From assembly GCA_028714375.1 (NCBI GenBank), contig JAQTMK010000004.1, forward strand, positions 3,608 through 67,607: a DNA stretch of 64,000 nucleotides, in the 5' to 3' direction. Positions 1-64,000 of the stretch are shown piece after piece. The notes beneath the pieces are model-generated. The model was not told the DNA's origin. It worked only from the letters and a program-made list of their open reading frames with translations, and ran no database searches. The first letter of the stretch is position 1. Every line of letters starts with the position of its first letter. The translations under genes and the position numbers were made by a program. The DNA is from Candidatus Nanoarchaeia archaeon (GTDB lineage: Archaea > Nanobdellota > Nanobdellia > SCGC-AAA011-G17 > JACPNG01).

Positions 1-682
1 TTAATTCGTAAAGTTTATCGAATGAACTTAAAATACTATGGAATATCAGCTCTGCGTTTACAGAATCAATATTTTTTATAAATTGATTTTCATCATGACC
101 TCTCGAAATTAATTCTAGAGATTCATTTAATGTTCCGTCTAAAGAAGATAAATTTGTGTATAAATTATTTATTTCTCTCCGATGGATTGTGCCATCTTCA
201 ATTTTACTTAAGATCCTGTCTAAATTTTGCCTGAACAACAATAAAGACGATCTTACTTTGTTGACTTTTTCTCTAAAAGACAATTCATAAAGTTCATTCA
301 GAACAATATCCTGCTTCATGGATACGAGTTTAGATGCTACTATTGCAATTAAAATTAAACAAGAAATAACTTCGATGATAACAATTATCTTGAACCATCC
401 GTATGGAATGATATCCCCAAATCCTGTTGTTGTTGCTGTAACAAAACTAAAATAAATTGAGTCTCTTAAGCTATCTACAGGCTGGTTTTTTGATATATAA
501 TAAATAAATGAGTTTGAATCTTGGCAGTAATAATAAATCCCCCCAAAAATTAAGATTATTGCAATCCATATCAGGAAAATGTGAGAATAATTTAATTTGT
601 CTGTTAGTGTTCTTAGACCTCTTTTATTTAATTCCCTATAAAATGCTCTTATTCTTTTCAATCTATCACCCTTTTTATTCAA
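1..682 (-). CDS. Two-TM potassium channel, partial (C-terminus runs off the left window edge); TTG start
   Basis: Hand translation of the minus strand gives ...IFLIWIAIILIFGGIYYY...SIYFSFVTATTTGFGDIIPYGWFKIIVIIEVISCLILIAIV..., then a helical cytoplasmic tail open to position 2. TTTGFGD is a K+ selectivity filter. The upstream in-frame stop is at 722-724 and the first start-like codon is TTG at 680-682. It is absent from the ORF track because there is no stop in the window. Confidence 0.7.
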   Translation of the reverse strand, partial: MNKKGDRLKRIRAFYRELNKRGLRTLTDKLNYSHIFLIWIAIILIFGGIYYYCQDSNSFIYYISKNQPVDSLRDSIYFSFVTATTTGFGDIIPYGWFKIIVIIEVISCLILIAIVASKLVSMKQDIVLNELYELSFREKVNKVRSSLLLFRQNLDRILSKIEDGTIHRREINNLYTNLSSLDGTLNESLELISRGHDENQFIKNIDSVNAELIFHSILSSFDKLYEL

Positions 683-796
683 AGATTTTATTTTAGTTTT
701 TAAAACTTTGTATTTCAGGATTTATTACTTATTAATAGAGTTCATTTTTGATTAATACGAAAGATTTATATAGCAATTTTTTAGATATACACAATT

Positions 797-1429
797 ATGG
801 AAATAGAGGTGATATTGCTAAGGTTCTTGATTATCGGAGTATTATCATTCTTATTTGGTTTGGAGAGGCAAAGAGCACACAAACCCATCGGATTTGGAAC
901 TTTTGTTTTTGTTGCGTCCGGAGCTTGTGGTTTGGCAATGGCTGCAATAACATTATATCCAGAAGATCCAATCTCATTGCTTGGTGCAATTGTTACAGGT
1001 ATAGGTTTTTTAGGTGCTGGTGCTTTAATTAAAACATCAGACAAAATCTTTGGGTTTAATACTGCTGCGAGCATATGGGCATTTGCGATCATTGGACTGA
1101 TTATAGGAACTGGACAGTATGTTATTGGTGGAGCTTTATATATAGTCACCTGGTTTATCGTCTTTGTAGACAGATATCTTGAAAGAAGAGGTATTGGATC
1201 TTACAGAAGAACTGTAAAAATATTTACCAATAAAATGGTTAATTCAAAAGATATTGAAATAATTTTAGCTTCAGGGGTTGATAAGTCAAGATTAATTACA
1301 ACTGAAGTTAACAAATCTGAAAACAAAGCTTCATTCACCTACTTGGTTGAAGGATTAAAAGAAGAAATAAATTCTAACCTGAAAAAAATTCTTGAAAAAT
1401 CATGGTGTGAATCAATCAAGGTTGAGTAG
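797..1429 (+). CDS. MgtC/SapB family membrane protein
   Basis: N-terminal multi-TM region with GLERQ..HKPIGFGT and GAGALIK motifs typical of the MgtC family, plus a soluble C-terminal domain. A TATA-like 'gatttatata' lies about 25 nt upstream. Confidence 0.75.
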   Translation: MEIEVILLRFLIIGVLSFLFGLERQRAHKPIGFGTFVFVASGACGLAMAAITLYPEDPISLLGAIVTGIGFLGAGALIKTSDKIFGFNTAASIWAFAIIGLIIGTGQYVIGGALYIVTWFIVFVDRYLERRGIGSYRRTVKIFTNKMVNSKDIEIILASGVDKSRLITTEVNKSENKASFTYLVEGLKEEINSNLKKILEKSWCESIKVE

Positions 1430-2456
1430 TTTTGTTAAATAAATACTGAGGGAGATAGGATCTTTTATGATAACTGTACAACTCAATTAAATTAAATTTT
1501 TCAATTAAGTCCTTGAAATCTTCTCTTAATTTCATTATCATTGATCTTATTTTACTTTTATCCTGGGATTCTATGTCAACTTCCATATCCCAATCACCGA
1601 TGGTTTTGTTTACCTGAACAATTTCCTGTGTGTTTAGGAAGAACTGCATAAGCTGTGATTCTCTTTCCAGACTTACATTATGCAATTTTAAAAACAGCCT
1701 CGAAGAATGAACATTTAATTTTTCTGTATCAATTATGTGCTTGAACCCTTTTATTACATTTCTTTTTGTTAAGTCTTTTATTATTGACTTTACTGTTTTT
1801 ATATTTAGTTTTGAAACTTCTGCTAATTTTGTTAATGTTATTGTCGGATCTGTTAATAAATTCTGCAATACATTTAATTCATTTTTATTAAAATCAACTA
1901 ATTCTTTGTCTCCCCCCAAAAGTCTTTCGATGTTTAAATTATGTAAGTTTTGATTTTTAGTAAGATAATGTCTTGGATAAACATAGGTAACCAAATTTAA
2001 GATTATTTTATAATCATTGAGTGCTGGATTTAAAGTTATTATTCTTTTGAATTCTTTATTAAATTTTGATGGGTTTGGGGATGTGAATTCAACTCCAAGA
2101 TCAAATTCTCCAGTGAAATCATAGATTGAAGTTACAAATGAGTTGTTTTTCAGTTCATCTATAATTTTTGCCTTATCCTGTTCTTTGATATAACCACCTT
2201 TGAAGTAGGTTCTGAACAGGATTAGCCCAAAATGAGAATAGTCAACTATGCAGTATGGCTCTTTTAGTATCTTCTCTTTTTCCAAGGTAGAAATTGAGTA
2301 TTTTAGCCTTTGTGGGGTTGTTTTAAGGTGTTGTGATAGCTCTTTTAGAGAACGTCTTGCGTTTTCTGACTTTAAATATATGAGTTCATGGTTGATTTTT
2401 ACCATTAGGATTATTATTTTTTTACTTATTAATAAATTTATTGTTTTTTCTGGCAA
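1416..2456 (-). CDS. Tandem Lrp/AsnC-type transcriptional regulator (two HTH plus RAM-like modules)
   Basis: Two repeated modules, each with an HTH (e.g. RSLKELSQHLKTTPQRLKYSISTLEKEKIL and ITLTKLAEVSKLNIKTVKSIIKDLTKRNVI) followed by a beta-alpha-beta effector-like domain. The real start may be the internal MVKINHE (2405). Confidence 0.55.
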   Translation of the reverse strand: MPEKTINLLISKKIIILMVKINHELIYLKSENARRSLKELSQHLKTTPQRLKYSISTLEKEKILKEPYCIVDYSHFGLILFRTYFKGGYIKEQDKAKIIDELKNNSFVTSIYDFTGEFDLGVEFTSPNPSKFNKEFKRIITLNPALNDYKIILNLVTYVYPRHYLTKNQNLHNLNIERLLGGDKELVDFNKNELNVLQNLLTDPTITLTKLAEVSKLNIKTVKSIIKDLTKRNVIKGFKHIIDTEKLNVHSSRLFLKLHNVSLERESQLMQFFLNTQEIVQVNKTIGDWDMEVDIESQDKSKIRSMIMKLREDFKDLIEKFNLIELYSYHKRSYLPQYLFNKTTQP

Positions 2457-2511
2457 AAAGTAAAAAAACAGGCCAGATAAATATATATAGAGAATCCACC
2501 TAAAATAGAGT

Positions 2512-3564
2512 ATGGAAACTGAGGTGAGTAAGGAAAATCTATTTGAATTCCTCGTGGAGCATCATGTAAAGAGGAATCTACCTAAATGTCTTAAATATTT
2601 TGATCCTATGGTGGGTAGAATTAAGCATCCCTTTAAAAAAAATTGTTATATTCCTGAAAAACAGGAAAATAGTATTTATAAGGGAGTTCTAATTTTTGCG
2701 GATGGTAATGTTTTTAGTAGTGCAGCAACCCACAAGGAGGAAGATGTTGTTAATAATCAAGAAATAGGTAGCCCAAAAAGAGTTGAGACTAAAAAAGATT
2801 TAGAGAAATACATTATAGAAACTGAGGAAGACGATGGAGCTCATATATTTAATGGGGACGAAGATACGATTCTTTGGGTTGGTATGCTAAATAATCATCC
2901 TGCCATCCCACCAAAAGATAAAGCTCTTAACGATTATTTTAATAATTATTCTTTTGGTGATAGAGTACCAAGTAATTTTGTTTATTCTAATAAGAAAGAG
3001 GGTAAAGTTAAAGATACAGAAGTTGGAAACAAAACAAACATCGCTGATTTCTTGTCAGGATTTTATAGTGTTAAATATCAGAAGAGTATTGAATCATTCC
3101 AAATTAAGCAGAGTAGTTATAGTGATTTTGGTATGGGTAAAGTAACTCACTTTACAAAAGATGGCTTAGGTGAAGAATTTTTCTTCAAAACTTACGAATC
3201 TGATATGGGTAATTTTTACGAGAATGCCGATCATTCAGAGGAGGGCGTTGAATATTTAAAAACTTCAGAGGGAATTGAAGTGTTAATTGATCGTGAAAGA
3301 AAAATTGTCGGAACTTATAGACAATACGAAAAAGGAACGGATGGATTAAAATTAATTGATGGAGCACATATCCCTGAAGATAAGATTAAAGAGCTTACTA
3401 GAGCTTGTTACCATCCCTCTAGGGTGGGGAGTATAGAAGATAATCTAGAAGAAACCCCCCACTCTAGCCTCTCAATATCTGGAGGTAGAATTTATAGGGT
3501 TGGTTTGCCTCTTGGTCCAATGTATGAGGTGGATAAGGATTTGGCAGCAGCACCTAATCTCTAG
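2512..3564 (+). CDS. Hypothetical soluble protein, 350 aa
   Basis: Long ORF with normal amino-acid composition and an upstream AT-rich TATA-like element. I recognise no family motif. Its 3' end overlaps serS by 11 nt (convergent). Confidence 0.5.
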   Translation: METEVSKENLFEFLVEHHVKRNLPKCLKYFDPMVGRIKHPFKKNCYIPEKQENSIYKGVLIFADGNVFSSAATHKEEDVVNNQEIGSPKRVETKKDLEKYIIETEEDDGAHIFNGDEDTILWVGMLNNHPAIPPKDKALNDYFNNYSFGDRVPSNFVYSNKKEGKVKDTEVGNKTNIADFLSGFYSVKYQKSIESFQIKQSSYSDFGMGKVTHFTKDGLGEEFFFKTYESDMGNFYENADHSEEGVEYLKTSEGIEVLIDRERKIVGTYRQYEKGTDGLKLIDGAHIPEDKIKELTRACYHPSRVGSIEDNLEETPHSSLSISGGRIYRVGLPLGPMYEVDKDLAAAPNL

Positions 3565-4834
3565 AAATTTTATTTTTTCCAAACAGATATGGCTGAAGAA
3601 CTTTTGGGATATTAATGCTACCATCTTTGTTCTGATGGTTTTCAAGTATAGCAACCATTGCTCTTGAAGTTGCAACCATGGTGTTGTTTAAAATATGAAC
3701 ATAATCTCTTGATGTATCTTTCTTAAGATATTTTATGTTTAATCTTCTTGCCTGATAGTCAGTGCAATTACTTGCAGAGGTAACTTCCTTGTATGAATCC
3801 TGTCTTGGGAACCAGGCTTCGATATCATACTGCTTTGCCTGTTTATCACCAATATCACCTGAACAGATTTCTATTACTCTGAATGGAATTTCCAAACTCT
3901 TGAAAAATTCCTCTGATATCTTTTGTATTTCTTCAAGTATTTTGTAAGAGTCTTCTGGTTTTGAAAATATAACCTGTTCTACTTTATTGAACTGATGCAT
4001 CCTAAACAGTCCTTTTGTATCAACTCCACGACTTCCAATTTCTTTTCTAAAACATGGGGTTACTGCACAAAGTTTTATAGGAAGTTCATCATAATCTATT
4101 TTTTCATCTTTGAAAATTGGAACCAAGGAATTTTCTGCAGTTCCTATCAAATATAAATCTTCATTTTCAATTTTGTATATTACTTCTTCAAAGTCAGCCA
4201 TGTTTACTACTCCTTCCATAGTTTCTTTTCTTATCAATATTGGAGGAATAACAACCTTGAAACTTTTTTTAACCAAAAAATCAATTCCATATCTTTGCAG
4301 TGCTAAGTCTAGTAATGCCAGATCTCCTAAAAGATAGTTAAATCCCTGTCCTGCCAGTTTTCTTCCTGCTTCAAAGTCAGCGATCTTTAATTCTTCTGCC
4401 AGATCTGAATGTGATTTTATTTCAAAATTCTTTTTTTCTATTTTTCCAACTTTTCTTATCTCCTTATTTTCAGAAGCATCTTTTCCTTTTGGAACAGACT
4501 CATGAAGAATATTTGGAAGTCTTAGCATATAATAATTAATTTCATTCTGAAGATTCTCCATAGAAGTTTCTCTTTCTTTGATTTTTTCAGGAAGTTCTTT
4601 TGCTTCTTTAAGAATTGGTTTAACATCCTTGTTTTGTTTTTTTAGAGTATTAATTTCCTGTGCAAGTTCATTTCTTCTTTGCCTTAAATCATCTGTTTCT
4701 TTTTTTAGATCTCTTACTAACCTATCTTTTTCAATAATTTCATCAATCAAATTTATTTTATCTTCTTTGAATCTTTTTTTAAGATTATCTTTTACTATTT
4801 TTGGGTTTTCTCTTAGTAATCGTATGTCTATCAT
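3554..4834 (-). CDS. serS: Seryl-tRNA synthetase
   Basis: N-terminal coiled-coil tRNA-binding arm (MIDIRLLRENPK...) and a class II core (FRKEIGSRGVDTKGLFRMHQFNKVE, TSASNCTDYQARRLNI). Confidence 0.95.
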   Translation of the reverse strand: MIDIRLLRENPKIVKDNLKKRFKEDKINLIDEIIEKDRLVRDLKKETDDLRQRRNELAQEINTLKKQNKDVKPILKEAKELPEKIKERETSMENLQNEINYYMLRLPNILHESVPKGKDASENKEIRKVGKIEKKNFEIKSHSDLAEELKIADFEAGRKLAGQGFNYLLGDLALLDLALQRYGIDFLVKKSFKVVIPPILIRKETMEGVVNMADFEEVIYKIENEDLYLIGTAENSLVPIFKDEKIDYDELPIKLCAVTPCFRKEIGSRGVDTKGLFRMHQFNKVEQVIFSKPEDSYKILEEIQKISEEFFKSLEIPFRVIEICSGDIGDKQAKQYDIEAWFPRQDSYKEVTSASNCTDYQARRLNIKYLKKDTSRDYVHILNNTMVATSRAMVAILENHQNKDGSINIPKVLQPYLFGKNKISRD

Positions 4835-4929
4835 AGAATTTAGAACTTTAAGAATTATTTAAAGATTTCTTATTTAAGTTTATTTTACATCAAATAAATG
4901 CTTATAAAAAAGAAAGAAATGTTATAACC

Positions 4930-5436
4930 ATGAATAAACACAAATTTAATTTTTTTGTAAGGCCAATACTTATCGCACTAGTTTTAGCTATCGGTTGGTA
5001 TATATTAAAATTAAATGGATTTATTTTTAATCACGATTTTGATACAGAACTTCTTTCAAGCGGAACAATCTCTTCCTTAGGAATATTTTATACTTTAGTT
5101 TATGCTTTTGTTTTAGCTACGGTCTGGACTCAGTTTTTAGAAGTAGAGGAAGCGATAAAGATAAGAGACAAAAAATCATTTATCAGACACAAGGATAAAA
5201 GAATACCAATTCCAATTAAATTACTTTTATTAGTATTTTCCACACTGATATTGGGAGCGTTTTTTATAAGTCCGTTTAAGAGCAACATCATTGGATTTTA
5301 TTCTGTTTTTGCTGTAGCTTTGGGTTTATCCATGAACTGGGCAGTTATACTAGAATTAGACCACCCGTTTGAAGGAATATGGAATTTAAAGATACCTGAT
5401 GAATGGAAAGAACAGAGAAAAATACAGAAATTTTAA
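4930..5436 (+). CDS. Hypothetical membrane protein (possibly DUF4239-like)
   Basis: Three to four predicted TM helices. The segment GIFYTLVYAFVLATVWTQFLEVEEAIK resembles my recollection of DUF4239; the family call is weak. Confidence 0.5.
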   Translation: MNKHKFNFFVRPILIALVLAIGWYILKLNGFIFNHDFDTELLSSGTISSLGIFYTLVYAFVLATVWTQFLEVEEAIKIRDKKSFIRHKDKRIPIPIKLLLLVFSTLILGAFFISPFKSNIIGFYSVFAVALGLSMNWAVILELDHPFEGIWNLKIPDEWKEQRKIQKF

Positions 5437-5503
5437 AAAACAAAAGCTTTTTAAACCAGAGATTTACAAAGTTTCTTATTAAACCAATGATAGGAGGTTT
5501 AAA

Positions 5504-5917
5504 ATGGAAATATCAAAAGAAACAATTGAAAAAGCATTCGAGGCCATTGAAGTAGCTAAGAATACAGGTAAAATAAAAAAAGGTGTTAACGAAGTAACAA
5601 AGGTTATAGAAAAAAATCTTGCTAAACTTGTTGTTGTTGCTAAGGATGTTAATCCTGCAGAAGTTGTTATGCACATTAAACCTTTATGCGATGAAAAAGA
5701 TATTCTATGTGTAGAAGTTCCTTCAAGAGAAGAATTGGGAACTGCTGCCGGACTTCAAAGACCAACTACATCTGTGGCTATAGTCCAAGAAGGTGATTCT
5801 AAGAAATTAATCAAGGAAATAGCTGACAAGATCAAACCTAAGAAAGAAGAAGAAAAACCTGAAAGAAAACATAAAAAAGTAGAAGAAGAAAATGGCGAAA
5901 CAGAATCAACCGAATAA
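5504..5917 (+). CDS. rpl7ae: Ribosomal protein L7Ae with K/E-rich C-terminal tail
   Basis: [26 protein letters not shown]...[23 protein letters not shown] is the L7Ae/L30e/S12e fold signature. GGAGG Shine-Dalgarno upstream. Confidence 0.9.
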
Positions 5918-5975
5918 GGAACAGAAAAATACTCAAGAAACTCCTAAGGAAACTGTAACTAAAACAGGAGCAGGT

Positions 5976-6194
5976 ATGTTTACAAATGCAGTCCCTGCTA
6001 TAGTTGAAGAAATAATCGGAAGAACAGGAACAAGAGGAGAAATAATCCAGGTTAGATGCAAAGTCCTTGAAGGAAGGGATCAAAGCAAAGTTCTAAGAAG
6101 AAATGTTAAGGGTTCTATAAGGAAGAAAGATATTTTAATGCTCAGAGAAACAGAAATTGAAGCTAGAAAACTAATGAGAGGAAAGAAGAGTTAA
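5976..6194 (+). CDS. rps28e: Ribosomal protein S28e
   Basis: [59 protein letters not shown] matches S28e. The ORF track starts at 5892, overlapping L7Ae by 26 nt. The ATG at 5976 with an upstream GGAG gives a canonical 72-aa protein. Confidence 0.85.
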
Positions 6195-6195
6195 A

Positions 6196-6402
6196 ATGGC
6201 TAGATGTTCTTTTTGCGGAAAAATCATTGAAAAAGGAAGCGGAAAACTATTTGTTTTCAAATCTGGAAAAACCAACGATTTCTGTTCAAATAAATGTGAG
6301 AAAAATTTACTTAAGTTAAAAAGAAAACCAAGAAAGTACAAATGGACTCATTCTTTTGAAAAAGGCGTGAAAAAAGAAGAAAAGAAAGTTACTGAAAAAT
6401 GA
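6196..6402 (+). CDS. rpl24e: Ribosomal protein L24e
   Basis: MARCSFCGKIIEKGSGKLFV...FCSNKCEKN zinc-ribbon signature of L24e. Confidence 0.9.
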   Translation: MARCSFCGKIIEKGSGKLFVFKSGKTNDFCSNKCEKNLLKLKRKPRKYKWTHSFEKGVKKEEKKVTEK

Positions 6403-6968
6403 TTGAAAAAACATTAGTTTTATTAAAACCTGATGCTATTCAAAGATCTATCTCTGGTAAAATTATTTCTAGATTTGAAGATACTGGCTTGAAGATTATT
6501 GGAATGAAAATGATCTGGCCTGATAAAGAACTTGCTGAAAATCATTATCCTCTTGATGAAGAATGGATGAAAATTGCTTTCGAGAAAACAAAAACAACTG
6601 CTGAAAAAGAAAATAGAGAATTTAAATTTAAAAACCATGTTGAATTTGGTAAAACTTTACAGAGTTGGTTGGTTGATTTCATAACTGAGTCTCCGGTGAT
6701 CGCTCTTGTTCTGGAAGGACCTCACGCAGTTGAATTAGCAAGGAAACTAACTGGGCATACTGAACCAAAACAGGCTTCTGTTGGAACTATAAGAGGAGAC
6801 TTTGCTTCTGTTGAGTCATATGCAGTTGCCAATACTGTATTAAGAACTGTTAAAAATTTAATTCACGCTTCTGATTCTTTAGAGAATGCTAAAAAAGAAA
6901 TTTCTCTTTGGTTTAATGATAATGAATTATATGATTACAAGACTCTGCATGAATCCTATCTAGCATGA
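6399..6968 (+). CDS. ndk: Nucleoside diphosphate kinase (with internal insertion)
   Basis: KTLVLLKPDAIQR, GTIRGDF and NLIHASDS (active-site His) motifs. 4-nt overlap with rpl24e. It follows the conserved L7Ae-S28e-L24e-NDK order. Confidence 0.9.
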   Translation: MIEKTLVLLKPDAIQRSISGKIISRFEDTGLKIIGMKMIWPDKELAENHYPLDEEWMKIAFEKTKTTAEKENREFKFKNHVEFGKTLQSWLVDFITESPVIALVLEGPHAVELARKLTGHTEPKQASVGTIRGDFASVESYAVANTVLRTVKNLIHASDSLENAKKEISLWFNDNELYDYKTLHESYLA

Positions 6969-7981
6969 TTTCTTTCAACTCTGTTTGCAAGCAATCTTAA
7001 TTGGCTATTCTGTCTTCCCAAGTAACGATTTGGAGGATTTCTTGTTGCCTCTGCTATTGCACTTATGCTTCGTATGTATTGATTATTTAATTTTTCATTA
7101 AAGTCCTGAAGGGATCTTACTCCACCAGATACACTTCTTACAGCTTCTGCAAGATTTTTTGCTGCTTCCCACAAGGGGGCATTATAATTTAGTGTTTGCT
7201 GATATCTCGCAGTTAGGTAAGCTAGTTCTCCTACATTATGCAAGGTTGTTTCAAATATTTTTATCTGTGAATAAAGATTTTCTATATCTCTCTTACTGTG
7301 TGTTGTTCCGATATCCACAATCCTTTTTTTGTAATTTAAATCTTTCATAATTCTCTCTTCCCTGAATGCTTCAAGGAAATTCTGATAATAATTTGGATCT
7401 TTATCGGTTAATTTGTTAAATTTATCTGAAACCTCTTTGCATCTTCTTTTCTGTTCTTCAAGCACCCCTGATTCGAGCTGTTTTTTAATATTAGTATGTT
7501 GTTCTGTTGTTGAGACTATATCTTCAAGGGTTGCATCTGCATTCTTTAGTTCTGTGGTGTAATGATCCCTCATAGTTATGAGGTTTTGATTAAGCTCATT
7601 CACAATAATTTGCTGATCTTTGAAAACTTCATAGATATCCTTATGTAAATTTGCTTTCTTTGAAAATTTAGTATAGAAAAACTCAAGAGTTCTGAACAAG
7701 GCTGAATTTTCTATGAGTATAATTTTATTTAATTGACCCTGATTTTTGTTAATCTGATAAATTAGTTCTTTAAGATCTCCCGGTCGGATATAACACTCAT
7801 TAATAGGATTAAGAGAAATATCTGTTTTTGGCTGATATAATTCTGGATTTATTATCTGGATTGGTACAGCAGGTTGCTGAGAATAGACTCTCATTGGTAA
7901 ATCTCTTTTTATGATTCCTTTTTGAGGGGTTGGTATAGTTCTCTTATTTTGTTTTAGTTTTTCTAGAATTGGATCTTTCAT
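6956..7981 (-). CDS. Hypothetical all-helical protein, 341 aa, sharing an N-terminal module with the upstream gene
   Basis: Long ORF. The N-terminus MKDPILEKLKQNKRTIP parallels the neighbour. ATGA start/stop overlap with 7978..8379. No family recognised. Confidence 0.55.
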   Translation of the reverse strand: MKDPILEKLKQNKRTIPTPQKGIIKRDLPMRVYSQQPAVPIQIINPELYQPKTDISLNPINECYIRPGDLKELIYQINKNQGQLNKIILIENSALFRTLEFFYTKFSKKANLHKDIYEVFKDQQIIVNELNQNLITMRDHYTTELKNADATLEDIVSTTEQHTNIKKQLESGVLEEQKRRCKEVSDKFNKLTDKDPNYYQNFLEAFREERIMKDLNYKKRIVDIGTTHSKRDIENLYSQIKIFETTLHNVGELAYLTARYQQTLNYNAPLWEAAKNLAEAVRSVSGGVRSLQDFNEKLNNQYIRSISAIAEATRNPPNRYLGRQNSQLRLLANRVERNHAR

Positions 7982-8379
7982 CTTTTCCTCCTTAGAGTTT
8001 GGTAACTTTTAATGCCAAAATAACCTAGACTGCTTGCTATCAAAGTTGAGACTGGTTCAATAATAAAGCATATACCTGTTGCTGCCAGTGCAGCTTTTTT
8101 CCATTCGTCTTTCACTTTTTGCGGATTTTTATTATACCTAAAATCGTCTTTGATTCTTTCACTTAACCTATGGGAAAAAGTATTTAGGTTCCTGTGCCTA
8201 TGATGATAGTTTATTCTTAAGTCCCCTTCTTCGTCTATAAATGGAAATGATTCCTCTTCAGGAATTTGTCTTTGAACTATGCTTCCAAGATCTGCATAGT
8301 CTGTCTGAACCTCACGTACTGGATTTATTGGAATTGATCTATATCTGTTTTTTAGTTTATCTAATATTGGATCTCCCAT
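7978..8379 (-). CDS. Hypothetical protein, 133 aa, with C-terminal TM helix
   Basis: N-terminus MGDPILDKLKNRYRSIP. C-terminal hydrophobic helix AALAATGICFIIEPVSTLIASSLGYFGI. Translationally coupled to the downstream gene. Confidence 0.5.
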   Translation of the reverse strand: MGDPILDKLKNRYRSIPINPVREVQTDYADLGSIVQRQIPEEESFPFIDEEGDLRINYHHRHRNLNTFSHRLSERIKDDFRYNKNPQKVKDEWKKAALAATGICFIIEPVSTLIASSLGYFGIKSYQTLRRKR

Positions 8380-8488
8380 GACTTATTATTAAGGTAAAAG
8401 ATTAAAAAAAGTTAACAGAAGAAAAGCGTTTATTTTCCGAATTAACATGAAAGAAATTTAATTATCCAGATAAATACCGAATTAAAAT

Positions 8489-8659
8489 TTATTTCTTAGA
8501 AAATTCTGTGTAATGACAGGATCCGCAGTATAATCTATCCTTGTGTTTAGCCAAAAATACACCAGGACCACATCTTGGACAGGATCTTTCTTTTTTCCCG
8601 TCTTTGTATTTAGTCCAGACCTTACTTGGTTTCTTGTTTTTTACTTTCTTTTTTGCCAT
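8489..8659 (-). CDS. rps27ae: Ribosomal protein S27ae (eS31), 56 aa; below the ORF-track size cut-off
   Basis: Hand translation gives [56 protein letters not shown]. The CPRCG...CGSC zinc ribbon and its position after S24e match the conserved cluster. Confidence 0.85.
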
Positions 8660-8924
8660 CTTTCTTCTTCTTGTTTATTTTTTCTATTTTATTTAAGTCT
8701 TCCTGAGTATTATATACATGAGCAATGACTTTTGCTTTTTGAATACCATATTTCTGGTAAATATGCCTTATTGAAATTAGTTCTTCTGGGGCTTTTGCAA
8801 CTTTTGATATTTCTTTTTTAATATCCTCTTTCTTTGGTGTTGCTTTTTCAAATTCCAGTTCATAAGTCTGTCTCTTCCTTAACAACAAAGGCATTTCTGT
8901 TTCTTTGATTAGACTGAGTTTCAT
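8622..8924 (-). CDS. rps24e: Ribosomal protein S24e
   Basis: Size, composition and its position between spt4 and rps27ae. The motif [32 protein letters not shown] is S24e-like. Confidence 0.8.
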
Positions 8925-9103
8925 CTTATTTTTATTGCATAATCTCCTTTTACAGTAATATTTATTTTTTTTGCTATGAATGATTTTGATGGATCAACTA
9001 TTGATATTTTTCCCTGCCAATTATCTGTGAAATCGTTATTATGGCAGATAGGACATTTGTCGCCCATTACAAATATTTTACATTTTCTGCATACTTTTTT
9101 CAT
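8921..9103 (-). CDS. spt4: Transcription elongation factor Spt4 (RpoE'')
   Basis: CRKCKIF...CPICHNN zinc ribbon followed by W.GKISIVDPSKSFIAKK...GDYAIK. 4-nt overlaps with both neighbours. Confidence 0.85.
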   Translation of the reverse strand: MKKVCRKCKIFVMGDKCPICHNNDFTDNWQGKISIVDPSKSFIAKKINITVKGDYAIKIR

Positions 9104-9669
9104 TTTTTAACCTGCTTAGTTGGTTTTTCTCTCTTTTTTAAATCTTCCTCTATCCATTTTAAGTTACCTAGTGCAGCTTGCCTCATTGTTAAACCTATTT
9201 TTGGATTCTTAGGATCCTTGAAACTTACAGCAATTATTCTTGCTCTACACAAATCTCCAGATTTAAGAACTTTTTTAGATTGTTTTCCGGTCAGGACATT
9301 TGCCTTTGAAAAACTTACAAAATCATCCATTGTCTGAGAAATGTGAATCATACCGTCGATAGCACCCATATCCATGAATGCACCGAAGTCTGTGATATCA
9401 TTTATTTTTGTCAGTAATACTTCCTGAAGTTCTGGTTTGAAAATATAAAGCTTGAAAGATGTATCATAATAAGCTGCTCCGTCTCCCGGGATGATTACTC
9501 CTTCTCCAATATTTGTTATTTCAGAAACAGCGATAACAGCTCCGAGTTCTTTTGATATAAATCCCTCAAATCTTTCCTTAAGACTGGATAAGATTGCTTT
9601 TTTAGGATCTTCCTGGAATACATCCGGTGCAACTCTGACATGACTTCTTAATTCACTTTCGTAAAACAT
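9100..9669 (-). CDS. rpoE: RNA polymerase subunit E' (Rpo7)
   Basis: N-terminal Rpb7 fold plus an S1 domain (ITDFGAFMDMGAIDGMIHISQ). Confidence 0.9.
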   Translation of the reverse strand: MFYESELRSHVRVAPDVFQEDPKKAILSSLKERFEGFISKELGAVIAVSEITNIGEGVIIPGDGAAYYDTSFKLYIFKPELQEVLLTKINDITDFGAFMDMGAIDGMIHISQTMDDFVSFSKANVLTGKQSKKVLKSGDLCRARIIAVSFKDPKNPKIGLTMRQAALGNLKWIEEDLKKREKPTKQVKK

Positions 9670-9671
9670 TT

Positions 9672-10034
9672 TTAATTGAACCTCAAATATTTCTTTTGTC
9701 TCATTGTTATTATTTTTATATCTTTGCTTTTTAACTTTCTTCTTAATTCCTTGTCTAAAGTACAGACAATGAACTTTTCATTATCTGCCAAGTCTAAAAG
9801 CAAATCATCAACGTTTTTATTTCTTTCTGTTTTTATTATGTTTATATCCTTTGCTTTTATTATTGCTAGTGCAAGTTTTTCCTCTTTCTTGCCCTTTAGC
9901 TCTTCGATTGATTTGTCTAAAATATATAACTTGTATTTTTTATCTATTAGGTTATCCAATCCTGAAAAGATATCACACTTAATTTTTAATGGTGTTATTA
10001 AAAAATTGGTGTCTAATATTATTTTTTCAGGCAT
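9672..10034 (-). CDS. PIN-domain (Fcf1/Utp24-like) nuclease
   Basis: ILDTNFLI at the N-terminus and CTLDKELRRKL near the C-terminus. It sits at the conserved position upstream of rpoE' in archaea. Confidence 0.8.
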   Translation of the reverse strand: MPEKIILDTNFLITPLKIKCDIFSGLDNLIDKKYKLYILDKSIEELKGKKEEKLALAIIKAKDINIIKTERNKNVDDLLLDLADNEKFIVCTLDKELRRKLKSKDIKIITMRQKKYLRFN

Positions 10035-10189
10035 TTAAATCAAAACCGAGAAATTCCCTTTATAAATGTTTCGGTTTTTTTCAGTGATTTTTTTATGTGC
10101 CCTGTTTTATTTATAAATGCATCGCTTTTGTAAAAATTAAAATGCCTCTACAGGCTCCAATTCCTTCATATTTTGCCATTTCTGGCAGA

Positions 10190-10207
10190 GAAACCTTTAT
10201 AAATAAA
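10190..10207 (+). promoter_or_regulatory. Candidate BRE/TATA promoter for gyrB
   Basis: 'gaaacctttataaataaa' matches the recurring 'aaaccTTTAWAWA' element seen upstream of many genes here. A second TATA-like 'gtataaaa' is closer to the ATG, so the assignment is uncertain. Confidence 0.4.
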
Positions 10208-10248
10208 ATTCTGCCTTTTTGTATAAAATTGATTGTTTTTGGAGTTAA

Positions 10249-12141
<1,893 letters not shown>

Positions 12142-12142
12142 A

Positions 12143-14551
12143 ATGGCACAGGAAATCCAACAAAAATTAATTGAAGAAGAAATGAAGGAATCTTACATAG
12201 ATTATGCTATGAGTGTAATAGTTGGAAGAGCTTTGCCTGATATTAGGGACGGATTAAAACCTGTTCACAGAAGAATTCTTTTTGCAATGCATGAGATGGG
12301 TTTACAATCAAACAAACAATTCAGAAAATGTGCAAGAATTGTCGGAGACGTTCTTGGTAAATATCATCCTCATGGAGACACTGCTGTTTATGATTCTTTG
12401 GTCAGAATGGCTCAGAATTTTTCACTTAGATATCCTTTAGTTAACGGACAGGGAAATTTTGGAAGCGTTGACGGGGATAATGCTGCTGCTATGAGATATA
12501 CAGAGGCTAAATTAAGTAAAATTTCTGATGAATTATTGTTAGATATTGAAAAAGATACTGTAGATTTTACACCAAACTTTGACAATTCATTAAAAGAACC
12601 TTCAATCTTACCAGCTAAGTTACCAAACTTACTTGTTAATGGTTCAAGCGGTATTGCGGTTGGTATGGCTACAAATGTACCCCCACACAATTTAAGGGAG
12701 ATATGTCATGCTATAGTTGCTTTAATCGATAATCCTGAATTAGATATCAATGAATTAATAAATTATGTTAAAGGTCCGGATTTTCCAACAGGAGGGCAAA
12801 TACTTGGAGTTAGTGGAATAAAACAATATTATCTTACAGGAAAAGGAAGAGTTGTTGTAAGAGCCAAGACTGAAGTCAAGGATGATAAAATCATAATTAC
12901 TGAAATTCCATATCAGGTTAACAAGACAAGTTTAATAGAAGCTATTGCTGATCTTGTTAAGGAGAAAAGAATAGAGGGGATAAGGGACATCAGAGATGAG
13001 TCTGACAGAAAAGGAATGTCTATTGTTCTTGTTTTGGGCAAAAATTCTAACGCTGATGTAATTTTAAACCAACTGTATAAGCATTCTGCTCTTCAAACCA
13101 CTTTTGGGGTTATAATGCTTGCTCTTAAAGACAATCAGCCAAAAATTTTGAATCTGAAACAGATGCTTGAAAATTATCTTGAATACAGAAAAGAAATTAT
13201 TCTTAAAAGAACTGCCTATGATTTGGACAAGGCTGAAAAAAGAATACATATTCTTGAAGGTTTACTTATTGCCCTTGCAAACATAGACGATGTTGTTATT
13301 TTAATTAAAAAATGCAAAAATCCATTGGATGCAAAAAATGGCTTGATGAAAAAATATTCCTTAAGTGAGGAACAAAGCCAGGCTATCTTGGACATGAAGC
13401 TGCAGAGATTAACCTCTCTTGAGCAGGACAAGATTAAAGAGGAGGAAAAAGGACTTAAGAAATTAGTCAAGGAGCTAAAAGAAATATTAGGATCAAAACT
13501 AAAAGTCCTTGGAATAATCAAAGATGAATTAAAAGATTTGATTGAAAAATATGGAGACGACAGAAGAACTGAAATACTTACCAATATTGAAGAGGACATT
13601 GAGGTTGAGGATTTAATAGAAAAAAACGACGTAGTTGTTACTGCTACCTATACTGGATATATAAAACAGGTTCCTCTTGAAGAATACAGAAAACAAAAAA
13701 GAGGAGGAAAAGGAGTTACTGCTACTACAACTAAAGAAGAAGATATTGTTGAGCATTTATTTGTAACTTCGAATCACAATTATTTATTATTCTTTACAAA
13801 CAAAGGTAAGGTATACTGGCTAAAAGCATACCAATTACCTGAAGGTTCAAGATATGCAAAGGGAAAAGCAATCGTTAACTTGTTAAATCTGGATGAGGGT
13901 GAAAGAATAAGCACAATTTTACCTATCATTGAATTTAATGAAGGACATTATTTGTTATTTGCAACCAAAAAAGGTTTGCTTAAGAAAACTTCATTAAAAG
14001 ATTATTCTAATCCAAGAAAGGGCGGAATAAAAGCAATCAATCTAAAAGACGATGATGAAGTTGTAAAAGTAAGATTAACTCCTGGTAATCTACACTTTTT
14101 AATTGCAACCAAAAAAGGAAACGCTGTCAAATTTGATGAGAAAGATGTAAGAGATATGGGAAGAGGAGCTACCGGGGTAAGAGGAATAAGACTAAGCAAG
14201 AACGATGAAGTAGTTGGAATGGAAGTTGCCCTGGAATCAGGAGCTTTGTTAACTGTTACTGAGAATGGATTTGGTAAAAGAACTTTGATCTCTGAATACA
14301 GATTAATTAAGAGGGGTGGGAAAGGAGTTATCAATATCCAAACCAGTCCTAGAAACGGTAATGTTGTTGGGATAAAGACTGTCAGGGACGGAGATGAAAT
14401 TATTTTGATTAGCAAGAATGGAATAATTATAAGAATTGAAGTTACTGGTGTTTCACTTGTCGGAAGAAATACTCAGGGTGTAAGATTAATGAGACTAAAT
14501 GAAAAAGATAAAGTTACAACTATTGCGAGAGTGATGGTTAATGGTAACTAG
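12143..14551 (+). CDS. gyrA: DNA gyrase subunit A
   Basis: [18 protein letters not shown] (catalytic Tyr), and C-terminal beta-pinwheel repeats with a GyrA-box-like QKRGGKGV. Confidence 0.97.
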
Positions 14552-14794
14552 TTATGCATATATTCATATAGAATCTGAAAGTTTGTATAGTGAATGTTGC
14601 ATGTTGTTTAAGAACGCTGTTTTAAAATTAAATGATTCTCTTAATTCTTTTGATCCTCTGAAAGATGCTGAGTGGAAAATTACTGAATATTCTAATGGGA
14701 AAGAAATGAATTTAATTTTTATTAAAAACAAAGTTATTAGGAACAATAATCTAGAAAGTAAAGTTGATTAAAAGAAAAAAAAGAAAAAAGACAT

Positions 14795-15151
14795 TTAGTC
14801 TTTTGAAATTCTGTAGATTGCTTTCAATGCTGGTATGAATACTGCACCTGCAACGAAAACACCAAAGATGCTAAATGTGGTTGTTACGATTTTACCAAAT
14901 GTTCCTGGTAATACTGGGCCTAAACTAGCAAGTGCTATTGATCCAGATGTAAGTCCAATGGCTGCAATGATGAAGCTGGTTGCCTCTTTTTCAGTTACAT
15001 TTAGTATACCGACGACAAGTCCTAATATTGCCATGATAGCAATAATGGCTCCAAGTGAGCTACTGGTGTCTGAAAATCCTGTTATTACTCCAATGATCAA
15101 GGATAAAATAACACCTAAGATAAATGCCCACACTCCGATTTTTCCTGACAT
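14795..15151 (-). CDS. Small integral membrane protein, 118 aa
   Basis: Four hydrophobic G/A/I-rich helices and an AGGAGG Shine-Dalgarno upstream. The opposite-strand ORF 14835..15173 is its shadow. Confidence 0.6.
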   Translation of the reverse strand: MSGKIGVWAFILGVILSLIIGVITGFSDTSSSLGAIIAIMAILGLVVGILNVTEKEATSFIIAAIGLTSGSIALASLGPVLPGTFGKIVTTTFSIFGVFVAGAVFIPALKAIYRISKD

Positions 15152-15241
15152 TTTTTCATCTCCTCCTTTTTAGATAAATATATTCTGGGAAATTTATTTT
15201 CATTCCCTTAAATATAATAAATACTAGATTTATAAAAGTTT

Positions 15242-16471
15242 CTACTTTATCTCACCGTAGCCAATCAAACGCCATCTGTTTCCAAGAAGTCTTGAGATTG
15301 TTACTCTGTCTCCCTTGTTAGCGCAAACTGGAATTCTTAGATTTGATTTTATTAATTTATTTGAAAGTTCTAGTACAATTCCTATTGTAGCTGAAGAATT
15401 AACATTTAACATTAACATCTCTCCTTTTTTTATCGGATCTACAACCAATTCATCTTTTGCACCAACTACCCTCGTCAATAATTTTGGTTCAAAACTTAGT
15501 TGGTTCCAGACTGGAGGAAGTTTTCCTAATAAGCCCAGCATCTGTCCTGTCAATGAATCTGCTTTTACGATTCCGGGATCCAGTAATGTTGAAACTCCGA
15601 TTGAACCGCCAGGATGAACTTCATCAACTTTTGTTCCACCGGTGATTATTTCTTCTATCTCTGTGGTTATTGGTTCCCAAGTTACTTTTCCAGATTTTTC
15701 TTTCTTAATACCTGGTCTTATTTCTATTTTATCTTTAATTTTTAATGTTCCCTGTTTCAATGCTCCGCCTAAAACTCCTCCTGTTAGGGAATTTATCCCG
15801 GTTCCTGGTCTGTTTATGTCAAATGATCTTGCTATAAACATCAAAGGAATTTCTTTTGGATTTCTTTCAGGAGTTTCAAATTTTTCCTGTATTGTTTTTA
15901 TCAAAACATCAATGTTAACATTATGCTGTGCTGAAATTGGAATTATTGGTGCGTTTTCTGCTATTGTTCCTTTTATGAAATCTTTGATCTGTTTGTAATT
16001 TTTTAATGCCTGCTCTTCTGGAACCAAATCTATTTTATTCTGAACGATTATGATATCTTTTACACCTATGATTCCAAGAGCTATTAAATGCTCTTTTGTC
16101 TGAGGCTGAGGACATTCTTCGTTTGCTGCCACTAGTAGTAATGCTGCGTCCATTATTGCTGCACCTGACAACATTGTGGCCATAAGTGTTTCGTGTCCTG
16201 GAGCATCTATGAAAGAGACTTTTCTGAGTTCCTTGCACTTTGATTTACAGTCTGGACATTCTGGAACTGTCAAGAATTTATTTTTACATTTTGGACATTG
16301 GTAAAAAACAGCATCAGCATAACCCAATCTAATTGTAATTCCCCTCTTCATTTCTTCAGAATGAGTGTCTGTCCATTTTCCTGAAAGTCTTGAAACTAGG
16401 GTAGTCTTACCATGGTCTACATGACCTATAAGACCTATATTTATTTCTGGCTGCGAATCTTTTATGGACAT
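15242..16471 (-). CDS. eif2g: Translation initiation factor aIF2 gamma
   Basis: GHVDHGKTTL, DAPGHE and NKID GTPase motifs, plus the CPKC...CPDC zinc knuckle typical of aIF2-gamma. Confidence 0.95.
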   Translation of the reverse strand: MSIKDSQPEINIGLIGHVDHGKTTLVSRLSGKWTDTHSEEMKRGITIRLGYADAVFYQCPKCKNKFLTVPECPDCKSKCKELRKVSFIDAPGHETLMATMLSGAAIMDAALLLVAANEECPQPQTKEHLIALGIIGVKDIIIVQNKIDLVPEEQALKNYKQIKDFIKGTIAENAPIIPISAQHNVNIDVLIKTIQEKFETPERNPKEIPLMFIARSFDINRPGTGINSLTGGVLGGALKQGTLKIKDKIEIRPGIKKEKSGKVTWEPITTEIEEIITGGTKVDEVHPGGSIGVSTLLDPGIVKADSLTGQMLGLLGKLPPVWNQLSFEPKLLTRVVGAKDELVVDPIKKGEMLMLNVNSSATIGIVLELSNKLIKSNLRIPVCANKGDRVTISRLLGNRWRLIGYGEIK

Positions 16472-16508
16472 AATTAGAAATAACTTTGTTAGAGGTTTTT
16501 AAAGGTTT

Positions 16509-16805
16509 TTATTCCTGTTTGACTGTGACAACCAAATTTTCTTTTTGTTTTCCTTCAAGAGAAATATCCAAATTCTTTAATTTATTAATAACGAGATCTG
16601 CACCTGCCAAAAAGAAATCCACTCTCAAACCCTTAACAACAACTTTTTCTATACCTTTAAAGTCAAGAACTTTCAATGGAGCTTCTGTTGTCTTATGAGC
16701 ATCATTGATATTAAACAAAGCAATATTACATGGTCGGCCTAAAGTGTCTGTCTTAACCTCTCTTTTTGTCCTGCTTACAATTATGCACTTGGCCTTATAC
16801 TTCAT
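16509..16805 (-). CDS. Hypothetical small protein between rps6e and eif2g
   Basis: The ORF track gives 16509..16844. The internal MKYKAKC start (16805) reduces the overlap with rps6e to 11 nt. No family recognised. Confidence 0.45.
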   Translation of the reverse strand: MKYKAKCIIVSRTKREVKTDTLGRPCNIALFNINDAHKTTEAPLKVLDFKGIEKVVVKGLRVDFFLAGADLVINKLKNLDISLEGKQKENLVVTVKQE

Positions 16806-17205
16806 TTTTTTCAGCTTTCTCTTCAACCTTTGGTTCAATACCAAATAATTTTTCTATAGTTTCAGATCCATGCTTAGTTATTTTTAGATTAACCTGACTT
16901 GATTTAAGGGAAACTTGGTTTCCAACAACGGTTTTTCTTACCTTGTTTCCTTTTCTGTCAATATGAACGCCTGTACCTTTTGTCAAAAGTACTTTTTTTC
17001 TTGCCATACCATGAATATTTCTTAGTGATGGGAACCCAGAACTATCTGATGCTCCTGTAATTTCCAGTTCATAACCTTTTAATCCAAAATCATCTCCAGG
17101 AACCTGTTCTCCTAGTTTCTTTGATTTGAATGCAGTTGTTTCTAGTTCTTTCTTGTAGCTTTTCCCTGTTTTAGGATCGCTTATTGTTAGTTTAAATATT
17201 GCCAT
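16795..17205 (-). CDS. rps6e: Ribosomal protein S6e
   Basis: MAIFKLTISDPKTGKSYKKE...GYELEITGASDSSGFP...GNKVRKTVVGN is the S6e signature. A start at 17205 abuts the aIF5B stop. Confidence 0.9.
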   Translation of the reverse strand: MAIFKLTISDPKTGKSYKKELETTAFKSKKLGEQVPGDDFGLKGYELEITGASDSSGFPSLRNIHGMARKKVLLTKGTGVHIDRKGNKVRKTVVGNQVSLKSSQVNLKITKHGSETIEKLFGIEPKVEEKAEKNEV

Positions 17206-17207
17206 TG

Positions 17208-18926
17208 TTATACCCCCCATACTGGGTTGTTTTTTCGTTTAATTTCTGCTATTTCCCTCAAAACTTCGACTTCTTCTCTATTTAAATACTTTTTCAATTT
17301 CTTTAATTGGACAAAATCTGGCTCTGGTATCGAGGACAATAAAATATCAGCCTCGTTGATTTGCCTTCCTATTGTTGCCCCAGGGATAGCAATTGCTACC
17401 TGTTTGCCTTTTTCTGCTTCATTGACGTTTTCCCTTTCAAGCTGGATTTCTTTTATGGAACCTATATCTTTTCCGTCTTTCATAAGTGGAGTTCCAACCT
17501 TTATTTTTCCAACCAAAATTTCAACACCGAAAACTGCTGGATGACTTTGCCTGAAAACACAGTGTGGCAAAAATAATAATTTTGCTGGCCTTACAAGTTT
17601 TTCCAATACTCTTGATTCTGTTTTTTTAAGTTCTTCTTCACGCCATTTTTCAAATTCTTCTATCAGTCTGTAAATAACATTGTTTGTGATTGTTTTTACT
17701 TTTTTATCTGATTCGTCCTTAACATTAAAACCAAGGACTACTATACTTAACGGATCTTCCTCTGCCAGAGCTTCAGAAGAATCTTTTTTTGAAATATTTC
17801 CTATTGAAGCATGTTTGATCTTGAAACCTTTTTCCCTTAATAATCTGATTAGTGCTTCCAGAGATCCAAGTGAATCTGCCTTTACAATTATACCTTTATT
17901 ATCAATATCCAAAATTACTTCTTCAACCTCTTTCTGAATTTCTTCTTTTGCTTTTTCCAAATCTTTTTCAACTACTTTTATTGGCATACCTGAAAGAGCC
18001 CCTTCCAAATCTGTAGCATTTATTTTTATTCCAATAGCTGCATGAGCTTCCTTGACAGGAATTAATTTTGATTTTTCTTTCTGAAAAAGTCCTTTTATTT
18101 TTGTTGCAATTGGTTTTTCCAGCCCCCCAATAACTATCTGATCATTAATTTTTATTGTTCCATCATACAAAATAACATCTAATGTAGTCCCAACTCCTTT
18201 TTCCTCTGTTACTTCCATAATAGTTCCATGACCTGGACCGGTTACTTCTATTCTTAGTTGTTCTTCCAAATACCTTTGTGCAAGACCTGTTAATATCATC
18301 AGGATTTCCGGTATTCCTTCTCCGGTTTTTGCTGAGCATGGAATCAAAGCCATCTGTTTTGTGTAGTCGGTTATCCTGTCAAATCTTTCTGTCTTAACAT
18401 TTAACTCATATAATTGTCCCAAAATTTCATATAGTCTTTGGTCAACTTTTGCTTTTGTTTTTTCATTCTGCGAATTTATTGATTCTATCAAAGATTTATT
18501 TGGATTTGAAACCCACCCTTGATATAAATCAATCTTGTTTAATGCTATAACAAAAGGTGTTTTGTATTCTTTCAGAATTTCAATTGCTTCTTTTGTCTGA
18601 GGTTTAATTCCTTCATTAATATCTATTACTAAGACTGCCAAGTCTGCTAAGTTTCCCCCTCTTTTTCTTAGGTTTGTGAATGCAGCGTGACCCGGAGTGT
18701 CTAAGAATAATAAACCAGGAATTGTAATCTTAAATCCTAATTTATCTAATAATTTTCCTGTTATTTTTTTGATTAAATCCATATCTATTTTTGAGCAGGA
18801 AATACATTGAGTTATTCCCCCTGCTTCGCATTTAACAATAGCTGTTCCTCTAATCTTATCTAAAATAGAAGATTTTCCATGGTCTACATGACCTACAAAA
18901 GCTATTATTGGGGATCTGGTTTTCAT
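17208..18926 (-). CDS. infB: Translation initiation factor aIF5B
   Basis: RSPIIAFVGHVDHGKSSILD, DTPGHAAF and NKID, then a four-domain aIF5B architecture. No intein. Confidence 0.95.
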   Translation of the reverse strand: MKTRSPIIAFVGHVDHGKSSILDKIRGTAIVKCEAGGITQCISCSKIDMDLIKKITGKLLDKLGFKITIPGLLFLDTPGHAAFTNLRKRGGNLADLAVLVIDINEGIKPQTKEAIEILKEYKTPFVIALNKIDLYQGWVSNPNKSLIESINSQNEKTKAKVDQRLYEILGQLYELNVKTERFDRITDYTKQMALIPCSAKTGEGIPEILMILTGLAQRYLEEQLRIEVTGPGHGTIMEVTEEKGVGTTLDVILYDGTIKINDQIVIGGLEKPIATKIKGLFQKEKSKLIPVKEAHAAIGIKINATDLEGALSGMPIKVVEKDLEKAKEEIQKEVEEVILDIDNKGIIVKADSLGSLEALIRLLREKGFKIKHASIGNISKKDSSEALAEEDPLSIVVLGFNVKDESDKKVKTITNNVIYRLIEEFEKWREEELKKTESRVLEKLVRPAKLLFLPHCVFRQSHPAVFGVEILVGKIKVGTPLMKDGKDIGSIKEIQLERENVNEAEKGKQVAIAIPGATIGRQINEADILLSSIPEPDFVQLKKLKKYLNREEVEVLREIAEIKRKNNPVWGV

Positions 18927-18970
18927 AGGTTTAAGCAGAGGGAGAGAGCTTTTTAAAGGTTTTGAAAAGA

Positions 18971-19113
18971 TTTATAAATAAAACTAGAGTTAGTTTTCTA
19001 TTGAATTTTTGGCCTTTCAGGCATTTACTAAGGGGTGTTCTCTTAGATGGAACTTTGTTCCTGATTCTGGTTTGCCCGGAAGAACTAAAATAACTATTTT
19101 CTTGGAGGGATCT
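18971..19113 (+). promoter_or_regulatory. TATA box plus ~115-nt conserved 5' leader (copy A)
   Basis: 'tttataaa' lies exactly 143 nt before the ATG, as in copy B (45311). Shared elements are 'gttagtttt', the hairpin GCCT-loop-AGGC, CTAAG...CTTAG, 'C.GGAAG.AC' and 'AAATAAC'. The ORF-track TTG extension (19009) is this leader, not coding. Confidence 0.55.
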
Positions 19114-19683
19114 ATGAAAAGGTTTATTATCCTTATTTTAATCTGTTTTCTTCTTTGCTCAGCGACCTGTCGTGATGAGTATACTCCAGAACAGAAAACC
19201 TACTTGTCAAGAGAAACGCAGGATTGGGGAAAAGGATTCTTTTTTAGCATTGGAAATTCTGAGATATCTAAAATAATTGATCAGCTTAAAGAATACTCTG
19301 GAATTTCTTTTTCAGTCCTTTATGTCCAGACTTTTGAACTTGGAAAATCTATCTCGCTAGGACTTATATTTATTGATTTTTCTGTACTTGCAAAAGAAAA
19401 AGATATAATCGCGTTTGTTATGGCTCATGAAGTGGGGCATCAAGTCTTACGGCATTTTTTAGTAAGGAAGAACGGTCAGGCAGATATTAATTATAATACA
19501 GGGCAAATATTGGCAATGGAGCGAGAGGCTGATGCATATGCTGCAAGGTTTCTGTGTAAGTATGGATATGACATAGAGAAGGTATGTAATTTTGCGATAA
19601 CTATCCCTTTTTCAGATCCTGAACATGGAACTTGGCAGGAAAGAGTAGAACTTATCAAAAAAGTGGTAGAGAATTGTAAATGA
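19114..19683 (+). CDS. Secreted HExxH zinc metalloprotease (M48-like), paralog A
   Basis: Signal peptide MKRFIILILICFLLCSATC, then AHEVGHQVLRH and a downstream EREADAYA third-ligand motif. Paralogous to 45454..46293. Confidence 0.75.
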   Translation: MKRFIILILICFLLCSATCRDEYTPEQKTYLSRETQDWGKGFFFSIGNSEISKIIDQLKEYSGISFSVLYVQTFELGKSISLGLIFIDFSVLAKEKDIIAFVMAHEVGHQVLRHFLVRKNGQADINYNTGQILAMEREADAYAARFLCKYGYDIEKVCNFAITIPFSDPEHGTWQERVELIKKVVENCK

Positions 19684-19702
19684 AGGATGATTTTAACTGA
19701 TT

Positions 19703-19732
19703 GAAGGAAGTTTGTTCTTCCTTCTTTTTTTT
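19703..19732 (+). terminator. Hairpin plus T8 terminator, conserved with copy B
   Basis: 'gaaggaag-tttgtt-cttccttc' followed by 'tttttttt'. Confidence 0.65.
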
Positions 19733-19756
19733 GATTATAAAGTATATATAAGTATC

Positions 19757-20818
19757 TTAGAGATATTTATTCAAATTGATTTGAGAATATCCATTTATCT
19801 TTAGGAAAGGCATAGCTCTCTTGAGAATAATCCTGGTTTTCATTAAATCTTTTTTTGTGTTTAATTTTTCTTTTTTTCTGATCTCGATTATGTTTTGGGT
19901 TATTTTAGGACCAATTCCAGGAACTCTTAACAATTCTTCTTCAGAAGCTTCATTAATATCTATGGGTTTGTCAAAATAATTTTTAGCTATCAAAAACTTT
20001 GGATCTTTGTTTGGTAGCATATCATCAACTAAAATGTTTTTGAATTCATCAAACTTGAAATTATATTTTCTCATCAAAAAATCAACATTATACAATCTGT
20101 TTTGTCTGTATAAGGGGGTTGGTTCTTTGTTTTCCAGTTCTGAATTTTTAACTGGCTTGAAAGCAGAAAAATAAATTCTTTTTTGGTTCAGTTCTTCATT
20201 CTGAAACTTAATTGTTTTTAAAACTTCCAAATCTGTTTCATCTGAGGCACCAATTACCATCTGGGTTGTTTGATTAACATTTAATTTTTTAAGATAAAAC
20301 TGTCTTCTTACTAAATCTAGATTATAATCTTTGTTTGAACTTAAATCATCTAATCTTGATTTTGAAGTGGATTCAATATTAACACTCATCCTTTCAACAA
20401 GTTCTGACGCCTGTTTTATCAAATCATAACTAACTCCAGGAAGAACCTTGAAATGAACATATCCCTCGTAGTTATATTTATTCCTGATTAACTTAACAGA
20501 TTCTATCATTTTTTCTGTTACTTTGTCTGAATCATTTGAAACTGAAGAACTTAAAAATAAACCTTCTACTTTTTTTGTGTAAACTAGGTTCATAAAACTT
20601 TTAGCTAGTTCTTCTGGACTAAAAGAATCTCTTCTTGTTTTTGCATTTTTGGCTAAATTACAGTATTTACAATCAAATGTGCAGGAGTTTGTGTAAAGAG
20701 TTTTGTACAAAGGGCAGGTTCCTTTTGGAGTTGAAGCATCATAGATCATAGAAACATTATAGTTTGCTCCGCCACAAACGTCGTATTTATCATGGAGAAA
20801 AGTTTCTTTTTCTTTCAT
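19757..20818 (-). CDS. Radical SAM protein with C-terminal helix-hairpin-helix (putative DNA modification/repair type)
   Basis: CTFDCKYC (Cx3Cx2C) cluster near the N-terminus. C-terminal HhH motif LLRVPGIGPKITQNIIEIR. Confidence 0.7.
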   Translation of the reverse strand: MKEKETFLHDKYDVCGGANYNVSMIYDASTPKGTCPLYKTLYTNSCTFDCKYCNLAKNAKTRRDSFSPEELAKSFMNLVYTKKVEGLFLSSSVSNDSDKVTEKMIESVKLIRNKYNYEGYVHFKVLPGVSYDLIKQASELVERMSVNIESTSKSRLDDLSSNKDYNLDLVRRQFYLKKLNVNQTTQMVIGASDETDLEVLKTIKFQNEELNQKRIYFSAFKPVKNSELENKEPTPLYRQNRLYNVDFLMRKYNFKFDEFKNILVDDMLPNKDPKFLIAKNYFDKPIDINEASEEELLRVPGIGPKITQNIIEIRKKEKLNTKKDLMKTRIILKRAMPFLKINGYSQINLNKYL

Positions 20819-20887
20819 TCAGTTTAATTACATAATTTTGTTTAAAAGGTTTAAGTGCGGTTGTCGGGGATTTATATTGTAGAAAAT

Positions 20888-21946
20888 CTATTCCTTATGT
20901 TTTACATCCAAGGAGTGTCCATCGAAAGAATATTTATAATTCCCTTTTGTATCAAGGACAGAAATAAACCTTTTTCTTGAGGAAAGTTCCATTTGGGAAA
21001 ATGCTATGTTTGAATTATCTATCCAATCTACATCAGCTATTCCATATTTTGGATTATTCTGAGCAACCGGGCTAATTTTGTTAGTTTTTGTATCATAAAT
21101 AAAGAATGAAGATTTAAAATGAGTTTGGCTTGTAAAAGTATCACTAAGTTCGAATAAAACTTTTTTTGAATTTGGAGACCATGCAATGATTGAACCGGCA
21201 GTAAAATTATTTTTACTAATACTAACTTCTATGTTTAGCATATTTTTTCTATTTTTTCCATTTAAATCACAGATACCATAAGTTACTTCTCCAAGTTTTT
21301 TATTATAGTCTTTTTGTAATATTATTCCCCCTTCTTTTAGTACTTTTCCTGTTAAACTTCCATAAGCAACCTTAGTTTTATCAGGAGACAGTTTAATAAC
21401 ACTCACATCCTTAAATATTTCTTTTTCAGTATCATTTAAGATATTATAGATTGAAATATTGCCATTTTTTTTGTATATAAACGATGAAGAATCTATCCAA
21501 TCAGCATTTTTTGGACCAAAATCTAGAATGCTGGTAGGCAAAATTTTGTTAATTTTATTTTGTTTGTTGTCTGCATTAAAAAGGCCCAGTTGATTATCCC
21601 CGATCTCATACAATATTTTTTTCCCATCTGGAGAGAATTTTGGGTTTTTTACACCAACAGAAGGAGTAATACCAAATAAACTAATATCTATGTTGCTTTC
21701 TGTATCTAAAATTCCGAGATATCCATCCAAGCCAATATAACATAATGAATTTGATTTACTCCAATTCGGATCTCTTCCCCCGATATTTTTGCCTGTCCAT
21801 TCTAACTTGTCTTGATCAAAACTGCTTATTGTTCCATATTGATTAACAAAAATTATTTTATCTTTTTTAGAGTCGGCCAACATAGGAGACACACTAAAGC
21901 CTGCAACTAGGGCTGAGGCAACAAGTTTTTCAAGCAGGTTTTTCAT
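20888..21946 (-). CDS. Secreted TolB-like beta-propeller protein (PD40/WD40-like repeats)
   Basis: N-terminal signal peptide and repeated FSPDGKKILYE / LSPDKTKVAYG / WSPNSKKVLFE motifs. Confidence 0.7.
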   Translation of the reverse strand: MKNLLEKLVASALVAGFSVSPMLADSKKDKIIFVNQYGTISSFDQDKLEWTGKNIGGRDPNWSKSNSLCYIGLDGYLGILDTESNIDISLFGITPSVGVKNPKFSPDGKKILYEIGDNQLGLFNADNKQNKINKILPTSILDFGPKNADWIDSSSFIYKKNGNISIYNILNDTEKEIFKDVSVIKLSPDKTKVAYGSLTGKVLKEGGIILQKDYNKKLGEVTYGICDLNGKNRKNMLNIEVSISKNNFTAGSIIAWSPNSKKVLFELSDTFTSQTHFKSSFFIYDTKTNKISPVAQNNPKYGIADVDWIDNSNIAFSQMELSSRKRFISVLDTKGNYKYSFDGHSLDVKHKE

Positions 21947-22082
21947 AATTTTTGTAAAATTTAGTGATTTAATAAAGGTTATGGTTTAGAGTTATTTATA
22001 TTCTAAATAACAAAATTTATTCCAAAACCTTTAAATAAGTCTTTTATTATATATATTTAATTAACCTTAGGAGGGAAGAAGA

Positions 22083-22718
22083 ATGGTGAATTATACTGAA
22101 GGTCTTAAAAGACCATTTACAGATGTTAAAAAACTCCTTATAGGTATTGTTTTGAGCATATTGCCAATAATTAATTTCTTTGTTATGGGTTATCAGCTAG
22201 AATGTGCCAGATCAATGCTTAAGAAAGGAAAACCAGAATATGCGTTGCCTGAATGGAATCATTGGGGGAATTTATTCTTAAGAGGATTCTTAACTTTAAT
22301 AATCGGAATAATATATATGATACCCCTAGTAATCGTTGGGATTCTTGTTTTTGGAAATACATTAATGAATTTGGCTACTGTATGGTTTACAGGAACTGTA
22401 ACGCCTGATCTTTTTGCAGGATTGGGAGCTGGATTAGCAGTATTTATTTTAGTAGCAATATTGTTAGCATATATAATTCCAAGCGCAATAGTAGCATTTG
22501 CATCAGACTATAAATTCGGATCTGCATTCAAGTTAGGAAAAATACTAAAGAAAGCATTTACAGGAAAATACTTTGGAGCATGGTTTGTTTCAATCGTGGT
22601 TTCAATGTTATTTGGATTAGTATTTAGCATTGTTCCTTATCTTGGCGGTGCAATTACCAGCTTTATAGTTGGTGTGATAATGTATTCACTTATCGGACAG
22701 GCTTATTCAGAAGCCTGA
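22083..22718 (+). CDS. DUF4013-family membrane protein
   Basis: The N-terminus LKRPFTDVKKLLIGIVLSILPIINFFVMGYQLECAR...P.LPEWNHWGNLFLRGF matches my recollection of DUF4013. Five to six TM helices. Confidence 0.6.
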   Translation: MVNYTEGLKRPFTDVKKLLIGIVLSILPIINFFVMGYQLECARSMLKKGKPEYALPEWNHWGNLFLRGFLTLIIGIIYMIPLVIVGILVFGNTLMNLATVWFTGTVTPDLFAGLGAGLAVFILVAILLAYIIPSAIVAFASDYKFGSAFKLGKILKKAFTGKYFGAWFVSIVVSMLFGLVFSIVPYLGGAITSFIVGVIMYSLIGQAYSEA

Positions 22719-22726
22719 TTTTTTTA
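22698..22726. terminator. Hairpin ('caggctt-attcag-aagcctg') plus T-run inside the 12-nt convergent overlap
   Basis: A perfect 7-bp stem spans the stops of both convergent genes and is followed by 'attttttt' on the + strand. Confidence 0.5.
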
Positions 22727-23423
22727 TTTTAAATTTAGAAATTTTTCCGTTAGTCTCATCCATCATAACATTTTCTATGTTTATCTTTGAGTTTAATTTA
22801 TTGTTTATCAACCATGAATCAGATGGAACAATTTTTCCTTTGAGTTTTTTTGCATCAAACCACTTTAGTTTTCCACTTGGTGTTTCTTTGAAATTTAACT
22901 GGTCTACTGAGATTTTTGTCATAAATAATATAAAACCATACTTAATAATCCCTTTTTCCTGGACCCTTTCGTGAAGGACTGCATTGATGGACTTAAACTT
23001 TCCATTTAAATTTGTTTTTTCCCTTACCAGTCTTAATGATGCATCTTCAATAGACTCATCTAAAAGAATTTTTCCTCCTATCATTGCCCAATAGGTTTTA
23101 TATGGTCTTTTTGTTCTTTTTATCAAAAGTATCTTGTCCTTATTTATTATTGAAACTAGGACAATGGGAAGAGGACTTAATTTATTTTCTGCAAGATGAG
23201 AAAAGTTAGGTATATATTTTTCTGCGTTCTTGGTTAGATAATAAAAATCATTTTTCTTTTCTATCAGCTCCTGTTTCTGCATTGCTTCAAGGTGATAGGC
23301 AAGGGCATTTGATCTTATCTTTAATGTTTTTTCTATCTCGCTGAATCTTAATTTTGTTTTTTTCTGGAACAATCCAAATATTTTTTCCCTTTCTTTCTTT
23401 GAAAGGTTTTTCAGATATTTCAT
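22707..23423 (-). CDS. Winged-HTH (ArsR-like) plus NUDIX hydrolase fusion
   Basis: N-terminal HTH (FSEIEKTLKIRSNALAYHLEAMQKQELI). C-terminal Nudix region WAMIGGKILLDESIEDASLRLVREKTNL. Confidence 0.7.
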   Translation of the reverse strand: MKYLKNLSKKEREKIFGLFQKKTKLRFSEIEKTLKIRSNALAYHLEAMQKQELIEKKNDFYYLTKNAEKYIPNFSHLAENKLSPLPIVLVSIINKDKILLIKRTKRPYKTYWAMIGGKILLDESIEDASLRLVREKTNLNGKFKSINAVLHERVQEKGIIKYGFILFMTKISVDQLNFKETPSGKLKWFDAKKLKGKIVPSDSWLINNKLNSKINIENVMMDETNGKISKFKIKKSGF

Positions 23424-23491
23424 TAGTCAATAAAATTTGAGGAATTATTTAAATATTTAGCGTTTTAAGTTAGTTTTTGGGGGTGTTTTAT

Positions 23492-23959
23492 ATGGAAGAC
23501 GTCAAAGAAAAAGTGCATTACATATCTGTTACAGGAATAATAAAAAAAGGAGGAAAATACCTTATATGCAAGAGAAGTCCTAATGAGAAAATTTTTCCAA
23601 GCAAGTGGTGCGTTCCTGGCGGAAAACTTACCCACAGCGATTTCATCAATACCAAGAAAGATACGAGTGATCATTGGCTGAATATTTTTGAAAAAGTTTT
23701 GGAGAGGGAAATATATGAGGAAACCGGTATAAAGATAAAAAACATTGGTTATGTTTCAAGTCTAGTTCTTTTAAGACCAAATGGGTTTTCAGGAGTGATA
23801 GTAAGTTTGTTTGCAGACTATTCACACGGAGAAATAAAATTAAATGACTCAGAACTTGTGGATTGTGCATGGGTTGACCTTGATGAAGCAAAAAACTATG
23901 ATTTGATTGAAAATATATATGAGCAGCTTGTTAAGGTAAGCAAACTCGGGAATAATTAA
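23492..23959 (+). CDS. NUDIX hydrolase
   Basis: Nudix box GGKLTHSD...EKVLEREIYEETGI. The ATG at 23492 is preferred over the track's TTG at 23477. Confidence 0.8.
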   Translation: MEDVKEKVHYISVTGIIKKGGKYLICKRSPNEKIFPSKWCVPGGKLTHSDFINTKKDTSDHWLNIFEKVLEREIYEETGIKIKNIGYVSSLVLLRPNGFSGVIVSLFADYSHGEIKLNDSELVDCAWVDLDEAKNYDLIENIYEQLVKVSKLGNN

Positions 23960-24050
23960 TTTATTTTCTATTTTTAAATATAGAATTTTAAGTCAAACAA
24001 TCCTTAAATACTAAATTCCTCTAGGTTATTGATATAAAGAGGGAAAATAA

Positions 24051-25106
24051 ATGGATTTTAACAGTTTTGGAACATTCCAGGTTTACCTGAGCATTGTTTT
24101 ATTCCTGATAGTTTTAGTTTATTTTTTGAGCCTGAAAGAGAAAGGGAAGGTTGCCAGCAAGAATTTAATTACTGCTATGTTTTTCCTTGCTGTTTTATTT
24201 TCATTAAGATTCTTATGGGTTAACGGATTGGGTTTAATGATACATTTGCTTGTCATGTTTGTAATTTCTTTGATAATATTTATTATGTCTATCTACTATT
24301 ACAGAGGACTTAAAGGAGAAAGAATAAGAGTCTTGGAAAAAGTAGTTGATTCCAAGTTTGAGAATCCTCTTAAAGACGAGATTGAAAGAGAGGTTTTTGT
24401 TCCTAAAATAAAAGAATTAGACAGAAGAGAAAAAGATATACATAAAAAAGAGCTTCATCTCAGCAAATTTGAAGGCGTTTTGGATGACAGGGATGTTTAC
24501 TTTAAAGAATTAAACAAAGAAATCAAAGGCAGATTAAATGAGGTCAAGAAAAAAGAAAGAGAGATTGATGACAGGGAATTTGATCTGGAAGATATTAAGG
24601 CGCTGTATGATGCAAAGAATAAAAAAATAGTCAAAAGAGAGGAGAGTCTTGACAAATGGGAAGAGAAGCTTAAGAACAAGGAGGATAAACTTCTTGAAAT
24701 GGAAGACAAGATTTTTGACAAAGAAGAAGAAATTAAAATTGTAAATAAAAAAATCGAGACTCTTAAAAATGAACTTAAAGATGATAAAACAAAACTTGAT
24801 TCTTTGAAAAATGAGTTAGTTAAGAAAGATTCTGATCTTAATAAAAGAGAATCTGAAATCAAAAAAAATGAATCCAGAATACAAAAAGAAACTGAAAAAG
24901 TTGGAATGGAAATGTTAAGACTTGAGGATCTGAAAAATGAGGCAAAAGAACTTAAGGAAAAATACAAGGAAAAAATGAACAAACTTGATGATGAGATAGA
25001 TGAGTTTGAGGATGAGAAAAGAAGATACAGGCAGGAAAAAAAGGATTATGAAACCAAATACAGGATGTTATCAAAGAAAAACGGAAAGAAAGGTGAGAAA
25101 AAATGA
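24051..25106 (+). CDS. Membrane-anchored K/E-rich coiled-coil protein
   Basis: Three N-terminal TM helices, then ~250 aa of heptad-like K/E/D-rich sequence. No enzymatic motif. Confidence 0.6.
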   Translation: MDFNSFGTFQVYLSIVLFLIVLVYFLSLKEKGKVASKNLITAMFFLAVLFSLRFLWVNGLGLMIHLLVMFVISLIIFIMSIYYYRGLKGERIRVLEKVVDSKFENPLKDEIEREVFVPKIKELDRREKDIHKKELHLSKFEGVLDDRDVYFKELNKEIKGRLNEVKKKEREIDDREFDLEDIKALYDAKNKKIVKREESLDKWEEKLKNKEDKLLEMEDKIFDKEEEIKIVNKKIETLKNELKDDKTKLDSLKNELVKKDSDLNKRESEIKKNESRIQKETEKVGMEMLRLEDLKNEAKELKEKYKEKMNKLDDEIDEFEDEKRRYRQEKKDYETKYRMLSKKNGKKGEKK

Positions 25107-25402
25107 TTGACTTAATCTCATTAATACTGGCATTTTTCATCTTGGTAATGCTTGCTTTCAGCATTAATTTAATGGTCAGGATCAAGAACTTTGAGAAAGA
25201 AAAAGAGTTTTATAACCTGTTTATGGTTGGAGTATTTTTGGTTATATTAAGTGTTTTGATTGATGGATTTTATTTGTTTAATTTAACTTATGGTGGGTTT
25301 GGAATTGATTTTAATCTGGTTTACAACATTGTAAAAGTATTTTTGTTACCTTTCACAGCTATCTGCTTGTTGGCTTCTATATTTGTTTTAAGAGAAGAGT
25401 AA
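25103..25402 (+). CDS. Small membrane protein, 99 aa
   Basis: Three hydrophobic helices and a 4-nt ATGA overlap with the upstream gene. Confidence 0.55.
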   Translation: MIDLISLILAFFILVMLAFSINLMVRIKNFEKEKEFYNLFMVGVFLVILSVLIDGFYLFNLTYGGFGIDFNLVYNIVKVFLLPFTAICLLASIFVLREE

Positions 25403-25436
25403 GGTTTATATATTCTTTATTATCTATATTTACTTT

Positions 25437-25604
25437 ATGGAAGAAATATTTGAGATTATTTTCTTTATCGGATTGTTTATCATGATATTTACATTTTTTT
25501 ACTTTGAAGCATTTAACTGGGCAGCTCTGATGGGATTAATTATAATGCTGATTTCAATGTTCAGAGAATTAATACATTTAGAGAAAACGAAAAGACACGG
25601 ATAA
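25437..25604 (+). CDS. Possible small membrane protein, 55 aa (below ORF-track cut-off)
   Basis: Hand translation gives MEEIFEIIFFIGLFIMIFTFFYFEAFNWAALMGLIIMLISMFRELIHLEKTKRHG*. A TATA-like 'ggtttatatatt' lies ~25 nt upstream. Confidence 0.4.
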   Translation: MEEIFEIIFFIGLFIMIFTFFYFEAFNWAALMGLIIMLISMFRELIHLEKTKRHG

Positions 25605-26024
25605 TTATCTTATATTATTTGGATCAAATTCCTCGGTTTTTCTTGATTTTATCACTACCCATTTATTTTTTCTTGGAGGGGAGACCCTATTTTTAAAAGA
25701 AACCACCTTTTTATGAAGAATCGGTTCCTGATACTGTACAAAATAACCGATAAATCCAGACATCATATACAAAATAAATGCTACCCCAATCAAAAGATAA
25801 GCTGCAGTAAATATCTTTGATATTGTGTGTTCTGGATGAACTTCACCATAACCCCTTGTTGCCAAGGAAATGCTTGAAAAATAAAATGAGTCTATATAAC
25901 TCCATCCTTCCACTTCATGATAGAAAAATGTACCAATAGTTAACAGAATTATAACAATACCGACAAGGATTAACAGCCTTGCCCTCAACGAACTTTTCGA
26001 TGCGAAAAATAATGACTTGTCCAT
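25605..26024 (-). CDS. Minimal 2-TM ion channel (KcsA-like) with non-canonical filter TRGYGE
   Basis: TM1 (LILVGIVIILLTIGTFFY), pore helix/filter SFYFSSISLATRGYGEV and TM2 (IFTAAYLLIGVAFILYMM). Confidence 0.65.
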   Translation of the reverse strand: MDKSLFFASKSSLRARLLILVGIVIILLTIGTFFYHEVEGWSYIDSFYFSSISLATRGYGEVHPEHTISKIFTAAYLLIGVAFILYMMSGFIGYFVQYQEPILHKKVVSFKNRVSPPRKNKWVVIKSRKTEEFDPNNIR

Positions 26025-26126
26025 TGTAACTATTATTTTTTATGGGTTTTTAAATCTTTTTTATTTTTGGGAAGTAATAGGGTATAGAACAGAAATAATT
26101 TTAAACTAGCAAACCATCAATAACCT

Positions 26127-26987
26127 ATGAGAAAACCGGTGGTTGATGGTATTTTCTATGAGAAGGATTTTGATAGATTAAACAAACAGATTGAGAACTG
26201 TTTTATGGACAAAAAAGGGCCTGGAGAATTTTCAGAAAGAAAAAAAGAAAAAATAGCAGGAATAATAAGTCCTCATGCCGGTTATTCTTTTTCAGGATTT
26301 TGCCAGGCATGGGCATACAAGGAAATAGCTGAGTCAAAATTCCCAAAAAGATATGTTATAATCGGGATAAATCACATGAACAAAGGTGAGAATTATTCTG
26401 TTTCTTTGGAAGATTTTGAAACTCCTTTTGGAAAAATAAAAACCGATATTGGATTTGGAAAAGAATTAATGAGCAAGTGCAAGTTTTTGAAAAACGATGA
26501 GCAAGCGCATGTAAACGAACACAGTATTGAGGTTCAATTACCATTCTTACAATATGTAAGCAGAGACAAATTAAAAGATTTAAGGATTGTTCCTATTCTA
26601 ATATCTGAATTTGATTATGAAAAATGCAAAAAATTAGGATGGGCCATAGGAGAGATTGATGAAAACACAGTTGTTATTGTAAGCTCTGATTTTACACATT
26701 ATGGAAAACATTATGGTTATATTCCTTTTTTGGATAATGTAAAGAAAAGAATGTATGAGATGGATCTTGATGCTATAAATGCTATCACAGATTTAAATTC
26801 AAGAAAATTTTTAGACCATTTAGAGAAAACAAATGCTACCATCTGCGGAGCTGGTGCTATTTTAGCCGGCATTGAAGCATTTAAGGGTTTAGATTGTGAC
26901 AAGGGAAATTTATTAAGATATTATACTTCAGGTGATCTAACAAATTATGATAATGCTGTAGGTTATGCAGCAATCGTGTTCAAATGA
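26127..26987 (+). CDS. MEMO1-family protein (AmmeMemoRadiSam system protein B)
   Basis: MRKPVVDGIFYEKD..., ISPHAGYSFSG, EHSIEVQLPFLQ and SSDFTHYG motifs. Confidence 0.85.
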   Translation: MRKPVVDGIFYEKDFDRLNKQIENCFMDKKGPGEFSERKKEKIAGIISPHAGYSFSGFCQAWAYKEIAESKFPKRYVIIGINHMNKGENYSVSLEDFETPFGKIKTDIGFGKELMSKCKFLKNDEQAHVNEHSIEVQLPFLQYVSRDKLKDLRIVPILISEFDYEKCKKLGWAIGEIDENTVVIVSSDFTHYGKHYGYIPFLDNVKKRMYEMDLDAINAITDLNSRKFLDHLEKTNATICGAGAILAGIEAFKGLDCDKGNLLRYYTSGDLTNYDNAVGYAAIVFK

Positions 26988-27127
26988 GATGCGTAATCCA
27001 TAATAGGGAAGCTGAAAAGAACTGCATGTGGTGCGGAGACAAAATCTGTTCTATGTGCATTAAAGAAGCAAGTGGAAAACCATATTGCCAGAGTTGCAGG
27101 CAGAAATTACAGGGACATAGATTATGA
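26984..27127 (+). CDS. B-box-type zinc-finger mini-protein, 47 aa (below ORF-track cut-off)
   Basis: Hand translation gives MRCVIHNREAEKNCMWCGDKICSMCIKEASGKPYCQSCRQKLQGHRL*. ATGA overlaps with both the upstream MEMO1 gene and the downstream DUF192 gene. Confidence 0.6.
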   Translation: MRCVIHNREAEKNCMWCGDKICSMCIKEASGKPYCQSCRQKLQGHRL

Positions 27128-27417
27128 AGATTACAGGAACAGTGTTAAGAAACAGTTTTTCTCAGTTTTTGGGATTTAGATTTAGTTTGAATAAGAGTAA
27201 AATTTTAATATTTGATCTTAAAAAAGAGAAAAAAGTTTTAGTTGATATGTTTTATGTGTTTTTTCCTCTGGATATTATTTTTTTGGATGAAGGTAAAAAA
27301 GTGATTGAGATTAGACATGCTCAGCCTTTTAGTTTTGTAATACCTAAAAATAAAGTAAGATATATTGTTGAAGGACAGCTTGAAAACATTAACTTAAATG
27401 ATGTTATGGAGTTTTAG
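27124..27417 (+). CDS. DUF192-family protein
   Basis: LGFRFS...MFYVFFPLDIIFLDEGKKVIEI resembles the DUF192 core (PLDiiFld..g.Vv.i). Confidence 0.6.
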   Translation: MKITGTVLRNSFSQFLGFRFSLNKSKILIFDLKKEKKVLVDMFYVFFPLDIIFLDEGKKVIEIRHAQPFSFVIPKNKVRYIVEGQLENINLNDVMEF

Positions 27418-27434
27418 AAACCTTTATAAAGGGA
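27417..27434 (+). promoter_or_regulatory. BRE/TATA promoter 'gaaacctttataaaggga' upstream of the DEAD-box helicase
   Basis: The identical 18-mer recurs at 50562..50579. It lies ~100 nt upstream of the ATG, implying a long leader. Confidence 0.5.
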
Positions 27435-27532
27435 CAAAAATGAACAAATTAAAAGTATTACTAAATGAGAAAGCACTTGCTTATTAAATTAACATTTTGC
27501 TTTTTCTGAAGAAGTGCTGTAAGGAGTAAAAT

Positions 27533-28732
27533 ATGAGAACATTTGAAGAGATAGGATTAAACCCCCAGTTAGTCGGGGCTGTAAAAAAATTAGGATTTAC
27601 ACATCCAACACAGATTCAGGAAGAGTCTATACCATACATTTTAGACGGCAGAGACATACTTGGAGAGTCTGCAACAGGATCTGGAAAGACCTTGGCTTTT
27701 GGAGTCGGAGTTATAGACAAAGTAGTTCCAAAACAAGGATTACAGGCATTAATATTAACACCAACAAGAGAACTTGCTGAGCAGGTAAAAGACTCTTTGG
27801 TTAAATTTTCATTCCAAAAACCACTAAAAATAATTGCAATTTACGGTGGAGTTTCAATCAATCCACAGATAAAGGATCTGTATACTGCCGATGTTGTTAT
27901 TGCAACACCCGGAAGATTACTAGATCATGTCCAAAGAAGAACAATTAATTTTTCAAAAATAAGATTGCTTGTTTTAGACGAAGCAGACAGGATGCTTGAT
28001 ATGGGATTTATGGAAGATGTTGAGAAAATTATTAAACTATGTCCTGTAAAAAGACAGACTTTGTTTTTTTCTGCTACAATTTTGTCTTCAATAAAAAAAT
28101 TAGCAGGAAGATACATGAACAACCCTGTAAGTGTTTTTGCTGAAAAAATGGTTGATCCTACAAAACTTAAACAGGAATATTATGACATAACAAAAAATCT
28201 TAAAGTTTCTTTATTATTGCATTTGTTACAGAATGAAAAATCAGGATTAGTTATGGTTTTCTGCAACACAAGAAGAACAACTGATTTTGTTGTGAAAAAC
28301 CTAAGAGTAAACAAGATGGATGCAATTGCAATCCACGGCGGATTGTCACAGAACAAAAGAACAAGAACAATTGAACTGTTTAACAAAGCAAAAGTAACTG
28401 TTTTGGTATGCACTGATGTTGCTGCAAGAGGACTGCATATTGACAATGTTTCACACGTTTACAATTATGATATTCCAAGAGACCCCAATGACTATGTTCA
28501 CAGAATTGGAAGGACAGCAAGAGCTGGTGAAGAAGGGAAGGTTGTAAATCTTTTATCTCCTGAAGACCATGATAATTTTTCAAGAGTAAAAAGAGATTAT
28601 TCTTTTTCAATTGAAAAGATGCAAAAACCATTTTTGAAGGAAGTCAACAGGGTATTTCCTGAAAAAAGGCATTTTTCTGAAAGAAGTTCTGGTCAAAGAC
28701 CAAGATTCCACAGAAAATTCAGTCAAAGATAA
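27533..28732 (+). CDS. DEAD-box ATP-dependent RNA helicase
   Basis: Q-motif (GFTHPTQIQ), AxTGSGKT (ATGSGKTLAF), PTRELA, DEAD (VLDEADRM), SAT and HRIGRTARAG. Confidence 0.95.
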   Translation: MRTFEEIGLNPQLVGAVKKLGFTHPTQIQEESIPYILDGRDILGESATGSGKTLAFGVGVIDKVVPKQGLQALILTPTRELAEQVKDSLVKFSFQKPLKIIAIYGGVSINPQIKDLYTADVVIATPGRLLDHVQRRTINFSKIRLLVLDEADRMLDMGFMEDVEKIIKLCPVKRQTLFFSATILSSIKKLAGRYMNNPVSVFAEKMVDPTKLKQEYYDITKNLKVSLLLHLLQNEKSGLVMVFCNTRRTTDFVVKNLRVNKMDAIAIHGGLSQNKRTRTIELFNKAKVTVLVCTDVAARGLHIDNVSHVYNYDIPRDPNDYVHRIGRTARAGEEGKVVNLLSPEDHDNFSRVKRDYSFSIEKMQKPFLKEVNRVFPEKRHFSERSSGQRPRFHRKFSQR

Positions 28733-28734
28733 AC

Positions 28735-29076
28735 TTATTTAAAAGAAATAATTTGATACCCAAACTTCTCTACTTCGTCTTTTGGGAAAAAATTTATTTC
28801 CTTTGTTTTTAATACATAAGTTACTTTTTTTTCAATTTTTCTTCCTGTATACTCTTTTTTATCTGGATTCCATTCCCTTAACAATAAAGTATCTCCTTCT
28901 TTGCATTCAAAATCTGCAAGTCTTAATTCAAAGGTTTTTTTACCACTAAGGATTTTCTCGAAATATTTAGGTATTATCTTTTTTTCAATTATCATCTTTT
29001 CTCCATAACCTCTTAAAAAAGGATTTTTTATAAACTTTTGCCTATGATCCATTTTAATAAACTTTAAATAAAACAA
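28735..29076 (-). CDS. ASCH/DUF3850-like PUA-fold protein
   Basis: YFEKILSGKKTFELRLADFECKEGDTLLLREW is ASCH-like. The real start is probably the internal MIIEKK (28995). Confidence 0.6.
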   Translation of the reverse strand: MFYLKFIKMDHRQKFIKNPFLRGYGEKMIIEKKIIPKYFEKILSGKKTFELRLADFECKEGDTLLLREWNPDKKEYTGRKIEKKVTYVLKTKEINFFPKDEVEKFGYQIISFK

Positions 29077-29091
29077 CCTTTAGATAGTTTT

Positions 29092-30492
29092 ATGGAAATT
29101 AAGTTATTTAACACAATGTCCAGAAAAAAGGAATTGTTCAAGCCTATCAAAAAAGACGAGGTTGGTTTTTACGGCTGCGGTCCTACTGTTTATAATTATG
29201 CCCATATAGGAAACTTAAGAAAATACATTTTAGATGACTTAATCAACAGAATGTTCAGGTATAATCATTTTAAAGTCAATTATGTGATGAACGTCACTGA
29301 TGTGGGGCATTTAAGTTCTGATGCTGACTCTGGTGAAGATAAGATAAAAAAACAGGCTGAAAAAGAAAAAAAATCTGCCTATGACATTGCAAGATTCTAT
29401 GAAGATAGATTCTTTGAAGACACTGCTAAATTAAACATCCTAAAACCCGACGTTACATGCAGAGCTACTGAACACATAAAAGAAATTATTAATTTAATTA
29501 AAAAAATTGAGAAGAATGGTTATACTTATTTATCTGGTGGTAATCTTTACTTTGATGTTTCTAAGTTTAAGGATTATGGAAAACTTGCCAGACTAAAAAT
29601 GGATGAACTGAAAGCTGGTGCAAGGATTGAGGTTGATAAAAACAAGAAAAATCCTTTTGATTTTGTTTTGTGGTTTACTGAATCAAAATTCAAAAATCAG
29701 GAAATGCTTTGGGAAAGTCCATGGGGCATTGGTTATCCTGGATGGCATATTGAATGTTCGGCAATGTCAATTGAATATTTAGGTAACCAATTTGATATTC
29801 ATACTGGCGGAATTGATCACATCAATGTCCATCATACAAATGAAATAGCACAGTCTGAAGCTGCTACAGGAAAAAAACCATGGGTTAAATGCTGGATTCA
29901 CAGTGAGTTTTTAGTTGCTGACAAAGGTAAGATGTCCAAGTCTTCAGGTGAATTTTTAACATTACAGATTTTAATCAATAAAGGATATGATCCTCTTGAC
30001 TACAGATATTTTTGTTTGAATACACATTATAGAAAACCTTTGATGTTCAGTTTTGAGGCTTTGGATTCTGCAAGAAATGCACGTGAAAGATTAAATAATA
30101 AAATCTTAGAGATAAGGAAGAATGTTGGTTATTCACACAAAACCAAAAATGATTACTCTATAAAATTCAAAGAATCTGTTAATGATGATTTGAATCTTCC
30201 AAAAGCTTTGGCGGTTTTATGGAAAGTTCTTGATGATCCTGAGTTGGGAGACAGGGAAAAATATGATTTAGTTATGGATTTTGATTCTGTTTTAGGATTA
30301 GGATTGGAAGACCTTGAAGAGAAAACTGTTGAACTTAACGAGAAGGATAAAAAATTAATATTAGAAAGAGAGACTGCCAGGAAGAACAAAGACTGGAAAA
30401 AAGCTGATGAAATAAGAAACATTTTTATCAAAAAGGGTTATATTCTGAAAGATACTCCCAAGGGTGTTAAGGTTGAAAAGAGTAATATTTAA
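29092..30492 (+). CDS. cysS: Cysteinyl-tRNA synthetase
   Basis: Class I signatures HIGN (YAHIGNLR) and KMSKS, plus the zinc-binding WHIECS. Confidence 0.95.
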   Translation: MEIKLFNTMSRKKELFKPIKKDEVGFYGCGPTVYNYAHIGNLRKYILDDLINRMFRYNHFKVNYVMNVTDVGHLSSDADSGEDKIKKQAEKEKKSAYDIARFYEDRFFEDTAKLNILKPDVTCRATEHIKEIINLIKKIEKNGYTYLSGGNLYFDVSKFKDYGKLARLKMDELKAGARIEVDKNKKNPFDFVLWFTESKFKNQEMLWESPWGIGYPGWHIECSAMSIEYLGNQFDIHTGGIDHINVHHTNEIAQSEAATGKKPWVKCWIHSEFLVADKGKMSKSSGEFLTLQILINKGYDPLDYRYFCLNTHYRKPLMFSFEALDSARNARERLNNKILEIRKNVGYSHKTKNDYSIKFKESVNDDLNLPKALAVLWKVLDDPELGDREKYDLVMDFDSVLGLGLEDLEEKTVELNEKDKKLILERETARKNKDWKKADEIRNIFIKKGYILKDTPKGVKVEKSNI

Positions 30493-30517
30493 AAAAAGAG
30501 ATTTGTTTCTAAAGTAA

Positions 30518-31222
30518 ATGAGATTCAAGGTAGCGCAATTAAATTTCTGGGGACTACCCTGGCCTTTTTCTGTCTGGAGGAAGACAAGACTTGAGGATTT
30601 GGTTGAATTTATACAAAAAAACGATGTTGATCTTATTAATTTAAATGAAGTTTGGCTTGGACAGGATATCTGCTATCTTAAGATGAAACTTAAAAATTAT
30701 CATTTTTCCCATAACAGATTTGACAACGTAAATGACTCTGGGCTTGTTACAATCTCAAAATATCCAGTAAAATTCAAAAGATTTATTCCATTTGACAAAA
30801 GTGAGATATTTTCTGGTAAAGGAATATTAATATCTGAGATGGAAGTAGACAAGAAAAAAATAAAAGTTGTTAATACACACTTTTTCCATTCAAGAAAACT
30901 GCATAGGTCACATATTGTAAAAAACCAGCTGGAAAGAGTAAAGAACTATCTGGATGAATTCCCAACAATAGTTGCAGGTGATTTTAACCTGAATTATGAT
31001 AAGGTTAAGTTTCCATTGTTTAAACTTATTTCAAAAGTCAGCATTCCTACCCTAAATAAGGATAACAGATATACCCATAAATTATTTAACGGTCTGTATT
31101 CTATTAACTTAAAATGTGATTTAATCTTTTCCAATTTTAAAACAAAGGTTTTGAGGAAAGAAGTTTACAGGAAGCCTCTTTTATCTGACCATTATTTGAT
31201 ACTAAGTGAAATTGTCATATAG
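30518..31222 (+). CDS. Endonuclease/exonuclease/phosphatase (EEP) family protein
   Basis: The N-terminus VAQLNFWG...NLNEVW, GDFN and SDHY near the C-terminus are the EEP catalytic motifs. Confidence 0.75.
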   Translation: MRFKVAQLNFWGLPWPFSVWRKTRLEDLVEFIQKNDVDLINLNEVWLGQDICYLKMKLKNYHFSHNRFDNVNDSGLVTISKYPVKFKRFIPFDKSEIFSGKGILISEMEVDKKKIKVVNTHFFHSRKLHRSHIVKNQLERVKNYLDEFPTIVAGDFNLNYDKVKFPLFKLISKVSIPTLNKDNRYTHKLFNGLYSINLKCDLIFSNFKTKVLRKEVYRKPLLSDHYLILSEIVI

Positions 31223-31227
31223 ATAGG

Positions 31228-31352
31228 TTTAAATATTAATTTCATTGATTTTTAACTGTAATTTTAATGTAAATTTAGAGGTGATTTCCTTTAGTTAGTT
31301 CTGTGTTTTGAATTCTAAAGCTAAGGGAAAACCTCGGAAAGTGAGAAAAATT
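31228..31352 (+). promoter_or_regulatory. TATA plus leader carrying the 'GAGGTG..TTTC..TTAGTTAG ... CGGAAAG' core (copy D)
   Basis: 'ttagttag' at 31291-31298 lies 62 nt before the ATG at 31353. It aligns with leader B (45371-45425). The ORF-track TTG start at 31308 lies inside this leader. Confidence 0.45.
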
Positions 31353-31757
31353 ATGAAAAAAGGAACTATTCGATTAACCTTACTCTACATTGGTTCATTT
31401 TTTACTTTTCCAATCATGTATTTTCTGATGTGGTTTTCATTTCTTTTGATTCTCAAGATGGAGATAATCAATATACATTCTGGAGAGATTACCCTACAAT
31501 TAACATTAGCCTGCTGGATGTTTCTTGGAGTAATAATACTCTTTTGGCTCTCAGAGCTTGGAACCAATTTGAGAAGTAAGATTGAGTTTAATGAGGATTA
31601 TGATACACTTATCTCTAAGCTTAAACTTAAGATAGATACTTACTTTTGGGTTTGGGCATTTGGTGCAGTTGGGATGCTCTTTCTTTACTATACCATGTTC
31701 TTTACAGATCTGTGGAAATCTATCTTAAGTATCCTAAAAAATTGTTTTTCAGTTTAA
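31353..31757 (+). CDS. Membrane protein (4 TM), first gene of a four-gene membrane operon
   Basis: Hydrophobic helices throughout. The ATG at 31353 (MKKGTIRL) is preferred over the TTG at 31308. Confidence 0.55.
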   Translation: MKKGTIRLTLLYIGSFFTFPIMYFLMWFSFLLILKMEIINIHSGEITLQLTLACWMFLGVIILFWLSELGTNLRSKIEFNEDYDTLISKLKLKIDTYFWVWAFGAVGMLFLYYTMFFTDLWKSILSILKNCFSV

Positions 31758-31767
31758 GGAGGAAAAG

Positions 31768-32490
31768 ATGGATACTCAAAGGAGTGTGTATTTGATAGCT
31801 ATCTGCATGAGTTTAGTGGCAGTTTTTTTCTGGATTTCAAAAATGGTTTTTACTCCAAAAAAGAAAGTTAACTCTTCTCTTTTTAATTGGAGGAGAAAAC
31901 TCAAATGGCTAATCTTTTATATTCAATACCTTATATCCAAAAGGAAGGACCTGGTTTATTGTCAGGATGATACTGTCCAATCTTCTAAACTATCAAAAAA
32001 GTGTGAGACCGGACTTTTAAAGATTCTTGAACTAAACCATAGTAATGGTGGGCTTAAGTTTAAACTTAAGATTATAGAAGATGAGGGAGAAAATATCCAT
32101 GGCCTTTATGAATTTGAAATCAAGAATAAGAATGTTGCTAAAAAATTCAGGAAGAGATTGGGTGAGAAAGAGAAAAACAAAGACGTAGATGAAAGAAATA
32201 GTAAATATGAGGGAGAAGATTTTCTTGGAATTTTTGAAGTAAAAGAAAGAAAAAGAGCTGTGTTGATTGGTTTGATGTTTCTTCCGAAATTAGAAGGTAA
32301 AGATATCAAAAGTATACTCTTTTTTGGTGGAGCACTTTTCGGAATGGTTTCAGGAATTGGAATGTGTGTGTTCCAAAAAATGTGGGCAGCCTTTTTGATA
32401 GGTTGGGTAGCTGGGATTATTGCAATGGTTGTTGCGGTAGTCCTTAATCAAAAAACAATTAAAAAAGAGAATGAAAGGAGAAAAAGATGA
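31768..32490 (+). CDS. Membrane protein: N-terminal TM, charged soluble middle domain, two C-terminal TMs
   Basis: GGAGG Shine-Dalgarno upstream. No family recognised. Confidence 0.55.
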   Translation: MDTQRSVYLIAICMSLVAVFFWISKMVFTPKKKVNSSLFNWRRKLKWLIFYIQYLISKRKDLVYCQDDTVQSSKLSKKCETGLLKILELNHSNGGLKFKLKIIEDEGENIHGLYEFEIKNKNVAKKFRKRLGEKEKNKDVDERNSKYEGEDFLGIFEVKERKRAVLIGLMFLPKLEGKDIKSILFFGGALFGMVSGIGMCVFQKMWAAFLIGWVAGIIAMVVAVVLNQKTIKKENERRKR

Positions 32491-32735
32491 AAGAAGAATT
32501 AAAGGATAAATTAATAGGCTGGTTGTCTCTGCTTTTAATTTTTGCAGCGATTGGATATTTTGTCAGTAAAGACAATAGTCTTTTTCAGAAGATTTGTATG
32601 GGAGTTAGTATTCCCTCACTAGCAATACTTGCATTCGACTGGTTTATGGTTGTGATGGTGGGAGATTATAAGAAATTAAAGAAACATCAACTTCAAACTA
32701 AGGAAAGGAGGAAAAATGAAAAAAATATTACTTAA
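32487..32735 (+). CDS. Small 2-TM membrane protein
   Basis: ATGA overlap with the upstream gene and two hydrophobic helices. Confidence 0.5.
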   Translation: MKEELKDKLIGWLSLLLIFAAIGYFVSKDNSLFQKICMGVSIPSLAILAFDWFMVVMVGDYKKLKKHQLQTKERRKNEKNIT

Positions 32736-32976
32736 AATTGCTCTTTGCCTATTAGCTTTTCTCTTGCCCATTGTTTCAGCGATTATTTGTAGTCAGTTAC
32801 CAATAGATTCGAATCGGATTGTTCTTGCTTTTGCTGCTTTCTTGATGCTTGGAATTTGGGGATTATCATTTCTGAGGATAAAACTGATTAAGATACTTCC
32901 TGAAGAACTTTTTGATGCTCTGCTTGGTTCAGCGGTTATTGGACTCCTTGCAGTAGGCGCATATTTAATCTTCTGA
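32716..32976 (+). CDS. Small 3-TM membrane protein
   Basis: 20-nt overlap with the upstream gene, an AGGAGG upstream, and a strong terminator downstream. Confidence 0.5.
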   Translation: MKKILLKIALCLLAFLLPIVSAIICSQLPIDSNRIVLAFAAFLMLGIWGLSFLRIKLIKILPEELFDALLGSAVIGLLAVGAYLIF

Positions 32977-32999
32977 AAAAAGCAAGATACTTATTTTAC

Positions 33000-33025
33000 A
33001 CCAGGATAGGTCCTGGTATTTTTTT
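33000..33025 (+). terminator. Hairpin 'accagga-tagg-tcctggt' plus T7
   Basis: A perfect 7-bp stem followed by 'attttttt', 24 nt after the operon's last stop. Confidence 0.65.
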
Positions 33026-33087
33026 GTCTTTATCATATATACATATATAACTGTAAACTTTTTATACTATAAAAGATAAATAATTGC

Positions 33088-33369
33088 ATGGATATGTTAG
33101 TTTATCAGGGAATGTTCGGTTTTTTTGGGGGTCTGGTGAGATCTCTTATAGGAATACTAAAATATCTTAAAACAAAAAAAGGAAAGAAAAGAATAGACTG
33201 GGTTTATCTTATATTAACACTAATTGCTTCTGCATTAATGGGAGCATTTTCTTCTATAATAATATCAGGAGACTACAGAGTCAGTTTAGCTTCAGGATAT
33301 TTAGGTATAGACATAATCGAAGATCTATTCAAGATAATATTAAAGAAACAACACTTATACAGAGAATAA
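33088..33369 (+). CDS. Small membrane protein, 93 aa, immediately upstream of rnj
   Basis: Two to three TM helices. Its stop is 1 nt before the rnj ATG. Confidence 0.5.
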   Translation: MDMLVYQGMFGFFGGLVRSLIGILKYLKTKKGKKRIDWVYLILTLIASALMGAFSSIIISGDYRVSLASGYLGIDIIEDLFKIILKKQHLYRE

Positions 33370-33370
33370 A

Positions 33371-34711
33371 ATGATTGAAATTTTTACCATTGGCGGATAT
33401 AATGAAGTCGGAAAAAACATGACTGCTATCCGTTACAATGATGAAGTTGTCATAGTTGACATGGGTTTTTTTCTTCCTAAATTAATTTCCTTTGAAGAAG
33501 AGGGCGGAGACAGAAGAAACTTAACTGAAAAAGGATTAATTAAACTCGGAGTTTTTCCTGATGACACTATCTTGAATTCTATAAAAAATAATGTTAAGGC
33601 AATTGTTCTTGGACACTGTCACTTGGACCATATTGGTGCTGTTCCTTTTTTAGCTCCAAAATATAACTGTTCGGTTTTTGGGACTCCTTACACTATTGAA
33701 GTTTTAAAAACCATGATGGATGATGACAAGATGAGGATAAAAAATCCTTTGGTTGCTATGAATCCCGGTGTTGTCAAGAAAGTTTCTGCACATATTGAAA
33801 TTGAACTTATTAATGTTACACATTCTACACCCCAGACTGCAATGGTTGCAATTCATACTCCTGAAGGCATTATAATTTATGCAAATGATTTTAAATTAGA
33901 CAGCCATCCTGTTATAGGAAAGAAACCTGATTTTGATCGTTTGAAAAAACTTGGTGATTCTGGTTTTGTTAAGGCTTTAATTTTAGATTCTCTTTATGCA
34001 GGTGATGATCGTAAGACTCCTAGTGAAAAAGTTGCACGTGAGATGCTTAAAGACGTAATGTTTGGAACTGAGAATACTGGTAATGCAATAATTGCTACTT
34101 CTTTTGCTTCACACATTGCACGTATAAAAAGCATGGTAGAGTTTGGAGAGAAGTTAGACAGAAAGGTTGTTATTCTTGGGCGTAGTATGATGAAGTATAT
34201 TGGTTCTGCTGAAAACCTTGGTATTGTTAATTTTAGCTCTAATTCTGAGATTGTGGGTTATGGTGATAAAGTAAAGAAAAAACTTACACACATACAGAAA
34301 GAAGGTAAGTCTAAGTATTTGATAATCTGTACTGGCGGACAGGGTGAGACTGGAGCTATTTTAACACGTATTGCAAATAACCAGTTACAGTTTAGGTTTG
34401 ATTATGAGGATCATGTTATTTTTTCCAATAAAACAATACCTGTTCCTGCAAATATTGAAGCACGTAAAAATCTTGAAAGAAATCTTAAGAACCAGAAGGT
34501 TAGAATCTTTAAGGACATACATGTTTCAGGACATGCTGGACGTGAAGATTTACGTGACTTGGTTAAAATGATTAAACCTTTGAACATAATTCCTGCTCAC
34601 GGTGATTCTGCTATGTTAAACCACATGATAGATTTAGCTGAAGAGATGGGTTATGTGAAAGGAAAGAATGTTCATTTTTGTTCTAATGGAAACAGAGTGT
34701 TTTTGAAATAA
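33371..34711 (+). CDS. rnj: RNase J (beta-CASP metallo-beta-lactamase ribonuclease)
   Basis: HCHLDHIG (HxHxDH), beta-CASP motifs, and a late HVSGHAGREDL. Confidence 0.9.
   Translation: MIEIFTIGGYNEVGKNMTAIRYNDEVVIVDMGFFLPKLISFEEEGGDRRNLTEKGLIKLGVFPDDTILNSIKNNVKAIVLGHCHLDHIGAVPFLAPKYNCSVFGTPYTIEVLKTMMDDDKMRIKNPLVAMNPGVVKKVSAHIEIELINVTHSTPQTAMVAIHTPEGIIIYANDFKLDSHPVIGKKPDFDRLKKLGDSGFVKALILDSLYAGDDRKTPSEKVAREMLKDVMFGTENTGNAIIATSFASHIARIKSMVEFGEKLDRKVVILGRSMMKYIGSAENLGIVNFSSNSEIVGYGDKVKKKLTHIQKEGKSKYLIICTGGQGETGAILTRIANNQLQFRFDYEDHVIFSNKTIPVPANIEARKNLERNLKNQKVRIFKDIHVSGHAGREDLRDLVKMIKPLNIIPAHGDSAMLNHMIDLAEEMGYVKGKNVHFCSNGNRVFLK
34679..34711 (+). repeat. Direct repeat copy 1 (last 10 codons plus stop of rnj)
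   Basis: 'tgttctaatggaaacagagtgtttttgaaataa' is identical to 35131..35163. Similarity extends upstream to 'gaatgtt' (34666) with a 7-nt indel. Confidence 0.9.
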
Positions 34712-34723
34712 AAATCTTATAAG

Positions 34724-35116
34724 ATGAAAAAATTAACAAGGCCTGAGGCTATAAAAATCGTTAAGGGATTTATTGATTCTATATTAGTTCATGAAGAATG
34801 GTATAAACAGATTTTAAAACATATCAAAGCCATAGTATTGTACGGATCTGTTGCTAAAGAAAAAAACCGGCCAGATTCAGACATAGATGTTTTAGTATTT
34901 GTTCCGTTAGCAATAGAAGAAAAATACACAAAAGGAGAATATTTCTATAATTATGACGGGTATGAGATAAATATGGTATTAAGATCAATAGAACGATTGA
35001 GAAAACTTGCTAAGGAAAATAACAATAAATTCCAAATAGAAGTGTTTAGACAGTCAGAAATAATAACCGAAACAGATGATGAGGTCAGAGTATTAATAAA
35101 AAAATTGGTTGGATAA
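34724..35116 (+). CDS. Nucleotidyltransferase-domain protein (MNT-like), cassette between the direct repeats
   Basis: LYGSVAKEKNRPDSDIDVLVFVP is the Pol-beta NTase GS..DxD signature. Confidence 0.8.
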   Translation: MKKLTRPEAIKIVKGFIDSILVHEEWYKQILKHIKAIVLYGSVAKEKNRPDSDIDVLVFVPLAIEEKYTKGEYFYNYDGYEINMVLRSIERLRKLAKENNNKFQIEVFRQSEIITETDDEVRVLIKKLVG

Positions 35117-35130
35117 GTTAAGGTGAATGT

Positions 35131-35163
35131 TGTTCTAATGGAAACAGAGTGTTTTTGAAATAA
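35131..35163 (+). repeat. Direct repeat copy 2 (non-coding duplicate of the rnj 3' end)
   Basis: Exact 33-nt match to 34679..34711. Confidence 0.9.
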
Positions 35164-35165
35164 TG

Positions 35166-35200
35166 TTTACTCTGGTTTATAGATATTTACTTTAGTTTAC
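35166..35200 (+). repeat. Four TTTAC/TTTAT motifs with exact 10-bp phasing
   Basis: 'taatgTTTAC tctggTTTAT agataTTTAC tttagTTTAC': the motif ends at 35170, 35180, 35190 and 35200, immediately after repeat copy 2. Confidence 0.7.
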
Positions 35201-35240
35201 ATATTTTTGAGTTGACTACAATCTGTAGTAGGCTTATTTT

Positions 35241-35771
35241 TTAGCTGTCCGATTTTTTCGGACAACTTAGGGTATTTGATTTTTTTTCAATTTGTTTAAT
35301 TTTTTCCCGTATTTTCTTGATTTCTTCAAGTTTTAAATTATTTTTGAATGCAATTATCTGGGGATTAAACTTCATTGCAATAGAAATCATCTCTTTGGCA
35401 GATTCTTTTGTTGCAGGATTGTTTTTAGTAGGAGTAATATAATATTGTTTGTCAATTCTTTCAACCTTGGCTTTTGAAAAAACAGAATGAAATTCTTTTT
35501 GATTAAAAAAATCTTTTAAAAGTATTGCTGCAGCAGAATGATTTTCACATTTTATCCCGCATTTGAAAAAGAGTGATAAAACATTGTTATACATGGAATA
35601 GTAGCTCTGAGTTACTGCACTCTCAAAATAATCATTATTAAAAGCCAGAATTGCAACTTCTCTGCATTCAATCCCTTTCTTCTCATAGGAAATTGCCATC
35701 TGTTCAGAACATTCAACAAGTTCTAGTTTCTCTTCTTCTTTTAGTTTATTTAAAAAATCCAAGCTTTTCAT
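35241..35771 (-). CDS. HEPN-domain protein
   Basis: All-helical, ~175 aa, with the A..DYFESAVTQSYYSMYN...ENHSAAAILL pattern. It overlaps the upstream NTase gene by 26 nt, a typical MNT/HEPN arrangement. Confidence 0.6.
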   Translation of the reverse strand: MKSLDFLNKLKEEEKLELVECSEQMAISYEKKGIECREVAILAFNNDYFESAVTQSYYSMYNNVLSLFFKCGIKCENHSAAAILLKDFFNQKEFHSVFSKAKVERIDKQYYITPTKNNPATKESAKEMISIAMKFNPQIIAFKNNLKLEEIKKIREKIKQIEKKSNTLSCPKKSDS

Positions 35772-36300
35772 AAAACCTTTCTCCTCCCTGGAGGATTATG
35801 TGGTTTTTTATGATTTCTTGGATTAATAAATCTTCTTTGTTAAATTCCCCAAATTTTACGCTAATCTTCTCATTAATATTATTAATCGTTTCTTTTACTT
35901 TTTTATCTATTGAATCTATATAGATATCTATATCACTGTCTTCTTTTGGATTGAATTTTGCATAACTTCCAAATAAAATAATCATTTGATTAGGATATTT
36001 TTGCGTTATTTCTTTGAATAATGGCTCCAGGGTATTGTATTTGCAAAGAAGTTTTGCAAGTTTGTAGTTTTCAGCGCTTAGAATGAAAGTTTTTGCAATA
36101 ATATTCTTTTTAATGAAATAAATATGATTTTTGCCTTCTTTATTATAATCTAAGATATTATACTGGCTTAATTCATTTAATATTAACTGTATTCTTGTAA
36201 GCGAGGTTTTTAGCTCTTTGGCTAGTTCTCTTCCGTGGAGATCTTTTTTTAACAAAGCGAGTAAAACTTCAAATTGATAATTGATTTTTATTTGTGTCAT
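35746..36300 (-). CDS. Winged-HTH plus nucleotidyltransferase (MNT-like) protein
   Basis: N-terminal wHTH (LHGRELAKELKTSLTRIQLILNELSQYNIL), then LFGSYAKFNPKEDSDIDIYI. A consensus 'aaaacctttaaatact' promoter lies ~25 nt upstream (leaderless). Confidence 0.75.
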   Translation of the reverse strand: MTQIKINYQFEVLLALLKKDLHGRELAKELKTSLTRIQLILNELSQYNILDYNKEGKNHIYFIKKNIIAKTFILSAENYKLAKLLCKYNTLEPLFKEITQKYPNQMIILFGSYAKFNPKEDSDIDIYIDSIDKKVKETINNINEKISVKFGEFNKEDLLIQEIIKNHIILQGGERFYEKLGFFK

Positions 36301-36346
36301 ATGAACTTTATAAAAGTCATTAGTATTTAAAGGTTTTGATAGGGTA

Positions 36347-36551
36347 GGTACAATTTGTACCCATCCTTTAGAATTGATTGGCGGAAATTTTCCGATTTTG
36401 GTATGATTTTCAGTTGGTTACATTTTGTAACCGGCTTGGTTTTTGAAATGATCTTTAACTGTACGATTTTATCGTATGGTTCAAATAGTCTCAGTTGTAA
36501 ACAAGGTGTTAACTACTGGTTTTAGTGTGTATTTTTACGGAAAATCTTCCG
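36347..36551. repeat. Array of five short inverted repeats with T-rich loops
   Basis: ggtacaa-t-ttgtacc (36347-36361), cggaaa-t-tttccg (36382-36394), ggttaca-ttt-tgtaacc (36416-36432), tacgat-ttt-atcgta (36462-36476) and cggaa-aatc-ttccg (36538-36551, followed by T6). Confidence 0.7.
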
Positions 36552-36556
36552 GTTTT

Positions 36557-36802
36557 TTAGAAGTAGAATTCTTTTACGTATTCAAAATTCATGCTGTTTA
36601 GCATCCCTGTTTCCAGATTATCCGGATATTCAGTATTCATTAAACTGTATGAGTATTCTGCTCTTAGTTCTCCTATGTTTCTGTAGTTTCCCTGTTTCAT
36701 TACTGTGTTTAGTTCTGGAATTGTTTCTTTATCATATTGTATTTGATTGAAAGAGATTCCTACAAGAAAAACTATCAGGATTATAGTTAGTATTTGTTTC
36801 AT
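36557..36802 (-). CDS. Small secreted or membrane-anchored protein, 81 aa
   Basis: N-terminal hydrophobic signal/anchor MKQILTIILIVFLVGISF. No family recognised. Confidence 0.45.
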   Translation of the reverse strand: MKQILTIILIVFLVGISFNQIQYDKETIPELNTVMKQGNYRNIGELRAEYSYSLMNTEYPDNLETGMLNSMNFEYVKEFYF

Positions 36803-36896
36803 TTTAAAGTTTTAATTTTTGGTTTTATTTAAAGGTTATGTTACGGAAGAGGGGAGTGAAAGAATTATATAACTAAAACATATTTTTAAGATAGAT

Positions 36897-36913
36897 TACA
36901 TTTTTAAAATGTA
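36897..36913. promoter_or_regulatory. Perfect 17-nt palindrome 'tacatttt-t-aaaatgta' upstream of the GHKL operon
   Basis: 8-bp arms, located 51-67 nt upstream of the ATG at 36964 and just upstream of the TATA-like 'catttaaataata'. Confidence 0.4.
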
Positions 36914-36963
36914 GTGATACATAATAGAAACATTTAAATAATAGTATATATCTAAATATTAAG

Positions 36964-37212
36964 ATGTTTAATAAGCAAAAAACAAAAATGGATCGTAAGG
37001 TTATAAAAGAAGAAAGATTTAAGAGGATTGCTAGTCGTAGAGTTCAAGAAATTCTCGATAAAATGAGATTATTAAAAAATTGTGCAAATAAATCTAATTA
37101 TTCTTATAATGAAGAACAGGTGAGAAAGATTATAACTACAGTAGAGGATGAATGGAAGAAATTAAAATTAGAATTTAGTAAAAATAAATCTAAAAGGGAG
37201 TTTAGTTTGTGA
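36964..37212 (+). CDS. Small basic helical protein, 82 aa (operon gene 1)
   Basis: ERFKRIASRRVQEILDKMRLLKNCANKSNYSYNEEQVRKII is predicted helical. Its stop is 1 nt before the next ATG. Confidence 0.55.
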   Translation: MFNKQKTKMDRKVIKEERFKRIASRRVQEILDKMRLLKNCANKSNYSYNEEQVRKIITTVEDEWKKLKLEFSKNKSKREFSL

Positions 37213-37213
37213 A

Positions 37214-37840
37214 ATGAATGACGAGGATAAAATAAGAAAATTCGAATCTGCTTTCAAAATAGAAGATATTAATATTGATAATGATCGGCTTATGGTCTAT
37301 GTTATTGATATATTGGAAGGAATGAAAATTGAACCAACTTTTGATAAGACTGTGGTGGCGGCATTTAAGATGTTTCCATCTAGATTTTCGCTTGTGGGTT
37401 TTAAAGAATATCCAGATGCAAAGCGAGTGCACGATTGTTTATTTCATTGCACTTATAAGACAAAAGGGTGGATAATTGGAAATGCTCAGAGTGGTTATAA
37501 AGTTTCTGATAAAGGAAAATATTACCTCGAAGAAATTCAAAAAATAATAGATAAGGAAATAGAATTACCTAAGACCTACCAAGAAAAAGTTCGAAGAAAA
37601 GAAAGAACAGCAATTGATTCCTTTAAGGAAACTAAAGCATTTAAAAAGTATTTTGATGGAGGAAAAAAGGATATTGATAAGGATGATGTGAAAGAGGCTC
37701 TAAACATTTTTAAATATGCAGATAAAAAAGATATAGAGAAAAATCTTTATAAATATCTTTCTTATGCGGAGATATTAGATGATAGATTGGCTTTAGACTT
37801 TTTAAATTTTATAAGTAAAAATAAGGAGAGGTTAATATAA
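37214..37840 (+). CDS. Hypothetical protein, 208 aa (operon gene 2)
   Basis: Normal composition and no nuclease or NTPase motif recognised. Its TAA overlaps the next ATG by 1 nt (TAATG). Confidence 0.55.
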   Translation: MNDEDKIRKFESAFKIEDINIDNDRLMVYVIDILEGMKIEPTFDKTVVAAFKMFPSRFSLVGFKEYPDAKRVHDCLFHCTYKTKGWIIGNAQSGYKVSDKGKYYLEEIQKIIDKEIELPKTYQEKVRRKERTAIDSFKETKAFKKYFDGGKKDIDKDDVKEALNIFKYADKKDIEKNLYKYLSYAEILDDRLALDFLNFISKNKERLI

Positions 37841-40053
37841 TGACGCTAGATTTAAGCAAATCTTTTAATAGAAAACCGGGTATTATAACCGAGAAATGGT
37901 GGGAAAGAACTGTAAAAGAAGCCTTTAAAAATGATCCTATAAGGATTATAATTGAACTAATAAAAAATAGTGCAGATAGTTATACTCAACTAGAAAAAAA
38001 AGAGAATATAAAACCCCCATTTAAAATATTAGTAGAATTCTCTTGTTGGCCAAGAAAAGCTCCATTCATAAAGGTAAAAGATTTTGCACAAGGCATGGAT
38101 AGTGAAAAATTAGAAAAAGCTCTTGCATATGGAGCAGAAACTTCCTTAGAAGATAAAGAAGGAGTTACAAGTGCTGAAAAAGGGATAGGATTGAAAGATG
38201 CGATGATGGCGATGGAAGAAAATCGTTTGGTAACTATAAAAGAGGATAAACTAAATGAACGTACTAAATATTCTAATTTTGATACAGGTGAAGGTCATAT
38301 TAATTATATCATAAAGAAAGAAGATAGAATCAAAATTGGTATACCTGAAAATGGGACAATTGTTCAAGGGAGACTACCGGAATACTTTCCAGATAAAAAG
38401 TTTAATACGATATGCAAACATCTTGCAAATCATTATATGATGTATAAACTTGTACAAATAGATAATTTTGATATTGTGTGTGTAGATACATCTACAAAAG
38501 AAGAATTAACTCTATCAAAATTATATGATCATCCTAAAATTGATAAAAAATTTGAAGTAATAAAGAAAGATATTGTTCTTCCATATCAAAATAGAGATTA
38601 TCATTTTTTAATTGAAATCAAAAAGTCAAATAAACCTTTGGAGTTTGGAAAACCCTATGGAAAAGCGGGTTTATATTTTTATTATGGAAATTACACAGTC
38701 TTGGATTTTAGTTTTGGAAATTCTAGATACCCTGAAATGAGGAGTTTCTTCGGAGAAATAAGAATGGTTATTGAGCCTTTAGTCAGAAAGGGGGAATTGT
38801 TTGTTGATGAAAAAAGAAAGGGTCTTAGTGATCATTCATTAAATGAAGAATTGCTAAAAGAAATTGATAAGATCGTAGCTAAAATTGCAGATGAACAGAG
38901 GGAAGTAACCAGTTATGTTTTTAAGAAAGAATCATGGATGCAAGAAGAAATGCAAAAAATATATCAGGATATAATTGGAAAGGGGAAAAAAAGTTTCCAA
39001 TTACCAATAAAACCCAAAAAATTTGAATTTGCAACCCCCCATACAGATGTTATGGAATTCGAACCAAAAAACATTTTCTTAATCATAAATTGTTCTATTA
39101 TTTCATCAGGAATTGAAATTTCTTTATTAACTAAAAATCAAAACTTAGATATAATCTCACCATCTAATAAAAAAATAATTATAAAAGAAGGAGAGACAGA
39201 TGAATCGGCTATAGAAAAAGATGGAGAAAAATTTATTGTTAGAATTATAAAAGTATATTCTGAAAAGAAAGATTCAGAGGATGAGATAATTGCTAGATTA
39301 GATGGTTATCACTCATCTAAAATTGGAATTTCTTTAATATCTAATCCGATATTTAATCCGAGGGAAGGGTTTGAATTTGCTCCAAAGGAAAATGGAGAAG
39401 TAACTATTAATGAAGGAGCGACAAAAAAAATTGATTTAGTTATAAGTCAATCATTATATGATGAAAAAGATAGAAAAATAAGAGTGGACAATTCCCATGA
39501 AGGAATAAAATGTGCAGGAAATTTTGAGATTCCAACAACAAGAAATTTAGAAATATACAAACTAAAGAATGTAATTAGATATCCCTTTGAGATATTGTCA
39601 AAACCTGGAGAAACAGAAGAAAGGAGCGGTAAGATTAAGGCTTTCTATAAAAATAAAGAAACAGAATTAAAAATTAATGTGATAAGCCCAGGGGGAATAA
39701 ATTTTAAAGGAGTGAAATTTGTTAAATCCGAAGGAACTCAAGAAATATCTGATTACAAGGATGATGGTTATGTTTATATTTATCAAAATCATCCTTTAGT
39801 AAAAAAATATAAAAAAGGAGATTGGCAAAATAAAAATGATTGTTTAACCTTTCTGGCGGATATTATATCTCGAGAATTTATTGAAAAAACAATCAGAGAG
39901 TCTATTAAATCTGGGAGATCAAAGTTTCAGATAATTAATCAGGATAATCCTGAGTTGGAGATAAGACAACATTTTGTTAAAGAATATTATGAAAAATCAG
40001 AAAGGATTCATGGAATTCAGATAACTTACCTAAAAACTGCAGAATTAAGATAA
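37840..40053 (+). CDS. GHKL/Bergerat-fold ATPase (HATPase_c_3-like N-terminus) with ~530-aa uncharacterised C-terminal region (operon gene 3)
   Basis: N-box IIELIKNSADS (E39/N43/D46), VKDFAQGMD (DxGxG-like, residues 81-87), and EKGIGLKDAMMAM (glycine-rich ATP-lid motif, residues 113-125). Confidence 0.75.
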   Translation: MTLDLSKSFNRKPGIITEKWWERTVKEAFKNDPIRIIIELIKNSADSYTQLEKKENIKPPFKILVEFSCWPRKAPFIKVKDFAQGMDSEKLEKALAYGAETSLEDKEGVTSAEKGIGLKDAMMAMEENRLVTIKEDKLNERTKYSNFDTGEGHINYIIKKEDRIKIGIPENGTIVQGRLPEYFPDKKFNTICKHLANHYMMYKLVQIDNFDIVCVDTSTKEELTLSKLYDHPKIDKKFEVIKKDIVLPYQNRDYHFLIEIKKSNKPLEFGKPYGKAGLYFYYGNYTVLDFSFGNSRYPEMRSFFGEIRMVIEPLVRKGELFVDEKRKGLSDHSLNEELLKEIDKIVAKIADEQREVTSYVFKKESWMQEEMQKIYQDIIGKGKKSFQLPIKPKKFEFATPHTDVMEFEPKNIFLIINCSIISSGIEISLLTKNQNLDIISPSNKKIIIKEGETDESAIEKDGEKFIVRIIKVYSEKKDSEDEIIARLDGYHSSKIGISLISNPIFNPREGFEFAPKENGEVTINEGATKKIDLVISQSLYDEKDRKIRVDNSHEGIKCAGNFEIPTTRNLEIYKLKNVIRYPFEILSKPGETEERSGKIKAFYKNKETELKINVISPGGINFKGVKFVKSEGTQEISDYKDDGYVYIYQNHPLVKKYKKGDWQNKNDCLTFLADIISREFIEKTIRESIKSGRSKFQIINQDNPELEIRQHFVKEYYEKSERIHGIQITYLKTAELR

Positions 40054-40064
40054 TTTAAAAATTA

Positions 40065-40874
40065 TTATTCTTTTAATCTACTCTTCCCATATCTTACATA
40101 TTTCTTTGAAATATCTATCCCTATACTCTTCCTATTTAGTTTTTTTGCTACCATCGATGTTGTAAATGTTCCTGCAAAAGGATCTAAAACTAAGTTTCCA
40201 GGATTACTACTAACTCTAATAAAAATTTCTATCAATTCAGGAGGGAGTTGGCAGGCATGCCATTTTTTTCTTTCTTTCCTTACATTCTTTAGTAAATTCT
40301 TTTTTATAATATCTGTTGGTCTTCCTTTTAGTTCAAATAACTCTAATAGATCTTTAATGTCTAAAGTATCATAAGCTCCCCTCCCTTTTGATCCATTTTC
40401 CAATCTGATTCTTACTTTACTAACTTCTGGATTTTTATATGGTTGGATTATTTCGCTACGATTAAAAGTATAATCTTTTCCTTTTGTTAAAAATAGAATA
40501 GATCTGTGACTCCTAGTCCAATTTTTTTTAGAATGTCCAACATTTGTTGGATAATGCCAAACTATCCATCTTCTTAGATGCATTTCTAATTCATCTTCTA
40601 AGAATGGGAGAATTCGAGCATTTAATTCCGGATAATTCATAATATATAAAGATCCGGTATCTTTTAGAATTCTATGTACTTCTTTTAGTCTCTCTTTTAA
40701 CCAATCTAAATACTCCTCTGGTTTTTTTCTATCTTTAAAATCTTTTTTTACGTAAGGAATGTTTTGGTTATAGGGAGGATCTGTGAAGATTAAATCTACA
40801 GAATCTGAGGGAAAATTTTTCATTACTTCTAAACAATCTCCACAAATAAATCTGTGAGGTTCCTCTTTTTTCAT
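40065..40874 (-). CDS. Beta-class N4-cytosine/N6-adenine DNA methyltransferase
   Basis: Motif IV DLIFTDPPY near the N-terminus and motif I VLDPFAGTFTT near the C-terminus (permuted beta order, N6_N4_Mtase type). Convergent with the GHKL gene across an 11-nt spacer. Confidence 0.9.
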   Translation of the reverse strand: MKKEEPHRFICGDCLEVMKNFPSDSVDLIFTDPPYNQNIPYVKKDFKDRKKPEEYLDWLKERLKEVHRILKDTGSLYIMNYPELNARILPFLEDELEMHLRRWIVWHYPTNVGHSKKNWTRSHRSILFLTKGKDYTFNRSEIIQPYKNPEVSKVRIRLENGSKGRGAYDTLDIKDLLELFELKGRPTDIIKKNLLKNVRKERKKWHACQLPPELIEIFIRVSSNPGNLVLDPFAGTFTTSMVAKKLNRKSIGIDISKKYVRYGKSRLKE

Positions 40875-41009
40875 TAGATTAATGAAATTTTACCATTTAT
40901 ATTTTTATGTGATCCCTTATAAGTGATCAATTTAGAATTTATTATTTAATATCTTGAACTATAAATAATAGCTATGCACGTTTGGATATAAACGTTTATC
41001 AAACTAATA

Positions 41010-41186
41010 TTAGCTAGATCCAACCGCTGCAATTATAGTTTCTGTTAATCCAAAAAGGAGTAGGCATACAGTACTAATCCAGGTTATAATTTGAACATTA
41101 GAAGATACCAGCAGAATAATCAATAGAATTATCCCCAGCACCATCTGGACGATTCCTGCGCCGACCAATATTTTTTTAACTTTCAT
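41010..41186 (-). CDS. Possible small 2-TM membrane protein, 58 aa (below ORF-track cut-off)
   Basis: Hand translation gives MKVKKILVGAGIVQMVLGIILLIILLVSSNVQIITWISTVCLLLFGLTETIIAAVGSS*. Confidence 0.4.
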   Translation of the reverse strand: MKVKKILVGAGIVQMVLGIILLIILLVSSNVQIITWISTVCLLLFGLTETIIAAVGSS

Positions 41187-41293
41187 AAATCTTAAATATT
41201 ATCTCTTTACTATATATGCTTTTCTATCATATCTTCTACATATCTCCTCCACCCCAACAAACATTATAAATTACTCTTTCCAAACTAAACTCA

Positions 41294-42475
41294 ATGAAAT
41301 TTGCACATCTGGCAGACTGCCACATCGGAGGCTGGAGAGAACAAAACCTAAGGGATCTAGGCTTAAAATCCTTTGAAAAAGCAATAGATATATGCATAAC
41401 TAATCACACAGCTTTCATTCTAATTTCAGGAGACTTATTTAACACAGCTTTACCGCAAATAGAACTAATCAAGGAAACAGCAAGAATTCTAAGAAAAGCA
41501 AAAGAACACAACATAGACATATACATAATACCAGGAAGCCATGACTTCTCAAATTCCGGAAAAACAATGCTTGACGTATTAGAAAACTCAGGTTTAGTAG
41601 AAAACGTATTCAAAGTAAAAGAAAACAAACTAATAATAACTGAAGACAAGACCGGAGTAAAACTAGCAGGAATGTTAGGAAGAAAAGGCTCTTTAGAGAA
41701 AAAAGACTATGAAAACTTAGATTTTAAAGACATAGAAGAAGAAAAAGGATTTAAAATATTCATGTTTCACACAGCTCTGGAAGAGTTTAAGCCAAGCGAT
41801 TTAGACAAAGTAGACTGCATGAATACTAATGAATTACCTAAAACTTTCAATTATTATGCAGGAGGACATATTCATTACAGGTTTGAAACTAATTTCGGAA
41901 AAGGAAAACTGGTTTTTCCAGGAGCTTTATTCCCAAACAATTTTAAAGAACTTGAGGAATTCAGAAACGGCTCTTTTTATTTAGTAGATGACAACCTAAA
42001 CACAGAGTTAGTAGAAATTCCAATTAAAGAGGTTTTAAGCTATCATATTAACGCAAATGATAAAATACCGAACCAAATAACAGATGAAATATTAAACAAG
42101 GTAAATGATTTTAATGACAAGATTGTTTTGCTAAGAATTGAAGGAACTTTAAAGTCAGGAAAAGTATCAGATATTGATTTTAACCTAATTAATGAAAAAC
42201 TAAAAGATTCTTACATTGTTTTGAGAAATACTAACAAACTAGAAACAAAGTCTTTTGAAGAAGTGGAAATTAAAAAAGGTAATGTGGAAGACATAGAAGA
42301 AAACATTGTAAAAGAGCATTTAGGACAGATTGAGATTGAAAACGAAAAGCATTTGATTGATGTTCTGATGAAAGTTTTAAACGAAGAAAAGGAAGAAGGG
42401 GAAAAAGTCTATGATTTTGAAGCTAGGATTTTTAAGAATTTTATTGAAGGGTTAAAACTGAAAGAGATGTTCTAA
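41294..42475 (+). CDS. mre11: Mre11 double-strand-break repair nuclease
   Basis: Calcineurin-like phosphoesterase motifs DCHIG, GDLFN, PGSHD and GGHIH. Confidence 0.9.
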   Translation: MKFAHLADCHIGGWREQNLRDLGLKSFEKAIDICITNHTAFILISGDLFNTALPQIELIKETARILRKAKEHNIDIYIIPGSHDFSNSGKTMLDVLENSGLVENVFKVKENKLIITEDKTGVKLAGMLGRKGSLEKKDYENLDFKDIEEEKGFKIFMFHTALEEFKPSDLDKVDCMNTNELPKTFNYYAGGHIHYRFETNFGKGKLVFPGALFPNNFKELEEFRNGSFYLVDDNLNTELVEIPIKEVLSYHINANDKIPNQITDEILNKVNDFNDKIVLLRIEGTLKSGKVSDIDFNLINEKLKDSYIVLRNTNKLETKSFEEVEIKKGNVEDIEENIVKEHLGQIEIENEKHLIDVLMKVLNEEKEEGEKVYDFEARIFKNFIEGLKLKEMF

Positions 42476-42536
42476 AATCGTAAATATTAATTTCTAAAAT
42501 AAAAAGATTTATTAGTTAAGTTTATCTAAAAGTGGT

Positions 42537-43196
42537 ATGAGAAAAACCAAGATAATTTGGTATCTATTAACATTTATCCCAATCTTACTATTAATTTTAG
42601 GTTATATTTTTCCCTCACATTTTTTTGGAAATCAGGAAGTAATAAGGAATTTTGTAACTAAATTTGGGGTTTTTGCTCCTGTTGCTTTTATAATTCTTCA
42701 AATTCTTCAGGTTATAATCACTCCGTTTAGCCATTATGCAGTTTCAATCGCAGGAGGATATATTTTTGGAACATGGTATGGATTTCTCTACAATTGGATT
42801 GGAAGAGTAATCGGAACTGCAATAGCATTTTATCTTGGAAGAATATTTGGAAGAAAAATAATAAAACATGTTGTTAAACCTGAAACTTTGCAGAAATATG
42901 ATCATTTTATTGAGAAAGGAAGAGTATTATTGTTTTTAGCTTACTTCTTGCCTTTATTCCCAGATGATGAGATATCTTATCTTGCTGGAGTCTCTGCAAT
43001 AAATCCAAGAGTTTTTCTACCTTTAATGATTATAGGACATATTAGCGGAAGTTTAAGTTTAGCGTATATTGGAAATGGGATACAATCAATCAAAGAGCCA
43101 ATGTTCATAATATTGTCCTTAATTACCCTGATTGGGGGAATTTGGTTTGTGTTGCATTACAGAAAAATAAGAACAGCACAGCCTATTAAAACATAA
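42537..43196 (+). CDS. TVP38/TMEM64 (DedA-related, VTT-domain) membrane protein
   Basis: Five to six TM helices with P.S......GY.FG and FLPLFPDDEISYLAG motifs. Confidence 0.7.
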   Translation: MRKTKIIWYLLTFIPILLLILGYIFPSHFFGNQEVIRNFVTKFGVFAPVAFIILQILQVIITPFSHYAVSIAGGYIFGTWYGFLYNWIGRVIGTAIAFYLGRIFGRKIIKHVVKPETLQKYDHFIEKGRVLLFLAYFLPLFPDDEISYLAGVSAINPRVFLPLMIIGHISGSLSLAYIGNGIQSIKEPMFIILSLITLIGGIWFVLHYRKIRTAQPIKT

Positions 43197-43250
43197 AATA
43201 TATTCCTTTACAACTATACTTATAAATTCTCTTTACAAACAAAACCTTAG

Positions 43251-45305
43251 ATGATAATAAACAAAGTAAGATTAAGAAACATAAGAAGTTACTTAATTGA
43301 AGAAATTGAATTTCCTGAAGGTTCTACATTATTGGCAGGTGATATTGGTTCTGGTAAATCTTCAGTTTTATTAGCAATAGAGTTTGCCTTGTTTGGAATA
43401 AGAAAAGGAGAGCTAAGCGGAGATTTACTTTTAAGAAAAGGGGAAGATGAAGGTTATGTGGAATTATTTTTAAGTGTGGAAGACAAAGAATACATTATAA
43501 AAAGAAACCTGAAAAGAACTTCTGCGGGGGTTTCACAGGAATCAGGATACATAATACATGAAGGAGCTAAAAGAGAAGGGACTGCACAGGAACTAAAACA
43601 ATATGTATTAAACATTCTAAACTATCCAAAAGAACTTTTAACAAAAACTAAATCTTTGATTTACAGATATACAGTTTACACACCGCAGGAAGAGATGAAA
43701 TTGATTCTTTTAGGTGAAAAAGACGCAAGATTAGATACTTTAAGAAAGGTTTTTGGCATTGACAAGTACAAAAAGATAGGGGAAAACTCAAAAATAATTA
43801 CCACAAAGATAAGAGAGAAACAAAAAGAGATTGCTGGTTTTATTTCTGATTTAAACCAAAAAATAGACCAGAAAAACAATTATGAAAAAGAACTGAACCA
43901 GATAAAAAATAACATAAAAATAATAATACCAAAATATGAAGAACTTAATTTAAATCTTAAAACAAAAACTAATTCTATAAAAAATTATGAAGAAAAGATA
44001 AGAGAAGAAAACGAACTGAAAAAGAAATTTGAATTAAATAACCTAAGAATAAACACAAGTTTAGAAAAAAGAAAACAAAATTCTGAGAAATTAATGCAGT
44101 TGAGTTTACAAATTGAAAATCTTAACAAAGACATTGTTGTTTATGACTTGGAGGAAATAAGGAAAACAATTGTTTTTAAGAAACAGGTTCTGGAAACAGA
44201 ACAAAAAGAATTAGACATGATCAAGAATGAAATATCAAGATGCTTGCTTCAGGAAGAGCAGTCAAACACACTAAAGAAAGACATTGAAGAACTAGATCTA
44301 TGCCCTCTATGCAAGCAGGAAGTCACAACTGATCATAAAGACAAGATAAAAAGGCAGGAATATGAAAAACTAGACAAACTTAATCTAAAAAAACAGGAAT
44401 TAATAGGGAAAAAAAGCGGTATTGAAAACAAGATTGATGTTCTAAATACTGAACTTGAAGAACTTAAAGAAAAACAAAACAAAGCTGAACTGGTTTTATA
44501 CAAGAAGAAAAACTTAGATGAAAAAATAAAAGAAAAAAGCAAAATAGAAAACGAAATTGAACTAACAAAAAAAGAAATAGGAATTTTCAATGAATTAAAC
44601 AATGAAATAAATGAAAAGCTGAAAAACTTCAAGGGTTTGGAAGAATTGTATAACAAAGAAAGAGAAGAGTTAGAAATTCTAAGAGAAAAGTTTAGGAAGA
44701 TTGAAATTGAAAAAGTAAGATTTGAAACTGAGATTAATTCAATAAACATAAACATCCAGAAAATAACAAAAGAAATAACTGAAAGAGAAAAACAAAGAGA
44801 CAAATTAAATTACCTGACTAATCTTAAACTATGGATTGAAGAATCTTTCCTTAACATGATGACCCTGATGGAAAAACAAGTCATGATGAAGGTACATTAT
44901 GATTTTGACAGTTTATTCAGGGACTGGTTTAATATTTTGATGAACAGTGAAGATATTACAATAAGTTTGGATGAAGAATTTACACCAAAAATATTACAGA
45001 ACGGACATGATATTGATTATAGTTTCTTATCTGGTGGGGAAAAAACTGCTGCTGCCTTGGCTTACAGATTAGCATTAAATCAGGTAATTAATAACTTAGT
45101 CTCTGAACTAAAAACAAAAGATTTGATCATTTTAGATGAGCCAACAGATGGTTTTTCATCTGAGCAGTTAGACAGAATGAAATTAGTCTTAGATGAATTA
45201 AAGATAAAACAGATATTAATTGTAAGCCATGAAGCCAAAATTGAGAGTTTTGTGGACAATACAATAAGGTTCAAAAAAGAGAATCATGTCAGTAAGATTT
45301 TTTAG
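43251..45305 (+). CDS. rad50: Rad50 ATPase (short coiled coil)
   Basis: Walker A GDIGSGKSS, zinc hook CPLC in mid coiled coil, signature LSGGEK and Walker B LILDEPTDG. 684 aa. Confidence 0.9.
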   Translation: MIINKVRLRNIRSYLIEEIEFPEGSTLLAGDIGSGKSSVLLAIEFALFGIRKGELSGDLLLRKGEDEGYVELFLSVEDKEYIIKRNLKRTSAGVSQESGYIIHEGAKREGTAQELKQYVLNILNYPKELLTKTKSLIYRYTVYTPQEEMKLILLGEKDARLDTLRKVFGIDKYKKIGENSKIITTKIREKQKEIAGFISDLNQKIDQKNNYEKELNQIKNNIKIIIPKYEELNLNLKTKTNSIKNYEEKIREENELKKKFELNNLRINTSLEKRKQNSEKLMQLSLQIENLNKDIVVYDLEEIRKTIVFKKQVLETEQKELDMIKNEISRCLLQEEQSNTLKKDIEELDLCPLCKQEVTTDHKDKIKRQEYEKLDKLNLKKQELIGKKSGIENKIDVLNTELEELKEKQNKAELVLYKKKNLDEKIKEKSKIENEIELTKKEIGIFNELNNEINEKLKNFKGLEELYNKEREELEILREKFRKIEIEKVRFETEINSININIQKITKEITEREKQRDKLNYLTNLKLWIEESFLNMMTLMEKQVMMKVHYDFDSLFRDWFNILMNSEDITISLDEEFTPKILQNGHDIDYSFLSGGEKTAAALAYRLALNQVINNLVSELKTKDLIILDEPTDGFSSEQLDRMKLVLDELKIKQILIVSHEAKIESFVDNTIRFKKENHVSKIF

Positions 45306-45310
45306 GAAGT

Positions 45311-45453
45311 TTTATAAATTTAGATATTGTTAGTTTTTTATTAAATTTCAGGCCTGAAAGGCGTTACTAAGAGGTGTTTCTTAGTTAGAGTTATGTTCTA
45401 AAATTTAGGTTGTCTGGAAGGACTGAAATAACCTTTTGGATGGAGTTCTTGAT
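45311..45453 (+). promoter_or_regulatory. TATA box plus ~115-nt conserved 5' leader (copy B)
   Basis: 'tttataaa' lies exactly 143 nt before the ATG at 45454. It is collinear with copy A and contains 'ttagttag' at 45381-45388. Confidence 0.55.
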
Positions 45454-46293
45454 ATGAAAAAGGTATTATTTGCCTTTTTAATTTGTTTTGTTCTTTGTTC
45501 TTTTGCTTTTTCTCAAAATCTTTCTGAGCAGCAGAAATATACTCTAAGGGAGATGCAGGATTATTTTAAAGGACTTAGATTTTTTCCTGAATACAATGCG
45601 ACTGCTAAAAATATTTATTTACAACTTGTAGAACATTCGGGAATGCAATTTCCTGTTTTCTATGCTCAGACGTTCCAATGGGGACAAGCTAATTATGGAG
45701 GAGTCATTGTTATCGATATTTCCATACTTTCAAAAGGAAAGGATATTCTAGCTTTTGTACTTGCTCATGAATGGGGGCATCAAGCGTTGGGTCATGGACC
45801 AAATATATACCACCAGGGAACAGTCTGGAGTTATTCTAAATGGCCACGAATTAAAGAAGAAGAGGCAGATGAGTATGCTGCAGAGTTCCTCTGTGACTAT
45901 GGTTATGATATCGAAAAGGTTTGCAACTTCCTAAGAAGTAATCCATTCTCCGACCCAATGCATGGAAGCGGATCAGAAAGGGCAGCAAGTGTAAAAAAAA
46001 CAGCAGTTGGATGTGATAATTCTGAAACAAATGATTCTCCGAAGATATGTTCAAAGTGTAAGGGAACCGGATTTGTTCTTGTTAACGAAACCTGTAGTTG
46101 TTGTAGAGGAAACGGATATCTAATTTGTGCGAGATGTATGGGAAACGGAGGATGGTGGTACTATGGACAGTGGGTAACTTGTAATTCTTGTTTTGGTCGT
46201 GGAACGCTAATTTGTGGATGTTGCCGAGGAGCAGGTGGACGCCAGGTTAGAATTGTATGTGACAGGTGTGATGGGATTGGAGAAGAAGATTAG
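45454..46293 (+). CDS. Secreted HExxH metalloprotease (paralog B) fused to a C-terminal DnaJ-type CxxCxGxG zinc-finger array
   Basis: Signal peptide MKKVLFAFLICFVLCSFAFS, AHEWGHQALGH and EEEADEYA. Six CxxCxGxG motifs follow: CSKCKGTG, CSCCRGNG, CARCMGNG, CNSCFGRG, CGCCRGAG and CDRCDGIG. Confidence 0.75.
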   Translation: MKKVLFAFLICFVLCSFAFSQNLSEQQKYTLREMQDYFKGLRFFPEYNATAKNIYLQLVEHSGMQFPVFYAQTFQWGQANYGGVIVIDISILSKGKDILAFVLAHEWGHQALGHGPNIYHQGTVWSYSKWPRIKEEEADEYAAEFLCDYGYDIEKVCNFLRSNPFSDPMHGSGSERAASVKKTAVGCDNSETNDSPKICSKCKGTGFVLVNETCSCCRGNGYLICARCMGNGGWWYYGQWVTCNSCFGRGTLICGCCRGAGGRQVRIVCDRCDGIGEED

Positions 46294-46330
46294 TCATCCT
46301 GAACACATTAATCTAAATAATTTTTGAAGT

Positions 46331-46359
46331 GAAGGACTTTTTGTTCTTCCTTCTTTTTT
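46331..46359 (+). terminator. Hairpin plus T-run terminator, homologous to 19703..19732
   Basis: 'gaagga...tccttc' then 'tttttt'. The flanking 'agtatatataagtat' is also shared with copy A. Confidence 0.6.
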
Positions 46360-46422
46360 AATTCTATAGTATATATAAGTATTATAGGTTAATAAGAATT
46401 ATTTCAGAAGATATTATTAAAA

Positions 46423-46456
46423 CCCTGGCAAGCATTCCGAAGAATGCCTGCTGGGG
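46423..46456. other. Isolated GC-rich imperfect hairpin (~15 bp stem)
   Basis: 'ccctggcaagcattc-cgaa-gaatgcctgctgggg'. On the minus strand it is followed by 'ttttaat', so it may be a terminator ~145 nt downstream of gene 46602..46991 or a small RNA. Confidence 0.45.
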
Positions 46457-46601
46457 AAAAAGAGGTGATAATTTCTACGATACATAGAAGTTTATAAAGT
46501 TTTCGGTTGTATTAATCTTAAAGTAATTACAGGCTATTGTATTATGAAAGTGACTTGTAATCTTAATCTAAACCTAATTTTGAGCATTTTTCGACATTAA
46601 A

Positions 46602-46991
46602 CTAAGGCTGGCAAGGTACGAGCTTTCCAAGATAGGCTCTTTCCTTAGAATAAAACCCGGTTTTTGGATTCCCTGCTGGATAAATTAATAATCTTGGCAC
46701 CACCCGATTATCCCAATTACTTGAGGTTTTTATTATATATCCTCCCTCGCTTGCTAACCCACAAATAAATGACCTAACGTCCTCATACAAGTGTTTTAAT
46801 TCCTTTCCTTCTGGAGGGCGTAAGTAGACTATTCCATCAATTATTTCTTTTAAATCAGAAGTAACTTGAATATCCCATTTTTTAGTTAGTTTTTCCAAAT
46901 AATTCTGATCAATTACTAAGCTTTTTGGAGTATGTCCCTTTTCCATGGTATTTATAAGGATTCCACAATATAAAAATTTTTTTATTTCCAT
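46602..46991 (-). CDS. Hypothetical protein, 129 aa
   Basis: ORF with normal composition. No family recognised. Confidence 0.45.
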   Translation of the reverse strand: MEIKKFLYCGILINTMEKGHTPKSLVIDQNYLEKLTKKWDIQVTSDLKEIIDGIVYLRPPEGKELKHLYEDVRSFICGLASEGGYIIKTSSNWDNRVVPRLLIYPAGNPKTGFYSKERAYLGKLVPCQP

Positions 46992-47027
46992 AGAGAAATT
47001 TATAAACTTCCTGAGTTTAATTACGTT

Positions 47028-47582
47028 ATGGAAATCATAGCTATTAACAATATAAAAAAGAACCGAATCGTAAAAGATATCAGGGAAGGCAAGATTTTCA
47101 TATATCCTACAGACACTATTTACGGCCTTGGATGCAATGCTTTAGACAGGGAAGCGGTTTCAAAGATAAGGGGGATAAAAGAAAGGGAAAACAAGCCTTT
47201 TTCTGTCATAGCCCCCTCTAAAAAGTGGATTTTTGACAATTTTAAGGCAAATAAAAGCTACATAGACAAACTGCCAGGACCATTCACTTTTGTTGTTAAA
47301 ATGAACAAAAAGGGCATTGTAGCTGAAAATGTAAACCTTAAGAGCAACACCTTGGGGGTAAGAATACCTAACCATATATTCAGTGTATTGGTGCAGGAAG
47401 CTAAGGTTCCTTTCATAACAACTAGCGTCAATATTTCTGGCAAAAAGCCAATAAATTCAGTAAAGGAAATACCCAAAAAAATACTTAAAAACGTGGATAT
47501 AATAATAGATGAAGGAACATTAAACAACAACCCTTCAACTGTAATAGATCTGACAGGAAAGACAGCAAAGATACTGAGATAA
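47028..47582 (+). CDS. tsaC: L-threonylcarbamoyladenylate synthase (YrdC/Sua5/TsaC family)
   Basis: IFIYPTDTIYGLGCNA...KIRGIKERENKPFSVI...LGVRIPNH is the YrdC domain. A consensus TATA 'aaatttataaac' lies ~25 nt upstream. Confidence 0.85.
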   Translation: MEIIAINNIKKNRIVKDIREGKIFIYPTDTIYGLGCNALDREAVSKIRGIKERENKPFSVIAPSKKWIFDNFKANKSYIDKLPGPFTFVVKMNKKGIVAENVNLKSNTLGVRIPNHIFSVLVQEAKVPFITTSVNISGKKPINSVKEIPKKILKNVDIIIDEGTLNNNPSTVIDLTGKTAKILR

Positions 47583-47583
47583 T

Positions 47584-47931
47584 TTAATTGGAATAAGCTA
47601 ATTTTAGTTCGCAATTTTTATCTTTTTTGCACTGATCTTTTAGCTGATTGATAGTGATGTATCCGAATGAACGGGTTTGTTCTTTTTTTATATCTGCCCT
47701 ATGTTTAGGGAGAATAACATAAGGGCCAAAATTATTCCCACCATTAACAATCCCTTTCATGTACCCAAGGACTAATTCATCTTTATTATAAAATTTAGAA
47801 CATTTTTCTAGAATATTAATACAATATAAGATATTATCTGGATGAGTCCAAGCAAGATAGTTCTTTTCAGGAAGATTAACCCTTGGGAATTCTCTATCTA
47901 CCTTTCCTACTAAATCAGCTTTCATACTCAT
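47584..47931 (-). CDS. Hypothetical protein, 115 aa
   Basis: ORF with normal composition. No family recognised. Confidence 0.45.
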   Translation of the reverse strand: MSMKADLVGKVDREFPRVNLPEKNYLAWTHPDNILYCINILEKCSKFYNKDELVLGYMKGIVNGGNNFGPYVILPKHRADIKKEQTRSFGYITINQLKDQCKKDKNCELKLAYSN

Positions 47932-47966
47932 TTTATTAATACTCCACTATATAAATATTTTACGTT

Positions 47967-48830
47967 TTAAGCTTCCTTGTCAACATATTCCTTTATAAAC
48001 AATTTAGATACATACTTCCTTTGACGTATAAATTGCTTATTATTAGATCTAAGAAATTCCTCAAAATCTTTCTGTCTTTTTTTAATAAGTGTACTTAGTG
48101 TTACAGGTTGTTTTCCTATATATTCTGAGATATTAAATTGGTTCACATCTGTAAATCCTCTAGTCAGATTGATCTTGATATCCCTTGTATCTGTGTGGAT
48201 TAGGAGGGGGATTTTCCATGCATTAAATATTGCATCTTTGTTTGAAATATATAAACCATCCTGATCTTGTATGAAATCTCCTTCTGAATTTAATAAAAAC
48301 TCATTTGCATACTTTATGAAAAGGCCAGTAACTTGGTTTAGCTCATTTTCATCTTTAAGTTGGATCAGTAGATCATATTGAAGAGATTCTCCAACAGCGA
48401 CTTTTCCTTCTTTTTTAGCTAACTCTTTGGAAATTTCTTCCCCGTCTTCATTAAAATATCTCATCTCTTCCGGATCTTCAAATTCGGGTATTGTCTTATA
48501 ATATGCATCGCGCTTGGTTGCTATGTTCTGATTGTCAATTAATCTATGATTTATATTTACTCTTTCATCTAGACTAAATCCTTCTTCTTTAAATTTTTGA
48601 ATCAATTCTAGGTAGTGTCTATCTTGATTCTTTAGATCTGAATGTAAATAATTTAAAAATAGTCCACCTTTCGGGTATTTTTGTGTATCTAAGTAGATAT
48701 TATATCCGGTAATCAAGAGTTTTCTATCCTCTCCTTTTTTTGGAAGAATCTTAGGAATATAAAAATGCCTTATTCTTTCCAAATCTGTTTCATTATCCTT
48801 CAATAATTGGATTAGATCCAAATTTTTCAT
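47967..48830 (-). CDS. Hypothetical protein, 287 aa
   Basis: ORF with normal composition. No family recognised. Confidence 0.5.
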   Translation of the reverse strand: MKNLDLIQLLKDNETDLERIRHFYIPKILPKKGEDRKLLITGYNIYLDTQKYPKGGLFLNYLHSDLKNQDRHYLELIQKFKEEGFSLDERVNINHRLIDNQNIATKRDAYYKTIPEFEDPEEMRYFNEDGEEISKELAKKEGKVAVGESLQYDLLIQLKDENELNQVTGLFIKYANEFLLNSEGDFIQDQDGLYISNKDAIFNAWKIPLLIHTDTRDIKINLTRGFTDVNQFNISEYIGKQPVTLSTLIKKRQKDFEEFLRSNNKQFIRQRKYVSKLFIKEYVDKEA

Positions 48831-48964
48831 ATGAATATCCTAATTTAAATATTTATAAACTTTATTATTTTTACTACTTTTTAATTAATATATTACTTAG
48901 TTTTAGTCTGAAAAGACAATATTTAAATATTCATGAATGATTTCTAAAGTAATAGAGGTGAACT

Positions 48965-50359
48965 ATGAGAAAAATTATTCCAATCCTTGTATTTATTTTA
49001 TTAACCAGTTTTGTTTTTGCTGATGATATAGACATAACCTATACTATAGACAATCCAAAGGTAATTCCGGGGGAAGAAGTCTTGGTCAGAGTTGACATAA
49101 TCAACAATGCTGATGAGAATAATTTTTTAGTAATACCTCATGAGTTTTCATCAAAACCATTTGACGATGTGTTTGAATACATAAGAGCATATCCTGAAAA
49201 AATAAATGTGGGTGATGGAGATTCAAAAAGAGTTGATATTATTGCAAGAATAAGCAATGATACAATTCCGGGAATAACTTATCCATTTTCACTAAAAATA
49301 AAATCTTTAAAGAATCTTGAACTAAAAGGCACGGAAGAAGTTCAGGTAAAAGTTTATGAGCCTGAAAAAATAGTTTCAATAAACACTGATTTTCCAGACG
49401 AGATAATTGCAAAAAGAAATTTCAAATTTAATTTAGAGTTAGAGCCTAACGTTAATTTAGTTTTGGAAGATGTTAGGATTGAACTTGGAGGAAATTTATT
49501 TGAAGAAAAGGATTTCGATGCAAATTTAATGTACAAGAATCCTCTGGAAAAAGAAATAATATTGGATATCAATCCAAACACACCAAAAGGAATTTACACA
49601 GTAGAAATAAAAGCTTACTACAAAGGAAATCTAAGGGGATTTTATTCAAAACTTGTTGAAGTTGTGCAGAATCCATACGTGAAAGAAGATACATTCAGGG
49701 AATCGGGATTCTTGTATGACAAAACAAACTTCATAAAAATTAACGAAGGTAATGTTGAAGAGCAGGAAGGATTTTATTATGAAGCTGACTGGTTCACAAA
49801 AATATTCACAATATATTCGATAAAGCCAACAGAAAAAGACTCAAAAGGATATTCCTGGGAATTTGGTTTAGAACCAGGAGAAAAATATGAGGTTGAAGTA
49901 AAGACAGACTACAGAGGAGCATGCATCACAATTTTAGTTTTAATTTTACTAGGAGTTTTAGGAATCTACTTCTTTGGAAAGAAAGTTGCAATAAGAAAGG
50001 AAATATTCAGAGTAAGAAACGAAGGTGGAATATCTGAATTAAAAGTTTTACTGCACATCAAAAACAGAGGACCAGATTTGAAAGACGTAGAAATTTTAGA
50101 TTATTTACCAAGATTGTTAAAACCAATCAGAGGAGATTATGCAACCTTGGCTCCTGAAAGAATACAGAAAGGTAATGTAGGAATAAAAATCAACTGGAGA
50201 TTAGATAAATTAAGAAAGCATGAAGAAAGAATAATCACATACAGAGTTGAGCCTGCATTCAAAGTTGTAGGAAGACTAGTGTTACCTGAAGCTGCAGTAA
50301 CTTACAAGTTCAGGAATAAACACATAAAAGTTAAGAGCAAAAAAATTACCTACTCTTAA
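48965..50359 (+). CDS. Surface protein: signal peptide, beta-rich ectodomain, one TM helix, C-terminal domain
   Basis: MRKIIPILVFILLTSFVFA signal, Ig-like/CARDB-style repeats by composition, and a TM at ACITILVLILLGVLGIYFF. Confidence 0.55.
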   Translation: MRKIIPILVFILLTSFVFADDIDITYTIDNPKVIPGEEVLVRVDIINNADENNFLVIPHEFSSKPFDDVFEYIRAYPEKINVGDGDSKRVDIIARISNDTIPGITYPFSLKIKSLKNLELKGTEEVQVKVYEPEKIVSINTDFPDEIIAKRNFKFNLELEPNVNLVLEDVRIELGGNLFEEKDFDANLMYKNPLEKEIILDINPNTPKGIYTVEIKAYYKGNLRGFYSKLVEVVQNPYVKEDTFRESGFLYDKTNFIKINEGNVEEQEGFYYEADWFTKIFTIYSIKPTEKDSKGYSWEFGLEPGEKYEVEVKTDYRGACITILVLILLGVLGIYFFGKKVAIRKEIFRVRNEGGISELKVLLHIKNRGPDLKDVEILDYLPRLLKPIRGDYATLAPERIQKGNVGIKINWRLDKLRKHEERIITYRVEPAFKVVGRLVLPEAAVTYKFRNKHIKVKSKKITYS

Positions 50360-50419
50360 TTTTTCTTTTTTATTTTTAAATAGATAATTTTATAAACAAA
50401 ATCTGGTGCTAAATTCTAT

Positions 50420-50545
50420 CCCTGCCTAGCTCAATGGTAGAGCGCACGGCTGTAGATAAATTCACTATCTGACTAGGTATCAACCTTGAATGAAGAATAG
50501 TCAGCTGATCCCGTGAGGTTCCTAGTTCGAGTCTGGGGGCAGGGA
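50420..50545 (+). tRNA. tRNA-Tyr (GTA) with 54-nt intron at canonical position 37/38
   Basis: Hand-folded. Acceptor ccctgcc/ggcaggg (C1-G72, the archaeal Tyr identity pair), anticodon stem cacgg/ccgtg, anticodon GTA at 50452-50454, intron 50456-50509 and T-loop ttcgagt. TATA 'ttttataaac' lies ~25 nt upstream. Confidence 0.85.
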
Positions 50546-50561
50546 GTTATCCTCAAGAAGC

Positions 50562-50579
50562 GAAACCTTTATAAAGGGA
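50562..50579 (+). promoter_or_regulatory. BRE/TATA promoter 'gaaacctttataaaggga'
   Basis: Identical to 27417..27434. It lies ~127 nt upstream of tRNA-Asp. Confidence 0.45.
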
Positions 50580-50705
50580 AAATTTTACAAAACCCCTATG
50601 TTGGCCAGCTTAGTGATTTTATCAAGTGATGACAGTTCATTTTTTTATTAGATAATAGGTGATTAGATATAACTATGCTCCAAAAATCATGATATATCCA
50701 GGTAT

Positions 50706-50779
50706 GCCCTGGTAGTGTAGCCGGTCTATCACCCCGCCCTGTCACGGCGGGAACCCGGGTTCGAATCCCGGCCAGGGCG
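50706..50779 (+). tRNA. tRNA-Asp (GTC)
   Basis: Acceptor gccctgg/ccagggc, anticodon arm ccgcc-ctGTCac-ggcgg and T-arm ccggg-ttcgaat-cccgg. Confidence 0.9.
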
Positions 50780-50786
50780 GTTTAAT

Positions 50787-50863
50787 GGACCGGTAGCTCA
50801 GCCTGGCACCAGAGCACTGCACTTTTAATGCAGGGGTCGCGGGTTCAAATCCCGTCCGGTCCG
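50787..50863 (+). tRNA. tRNA-Lys (TTT)
   Basis: Acceptor ggaccgg/ccggtcc, anticodon arm ctgca-ctTTTaa-tgcag and T-arm gcggg-ttcaaat-cccgt. Confidence 0.9.
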
Positions 50864-50878
50864 TATATAATAAAGAAA

Positions 50879-51124
50879 ATGGTCGAAACAAAAAACATTG
50901 ATTATACAAAACATGTGTTGACCCCAAAACACATAAAAATGGATGAGAAGGAAATCGAAGAATTACTTTCAAAATATAATATTTCTAAAAAACAATTACC
51001 AAGAATTCTTAGAGAAGATCCTGCCATCGCTGAGATGGATCTTAAGAAAGGCGACATTATAAAAATCATAAGAAAAAGCGAGACAACAAAAGAAGCAATA
51101 TATTACAGGGTGGTTATAGATTAA
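50879..51124 (+). CDS. rpoH: RNA polymerase subunit H (Rpo5)
   Basis: HVLTPKHIKMDEKEIEELLSKYNISKKQLPRILREDPA...GDIIKIIRKSETT...YYRVV. The start at 50879 avoids overlap with tRNA-Lys (the track's ORF begins at 50828, inside the tRNA). Confidence 0.9.
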   Translation: MVETKNIDYTKHVLTPKHIKMDEKEIEELLSKYNISKKQLPRILREDPAIAEMDLKKGDIIKIIRKSETTKEAIYYRVVID

Positions 51125-51125
51125 G

Positions 51126-52613
51126 ATGAATAAAGGACATTTTCTGATACAAAAATATTTTGAAGAGAATTCATTTATTCAGTCAAACATAGAATCATTC
51201 AATCACTTCATTGATTTTGAACTACAGCAAATTATCGAGGAAGTCGGGGAAATTGTTCCTACAATAATTCCAGAAAACATGGAAGACTTCAAAATCAAGT
51301 TTGAAAAAGTATGGATAACAAAACCAACAATAACAGAAGCTGACGGAAGCAAGAGAGATGTTTATCCTTATGAAGCAAGATTAAGAATGCTTACTTATTC
51401 TGCACCAGTAATGCTTCAGGTTTCAACATACATAGACGGAATGCAGAGAGAAACATTCACAACTGAAATAGGAAGAGTGCCTGTAATGGTAAAATCAAAA
51501 TACTGCCATCTGGACGGAATGGGAAGAGAAGAATTAATCAAAAAAGGAGAAGATCCAATCGAAGAGGGTGGTTATTTCATAATCAACGGTAATGAAAGAG
51601 TTTTGATTACTGTAGAAGATTTAGCATCAAACAAATTATTCATACAGCACAACAAGACTGGACCAAGCAAGTTTTCAGCAAAAATATTCTCAGAGCAGGG
51701 AGCATACAGGATCCCACACACAATTGAGCAGACAAAAGACGGTATGATATATTTAACATTCACAAGATTCAGAAGAGTTCCTGTTATTCCTGTGATAAAA
51801 GCACTTGGTTTGGTAAAAGATCAGGACATTACAAGCTTTATTTCAAAAGAAAAAGAATACGATGATATTTTCATAAACCTATTCGACGCTATGGAAATAA
51901 GAACACAAAATGATGCGTTAGAATTTTTAGGAAAAAGAATGGGTATAATCCAGGAAACTGAAATCAAGGTTGAAAAAGCAAGAGAGCATTTGGATAAATA
52001 TTTACTGCCTCATCTTGGAATAACTGAAAAAAGCAGGCTGGTAAAAGCTTATACTTTATGTAAACTAATTAAAAAATTCTTCATGGTTTCAAAAGAAGGA
52101 TTACATCCACAGGACAAAGACCATTATACAAACAAGAGATTAAAGCTACCTGGAGAATTACTTGCTGATCTGTTCAGAGTAAACATGAGGATCTTGGTTG
52201 GAGATATTTTATACAACTACCAAAGACTTGTAAAGAGGGGAAAATTCTCAACTGTAAAAAACATCATAAGAGACAAATTACTAACATCAAGAATACAGAG
52301 TGCTTTGGCTACTGGTTCATGGGTTGGCGGAAGAAAAGGAGTAAGCCAGAATATTATAAGAGACAATTACCTGTCATCTGTAAGCCACCTTATGAGAATT
52401 GCTTCATTATTGAGTTCAACACAGGAAAACTTTGAGGCAAGAGCTTTGCATCCAACACATTGGGGGAGATTATGCGCAATTGAAACTCCTGAGGGAACCC
52501 CAATCGGTTTAAGAAAAAACCTTGCATTGTTATCAAGAATCACACAGGCTGATACACAGGAAGAAAAAATAAAGAAAACATTAGAAGGATTAGGATTAGA
52601 GGCTGCAAAATGA
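51126..52613 (+). CDS. rpoB2: RNA polymerase subunit B'' (N-terminal half of Rpo2)
   Basis: Homology pattern to the Rpb2 N-terminal lobes (GGYFIINGNERVLI, HPTHWGRLCAIETPEG). Confidence 0.95.
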   Translation: MNKGHFLIQKYFEENSFIQSNIESFNHFIDFELQQIIEEVGEIVPTIIPENMEDFKIKFEKVWITKPTITEADGSKRDVYPYEARLRMLTYSAPVMLQVSTYIDGMQRETFTTEIGRVPVMVKSKYCHLDGMGREELIKKGEDPIEEGGYFIINGNERVLITVEDLASNKLFIQHNKTGPSKFSAKIFSEQGAYRIPHTIEQTKDGMIYLTFTRFRRVPVIPVIKALGLVKDQDITSFISKEKEYDDIFINLFDAMEIRTQNDALEFLGKRMGIIQETEIKVEKAREHLDKYLLPHLGITEKSRLVKAYTLCKLIKKFFMVSKEGLHPQDKDHYTNKRLKLPGELLADLFRVNMRILVGDILYNYQRLVKRGKFSTVKNIIRDKLLTSRIQSALATGSWVGGRKGVSQNIIRDNYLSSVSHLMRIASLLSSTQENFEARALHPTHWGRLCAIETPEGTPIGLRKNLALLSRITQADTQEEKIKKTLEGLGLEAAK

Positions 52614-54418
52614 TTGACGTATTTTTAAATGAAAAATATATCGGGGAAGTGGCTAATGCCAAGACATTCATGGAGAATGTAAAAGCTGAAAGAAGGGGAG
52701 GAAAACTTCCAGCCACAATGAATATTTACTACGATGAAAAATCAAATGAAATTTATCTGGATTCTTCAAAAGGAAGAGCAAGAAGACCTTTGATAGTAGT
52801 TGAAAACGGAAAATCATTATTAACAGACGATCATTATGAAAAATTAAAAAAGAATGAGCTTAAATGGAGTGATTTATTAAAACAGGGAATAATTGAATAC
52901 ATAGACGCTGCTGAAGAAGAAAATATTTATGTTGCATTAAAAGAAGAAGACATAACAAAAGAACATACCCACCTAGAAATTGATCCAATTGTAATTTTAG
53001 GATTAACAACTTCATTAGTTCCATTCTCAAACTTTGTACAGTCCTCAAGACTTAACAGAGGACAAAAAACACAGAAGCAATCATTGGGATTATATCTGGC
53101 TAACTATCACTTAAGGATTGACACTGATGTTAACATACTGCATTATCCTCAGGCACCAATTGTAAGATCATTTATGCATGATGTTTCAAAATACAACGAG
53201 CATCCATCAGGACAAAACGTTGTTGTTGCACTTATGAGCTATCACGGATACAACATGCAGGACTCACTGATAATTAACAAAGCAAGCATAGAAAGAGGAC
53301 TTGCAAGATCAACTTTCTTCAGACCATACTCAAGTGAAGAATTAAGATATCAGGGTGGTTTAGTTGATGAAATAGGAGTTCCTGACAAGGATGTAAAAGG
53401 ATACAGAAGCGAAGAAGATTACAGACATCTTGAAGACGACGGTATTATTTATCCTGAAGCAAAAGTTGACATGGAACAGGTCTTGATAGGAAAAACAAGT
53501 CCACCAAGATTCTTGGGTGATATGGAAGAATTCACATTGGCTGCTAATACAAGAAGGGAAGCATCCACAACAATAAGACACGGTGAAAGAGGTGTTGTTG
53601 ACAATATCATAATTACTGAAAACGAAGAAGGAAACAAATTAGTTGTTGTAAAAGTAAGAGACCAGAGAATACCGGAAGTTGGAGACAAGTTTGCAACAAG
53701 ACACGGACAGAAAGGAGTCATAGGTGCTATTGTTCCTTCAACAGACATGCCATTCACTGCATCTGGTTTGATTCCAGACATTATATTCTCACCACATTCA
53801 GTACCATCAAGAATGAGTATTTCACATTTAATGGAATTACTTGGCGGAAAAGTCGGAGCTTTATCAGGAAGAACAATTGACGCTACCACCTTCGCAGGTG
53901 AAAAAGAAGAAGATTTGAGAAAAGAATTATTGAGTTTGGGTTTCAAGGAAAACGGAACTGAAAAATTATACAATGGAATTACCGGTGAAGAATATGAAGC
54001 AACAATCTTTGTTGGAAACCAGTATTACATGAAACTAAAGTATATGGTAGCAAACAAATTACATGCAAGAGCATCAGGAAGAATCCAGCTATTAACAAGA
54101 CAGCCAATTGAAGGTAGAGCAAAGGGTGGAGGAATGAGACTTGGAGAGATGGAGAAAGACTGTTTTGTAGCACATGGTGCATCTCTATTGCTTAAGGAAA
54201 GGTTTGATTCAGACAAAACAAGACTACATGTATGTGAAAGCTGCGGATTATTTGCTGTTTCAGATGACTACAAGGGAAAGAAGTTCTGCCAGAGATGCGG
54301 AAACAATGTTGAAATTACAACCATTGAATTAAGTTATGCTTTCAAATTATTATTAGACGAATTAAAATCACTTGGATTTTATCCAAAGCTAAAATTAAAG
54401 AGTAAATACCTAGATTAA
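52610..54418 (+). CDS. rpoB1: RNA polymerase subunit B' (C-terminal half of Rpo2)
   Basis: GDKFATRHGQKGV, GGMRLGEMEKDC and a C-terminal zinc ribbon CESCG...CQRCG. 4-nt overlap with rpoB2. Confidence 0.95.
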   Translation: MIDVFLNEKYIGEVANAKTFMENVKAERRGGKLPATMNIYYDEKSNEIYLDSSKGRARRPLIVVENGKSLLTDDHYEKLKKNELKWSDLLKQGIIEYIDAAEEENIYVALKEEDITKEHTHLEIDPIVILGLTTSLVPFSNFVQSSRLNRGQKTQKQSLGLYLANYHLRIDTDVNILHYPQAPIVRSFMHDVSKYNEHPSGQNVVVALMSYHGYNMQDSLIINKASIERGLARSTFFRPYSSEELRYQGGLVDEIGVPDKDVKGYRSEEDYRHLEDDGIIYPEAKVDMEQVLIGKTSPPRFLGDMEEFTLAANTRREASTTIRHGERGVVDNIIITENEEGNKLVVVKVRDQRIPEVGDKFATRHGQKGVIGAIVPSTDMPFTASGLIPDIIFSPHSVPSRMSISHLMELLGGKVGALSGRTIDATTFAGEKEEDLRKELLSLGFKENGTEKLYNGITGEEYEATIFVGNQYYMKLKYMVANKLHARASGRIQLLTRQPIEGRAKGGGMRLGEMEKDCFVAHGASLLLKERFDSDKTRLHVCESCGLFAVSDDYKGKKFCQRCGNNVEITTIELSYAFKLLLDELKSLGFYPKLKLKSKYLD

Positions 54419-54419
54419 A

Positions 54420-56984
54420 ATGTTAAGCAGCGTATATAAAAAAGTTGACAGTATTGTATTTGGTTTACTTAGTCCTAAAGAGGTTAAAAAAATGGCCTCT
54501 GTAAAAGTTGTTACAGCTGAACTGTATGATAAAGAAGGATATCCAGTAGACGGTGGTTTAATGGATTCAAGAATGGGAGTTATAGACCCTGGAATCAGAT
54601 GTAGAACATGCGGACAAAAACTAAAAGAATGTCACGGTCATTTTGGTTATATTGAATTAGCAAGACCAATAATCCATGTCAAATTCAACAAGCAGATTCT
54701 TGAAATGTTAAGAGCATTCTGTAATGAGTGTGGAAGAATTTTGATTTCCGATGAAGATATTGAAAACAATGTAAAAACATTTGAGATGATTGAAAAGACA
54801 AGAGGAAGCGAAGCAAGAAGAAGAAGGATGAAAGCTGTTCTTGCAAAATTAAAAGCTGTCAAGAAATGTCCTCACTGTGCTGCAAAACAATCTAATTACA
54901 AATTAGAACCTCCTACTAATTTCCTTGAGGGAGACAAAAAACTAAATCCAATCCAGATAAAAACAAGATTTGAAAAAATAACAGAAAAAGATTTGGAAGG
55001 GCTGGGATACAACCCAAGATTTGCACATCCAAGCTGGTTCATATTAACTGTATTACAGATCCCACCTGTAACAATGAGGCCATCAATCACATTGGAATCA
55101 GGAGAAAGATCAGAGGATGACTTAACACACAAATTAAGTGATATTGTAAGAATAAACCAGAGATTGTTTGAGAACATAAATGCCGGAGCTCCAGAAATCA
55201 TTGTTGAGGATTTATGGGATTTATTGCAGTATCATATCACAACTTACTTTGACAACACACTAACACAGATTCCACCTGCAAGACACAGAAGCGGACAACC
55301 ATTAAAAACATTGACTGAGAGAATTAAAAGCAAAGAAGGAAGATTCAGATACAACTTAGCCGGAAAAAGAGTTAACTTCTCTGCAAGAACTGTAATCTCT
55401 CCTGATCCAGAAATAAGATTCAATGAATTGGGAGTTCCTTATGAAGTTGCTATGGAATTGACTGTCCCTGAAAGAGTTACTGACTGGAACAAAGAATGGC
55501 TTAAAGTATTTTTGAAAAATGGTCCATTAAAATATCCTGGAGCAAATTATGTAATAAGACCTGACGGAAAAAAGAAAAAAATCACACCTGAAACACAGGA
55601 TACTTTATTAGAGGAATTAGACAACGGATATGTTGTTGAAAGACATCTGATTGACAGGGACATTGTAATATTCAACAGGCAGCCTTCACTTCACAGAATG
55701 AACATAATGGGACACAGAGTAAAAATACTCCCATACAAATCATTCAGACTGAACCCTGCTGTATGTAGTCCTTATGCAGCTGATTTCGATGGAGACGAGA
55801 TGAACCTGCATGTACCTCAGACTGAGGAAGCAAGAGCAGAAGCAGATATTTTAATGCAGGTACAGACACAGATTATAACTCCAAAGAACGGAACAAACAT
55901 CATAGGATCATTGGAAGATTCAATTACAGGAAATTATCTATTAACAAAATCTATGGTTATGAACAAAGAGCAGGCTGTAAGTTTATTGTTATCAATTGGT
56001 CTTGAAGAAATACCTAAATTCAAGGAAACTGTAACAGGTAAAGAAATTTTCTCTGCTATATTGCCAAAAGACTTTGAGTTCATAAGCGAGACAAAAGAAA
56101 AAACTCCAATAAAAGTAAAATCAGGACAGTTGATTGAAGGACATATTGATGAAAAAACAATTGGAGAAGAAAAAGGAGAGTTAATAAGAAGTCTGCATTC
56201 ACATTACGGAGAGGATGTAACATTAAAATTAATGGCTGATATTTTCAGATTAGGAATAAAAGCTTTGGCTATCAGAGGATTTACAACAAGCTTATCTGAC
56301 ACTGATATGACTGCTGACATAAAAGCAAAAGTAAACAGAGCACTAAGCGACGCTAAAAAAGAAGCTGAAGATTTAATCACACAGTATAATAACAAACAAT
56401 TAGAGGCACTTCCAAGTAAGACTTTGGAAGAAACTTTGGAAGCATTAATCCTGCAGGTATTAAACAAAGTAAGAAACAAGATAGGAGACTTCCTGTCTGA
56501 ATCATTAAGTCAGGAAAACCCAACTGTGATAATGGCAAAGTCAGGAGCAAGAGGTAATATGCTTAACATTGCACAGATGGCTGCATGTGTTGGACAGCAG
56601 GCTCTTAGAGGAAAAAGAATTGAGATAGGATACGAAGGAAGAACATTATCATTATTCAAGAGAGGAGAACTAACTCCATTATCAAAAGGATTTATTGACA
56701 AGGGATTCAAACAGGGAATTGATGCAAGAGAATATTTCTTCCACGCTATGACAGGAAGAGACTCATTAATGGATGTAGCATTAAGAACACCTAAATCAGG
56801 ATACTTATACAGAAGACTTGCAAATGCATTACAGGACATGAAGATAGAGTATGATAACACTGTAAGAGATGCAAACAGGATGATTGTACAATTTAACTAC
56901 GGAGACGACGGAGTAGATGTCTCAAGAAGTGTTAATGGTTCAATTGATGTAAAGAAAATAATCAAAGAGGTAGTAGGAAAATGA
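54420..56984 (+). CDS. rpoA1: RNA polymerase subunit A' (Rpo1N)
   Basis: Zinc motifs CRTCGQKLKECHGHFG, RFNLAGKRVNFSARTVISPDP and the catalytic AADFDGDEMN (NADFDGD variant). Confidence 0.95.
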   Translation: MLSSVYKKVDSIVFGLLSPKEVKKMASVKVVTAELYDKEGYPVDGGLMDSRMGVIDPGIRCRTCGQKLKECHGHFGYIELARPIIHVKFNKQILEMLRAFCNECGRILISDEDIENNVKTFEMIEKTRGSEARRRRMKAVLAKLKAVKKCPHCAAKQSNYKLEPPTNFLEGDKKLNPIQIKTRFEKITEKDLEGLGYNPRFAHPSWFILTVLQIPPVTMRPSITLESGERSEDDLTHKLSDIVRINQRLFENINAGAPEIIVEDLWDLLQYHITTYFDNTLTQIPPARHRSGQPLKTLTERIKSKEGRFRYNLAGKRVNFSARTVISPDPEIRFNELGVPYEVAMELTVPERVTDWNKEWLKVFLKNGPLKYPGANYVIRPDGKKKKITPETQDTLLEELDNGYVVERHLIDRDIVIFNRQPSLHRMNIMGHRVKILPYKSFRLNPAVCSPYAADFDGDEMNLHVPQTEEARAEADILMQVQTQIITPKNGTNIIGSLEDSITGNYLLTKSMVMNKEQAVSLLLSIGLEEIPKFKETVTGKEIFSAILPKDFEFISETKEKTPIKVKSGQLIEGHIDEKTIGEEKGELIRSLHSHYGEDVTLKLMADIFRLGIKALAIRGFTTSLSDTDMTADIKAKVNRALSDAKKEAEDLITQYNNKQLEALPSKTLEETLEALILQVLNKVRNKIGDFLSESLSQENPTVIMAKSGARGNMLNIAQMAACVGQQALRGKRIEIGYEGRTLSLFKRGELTPLSKGFIDKGFKQGIDAREYFFHAMTGRDSLMDVALRTPKSGYLYRRLANALQDMKIEYDNTVRDANRMIVQFNYGDDGVDVSRSVNGSIDVKKIIKEVVGK

Positions 56985-58150
56985 TTGAGAACTATAAAGA
57001 AAAAATACCTGCACCATTACTGGATAAATATCTTAAATTAACAAAAGATATGAAACTAACCAAAGACCAAGAGAAAAAAATACTTGACAAGCTAGAAAAA
57101 GAATATAATAATGCAAAAATTGCACCCGGAGAAAGCATCGGTGTAATAACTGCTGAGAGTTTTGGAGAGCCAGGTACACAGATGACATTAAATGTATTCC
57201 ATTTTGCTGGAGTTGCAGAAGTGCAGGTTACACTAGGATTACCTAGACTTATTGAATTATTTGATGCAAGAAAAACTGTATCAACACCTGCGATGGAAGT
57301 ATTTTTGGACAAGAAATATTCTGATAACCAGGCCACTGTGAAGAAAGTTGCTGCTTTAATAAAAGAAACAAAATTCAGGGAAGTTGTATCCTCATTTTCA
57401 ATCAATGTTTTGAACTTACAGGTTGAGTGTGAATTAAACAAGAAAAATATAAGGGATCTTAAAATAAAAGAAGATGAGATTGTTGAAGCACTTAACAAAG
57501 GACTAAAAGGAGTAAATGTCAAACTAGTAAACAAGGGAGATTCAATTGTACTGAAACCAAATTCTGAAGAATTAAAAGATGTTTACAAACTAAAAGAAAA
57601 AGCAAAAGACGTTTTCGTAAGGGGAATTCCCGGAGTTACACAGGTATTGCCTGTAATGCAGGGAAATGAATTTGTTATTTTAACTGCTGGATCTAATTTA
57701 AAAGAAGTAATCAAGATACCTGAAGTTGATGAGACAAGAACAAAATCAAACAATATGTTTGAGATGCATGATGTATTTGGAATTGAAGTTGCAAGAAATA
57801 ACATAATTGAAGAAGCACAGAAAGTCATTCAAAATCAGGGTTTAGATGTTGACATAAGACACATAATGTTCATCGCAGACATAATGTGTGCTACAGGTGA
57901 AATAAAAGGTATAACAAGATCTGGAATTACAGGAGAAAAAGAATCTGTCCTGGCTAGAGCAAGTTTCGAAACACCAATCAAACACATAATTGATGCATCT
58001 TTAGTCGGAGAAATTGATACTCTTAATTCTGTAATTGAGAATGTTATCTTAAACCAGCCAGTACCACTTGGAACAGGATTACCAGGACTGGTTGTAAAGA
58101 TGGCAGGAGAAGTTGAAAATGAAAAATCTACAAGAAGCAATAAAAAGTGA
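56981..58150 (+). CDS. rpoA2: RNA polymerase subunit A'' (Rpo1C)
   Basis: GESIGVITAESFGEPGTQMTLNVFHFAG (trigger-loop region). 4-nt overlap with rpoA1. Confidence 0.95.
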   Translation: MIENYKEKIPAPLLDKYLKLTKDMKLTKDQEKKILDKLEKEYNNAKIAPGESIGVITAESFGEPGTQMTLNVFHFAGVAEVQVTLGLPRLIELFDARKTVSTPAMEVFLDKKYSDNQATVKKVAALIKETKFREVVSSFSINVLNLQVECELNKKNIRDLKIKEDEIVEALNKGLKGVNVKLVNKGDSIVLKPNSEELKDVYKLKEKAKDVFVRGIPGVTQVLPVMQGNEFVILTAGSNLKEVIKIPEVDETRTKSNNMFEMHDVFGIEVARNNIIEEAQKVIQNQGLDVDIRHIMFIADIMCATGEIKGITRSGITGEKESVLARASFETPIKHIIDASLVGEIDTLNSVIENVILNQPVPLGTGLPGLVVKMAGEVENEKSTRSNKK

Positions 58151-58367
58151 AAACCTAACCCTTGGAAGTCAGGTTACAATAAAAAAATTAAGACAGAACA
58201 AAGTTAAACACGTTTTCCTGGCAAGCAATTGCAAGGAAGAAGTTAAGAAAGATATTGAAGCTTTGGCAAAAATAAACAAAGCTGAAATAATTTATCTTGA
58301 TATTGACAATAAGGAGCTGGGAATTGCTTGTAAAAAACCATTCACTGTCAGTGTTTTAAGCTGTTAA
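58113..58367 (+). CDS. rpl30e: Ribosomal protein L30e
   Basis: LGSQVTIKKLRQNKVKHVFLASNC...ELGIACKKPFTVSVLS. At its conserved position after rpoA2. Confidence 0.85.
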   Translation: MKMKNLQEAIKSENLTLGSQVTIKKLRQNKVKHVFLASNCKEEVKKDIEALAKINKAEIIYLDIDNKELGIACKKPFTVSVLSC

Positions 58368-58375
58368 ATTCTAAA

Positions 58376-58783
58376 ATGAGATACGGTATTGAAGAGATAA
58401 ATTACATAAATATTATGGAGAAATCCACAAAAGCAAAGATTAAAGACTGTTATCTTGAAAATGATCTCTTAGTTTTCATAACTGACGAAGGTGAAATTGG
58501 AAAAGCAATAGGAAAAGCAGGATCAAACATAAAAAGAGTTTCAAACTTATTACACAAACAAATAAAGGTAATTGAATTTAACAAATCACCAGAAATTTTT
58601 ATTGAAAATCTAATAAAACCTGTAAAAGGTAAAGTTTATAAAGACGAAAATGGCACAATTTTCATTGAGGTAAAAGACATGGCTGGAAAGGCCAATCTGC
58701 TTGGTAAAAACAGGCGAAACCTGATAAAAATACAGGAAATTGCCTCTAAATATTTCAAGGATATACAAATTAAAGTTGTTTAA
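58376..58783 (+). CDS. nusA: Archaeal NusA-like termination factor (two KH domains)
   Basis: [14 protein letters not shown] and [16 protein letters not shown] GxxG KH motifs. Conserved position. Confidence 0.85.
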
Positions 58784-58785
58784 AA

Positions 58786-59223
58786 ATGGCAAACAAAGGT
58801 AGAGGATTAGGATCTGGAAAAAAACTTTTAGATAGAAGGAAGAGGATGAGATGGAAAGAAAGACTTTACAAAAACAGAATGTTAAGACTAAAAGAAAGAG
58901 CAGACCCATTGAAAGGATCACCTCAGGCCAAAGCAATTGTACTTGAAAAAAGACAGGTAACTGCAAAGCAGCCAAACTCAGCTCTTAGAAAATGTGTTAG
59001 GGTACAATTAGTTAAAAACGGAAGACAGGTAACTGCGTTTGCACCAAGAACCGGAGCTATAAAAATAATCAACGAGCACGACGAAGTTGTCATTGAACCT
59101 ATTGGTGGAACAAAAGGAAGATCAAAAGGAGATTTACCAGCTATAAGATGGCAGGTTATAAAAGTTAATGATCAAAGCTTAAATGCATTAGTAAGAGGTA
59201 AGATAGAGAAGGGTAGAAGATGA
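58786..59223 (+). CDS. rps12: Ribosomal protein S12 (uS12)
   Basis: [27 protein letters not shown]...[13 protein letters not shown]. Confidence 0.95.
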
Positions 59224-59813
59224 TTAAATTATTTGACAAATGGGATACAAGTAATATTTCAGTTGCTGATCCAGGATTGAGACAATATATTAACCTGCAA
59301 CCTATCTTAGTTCCAAGAACATTTGGAAGAAACAGCAACATACAGTTCTGGAAATCAAAATATCATATTGTTGAAAGATTAACAAACAAATTAATGAATA
59401 CTGGTCACAGGGGAAAAACCCACAGAATGAGATCCGGTAATTTCACAGGAAAAGGTCTTCATGTCTATAACACAGTACAGAAAGCTTTAGAAATGGTTGA
59501 AAAAAAATTAAATAAAAACCCAGTTGAAGTTTTAATCAAAGCTATTGAAAATGCTGCTCCAAGGGATGAGATTACAACAATAGAGTACGGTGGAGCAAGA
59601 TATCCTCAGGCTGTTGAAATGTCTCCTCAGAGAAGAGTTGACTTTGCTTTAAGAACAATAACACAGGGATCATATCAAAAAACATTCAGGAAAAAGATGA
59701 GTATTGCTACCGGATTGGCTGAAGAAATAATTTCGGCTTACAATCTTGATAACAAGTCTTATGCAATTTCAAAGAAATTTGAGTTGGAGAGACAGGCTGA
59801 CGCAGCCAGATAG
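59220..59813 (+). CDS. rps7: Ribosomal protein S7 (uS7)
   Basis: [37 protein letters not shown]...[10 protein letters not shown]. Confidence 0.95.
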
Positions 59814-59871
59814 TCCTAAATATATTTCTTAGTTTAATTTTATTTAAATAGACATAATTATTTTTTAATCT

Positions 59872-60303
59872 ATGGAAAAAGAGGAATTGTTTAAAATCAG
59901 AAAAGAAATATATCAAAAACTAGATTATTATTCCAGCATAAAAGACAATTATCTGGACATAAATGATAATGAAAAATTTATTGAAGGACTTGAAGGAGCT
60001 ATTTTAGTTTGTAACGCCTTAGGTTTTCCGGGAAAACATAAACTTTTTGGATTAAACGACAGCAAGATCTGGAGAGAAAATTATTTTGATGATATTGCCC
60101 ATGAAATCAAGCGGTTAAGTTCAGATGGAAGATTAGACCAAATAAAGACTAAAGAGAAGTATGAGATCTGTAAAGAACATATAAAAGAAAAAGTTGATTC
60201 TTTTGTCAGAGGTGGAGAAATGGGTGGGGTCAGTTTTAAGAGTAATTTGGAAAGTCTGGCTGGAGTTCTTTATTATTTAAATATATTCAAAAAAAATAAG
60301 TAG
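59872..60303 (+). CDS. Hypothetical protein, 143 aa
   Basis: ORF with a TATA-like 'ttatttaaatag' upstream. No family recognised. Its stop abuts tRNA-Val on the opposite strand. Confidence 0.45.
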   Translation: MEKEELFKIRKEIYQKLDYYSSIKDNYLDINDNEKFIEGLEGAILVCNALGFPGKHKLFGLNDSKIWRENYFDDIAHEIKRLSSDGRLDQIKTKEKYEICKEHIKEKVDSFVRGGEMGGVSFKSNLESLAGVLYYLNIFKKNK

Positions 60304-60376
60304 TGGGCCCACCCGGACTCGAACCGGGGACATTCACCTTGTAAGGGTGACATCATAGCCACTAGATCATGGGCCC
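60304..60376 (-). tRNA. tRNA-Val (TAC)
   Basis: The reverse complement folds with acceptor gggccca/tgggccc, anticodon arm tcacc-ctTACaa-ggtga and T-arm cccgg-ttcgagt-ccggg. Confidence 0.9.
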
Positions 60377-60416
60377 TTGATATAGGAAACCTAAAAATAG
60401 TTTAAAAAGGTTTCTA

Positions 60417-61007
60417 TCAAAAAACAATAGCACGATTGTCTCTCTTACATTTAGTAACTACGGTTTCAAAAGATTCCTTGAACTGATCTTCTGGAATAAG
60501 TTTTTTTCCAACCTTTGGATCCATTATCAGGAATTTTTTATCCCCATAACCATAGACAACAACAAAATTTGACTGTGCCTTGTGATCCCTAAAAACACCA
60601 ACATTCATTCTTACAAGAAGTATCCTATCTTCCTTTAAGAATTTTTTAATATCATCAAGGGTTATTTTTTTCTCATAAATCTTTATTCCTTTTTGTTCTG
60701 CTTCTTTTAAGATTAGATTTGAAGTAAACTTTGCGTGATTTATTTCTTTAAGTGTATAGCTCTTAAATCTGTAATTTGGATATTCATATTCCTTGTTTTC
60801 AACATAAATCTTAGGGTCTAATCCGAGTTCTTTTGCATAAAGAGCCAAGCCATAAATTGAAGATGCTCTTACTGGAAGCAAAGCAGTTTTTCTCCATATC
60901 TGGAATTCATTCTCTCTTGTCAATTCTAATTTATTAAAATGATTTAAGACCATCAACAAGGCTGAGCTGCTTCCGGTGTAGTCTGTAGTCTCTACATAAA
61001 ATTCCAT
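60417..61007 (-). CDS. Papain-like (peptidase C39-like) domain protein, possibly with substituted catalytic residues
   Basis: TDYTGSSSALLMVLNHF and SNFVVVYGYGDKKFLIMDP resemble the Cys and His boxes of C39-like peptidases, but with Ser and Asn at the expected catalytic positions. Alignment is by eye only. Confidence 0.45.
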   Translation of the reverse strand: MEFYVETTDYTGSSSALLMVLNHFNKLELTRENEFQIWRKTALLPVRASSIYGLALYAKELGLDPKIYVENKEYEYPNYRFKSYTLKEINHAKFTSNLILKEAEQKGIKIYEKKITLDDIKKFLKEDRILLVRMNVGVFRDHKAQSNFVVVYGYGDKKFLIMDPKVGKKLIPEDQFKESFETVVTKCKRDNRAIVF

Positions 61008-61089
61008 AAAAGAGAAATGGGGCAGGGATATTTAAAGGTTTTCAGAGTAACCAAAACATTTATATAGATTAGCTCAAAAAATAGATAAT

Positions 61090-62910
61090 ATGGAAGATAT
61101 GATGAAAGAAAAACATCCTAAGGATTCTTTTGCGGCTAAACTTGAAGATTCAAAGAAAGACATTGAAAAATTCAAGAAAGAAGTCCTGAAAAAATTTGAC
61201 AAATACATCCTTGGAATGAGCATACTTCCACCAAAACTTCCTGAAGAACTGAGAAACGAGGAATATTTAAAACTAGAAGCAGAAAAAAAAGAGCATGAAC
61301 TGATTAATATTTTAATTCTTATTGATGATTCTGACAGCAAAAAAATGTCCAAAGAGGAACTTGGAGACAAATTAACAAACATAACAAAAGAGATGGCAAC
61401 AAGCGTGAATAAAAAACTAAATCCTATTCCACTTTTATTGTCTGGCTTGAAAGAATCATGCTTTGATTCAAAGTTTGACATATTAAAAGCAATCGGAATG
61501 TCTATAATATTTTATGATAAAGGAATTTTGGGAGCATTAAAAACAGCAGAGATACACAAAGCAATGACTGTTGAGAAATTTGAAAGATATGTATTAAGTT
61601 ATGTTGCTGCTGGTTCATTATTCAGAGGCGATGCAAACTCAAATGATATTGATATCTTCATTGTTATTGATGATACTGATGTAAAAAGAATGCCACGTGC
61701 AGAATTAAAAACAAAATTAAGAGCTATCATCCAGAACATGGGCTTCAGCGCTTCAAAAATATCAGGAATAGATGCAAGCTTCCATGTCCAAACCTACATA
61801 CTAACTGATTTCTGGGAATCTGTAAGAGATGCTAACCCGGTGATATTTACCTTATTGAGAGATGGTGTTCCATTGTATGACAGAGGAGTATTCTTGCCCT
61901 GGAGATTATTATTAAACATGGGTAAGATCAAACCAAGTCTGGAAGCTATTGAAATGAACATGGAGATAGGTGAAAGACTTGTAGAAAGAACAAAAGCAAA
62001 AATGATGAGCATATTAGGTGAAGATTTGTTCTATGCAACATTAAATCCTGGACAGGCTGCACTTATGCTTTATGGAATTCCTCCAACAACACCAAAAGAA
62101 ACAGTAAGATTAATGGATGAGATTTTCGTAAAGAAAGAAAAATTACTTGAGAAAAAATACGTTGATATTCTTGAAAAAATAAGAAAATACTACAAAGATT
62201 TAGAACATGGAAGAATAAAGGAAGTTTCCGGAAAAGAAATTGATGAATTGCTTAAAGACACAGAAGATTATCTGAAAAGAATACAGAAACTATTTGCACA
62301 GATTGAGAAAAAATCAAACAAAGAAAAATTAAACAACAATTATGATACCTGCATACATATTACACAGGATGTTTTGGAATTAGAGGGAGTTAAACCAAAT
62401 ATCAATAAATTAGAAGTTGATTTCAAAAGGGTTTTTGTTGACAAAGGAATTTTCCCTGAGAAATTCATAAGAATACTTAAAGACGTCATAAGAGTCAAGA
62501 AGGATTTTGATTCTAAAAAAGAAAACAGCGATGTTATGAAACAGGAAATTGCCAAGACATTAAGAGAGTCAAATGAATATATTAAAACTTTAGTTGAACA
62601 TATTGAAAGAAAGAAATCTTATGAACTGGACAAAATAACAATAAGGTTCAAGCACGGAGACTTAATCGGAGAAGTTTTATTGTTTGACAAAGTTGCTTTC
62701 ATAATTGACAATATTGAGAAAAGAGATGAGATTAACAAGGCTGACATCATTGGCGGCAAGCTTAGAAATATCAATAAGAGTTCTTTGGAAGAGTTTGAGG
62801 AATACATCAAGACTGCCAAGATCCCTGCAAGCGTATTCATACAGGAAAGCATATTCAGTGACCTGAAAACCCTGTTTGGAAAAGATGTAGAGATTATGGT
62901 GAATTATTAA
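61090..62910 (+). CDS. Large protein with tandem Pol-beta-type nucleotidyltransferase-like modules and a helical C-terminal region
   Basis: AAGSLFRGDANSNDIDIFIVIDDTDVKRMPRAEL is a GS..DxD NTase signature. An upstream degenerate copy INILILIDDSDSKKMSKEEL lacks the GS motif. Confidence 0.6.
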   Translation: MEDMMKEKHPKDSFAAKLEDSKKDIEKFKKEVLKKFDKYILGMSILPPKLPEELRNEEYLKLEAEKKEHELINILILIDDSDSKKMSKEELGDKLTNITKEMATSVNKKLNPIPLLLSGLKESCFDSKFDILKAIGMSIIFYDKGILGALKTAEIHKAMTVEKFERYVLSYVAAGSLFRGDANSNDIDIFIVIDDTDVKRMPRAELKTKLRAIIQNMGFSASKISGIDASFHVQTYILTDFWESVRDANPVIFTLLRDGVPLYDRGVFLPWRLLLNMGKIKPSLEAIEMNMEIGERLVERTKAKMMSILGEDLFYATLNPGQAALMLYGIPPTTPKETVRLMDEIFVKKEKLLEKKYVDILEKIRKYYKDLEHGRIKEVSGKEIDELLKDTEDYLKRIQKLFAQIEKKSNKEKLNNNYDTCIHITQDVLELEGVKPNINKLEVDFKRVFVDKGIFPEKFIRILKDVIRVKKDFDSKKENSDVMKQEIAKTLRESNEYIKTLVEHIERKKSYELDKITIRFKHGDLIGEVLLFDKVAFIIDNIEKRDEINKADIIGGKLRNINKSSLEEFEEYIKTAKIPASVFIQESIFSDLKTLFGKDVEIMVNY

Positions 62911-62958
62911 TATTGTATCACCATAAATCTTAAATAGAAATATCTAAATTAAAGATTT

Positions 62959-63411
62959 ATGTTTAATAAAGAATTTTCAGATTTAGTAGAAGGCTATCGG
63001 AAGAATGGGTGGCATGATGAGAATGGGAGTCATATTCATTTTTTACCTGGATTTAGTCTTGTTTTTACAAATGATAATATGAGAGACTTAAATAGAAGAT
63101 ATGCTATTTATACTGCACCAACCTCTCAGGTCCCTTCTTCAATGGGTTCTGCAAGTATGGAAAGTGTAGCTGTTGAATTGTTTAAAATCTACAGAATATA
63201 TAACTCTTTTGTTGGTCTTGAGAAAATAGAACTTGAAGAATTTTTAAATAAAGTAAAAAATGAGAAGTATTATGTGAGTCGTTTTTTAGGGAGTAAATTT
63301 CTTGAATCTAAACTAATTTTGGGAGCAGAGGTAGTATTCCCAACCGAAGAACTTTTAGAAAATCAGGGATTGAAAACTTATGAGAAACTTCGTGAAGAGC
63401 GTTCAACTTGA
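62959..63411 (+). CDS. Hypothetical protein, 150 aa
   Basis: ORF with a TATA-like 'atcttaaataga' upstream. No family recognised. Confidence 0.45.
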   Translation: MFNKEFSDLVEGYRKNGWHDENGSHIHFLPGFSLVFTNDNMRDLNRRYAIYTAPTSQVPSSMGSASMESVAVELFKIYRIYNSFVGLEKIELEEFLNKVKNEKYYVSRFLGSKFLESKLILGAEVVFPTEELLENQGLKTYEKLREERST

Positions 63412-63443
63412 TAAATAAAATCTATTAATTATTAGCTAAATCT

Positions 63444-63581
63444 TTATAAATTTAATTTCTTGGTTTGAATTGTATTAAAAATTATAAGGGTTTTCCTTTT
63501 AAAAAGTTCTTAGTTAGAACTATTTCTTGTTTTTTGTTTTGAACGGAAGACCCTGGAAGATTAAAAAGAAAGGAGAAAATT
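63444..63581 (+). promoter_or_regulatory. TATA plus ~110-nt leader with 'GTTCTTAGTTAGAAC' and 'ACGGAAGACC/CTGGAAGA' cores (copy C)
   Basis: 'tttataaa' lies 138 nt before the ATG. 'ttagttag' at 63510-63517 lies 72 nt before the ATG (compare 71 and 73 nt in copies A and B). Confidence 0.45.
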
Positions 63582-63890
63582 ATGGGTACAGATAGAAAAT
63601 TTGAGAAAAACAAAGTTCGAGTCTATTGTGCAGGATGTGGAAAATCATATTTTGAGTTTGAAGCGGAAAATGTTCGAAACATAGATGGAAACCTAAAGAC
63701 CCCAAGGGAAAATTGGTATGATAGGGGGGAGTGGTATGAGGGAGACCGCGATGAATCTGGTAATGGGATCTCTTTAATCTGTGGGAAATGTCAAAATATA
63801 AGAGAAAAAGAAGAACTACAAACTAAAAAAAGAAGAGCTGAAGAAGAATTGGAAAAAATAAATAAAAAAATTAAAAAGGAGTCTTTATGA
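63582..63890 (+). CDS. Zinc-ribbon protein with K/E-rich tail, 102 aa
   Basis: CAGCGK...CGKCQN four-Cys ribbon. AGGAG Shine-Dalgarno upstream. Confidence 0.55.
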   Translation: MGTDRKFEKNKVRVYCAGCGKSYFEFEAENVRNIDGNLKTPRENWYDRGEWYEGDRDESGNGISLICGKCQNIREKEELQTKKRRAEEELEKINKKIKKESL

Positions 63891-64000
63891 ATAAAAAAGA
63901 AAGGAAAAAACTGAAAGAAGAAAAAGAACATGATAAGAAAGAAGCAAGAGGTGGTGGCAAGAAAGGGTCTAAACGTCTAAGAAGACAAAAAGAATCTCGT
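63887..64000 (+). CDS. Partial ORF, highly basic K/R/E-rich N-terminus, runs off the right window edge
   Basis: ATGA overlap with the upstream gene. MNKKERKKLKEEKEHDKKEARGGGKKGSKRLRRQKESR... is open to the end of the window. Confidence 0.4.
   Translation, partial: MNKKERKKLKEEKEHDKKEARGGGKKGSKRLRRQKESR

Follow-up and report, generated by a model that had tools for sequence, protein, structure and literature searches.

A modular, mostly archaeal cassette of a GHKL ATPase and a winged-helix partner, linked in part to a DNA methyltransferase, as a candidate anti-foreign-DNA system

Four genes were confirmed at the locus within the window, a term used here for the entire 64,000-nucleotide stretch of DNA that was analyzed. 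Three are translationally coupled on the + strand, namely gene A (36964..37212; p82, 82 aa, or 74 aa if an alternative start at 36988 is used), gene B (37214..37840; p208, 208 aa), and gene C (37840-40053; a GHKL ATPase of 737 aa), and the fourth is a predicted DNA methyltransferase (MTase), gene D (40065..40874, − strand; 269 aa), that is convergent with gene C. An earlier note on this DNA had described the three packed + strand reading frames, and the junction sequences agree exactly with it: a 1-nt gap separates A from B (TGA-A-ATG), a 1-nt overlap joins B to C (TAATG), and 11 nt lie between the convergent stops of C and D. The position that it gave, between rnj and mre11 and beside HEPN/NTase modules and an insertion scar, is likewise correct. 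RNase J is encoded at 33371-34711, NTase/HEPN modules at 34724-36300, a Mre11-like protein at 41294-42475, and a Rad50-like protein at 43251-45305, and the solo NTase gene is bracketed by a perfect 34-nt direct repeat. GC content falls to 0.28-0.29 in this island (~35-41 kb), from ~0.31-0.33 on its upstream side, and reaches up to 0.31 on the downstream side. A search around the cassette revealed no element boundaries.

The N-terminus of the gene C product had been read as a Bergerat fold, and Pfam HATPase_c_3 matched its residues 36-144 (E = 9.1e-7; 29.4 bits, cutoff 25). Collectively, Pfam and Foldseek place the GHKL (Bergerat) ATP-binding domain at residues ~1-200 (37840..38439, + strand). 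The ATP-site pattern (E39/N43/D46, D81xxxG85, and G115xG117) is conserved at 96-100% among 98 superfamily members, across which N171-G-T is also kept. An AlphaFold model of the protein (pLDDT 81) aligned over ~380-440 columns with the GHKL+transducer modules of GyrB, Topo VI-B, MORC2/3, SMCHD1, and PMS1 (Foldseek), and structural alignment of the model delimits an S5-type transducer at residues ~205-385 (38452..38994, + strand). Thus, while profile searches support the earlier claim that nuclease and helicase signatures are absent, the claimed absence of an S5 fold does not hold. R202, D289, G305, R326, and G328 are conserved at 93-100% (98 sequences), with R326, in a DEKRxGL motif, representing the invariant basic finger of the transducer. 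With all GHKL motifs intact, R326 invariant, and the fold matched, the ATPase looks active, and the presence of the S5 transducer suggests that it is a paraMORC-type GHL ATPase.

The transducer is followed by an all-beta region of Ig-like beta-sandwich domains at residues ~392-650 (39013..39789, + strand; DSSP and Foldseek), which comprises ~25 strands in the model and matched Ig-like, BIG2, BACON, and tail-protein domains in a viral library. Superfamily conservation in this region is limited to hydrophobic or structural residues (F513, P515, L533, A601, and G619). The protein ends in a helical hairpin (residues ~652-737 with the stop codon, 39793..40053, + strand; modeled helices 666-691 and 704-731) that is possibly a constitutive dimerization element, by analogy with MORC, MutL, and Hsp90. 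The 98-sequence alignment revealed no conserved polar residues in the C-terminal half, and a hidden nuclease in gene C is therefore unlikely.

The earlier note had proposed HMM searches and structure modeling as checks on hidden functions. Searches of Pfam, PADLOC, NCBIfam, and PHROGs identified no nuclease, helicase, or known defense-protein model in the 82-, 208-, or 737-aa proteins, and AlphaFold and Foldseek analysis of the ATPase and the 208-aa protein revealed no hidden nuclease fold. The sole defense-library model to score at all was MzaB, the GHKL ATPase of the MZA system, which aligned only with ~60 residues in the ATP-binding site (E = 0.02-0.035; 10-13 bits, where NCBIfam requires 850); gene C is not a member.

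At E ≤ 1e-30, the ATPase family falls into 174 clusters (50% identity), and no name beyond the GHKL domain was found for it in Pfam, NCBIfam, PADLOC, PHROGs, or PDB sequences. The cassette family is large and mostly archaeal and has no name in curated libraries, consistent with the earlier view that the system is undescribed. Its distribution is patchy, with homologs in Woesearchaeota, Nanoarchaeota, Micrarchaeota, Thermoproteota, Nitrososphaeria, and some Bacteria. A search of 185,579 species genomes by sequence pattern recovered only 3 loci, and a metagenome scan relied on two peptide patterns biased toward the largest and best-sampled branch of the family (hereafter the big branch, whose members share 38-46% identity with the window protein). 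Statements on deep branches refer to the six loci that were inspected.

Among ~80 loci, essentially every one with upstream DNA has a gene B homolog immediately 5′ of the GHKL gene, and the stop of B and the start of C often overlap. Homologs of B were detected with E-values down to 1e-109, and in all deep branches with E-values of 1e-30 to 1e-50. Gene B is the universal partner of the ATPase, and the B-C unit is real and conserved, in keeping with the proposal that the operon is a single functional unit. The AF2 model of p208 (pLDDT 81) comprises an N-terminal winged helix (~23-112) and a C-terminal helical domain (~128-207). Foldseek yielded no PDB match at E ≤ 0.001; the best matches, which fell short of this threshold, were winged helices of the DtxR/IdeR/MarR/PadR type (~83 columns, rmsd 3.8), and neither a nuclease fold nor a conserved catalytic-type motif was found.

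The first gene is more variable. The p82 protein is basic, appears helical by eye, and matched no family in Pfam, PADLOC, NCBIfam, or PHROGs; its homologs form 119 clusters at ≥54% identity, none of which has an informative name. Members of its family occupy the same slot in L081 (50% identity), in the bacterial-context locus L085 (E = 9e-26), and in big-branch loci L001, L009, L029, L058, L062, and L077. The slot is occupied by p82 in 11 loci, by a second family (c160) in 29, and by a third (c300) in 8. These families are mutually unrelated (hhalign), and all three reappear in deep branches where the GHKL proteins are 21-28% identical to that of the window. The first-gene slot thus accepts at least three interchangeable families, of which p82 is one and not a fixed component.

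Gene D matched PF01555 (E = 9.4e-53) as well as the PADLOC model MTase_II (E = 2e-58), and motif IV (DPPY, residue 32) precedes FAGTFTT (residue 233), the order of a beta-class N6A/N4C DNA methyltransferase, as the earlier note had read from these two motifs. Within the subclade of the window (GHKL identity at least 58%), a convergent PF01555 MTase directly follows the ATPase gene in 4/4 members, and is kept although the flanks and even the first genes vary. Two of these MTases are orthologs of D in the same position (71% identity in L081 and 81% in L082); in L005 the slot holds a non-orthologous MTase of 534 aa. Another four deep branches (loci L084, L086, L089, and L090) also encode a PF01555 MTase in the post-ATPase slot. 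Overall, such an MTase is the very next gene in 8/9 informative loci outside the big branch, spanning five or more deep branches, versus 0/27 inside it (Fisher p = 3e-7). The MTase link in the window lineage is no chance neighbor; the linkage claimed in the earlier note stands outside the big branch and fails inside it, where the A-B-GHKL core can evidently work without an adjacent MTase. Of the genes whose co-occurrence with the ATPase the earlier note had proposed to test, the 208-aa gene accompanies it in essentially all loci, the MTase in part of them, and the 82-aa gene as one of at least three alternatives.

Among the MTase-bearing loci outside the big branch, the MTase gene may overlap the ATPase gene by up to 42 nt or stand up to 355 nt away from it. 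The linked MTases occur in both orientations, range from 269 to 534 aa, and have DPPY, DPPF, or SPPY as motif IV. Their similarity departs from the GHKL tree, as shown by the 38% identity between the MTases of L089 and L090, against 22% for the GHKL proteins, and by the replaced MTase of L005. Such exchange is typical of R-M specificity modules, and the non-orthologous MTases have been swapped between branches. As background, one PF01555 gene was found in ~45 big-branch loci, ~4 kb from the cassette. A MvaI/BcnI-family restriction gene is present somewhere in the big-branch contig set and is not tied to a particular locus.

The surroundings of the cassette differ among loci, including the four members of the window subclade. 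Neighbors include HEPN/NTase (window), HepT/MNT (L003), PIN (L032), AbiEi/Eii with ScoMcrA_N (L086), an integrase with Nmad3 (L084), DndB-like (L090), SLFN_AlbA_2 (L085), and ParB/RadC-like genes (L087). Several loci thus adjoin toxin-antitoxin (TA), Abi, McrA-like, DndB-like, or integrase genes. Defense genes occur only here and there among 140 neighbors, however, and many loci lie amid housekeeping genes (exosome, proteasome, aCPSF1, and Topo VI). Because viral contigs, phage records, and plasmids yielded no relatives, it is from the differing contexts only that we infer the cassette to be an accessory, horizontally mobile element.

ParaMORC-type GHL ATPases have been predicted to act in R-M systems, and a helicase occurs in about 70% of the MORC neighborhoods described (Iyer, Abhiman & Aravind 2008, PMC2292703). 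The window family resembles paraMORC and prokaryotic MORC proteins in its N-terminal GHKL domain with all ATP motifs, S5 transducer with a basic finger, family-specific C-terminal extension, sporadic and laterally mobile distribution, and neighboring DNA methylases. The likeness is at the level of type, and the ATPase is not assigned to any of paraMORC1-5. In contrast to these, the family lacks the MORC motif GhXhhpXXRhl (0/98 sequences), has an Ig-like, non-catalytic extension, an obligatory winged-helix partner, and a variable first gene, and is mostly archaeal; the cassette has neither an SF-II helicase nor an RE-fold, HNH, or Vsr nuclease.

By combining a site-specific MTase with an ATPase and DNA-binding proteins, in the absence of a recognizable nuclease, the cassette follows the same logic as BREX and as nuclease-free, methylation-based exclusion in general, but it encodes no homolog of PglZ, BrxC, BrxL, or PglX and has no PADLOC match to BREX. 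The BREX PglX-type methyltransferase is a large enzyme, whereas the MTase here is a small, beta-class PF01555 protein that one large branch lacks entirely. Type III R-M systems likewise combine a beta-class PF01555 MTase (Mod), swapped between systems, with an ATPase that could communicate along DNA; their Res is an ATP-dependent SF2 motor-nuclease, while the window ATPase is GHKL without a PD-(D/E)xK domain and its MTase is a separate, convergent gene. Eukaryotic MORC and SMCHD1 proteins, which have functional ties to DNA methylation and to silencing of foreign DNA, share the GHKL+S5 head, non-catalytic domains after it, and an element for self-association at the C-terminus, and they rank with the best matches in Foldseek (MORC3, TMt 0.50; MORC2, TMt 0.47; SMCHD1). 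The window protein differs from them in lacking CW, hinge, long coiled-coil, and the MORC motif, in its ~10-14% identity, and in its prokaryotic operon. VcSduA, a paraMORC3 or GHKL-Shedu protein, uses a GHKL ATPase and a clamp-like middle domain in phage defense, but acts as a single gene with a C-terminal DUF4263 PD-(D/E)xK nuclease (PMC12137116); the window system has obligatory partner genes and no nuclease domain.

The core of the family is invariant and comprises winged-helix protein B and the paraMORC-like ATPase C (GHKL, S5 transducer, Ig-like region, and helical tail). It is preceded by the exchangeable small protein A, and followed by D in the window lineage and most other branches. 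On balance, we favor the view that the locus belongs to an undescribed modular family as a mobile cassette of four genes, most likely acting against foreign DNA as an R-M/BREX-like, paraMORC-type system without a dedicated nuclease. In such a system, D would methylate host DNA, and B, possibly with A, would bind or scan DNA. On ATP binding, C would dimerize through its GHKL domains and, being joined at its C-terminal end, would close as a clamp around unmodified DNA, blocking its replication or expression or passing it to a nuclease encoded elsewhere. The latter is proposed because the cassette has no conserved nuclease. Alternative fourth modules, namely a NYN nuclease in L085 and a PTP-like phosphatase fused to C in L084, would fit a defense system with swappable effectors. 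The methylation-linked defense proposed in the earlier note is thus favored by the MTase link and the TA, Abi, and McrA-like neighbors and disfavored by the housekeeping settings; we infer a probable role in defense and, with it, a possible self/non-self discrimination. A strictly methylation-based discrimination does not predict that the best-sampled branch is free of linked MTases. The many housekeeping settings and scattered defense genes also count against this explanation, as does the lack of any conserved nuclease or other obvious effector, with A and B showing no catalytic fold and the C-terminal half of C no conserved polar residue.

An unlikely alternative is a chromosome-biology factor with no role in defense, in which a MORC/SMCHD1/MutL-like ATPase and a winged-helix loader act in repair, recombination, or epigenetic silencing, and may cooperate with Mre11-Rad50, with methylation serving to mark strand or state. 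The MORC/SMCHD1-parallel architecture (GHKL, S5, Ig-like, and C-terminal dimerizing element) and the absence of a nuclease from the cassette speak for such a factor. Moreover, a Mre11/Rad50-like pair lies shortly 3′ of the cassette in the window, in L041 (together with NurA and HerA), and in L032, and these three loci came by this arrangement independently. Between L032 and L041, identity is 62% for the cassettes but just 23-26% for Mre11 and Rad50. Other repair genes occur near L081 (ExoVII and an XPD-like helicase), L085 (RuvABC), and L083 (Topo VI and a HerA-like gene), and several neighborhoods are of the housekeeping kind. However, small archaeal genomes commonly carry repair genes, and the adjacency may therefore reflect chance or an insertion hot spot. 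The sporadic occurrence of the family (the 3 loci of the genome scan), the different genomic position of the cassette in each lineage, the shuffling of first gene and MTase, and the frequent TA and Abi neighbors also argue against a chromosomal factor.

The anti-foreign-DNA reading gives the MTase a part in the system. More doubtful still than a chromosomal factor is the alternative that the MTase is an independent orphan or solitary enzyme sharing variable regions with a self-contained A-B-C unit unrelated to methylation. The absence of an MTase from all 27 informative big-branch loci implies that A-B-C can do without one in cis; the phylogenies of MTases and GHKL proteins do not match, and the window MTase, being convergent, forms a separate transcription unit. 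Against this stand the MTase as the next gene in 8/9 loci outside the big branch, compared with a background of one per ~45 big-branch loci, and the non-orthologous MTase in exactly the same slot in L005. Least likely of all, and in our view very improbable, is that the cassette serves an integrated mobile element as a selfish module for addiction or maintenance (e.g., by R-M-like post-segregational killing) and is not a defense of benefit to the host. The varying locations, the nearby integrase (L084) and ParB/RadC-like (L087) genes, the combination of an MTase with a component of another kind, also seen in addictive R-M systems, and the lower GC of the window island speak for it. The absence of relatives from viral contigs, phage genomes, and plasmids and of element boundaries around the window cassette speaks against it, and addiction and defense are not mutually exclusive.

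Two minor features were read in the intergenic sequence 5′ of gene A (36803..36963, + strand). A TATA-like element, TTTAAATA, lies at 36933-36940, about 24-31 nt 5′ of the gene A ATG, a position that would fit a leaderless archaeal mRNA and makes it a candidate promoter element. Further upstream, a palindrome, TACATTTT-T-AAAATGTA, at 36897-36913 is a possible operator, its 8-nt arms being not unusual at 28% GC.

The gene layout described in the earlier note was borne out by the ORF list and by direct reading of the junctions. Genes for an 82-residue protein (p82; 36964-37212), a 208-residue protein (p208; 37214-37840), and a 737-residue ATPase (37840-40053; Pfam HATPase_c_3) lie on the forward strand, with a 1-nt gap between p82 and p208 (TGA-A-ATG) and a 1-nt overlap between p208 and the ATPase gene (TAATG). 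The gene of a 269-residue methyltransferase (MTase; N6_N4_Mtase, PF01555, E = 9.4e-53) is encoded convergently on the reverse strand at 40065-40874, and 11 nt separate its end from the ATPase stop codon. The surroundings described there were also recovered, namely RNase J upstream, an NTase gene and a HEPN/NTase pair at 34724-36300, and Mre11-like and Rad50-like genes downstream.

The 737-residue protein matched HATPase_c_3 (PF13589) at E = 9.1e-7 (29.4 bits versus a cutoff of 25). It carries all four motifs that define the GHKL (Bergerat-fold) ATPase superfamily (ExxxNxxD, DxGxG, Gly-rich GxxGxG, and a Thr-containing loop) as E39xxxN43xxD46, D81FAQG85, G115IG117, and N171-G-T173, which were 88-100% conserved in an alignment of 98 superfamily sequences. 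Strong conservation in this alignment was confined to the ATP site and transducer (E39, N43, D46, D81, G85, G115, G117, N171-G-T, R202, D289, G305, R326, and G328), and the conserved residues of the C-terminal half were hydrophobic or structural only, with none polar. An AlphaFold2 model from 30 homologs (mean pLDDT 81) comprised a GHKL domain (residues ~1-200), an alpha/beta domain of the S5 transducer type (~205-385), an all-beta region (~392-650), and a C-terminal helical hairpin (666-731). PDB sequence searches with the single sequence and with a profile returned nothing. Foldseek searches of the PDB aligned the first 380-440 residues or columns with the GHKL and transducer modules of GyrB 43K/ParE, Topo VI-B, MORC2, MORC3, SMCHD1, and PMS1, with E-values of 1e-8 to 1e-10 and TMt up to 0.50 for the N-terminal modules of GyrB 43K, ParE, MORC2/3, SMCHD1, and PMS1. 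Because of this alignment an S5-type transducer appears to be present, contrary to the earlier note, which recognized no S5-fold signature, and the protein as modeled belongs to the GHL subgroup (GyrB/Hsp90/MutL/MORC type). R326, in DEKRxGL, is invariant among the 98 sequences and matches the basic residue with which an S5 transducer is expected to contribute to the ATP site. The beta region resembled Ig-like, BIG2, and tail-protein sandwiches among viral models. Based on conservation and the predicted fold, we conclude that the protein is probably an active ATPase of the GHL type whose C-terminal half is non-catalytic. A nuclease hidden in the ATPase is unlikely, as the modeled C-terminal half is an Ig-like beta-sandwich and helical hairpin without a conserved polar residue.

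The S5 motif that defines MORC proteins, GhXhhpXXRhl (Iyer et al., 2008; PMC2292703), was found by regular expression in 0 of the 98 superfamily members, and the equivalent strand, GGLhhhh..x.V.D.T/S.F, lacks an Arg. Membership in MORC sensu stricto was rejected by this test; since the motif is missing from all 98 sequences, we consider the ATPase to be paraMORC-like rather than a strict MORC. Like members of the paraMORC radiation of Iyer et al. (2008), a grouping that is loose and descriptive and not defined by a model, it combines GHKL and S5 domains lacking the MORC motif with a family-specific C-terminal extension and linkage to a PF01555 MTase. The SF-II helicase and/or RE-fold/HNH/Vsr nuclease partner of that grouping was not conserved in the cassette, nor were the ExxxH (paraMORC2), RE-fold (paraMORC3), TIR (paraMORC4), or HxH (paraMORC5) signatures seen among conserved positions of the 98 sequences. 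Topoisomerase VI subunit B, as judged by a PF09239 transducer, an H2TH domain, and a Top6A/Spo11 partner gene, was rejected; there was no PF09239 match, and although it was the top Foldseek match, TM was only 0.31-0.37 with an rmsd of 22 Å. A genuine Topo VI B/A pair sits separately in L083 (L-numbers denote other loci carrying relatives of the cassette). In the BFVD viral library, two uncharacterized giant-virus proteins, Yasminevirus A0A5K0UA26 (759 aa; E = 2.6e-19) and Hokovirus A0A1V0SGC9 (702 aa; E = 6.2e-19), matched the whole ATPase model over > 800 aligned columns, far better than any PDB match, and T4-type RIIA proteins also matched the ATPase module.

The ATPase family is large, previously unannotated, and mainly archaeal. 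A word-indexed search identified 80 full-length relatives, and an exhaustive profile search identified 779 representatives (50% clusters) at E ≤ 1e-3 and 174 at E ≤ 1e-30. Among the best 150 of the 779, most were 700-790 aa and matched end to end, and size variants of ~630 and ~940 aa were also present. Source names included Woesearchaeota, Nanoarchaeota, Micrarchaeota, Thermoproteota, Nitrososphaeria, and unclassified bacteria, and the surroundings of L085 are bacterial. Two variants stand out: L084 (7001-9832) encodes a 943-aa ATPase with a C-terminal PTP/dual-specificity-phosphatase-like domain, and L085 encodes a 627-aa ATPase followed by a NYN-domain gene (8890-9507) in place of the MTase.

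In essentially all loci with upstream DNA, a p208 homolog immediately precedes the ATPase gene, even in branches whose ATPases are 21-28% identical to that of the window. The p208 model (pLDDT 81) has an N-terminal winged helix and a C-terminal helical domain; Foldseek searches of the PDB yielded no match at E ≤ 0.001, the nearest being DtxR/MarR/PadR winged helices, and a hidden nuclease in this winged helix and helical bundle was likewise not found. The slot for the first gene is more variable. It is occupied by p82-type genes in 11 loci, by the c160 family (~160 aa) in 29, by the c300 family (~300 aa, a probable winged helix) in eight, and by other families in a few, a PIN protein and a zinc-ribbon protein among them. 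The occupant varies even inside the window's subclade (p82-type in the window and L081, c300-type in L005 and L082), and deep-branch loci carry c160 (L086), c300 (L084, L087, and L089), or p82 (L085). Homology of p82, c160, and c300 to one another or to p208 was rejected (hhalign probabilities all < 2%), as was kinship of p82 to a segment of the ATPase, where the signal in iterated searches was profile drift from one weak match and disappeared with a clean profile. None of the 119 homolog clusters of p82 has an informative name.

HMM searches, a check suggested in the earlier note, were made with Pfam, PADLOC, NCBIfam, and PHROGs and matched no known defense system. PADLOC, NCBIfam, and PHROGs had no match for p82 or p208, and the ATPase drew nothing from PHROGs and only MzaB from PADLOC (E = 0.035), for which the NCBIfam score of 13 bits versus a cutoff of 850 is meaningless. 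Classical Type II/III R-M systems require an adjacent cognate REase or Res, whereas no REase or Res model matched any cassette protein (a divergent nuclease might escape such models), and no signature protein of BREX, DISARM, MZA, or other PADLOC systems (PglZ, BrxC, DrmA/B, and MzaA-E) was matched in the cassette. The proposed logic agrees with the general paraMORC/R-M proposal of Iyer et al. (2008), from which the cassette differs by lacking a helicase and a nuclease; a literature search for an archaeal GHKL, winged-helix, and MTase system returned nothing past that general concept. Archaea, above all the DPANN archaea, have few recognized defense systems besides CRISPR and R-M (PMC12988326). 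No conserved helicase or nuclease domain was found in the cassette, and only L085 has a NYN gene. The cassette is a well-delimited variation on the paraMORC/R-M theme. Its modular grammar is unusual, comprising an interchangeable first gene, an invariant winged-helix partner, an intact paraMORC-like GHL ATPase, and a swappable beta-class PF01555 MTase or another fourth module (NYN, or the fused PTP-like phosphatase of L084), for which we infer a function in defense. A defense system with R-M/BREX-like logic run by a paraMORC engine is the reading that we favor by a modest degree.

In three loci the cassette is directly followed downstream by an Mre11/Rad50-like pair: the window (41294-45305), L041 (5103-11885, accompanied by NurA and HerA), and L032 (4568-8537; grouped with L037 as one case). 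No ORF of at least 60 aa lies between the MTase and Mre11-like genes in the window. The cassettes of L032 and L041 are 62% identical whereas their Mre11 and Rad50 proteins are 23-26% identical, which argues that the adjacency was not co-inherited and arose more than once. Chance or an insertion hot spot could account for it, or Mre11-Rad50 may supply the missing nuclease. A non-defense role in DNA repair or chromatin, for which these neighbors are to be set beside the defense-type genes at other loci, strikes us as unlikely. In L032, the 689-nt spacer between the ATPase and Mre11-like genes (3880-4567) is GC-rich and structured-looking in a contig of 36% GC, and had no Rfam match at the gathering threshold.

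The earlier note also proposed asking whether homologs of the cassette are linked to MTases; the MTase linkage is real and recurrent but not universal. The window MTase has motif IV ((D/S)PP(Y/F)), here DPPY at residue 32, N-terminal to the AdoMet-binding motif I (FAGTFTT at residue 233), which together with its Pfam match identifies it as a beta-class N6A/N4C enzyme. A convergent PF01555 MTase directly follows the ATPase in all four loci of the window's subclade (window, L005, L081, and L082; ATPase identity ≥ 58%), although no two of these loci share their flanking genes. Three of the MTases (window, L081, and L082) are orthologs with 71-81% identity, and in L005 the slot holds a different enzyme of 534 aa. 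A PF01555 MTase is also the next gene in four further deep branches (L084 and L086, both co-directional with the ATPase, and L089 and L090, both convergent); L085 has its NYN gene there, and L087 was left out of the count because its contig ends. The slot therefore holds an MTase in 8 of 9 informative loci outside the largest sampled branch (ATPases 38-46% identical to the window's) versus 0 of 27 within it (Fisher p = 3e-7), where the 27 are loci with ≥ 900 nt of downstream DNA, the deep branches are represented by a small sample of six loci, and the two peptide patterns used in the metagenome scan biased it toward the largest branch. Pfam identified one PF01555 gene among 140 neighbors in that branch, ~4 kb from the cassette in L026. 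Identity among the linked MTases is only 25-38%, their motif IV is DPPY, DPPF, or SPPY, and their relationships do not follow the ATPase tree, which indicates that they have been exchanged repeatedly. That the MTase is an unrelated neighbor, as its absence from the slot throughout the largest branch might be read, is improbable given its recurrence outside that branch. An ORF of 71-75 aa, conserved between L081 (10094-10309) and L082 (4512-4739) at 76% identity, overlaps the stop codon of the ATPase gene and takes up the interval to the MTase gene; the window, with 11 nt between these genes, has no counterpart.

The location of the cassette differs in every lineage, which fits a self-contained mobile cassette. 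Its neighbors include HEPN/NTase genes in the window, HepT/MNT and TumE in L003, PIN in L032, an integrase and Nmad3 in L084, SLFN_AlbA_2 in L085, AbiEi/Eii and ScoMcrA_N in L086, ParB and RadC-like genes in L087, and a DndB-like gene in L090; other loci have exosome, proteasome, aCPSF1, Topo VI, ribosomal, and metabolic genes around the cassette. These surroundings are suggestive of a conflict system. No relatives were found among IMG/VR viral contigs (pattern scan), INPHARED phages, or PLSDB plasmids, and a search for element boundaries around the window cassette revealed neither a tRNA within 10 kb nor a direct repeat on its flanks. That the cassette is an addiction module of a mobile element, a reading that the varied locations favor and these searches oppose, is very improbable.

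The interpretation in the earlier note is partly supported. The linked unit is recurrent, modular, and devoid of a conserved nuclease, its MTase link is not universal, and defense is what we infer. In such a system, the MTase would mark host DNA, and the winged-helix protein, perhaps with the first-gene product, would bind DNA or regulate the operon. Upon ATP binding, the ATPase would dimerize at its GHKL end, with the C-terminal hairpin holding it together, and shut as an ATP-dependent clamp around unmodified DNA, which would then be blocked or passed to a nuclease encoded elsewhere. Such a system would add a nuclease-free, methylation-linked mechanism built on a GHKL clamp and offer a tractable prokaryotic model for the coupling of methylation state to DNA silencing by MORC-type ATPases, as predicted by Iyer et al. 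(2008; PMC2292703). Branches with and without linked MTases provide a natural experiment on self-recognition. A bolder proposal, which we regard as doubtful, is that of a widespread, archaea-centered system of immunity or genome policing. In it, an ATP-driven clamp akin to MORC and SMCHD1, which the winged-helix protein loads and exchangeable adaptors steer, would neutralize unmethylated foreign DNA with no nuclease of its own, by topological entrapment and silencing or by delivery to Mre11-Rad50. If true, this would be a prokaryotic counterpart of eukaryotic MORC silencing of methylation-marked invasive DNA.

Upstream of the window cassette, the solo NTase (130 aa; 34724-35116) and the wHTH-NTase (35746-36300), which adjoins a HEPN gene (35241-35771), match the PADLOC candidates PDC-S09 and PDC-M05A, which a recent survey placed among prevalent candidate defenses enriched in Archaea. 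The solo NTase gene is bracketed by a perfect 34-nt direct repeat (34678-34711 and 35130-35163), the sole clean direct repeat near the cassette; its first copy forms the 3′ terminus of the RNase J gene and includes the stop codon, and the repeat looks like a target-site or attachment-site duplication from a single-gene insertion. GC content is 0.28-0.29 across the NTase/HEPN genes and cassette (~35000-41000) versus ~0.31-0.33 upstream and ≤ 0.31 downstream, which fits acquired DNA. The source contig's own annotation starts p82 at an internal ATG, yielding 74 aa. A palindrome, TACATTTT-T-AAAATGTA (36897-36913), and a TATA-like element, TTTAAATA (36933-36940), lie ~50 and ~27 nt 5′ of the p82 start, respectively, and could be a putative operator and the promoter of a leaderless transcript.
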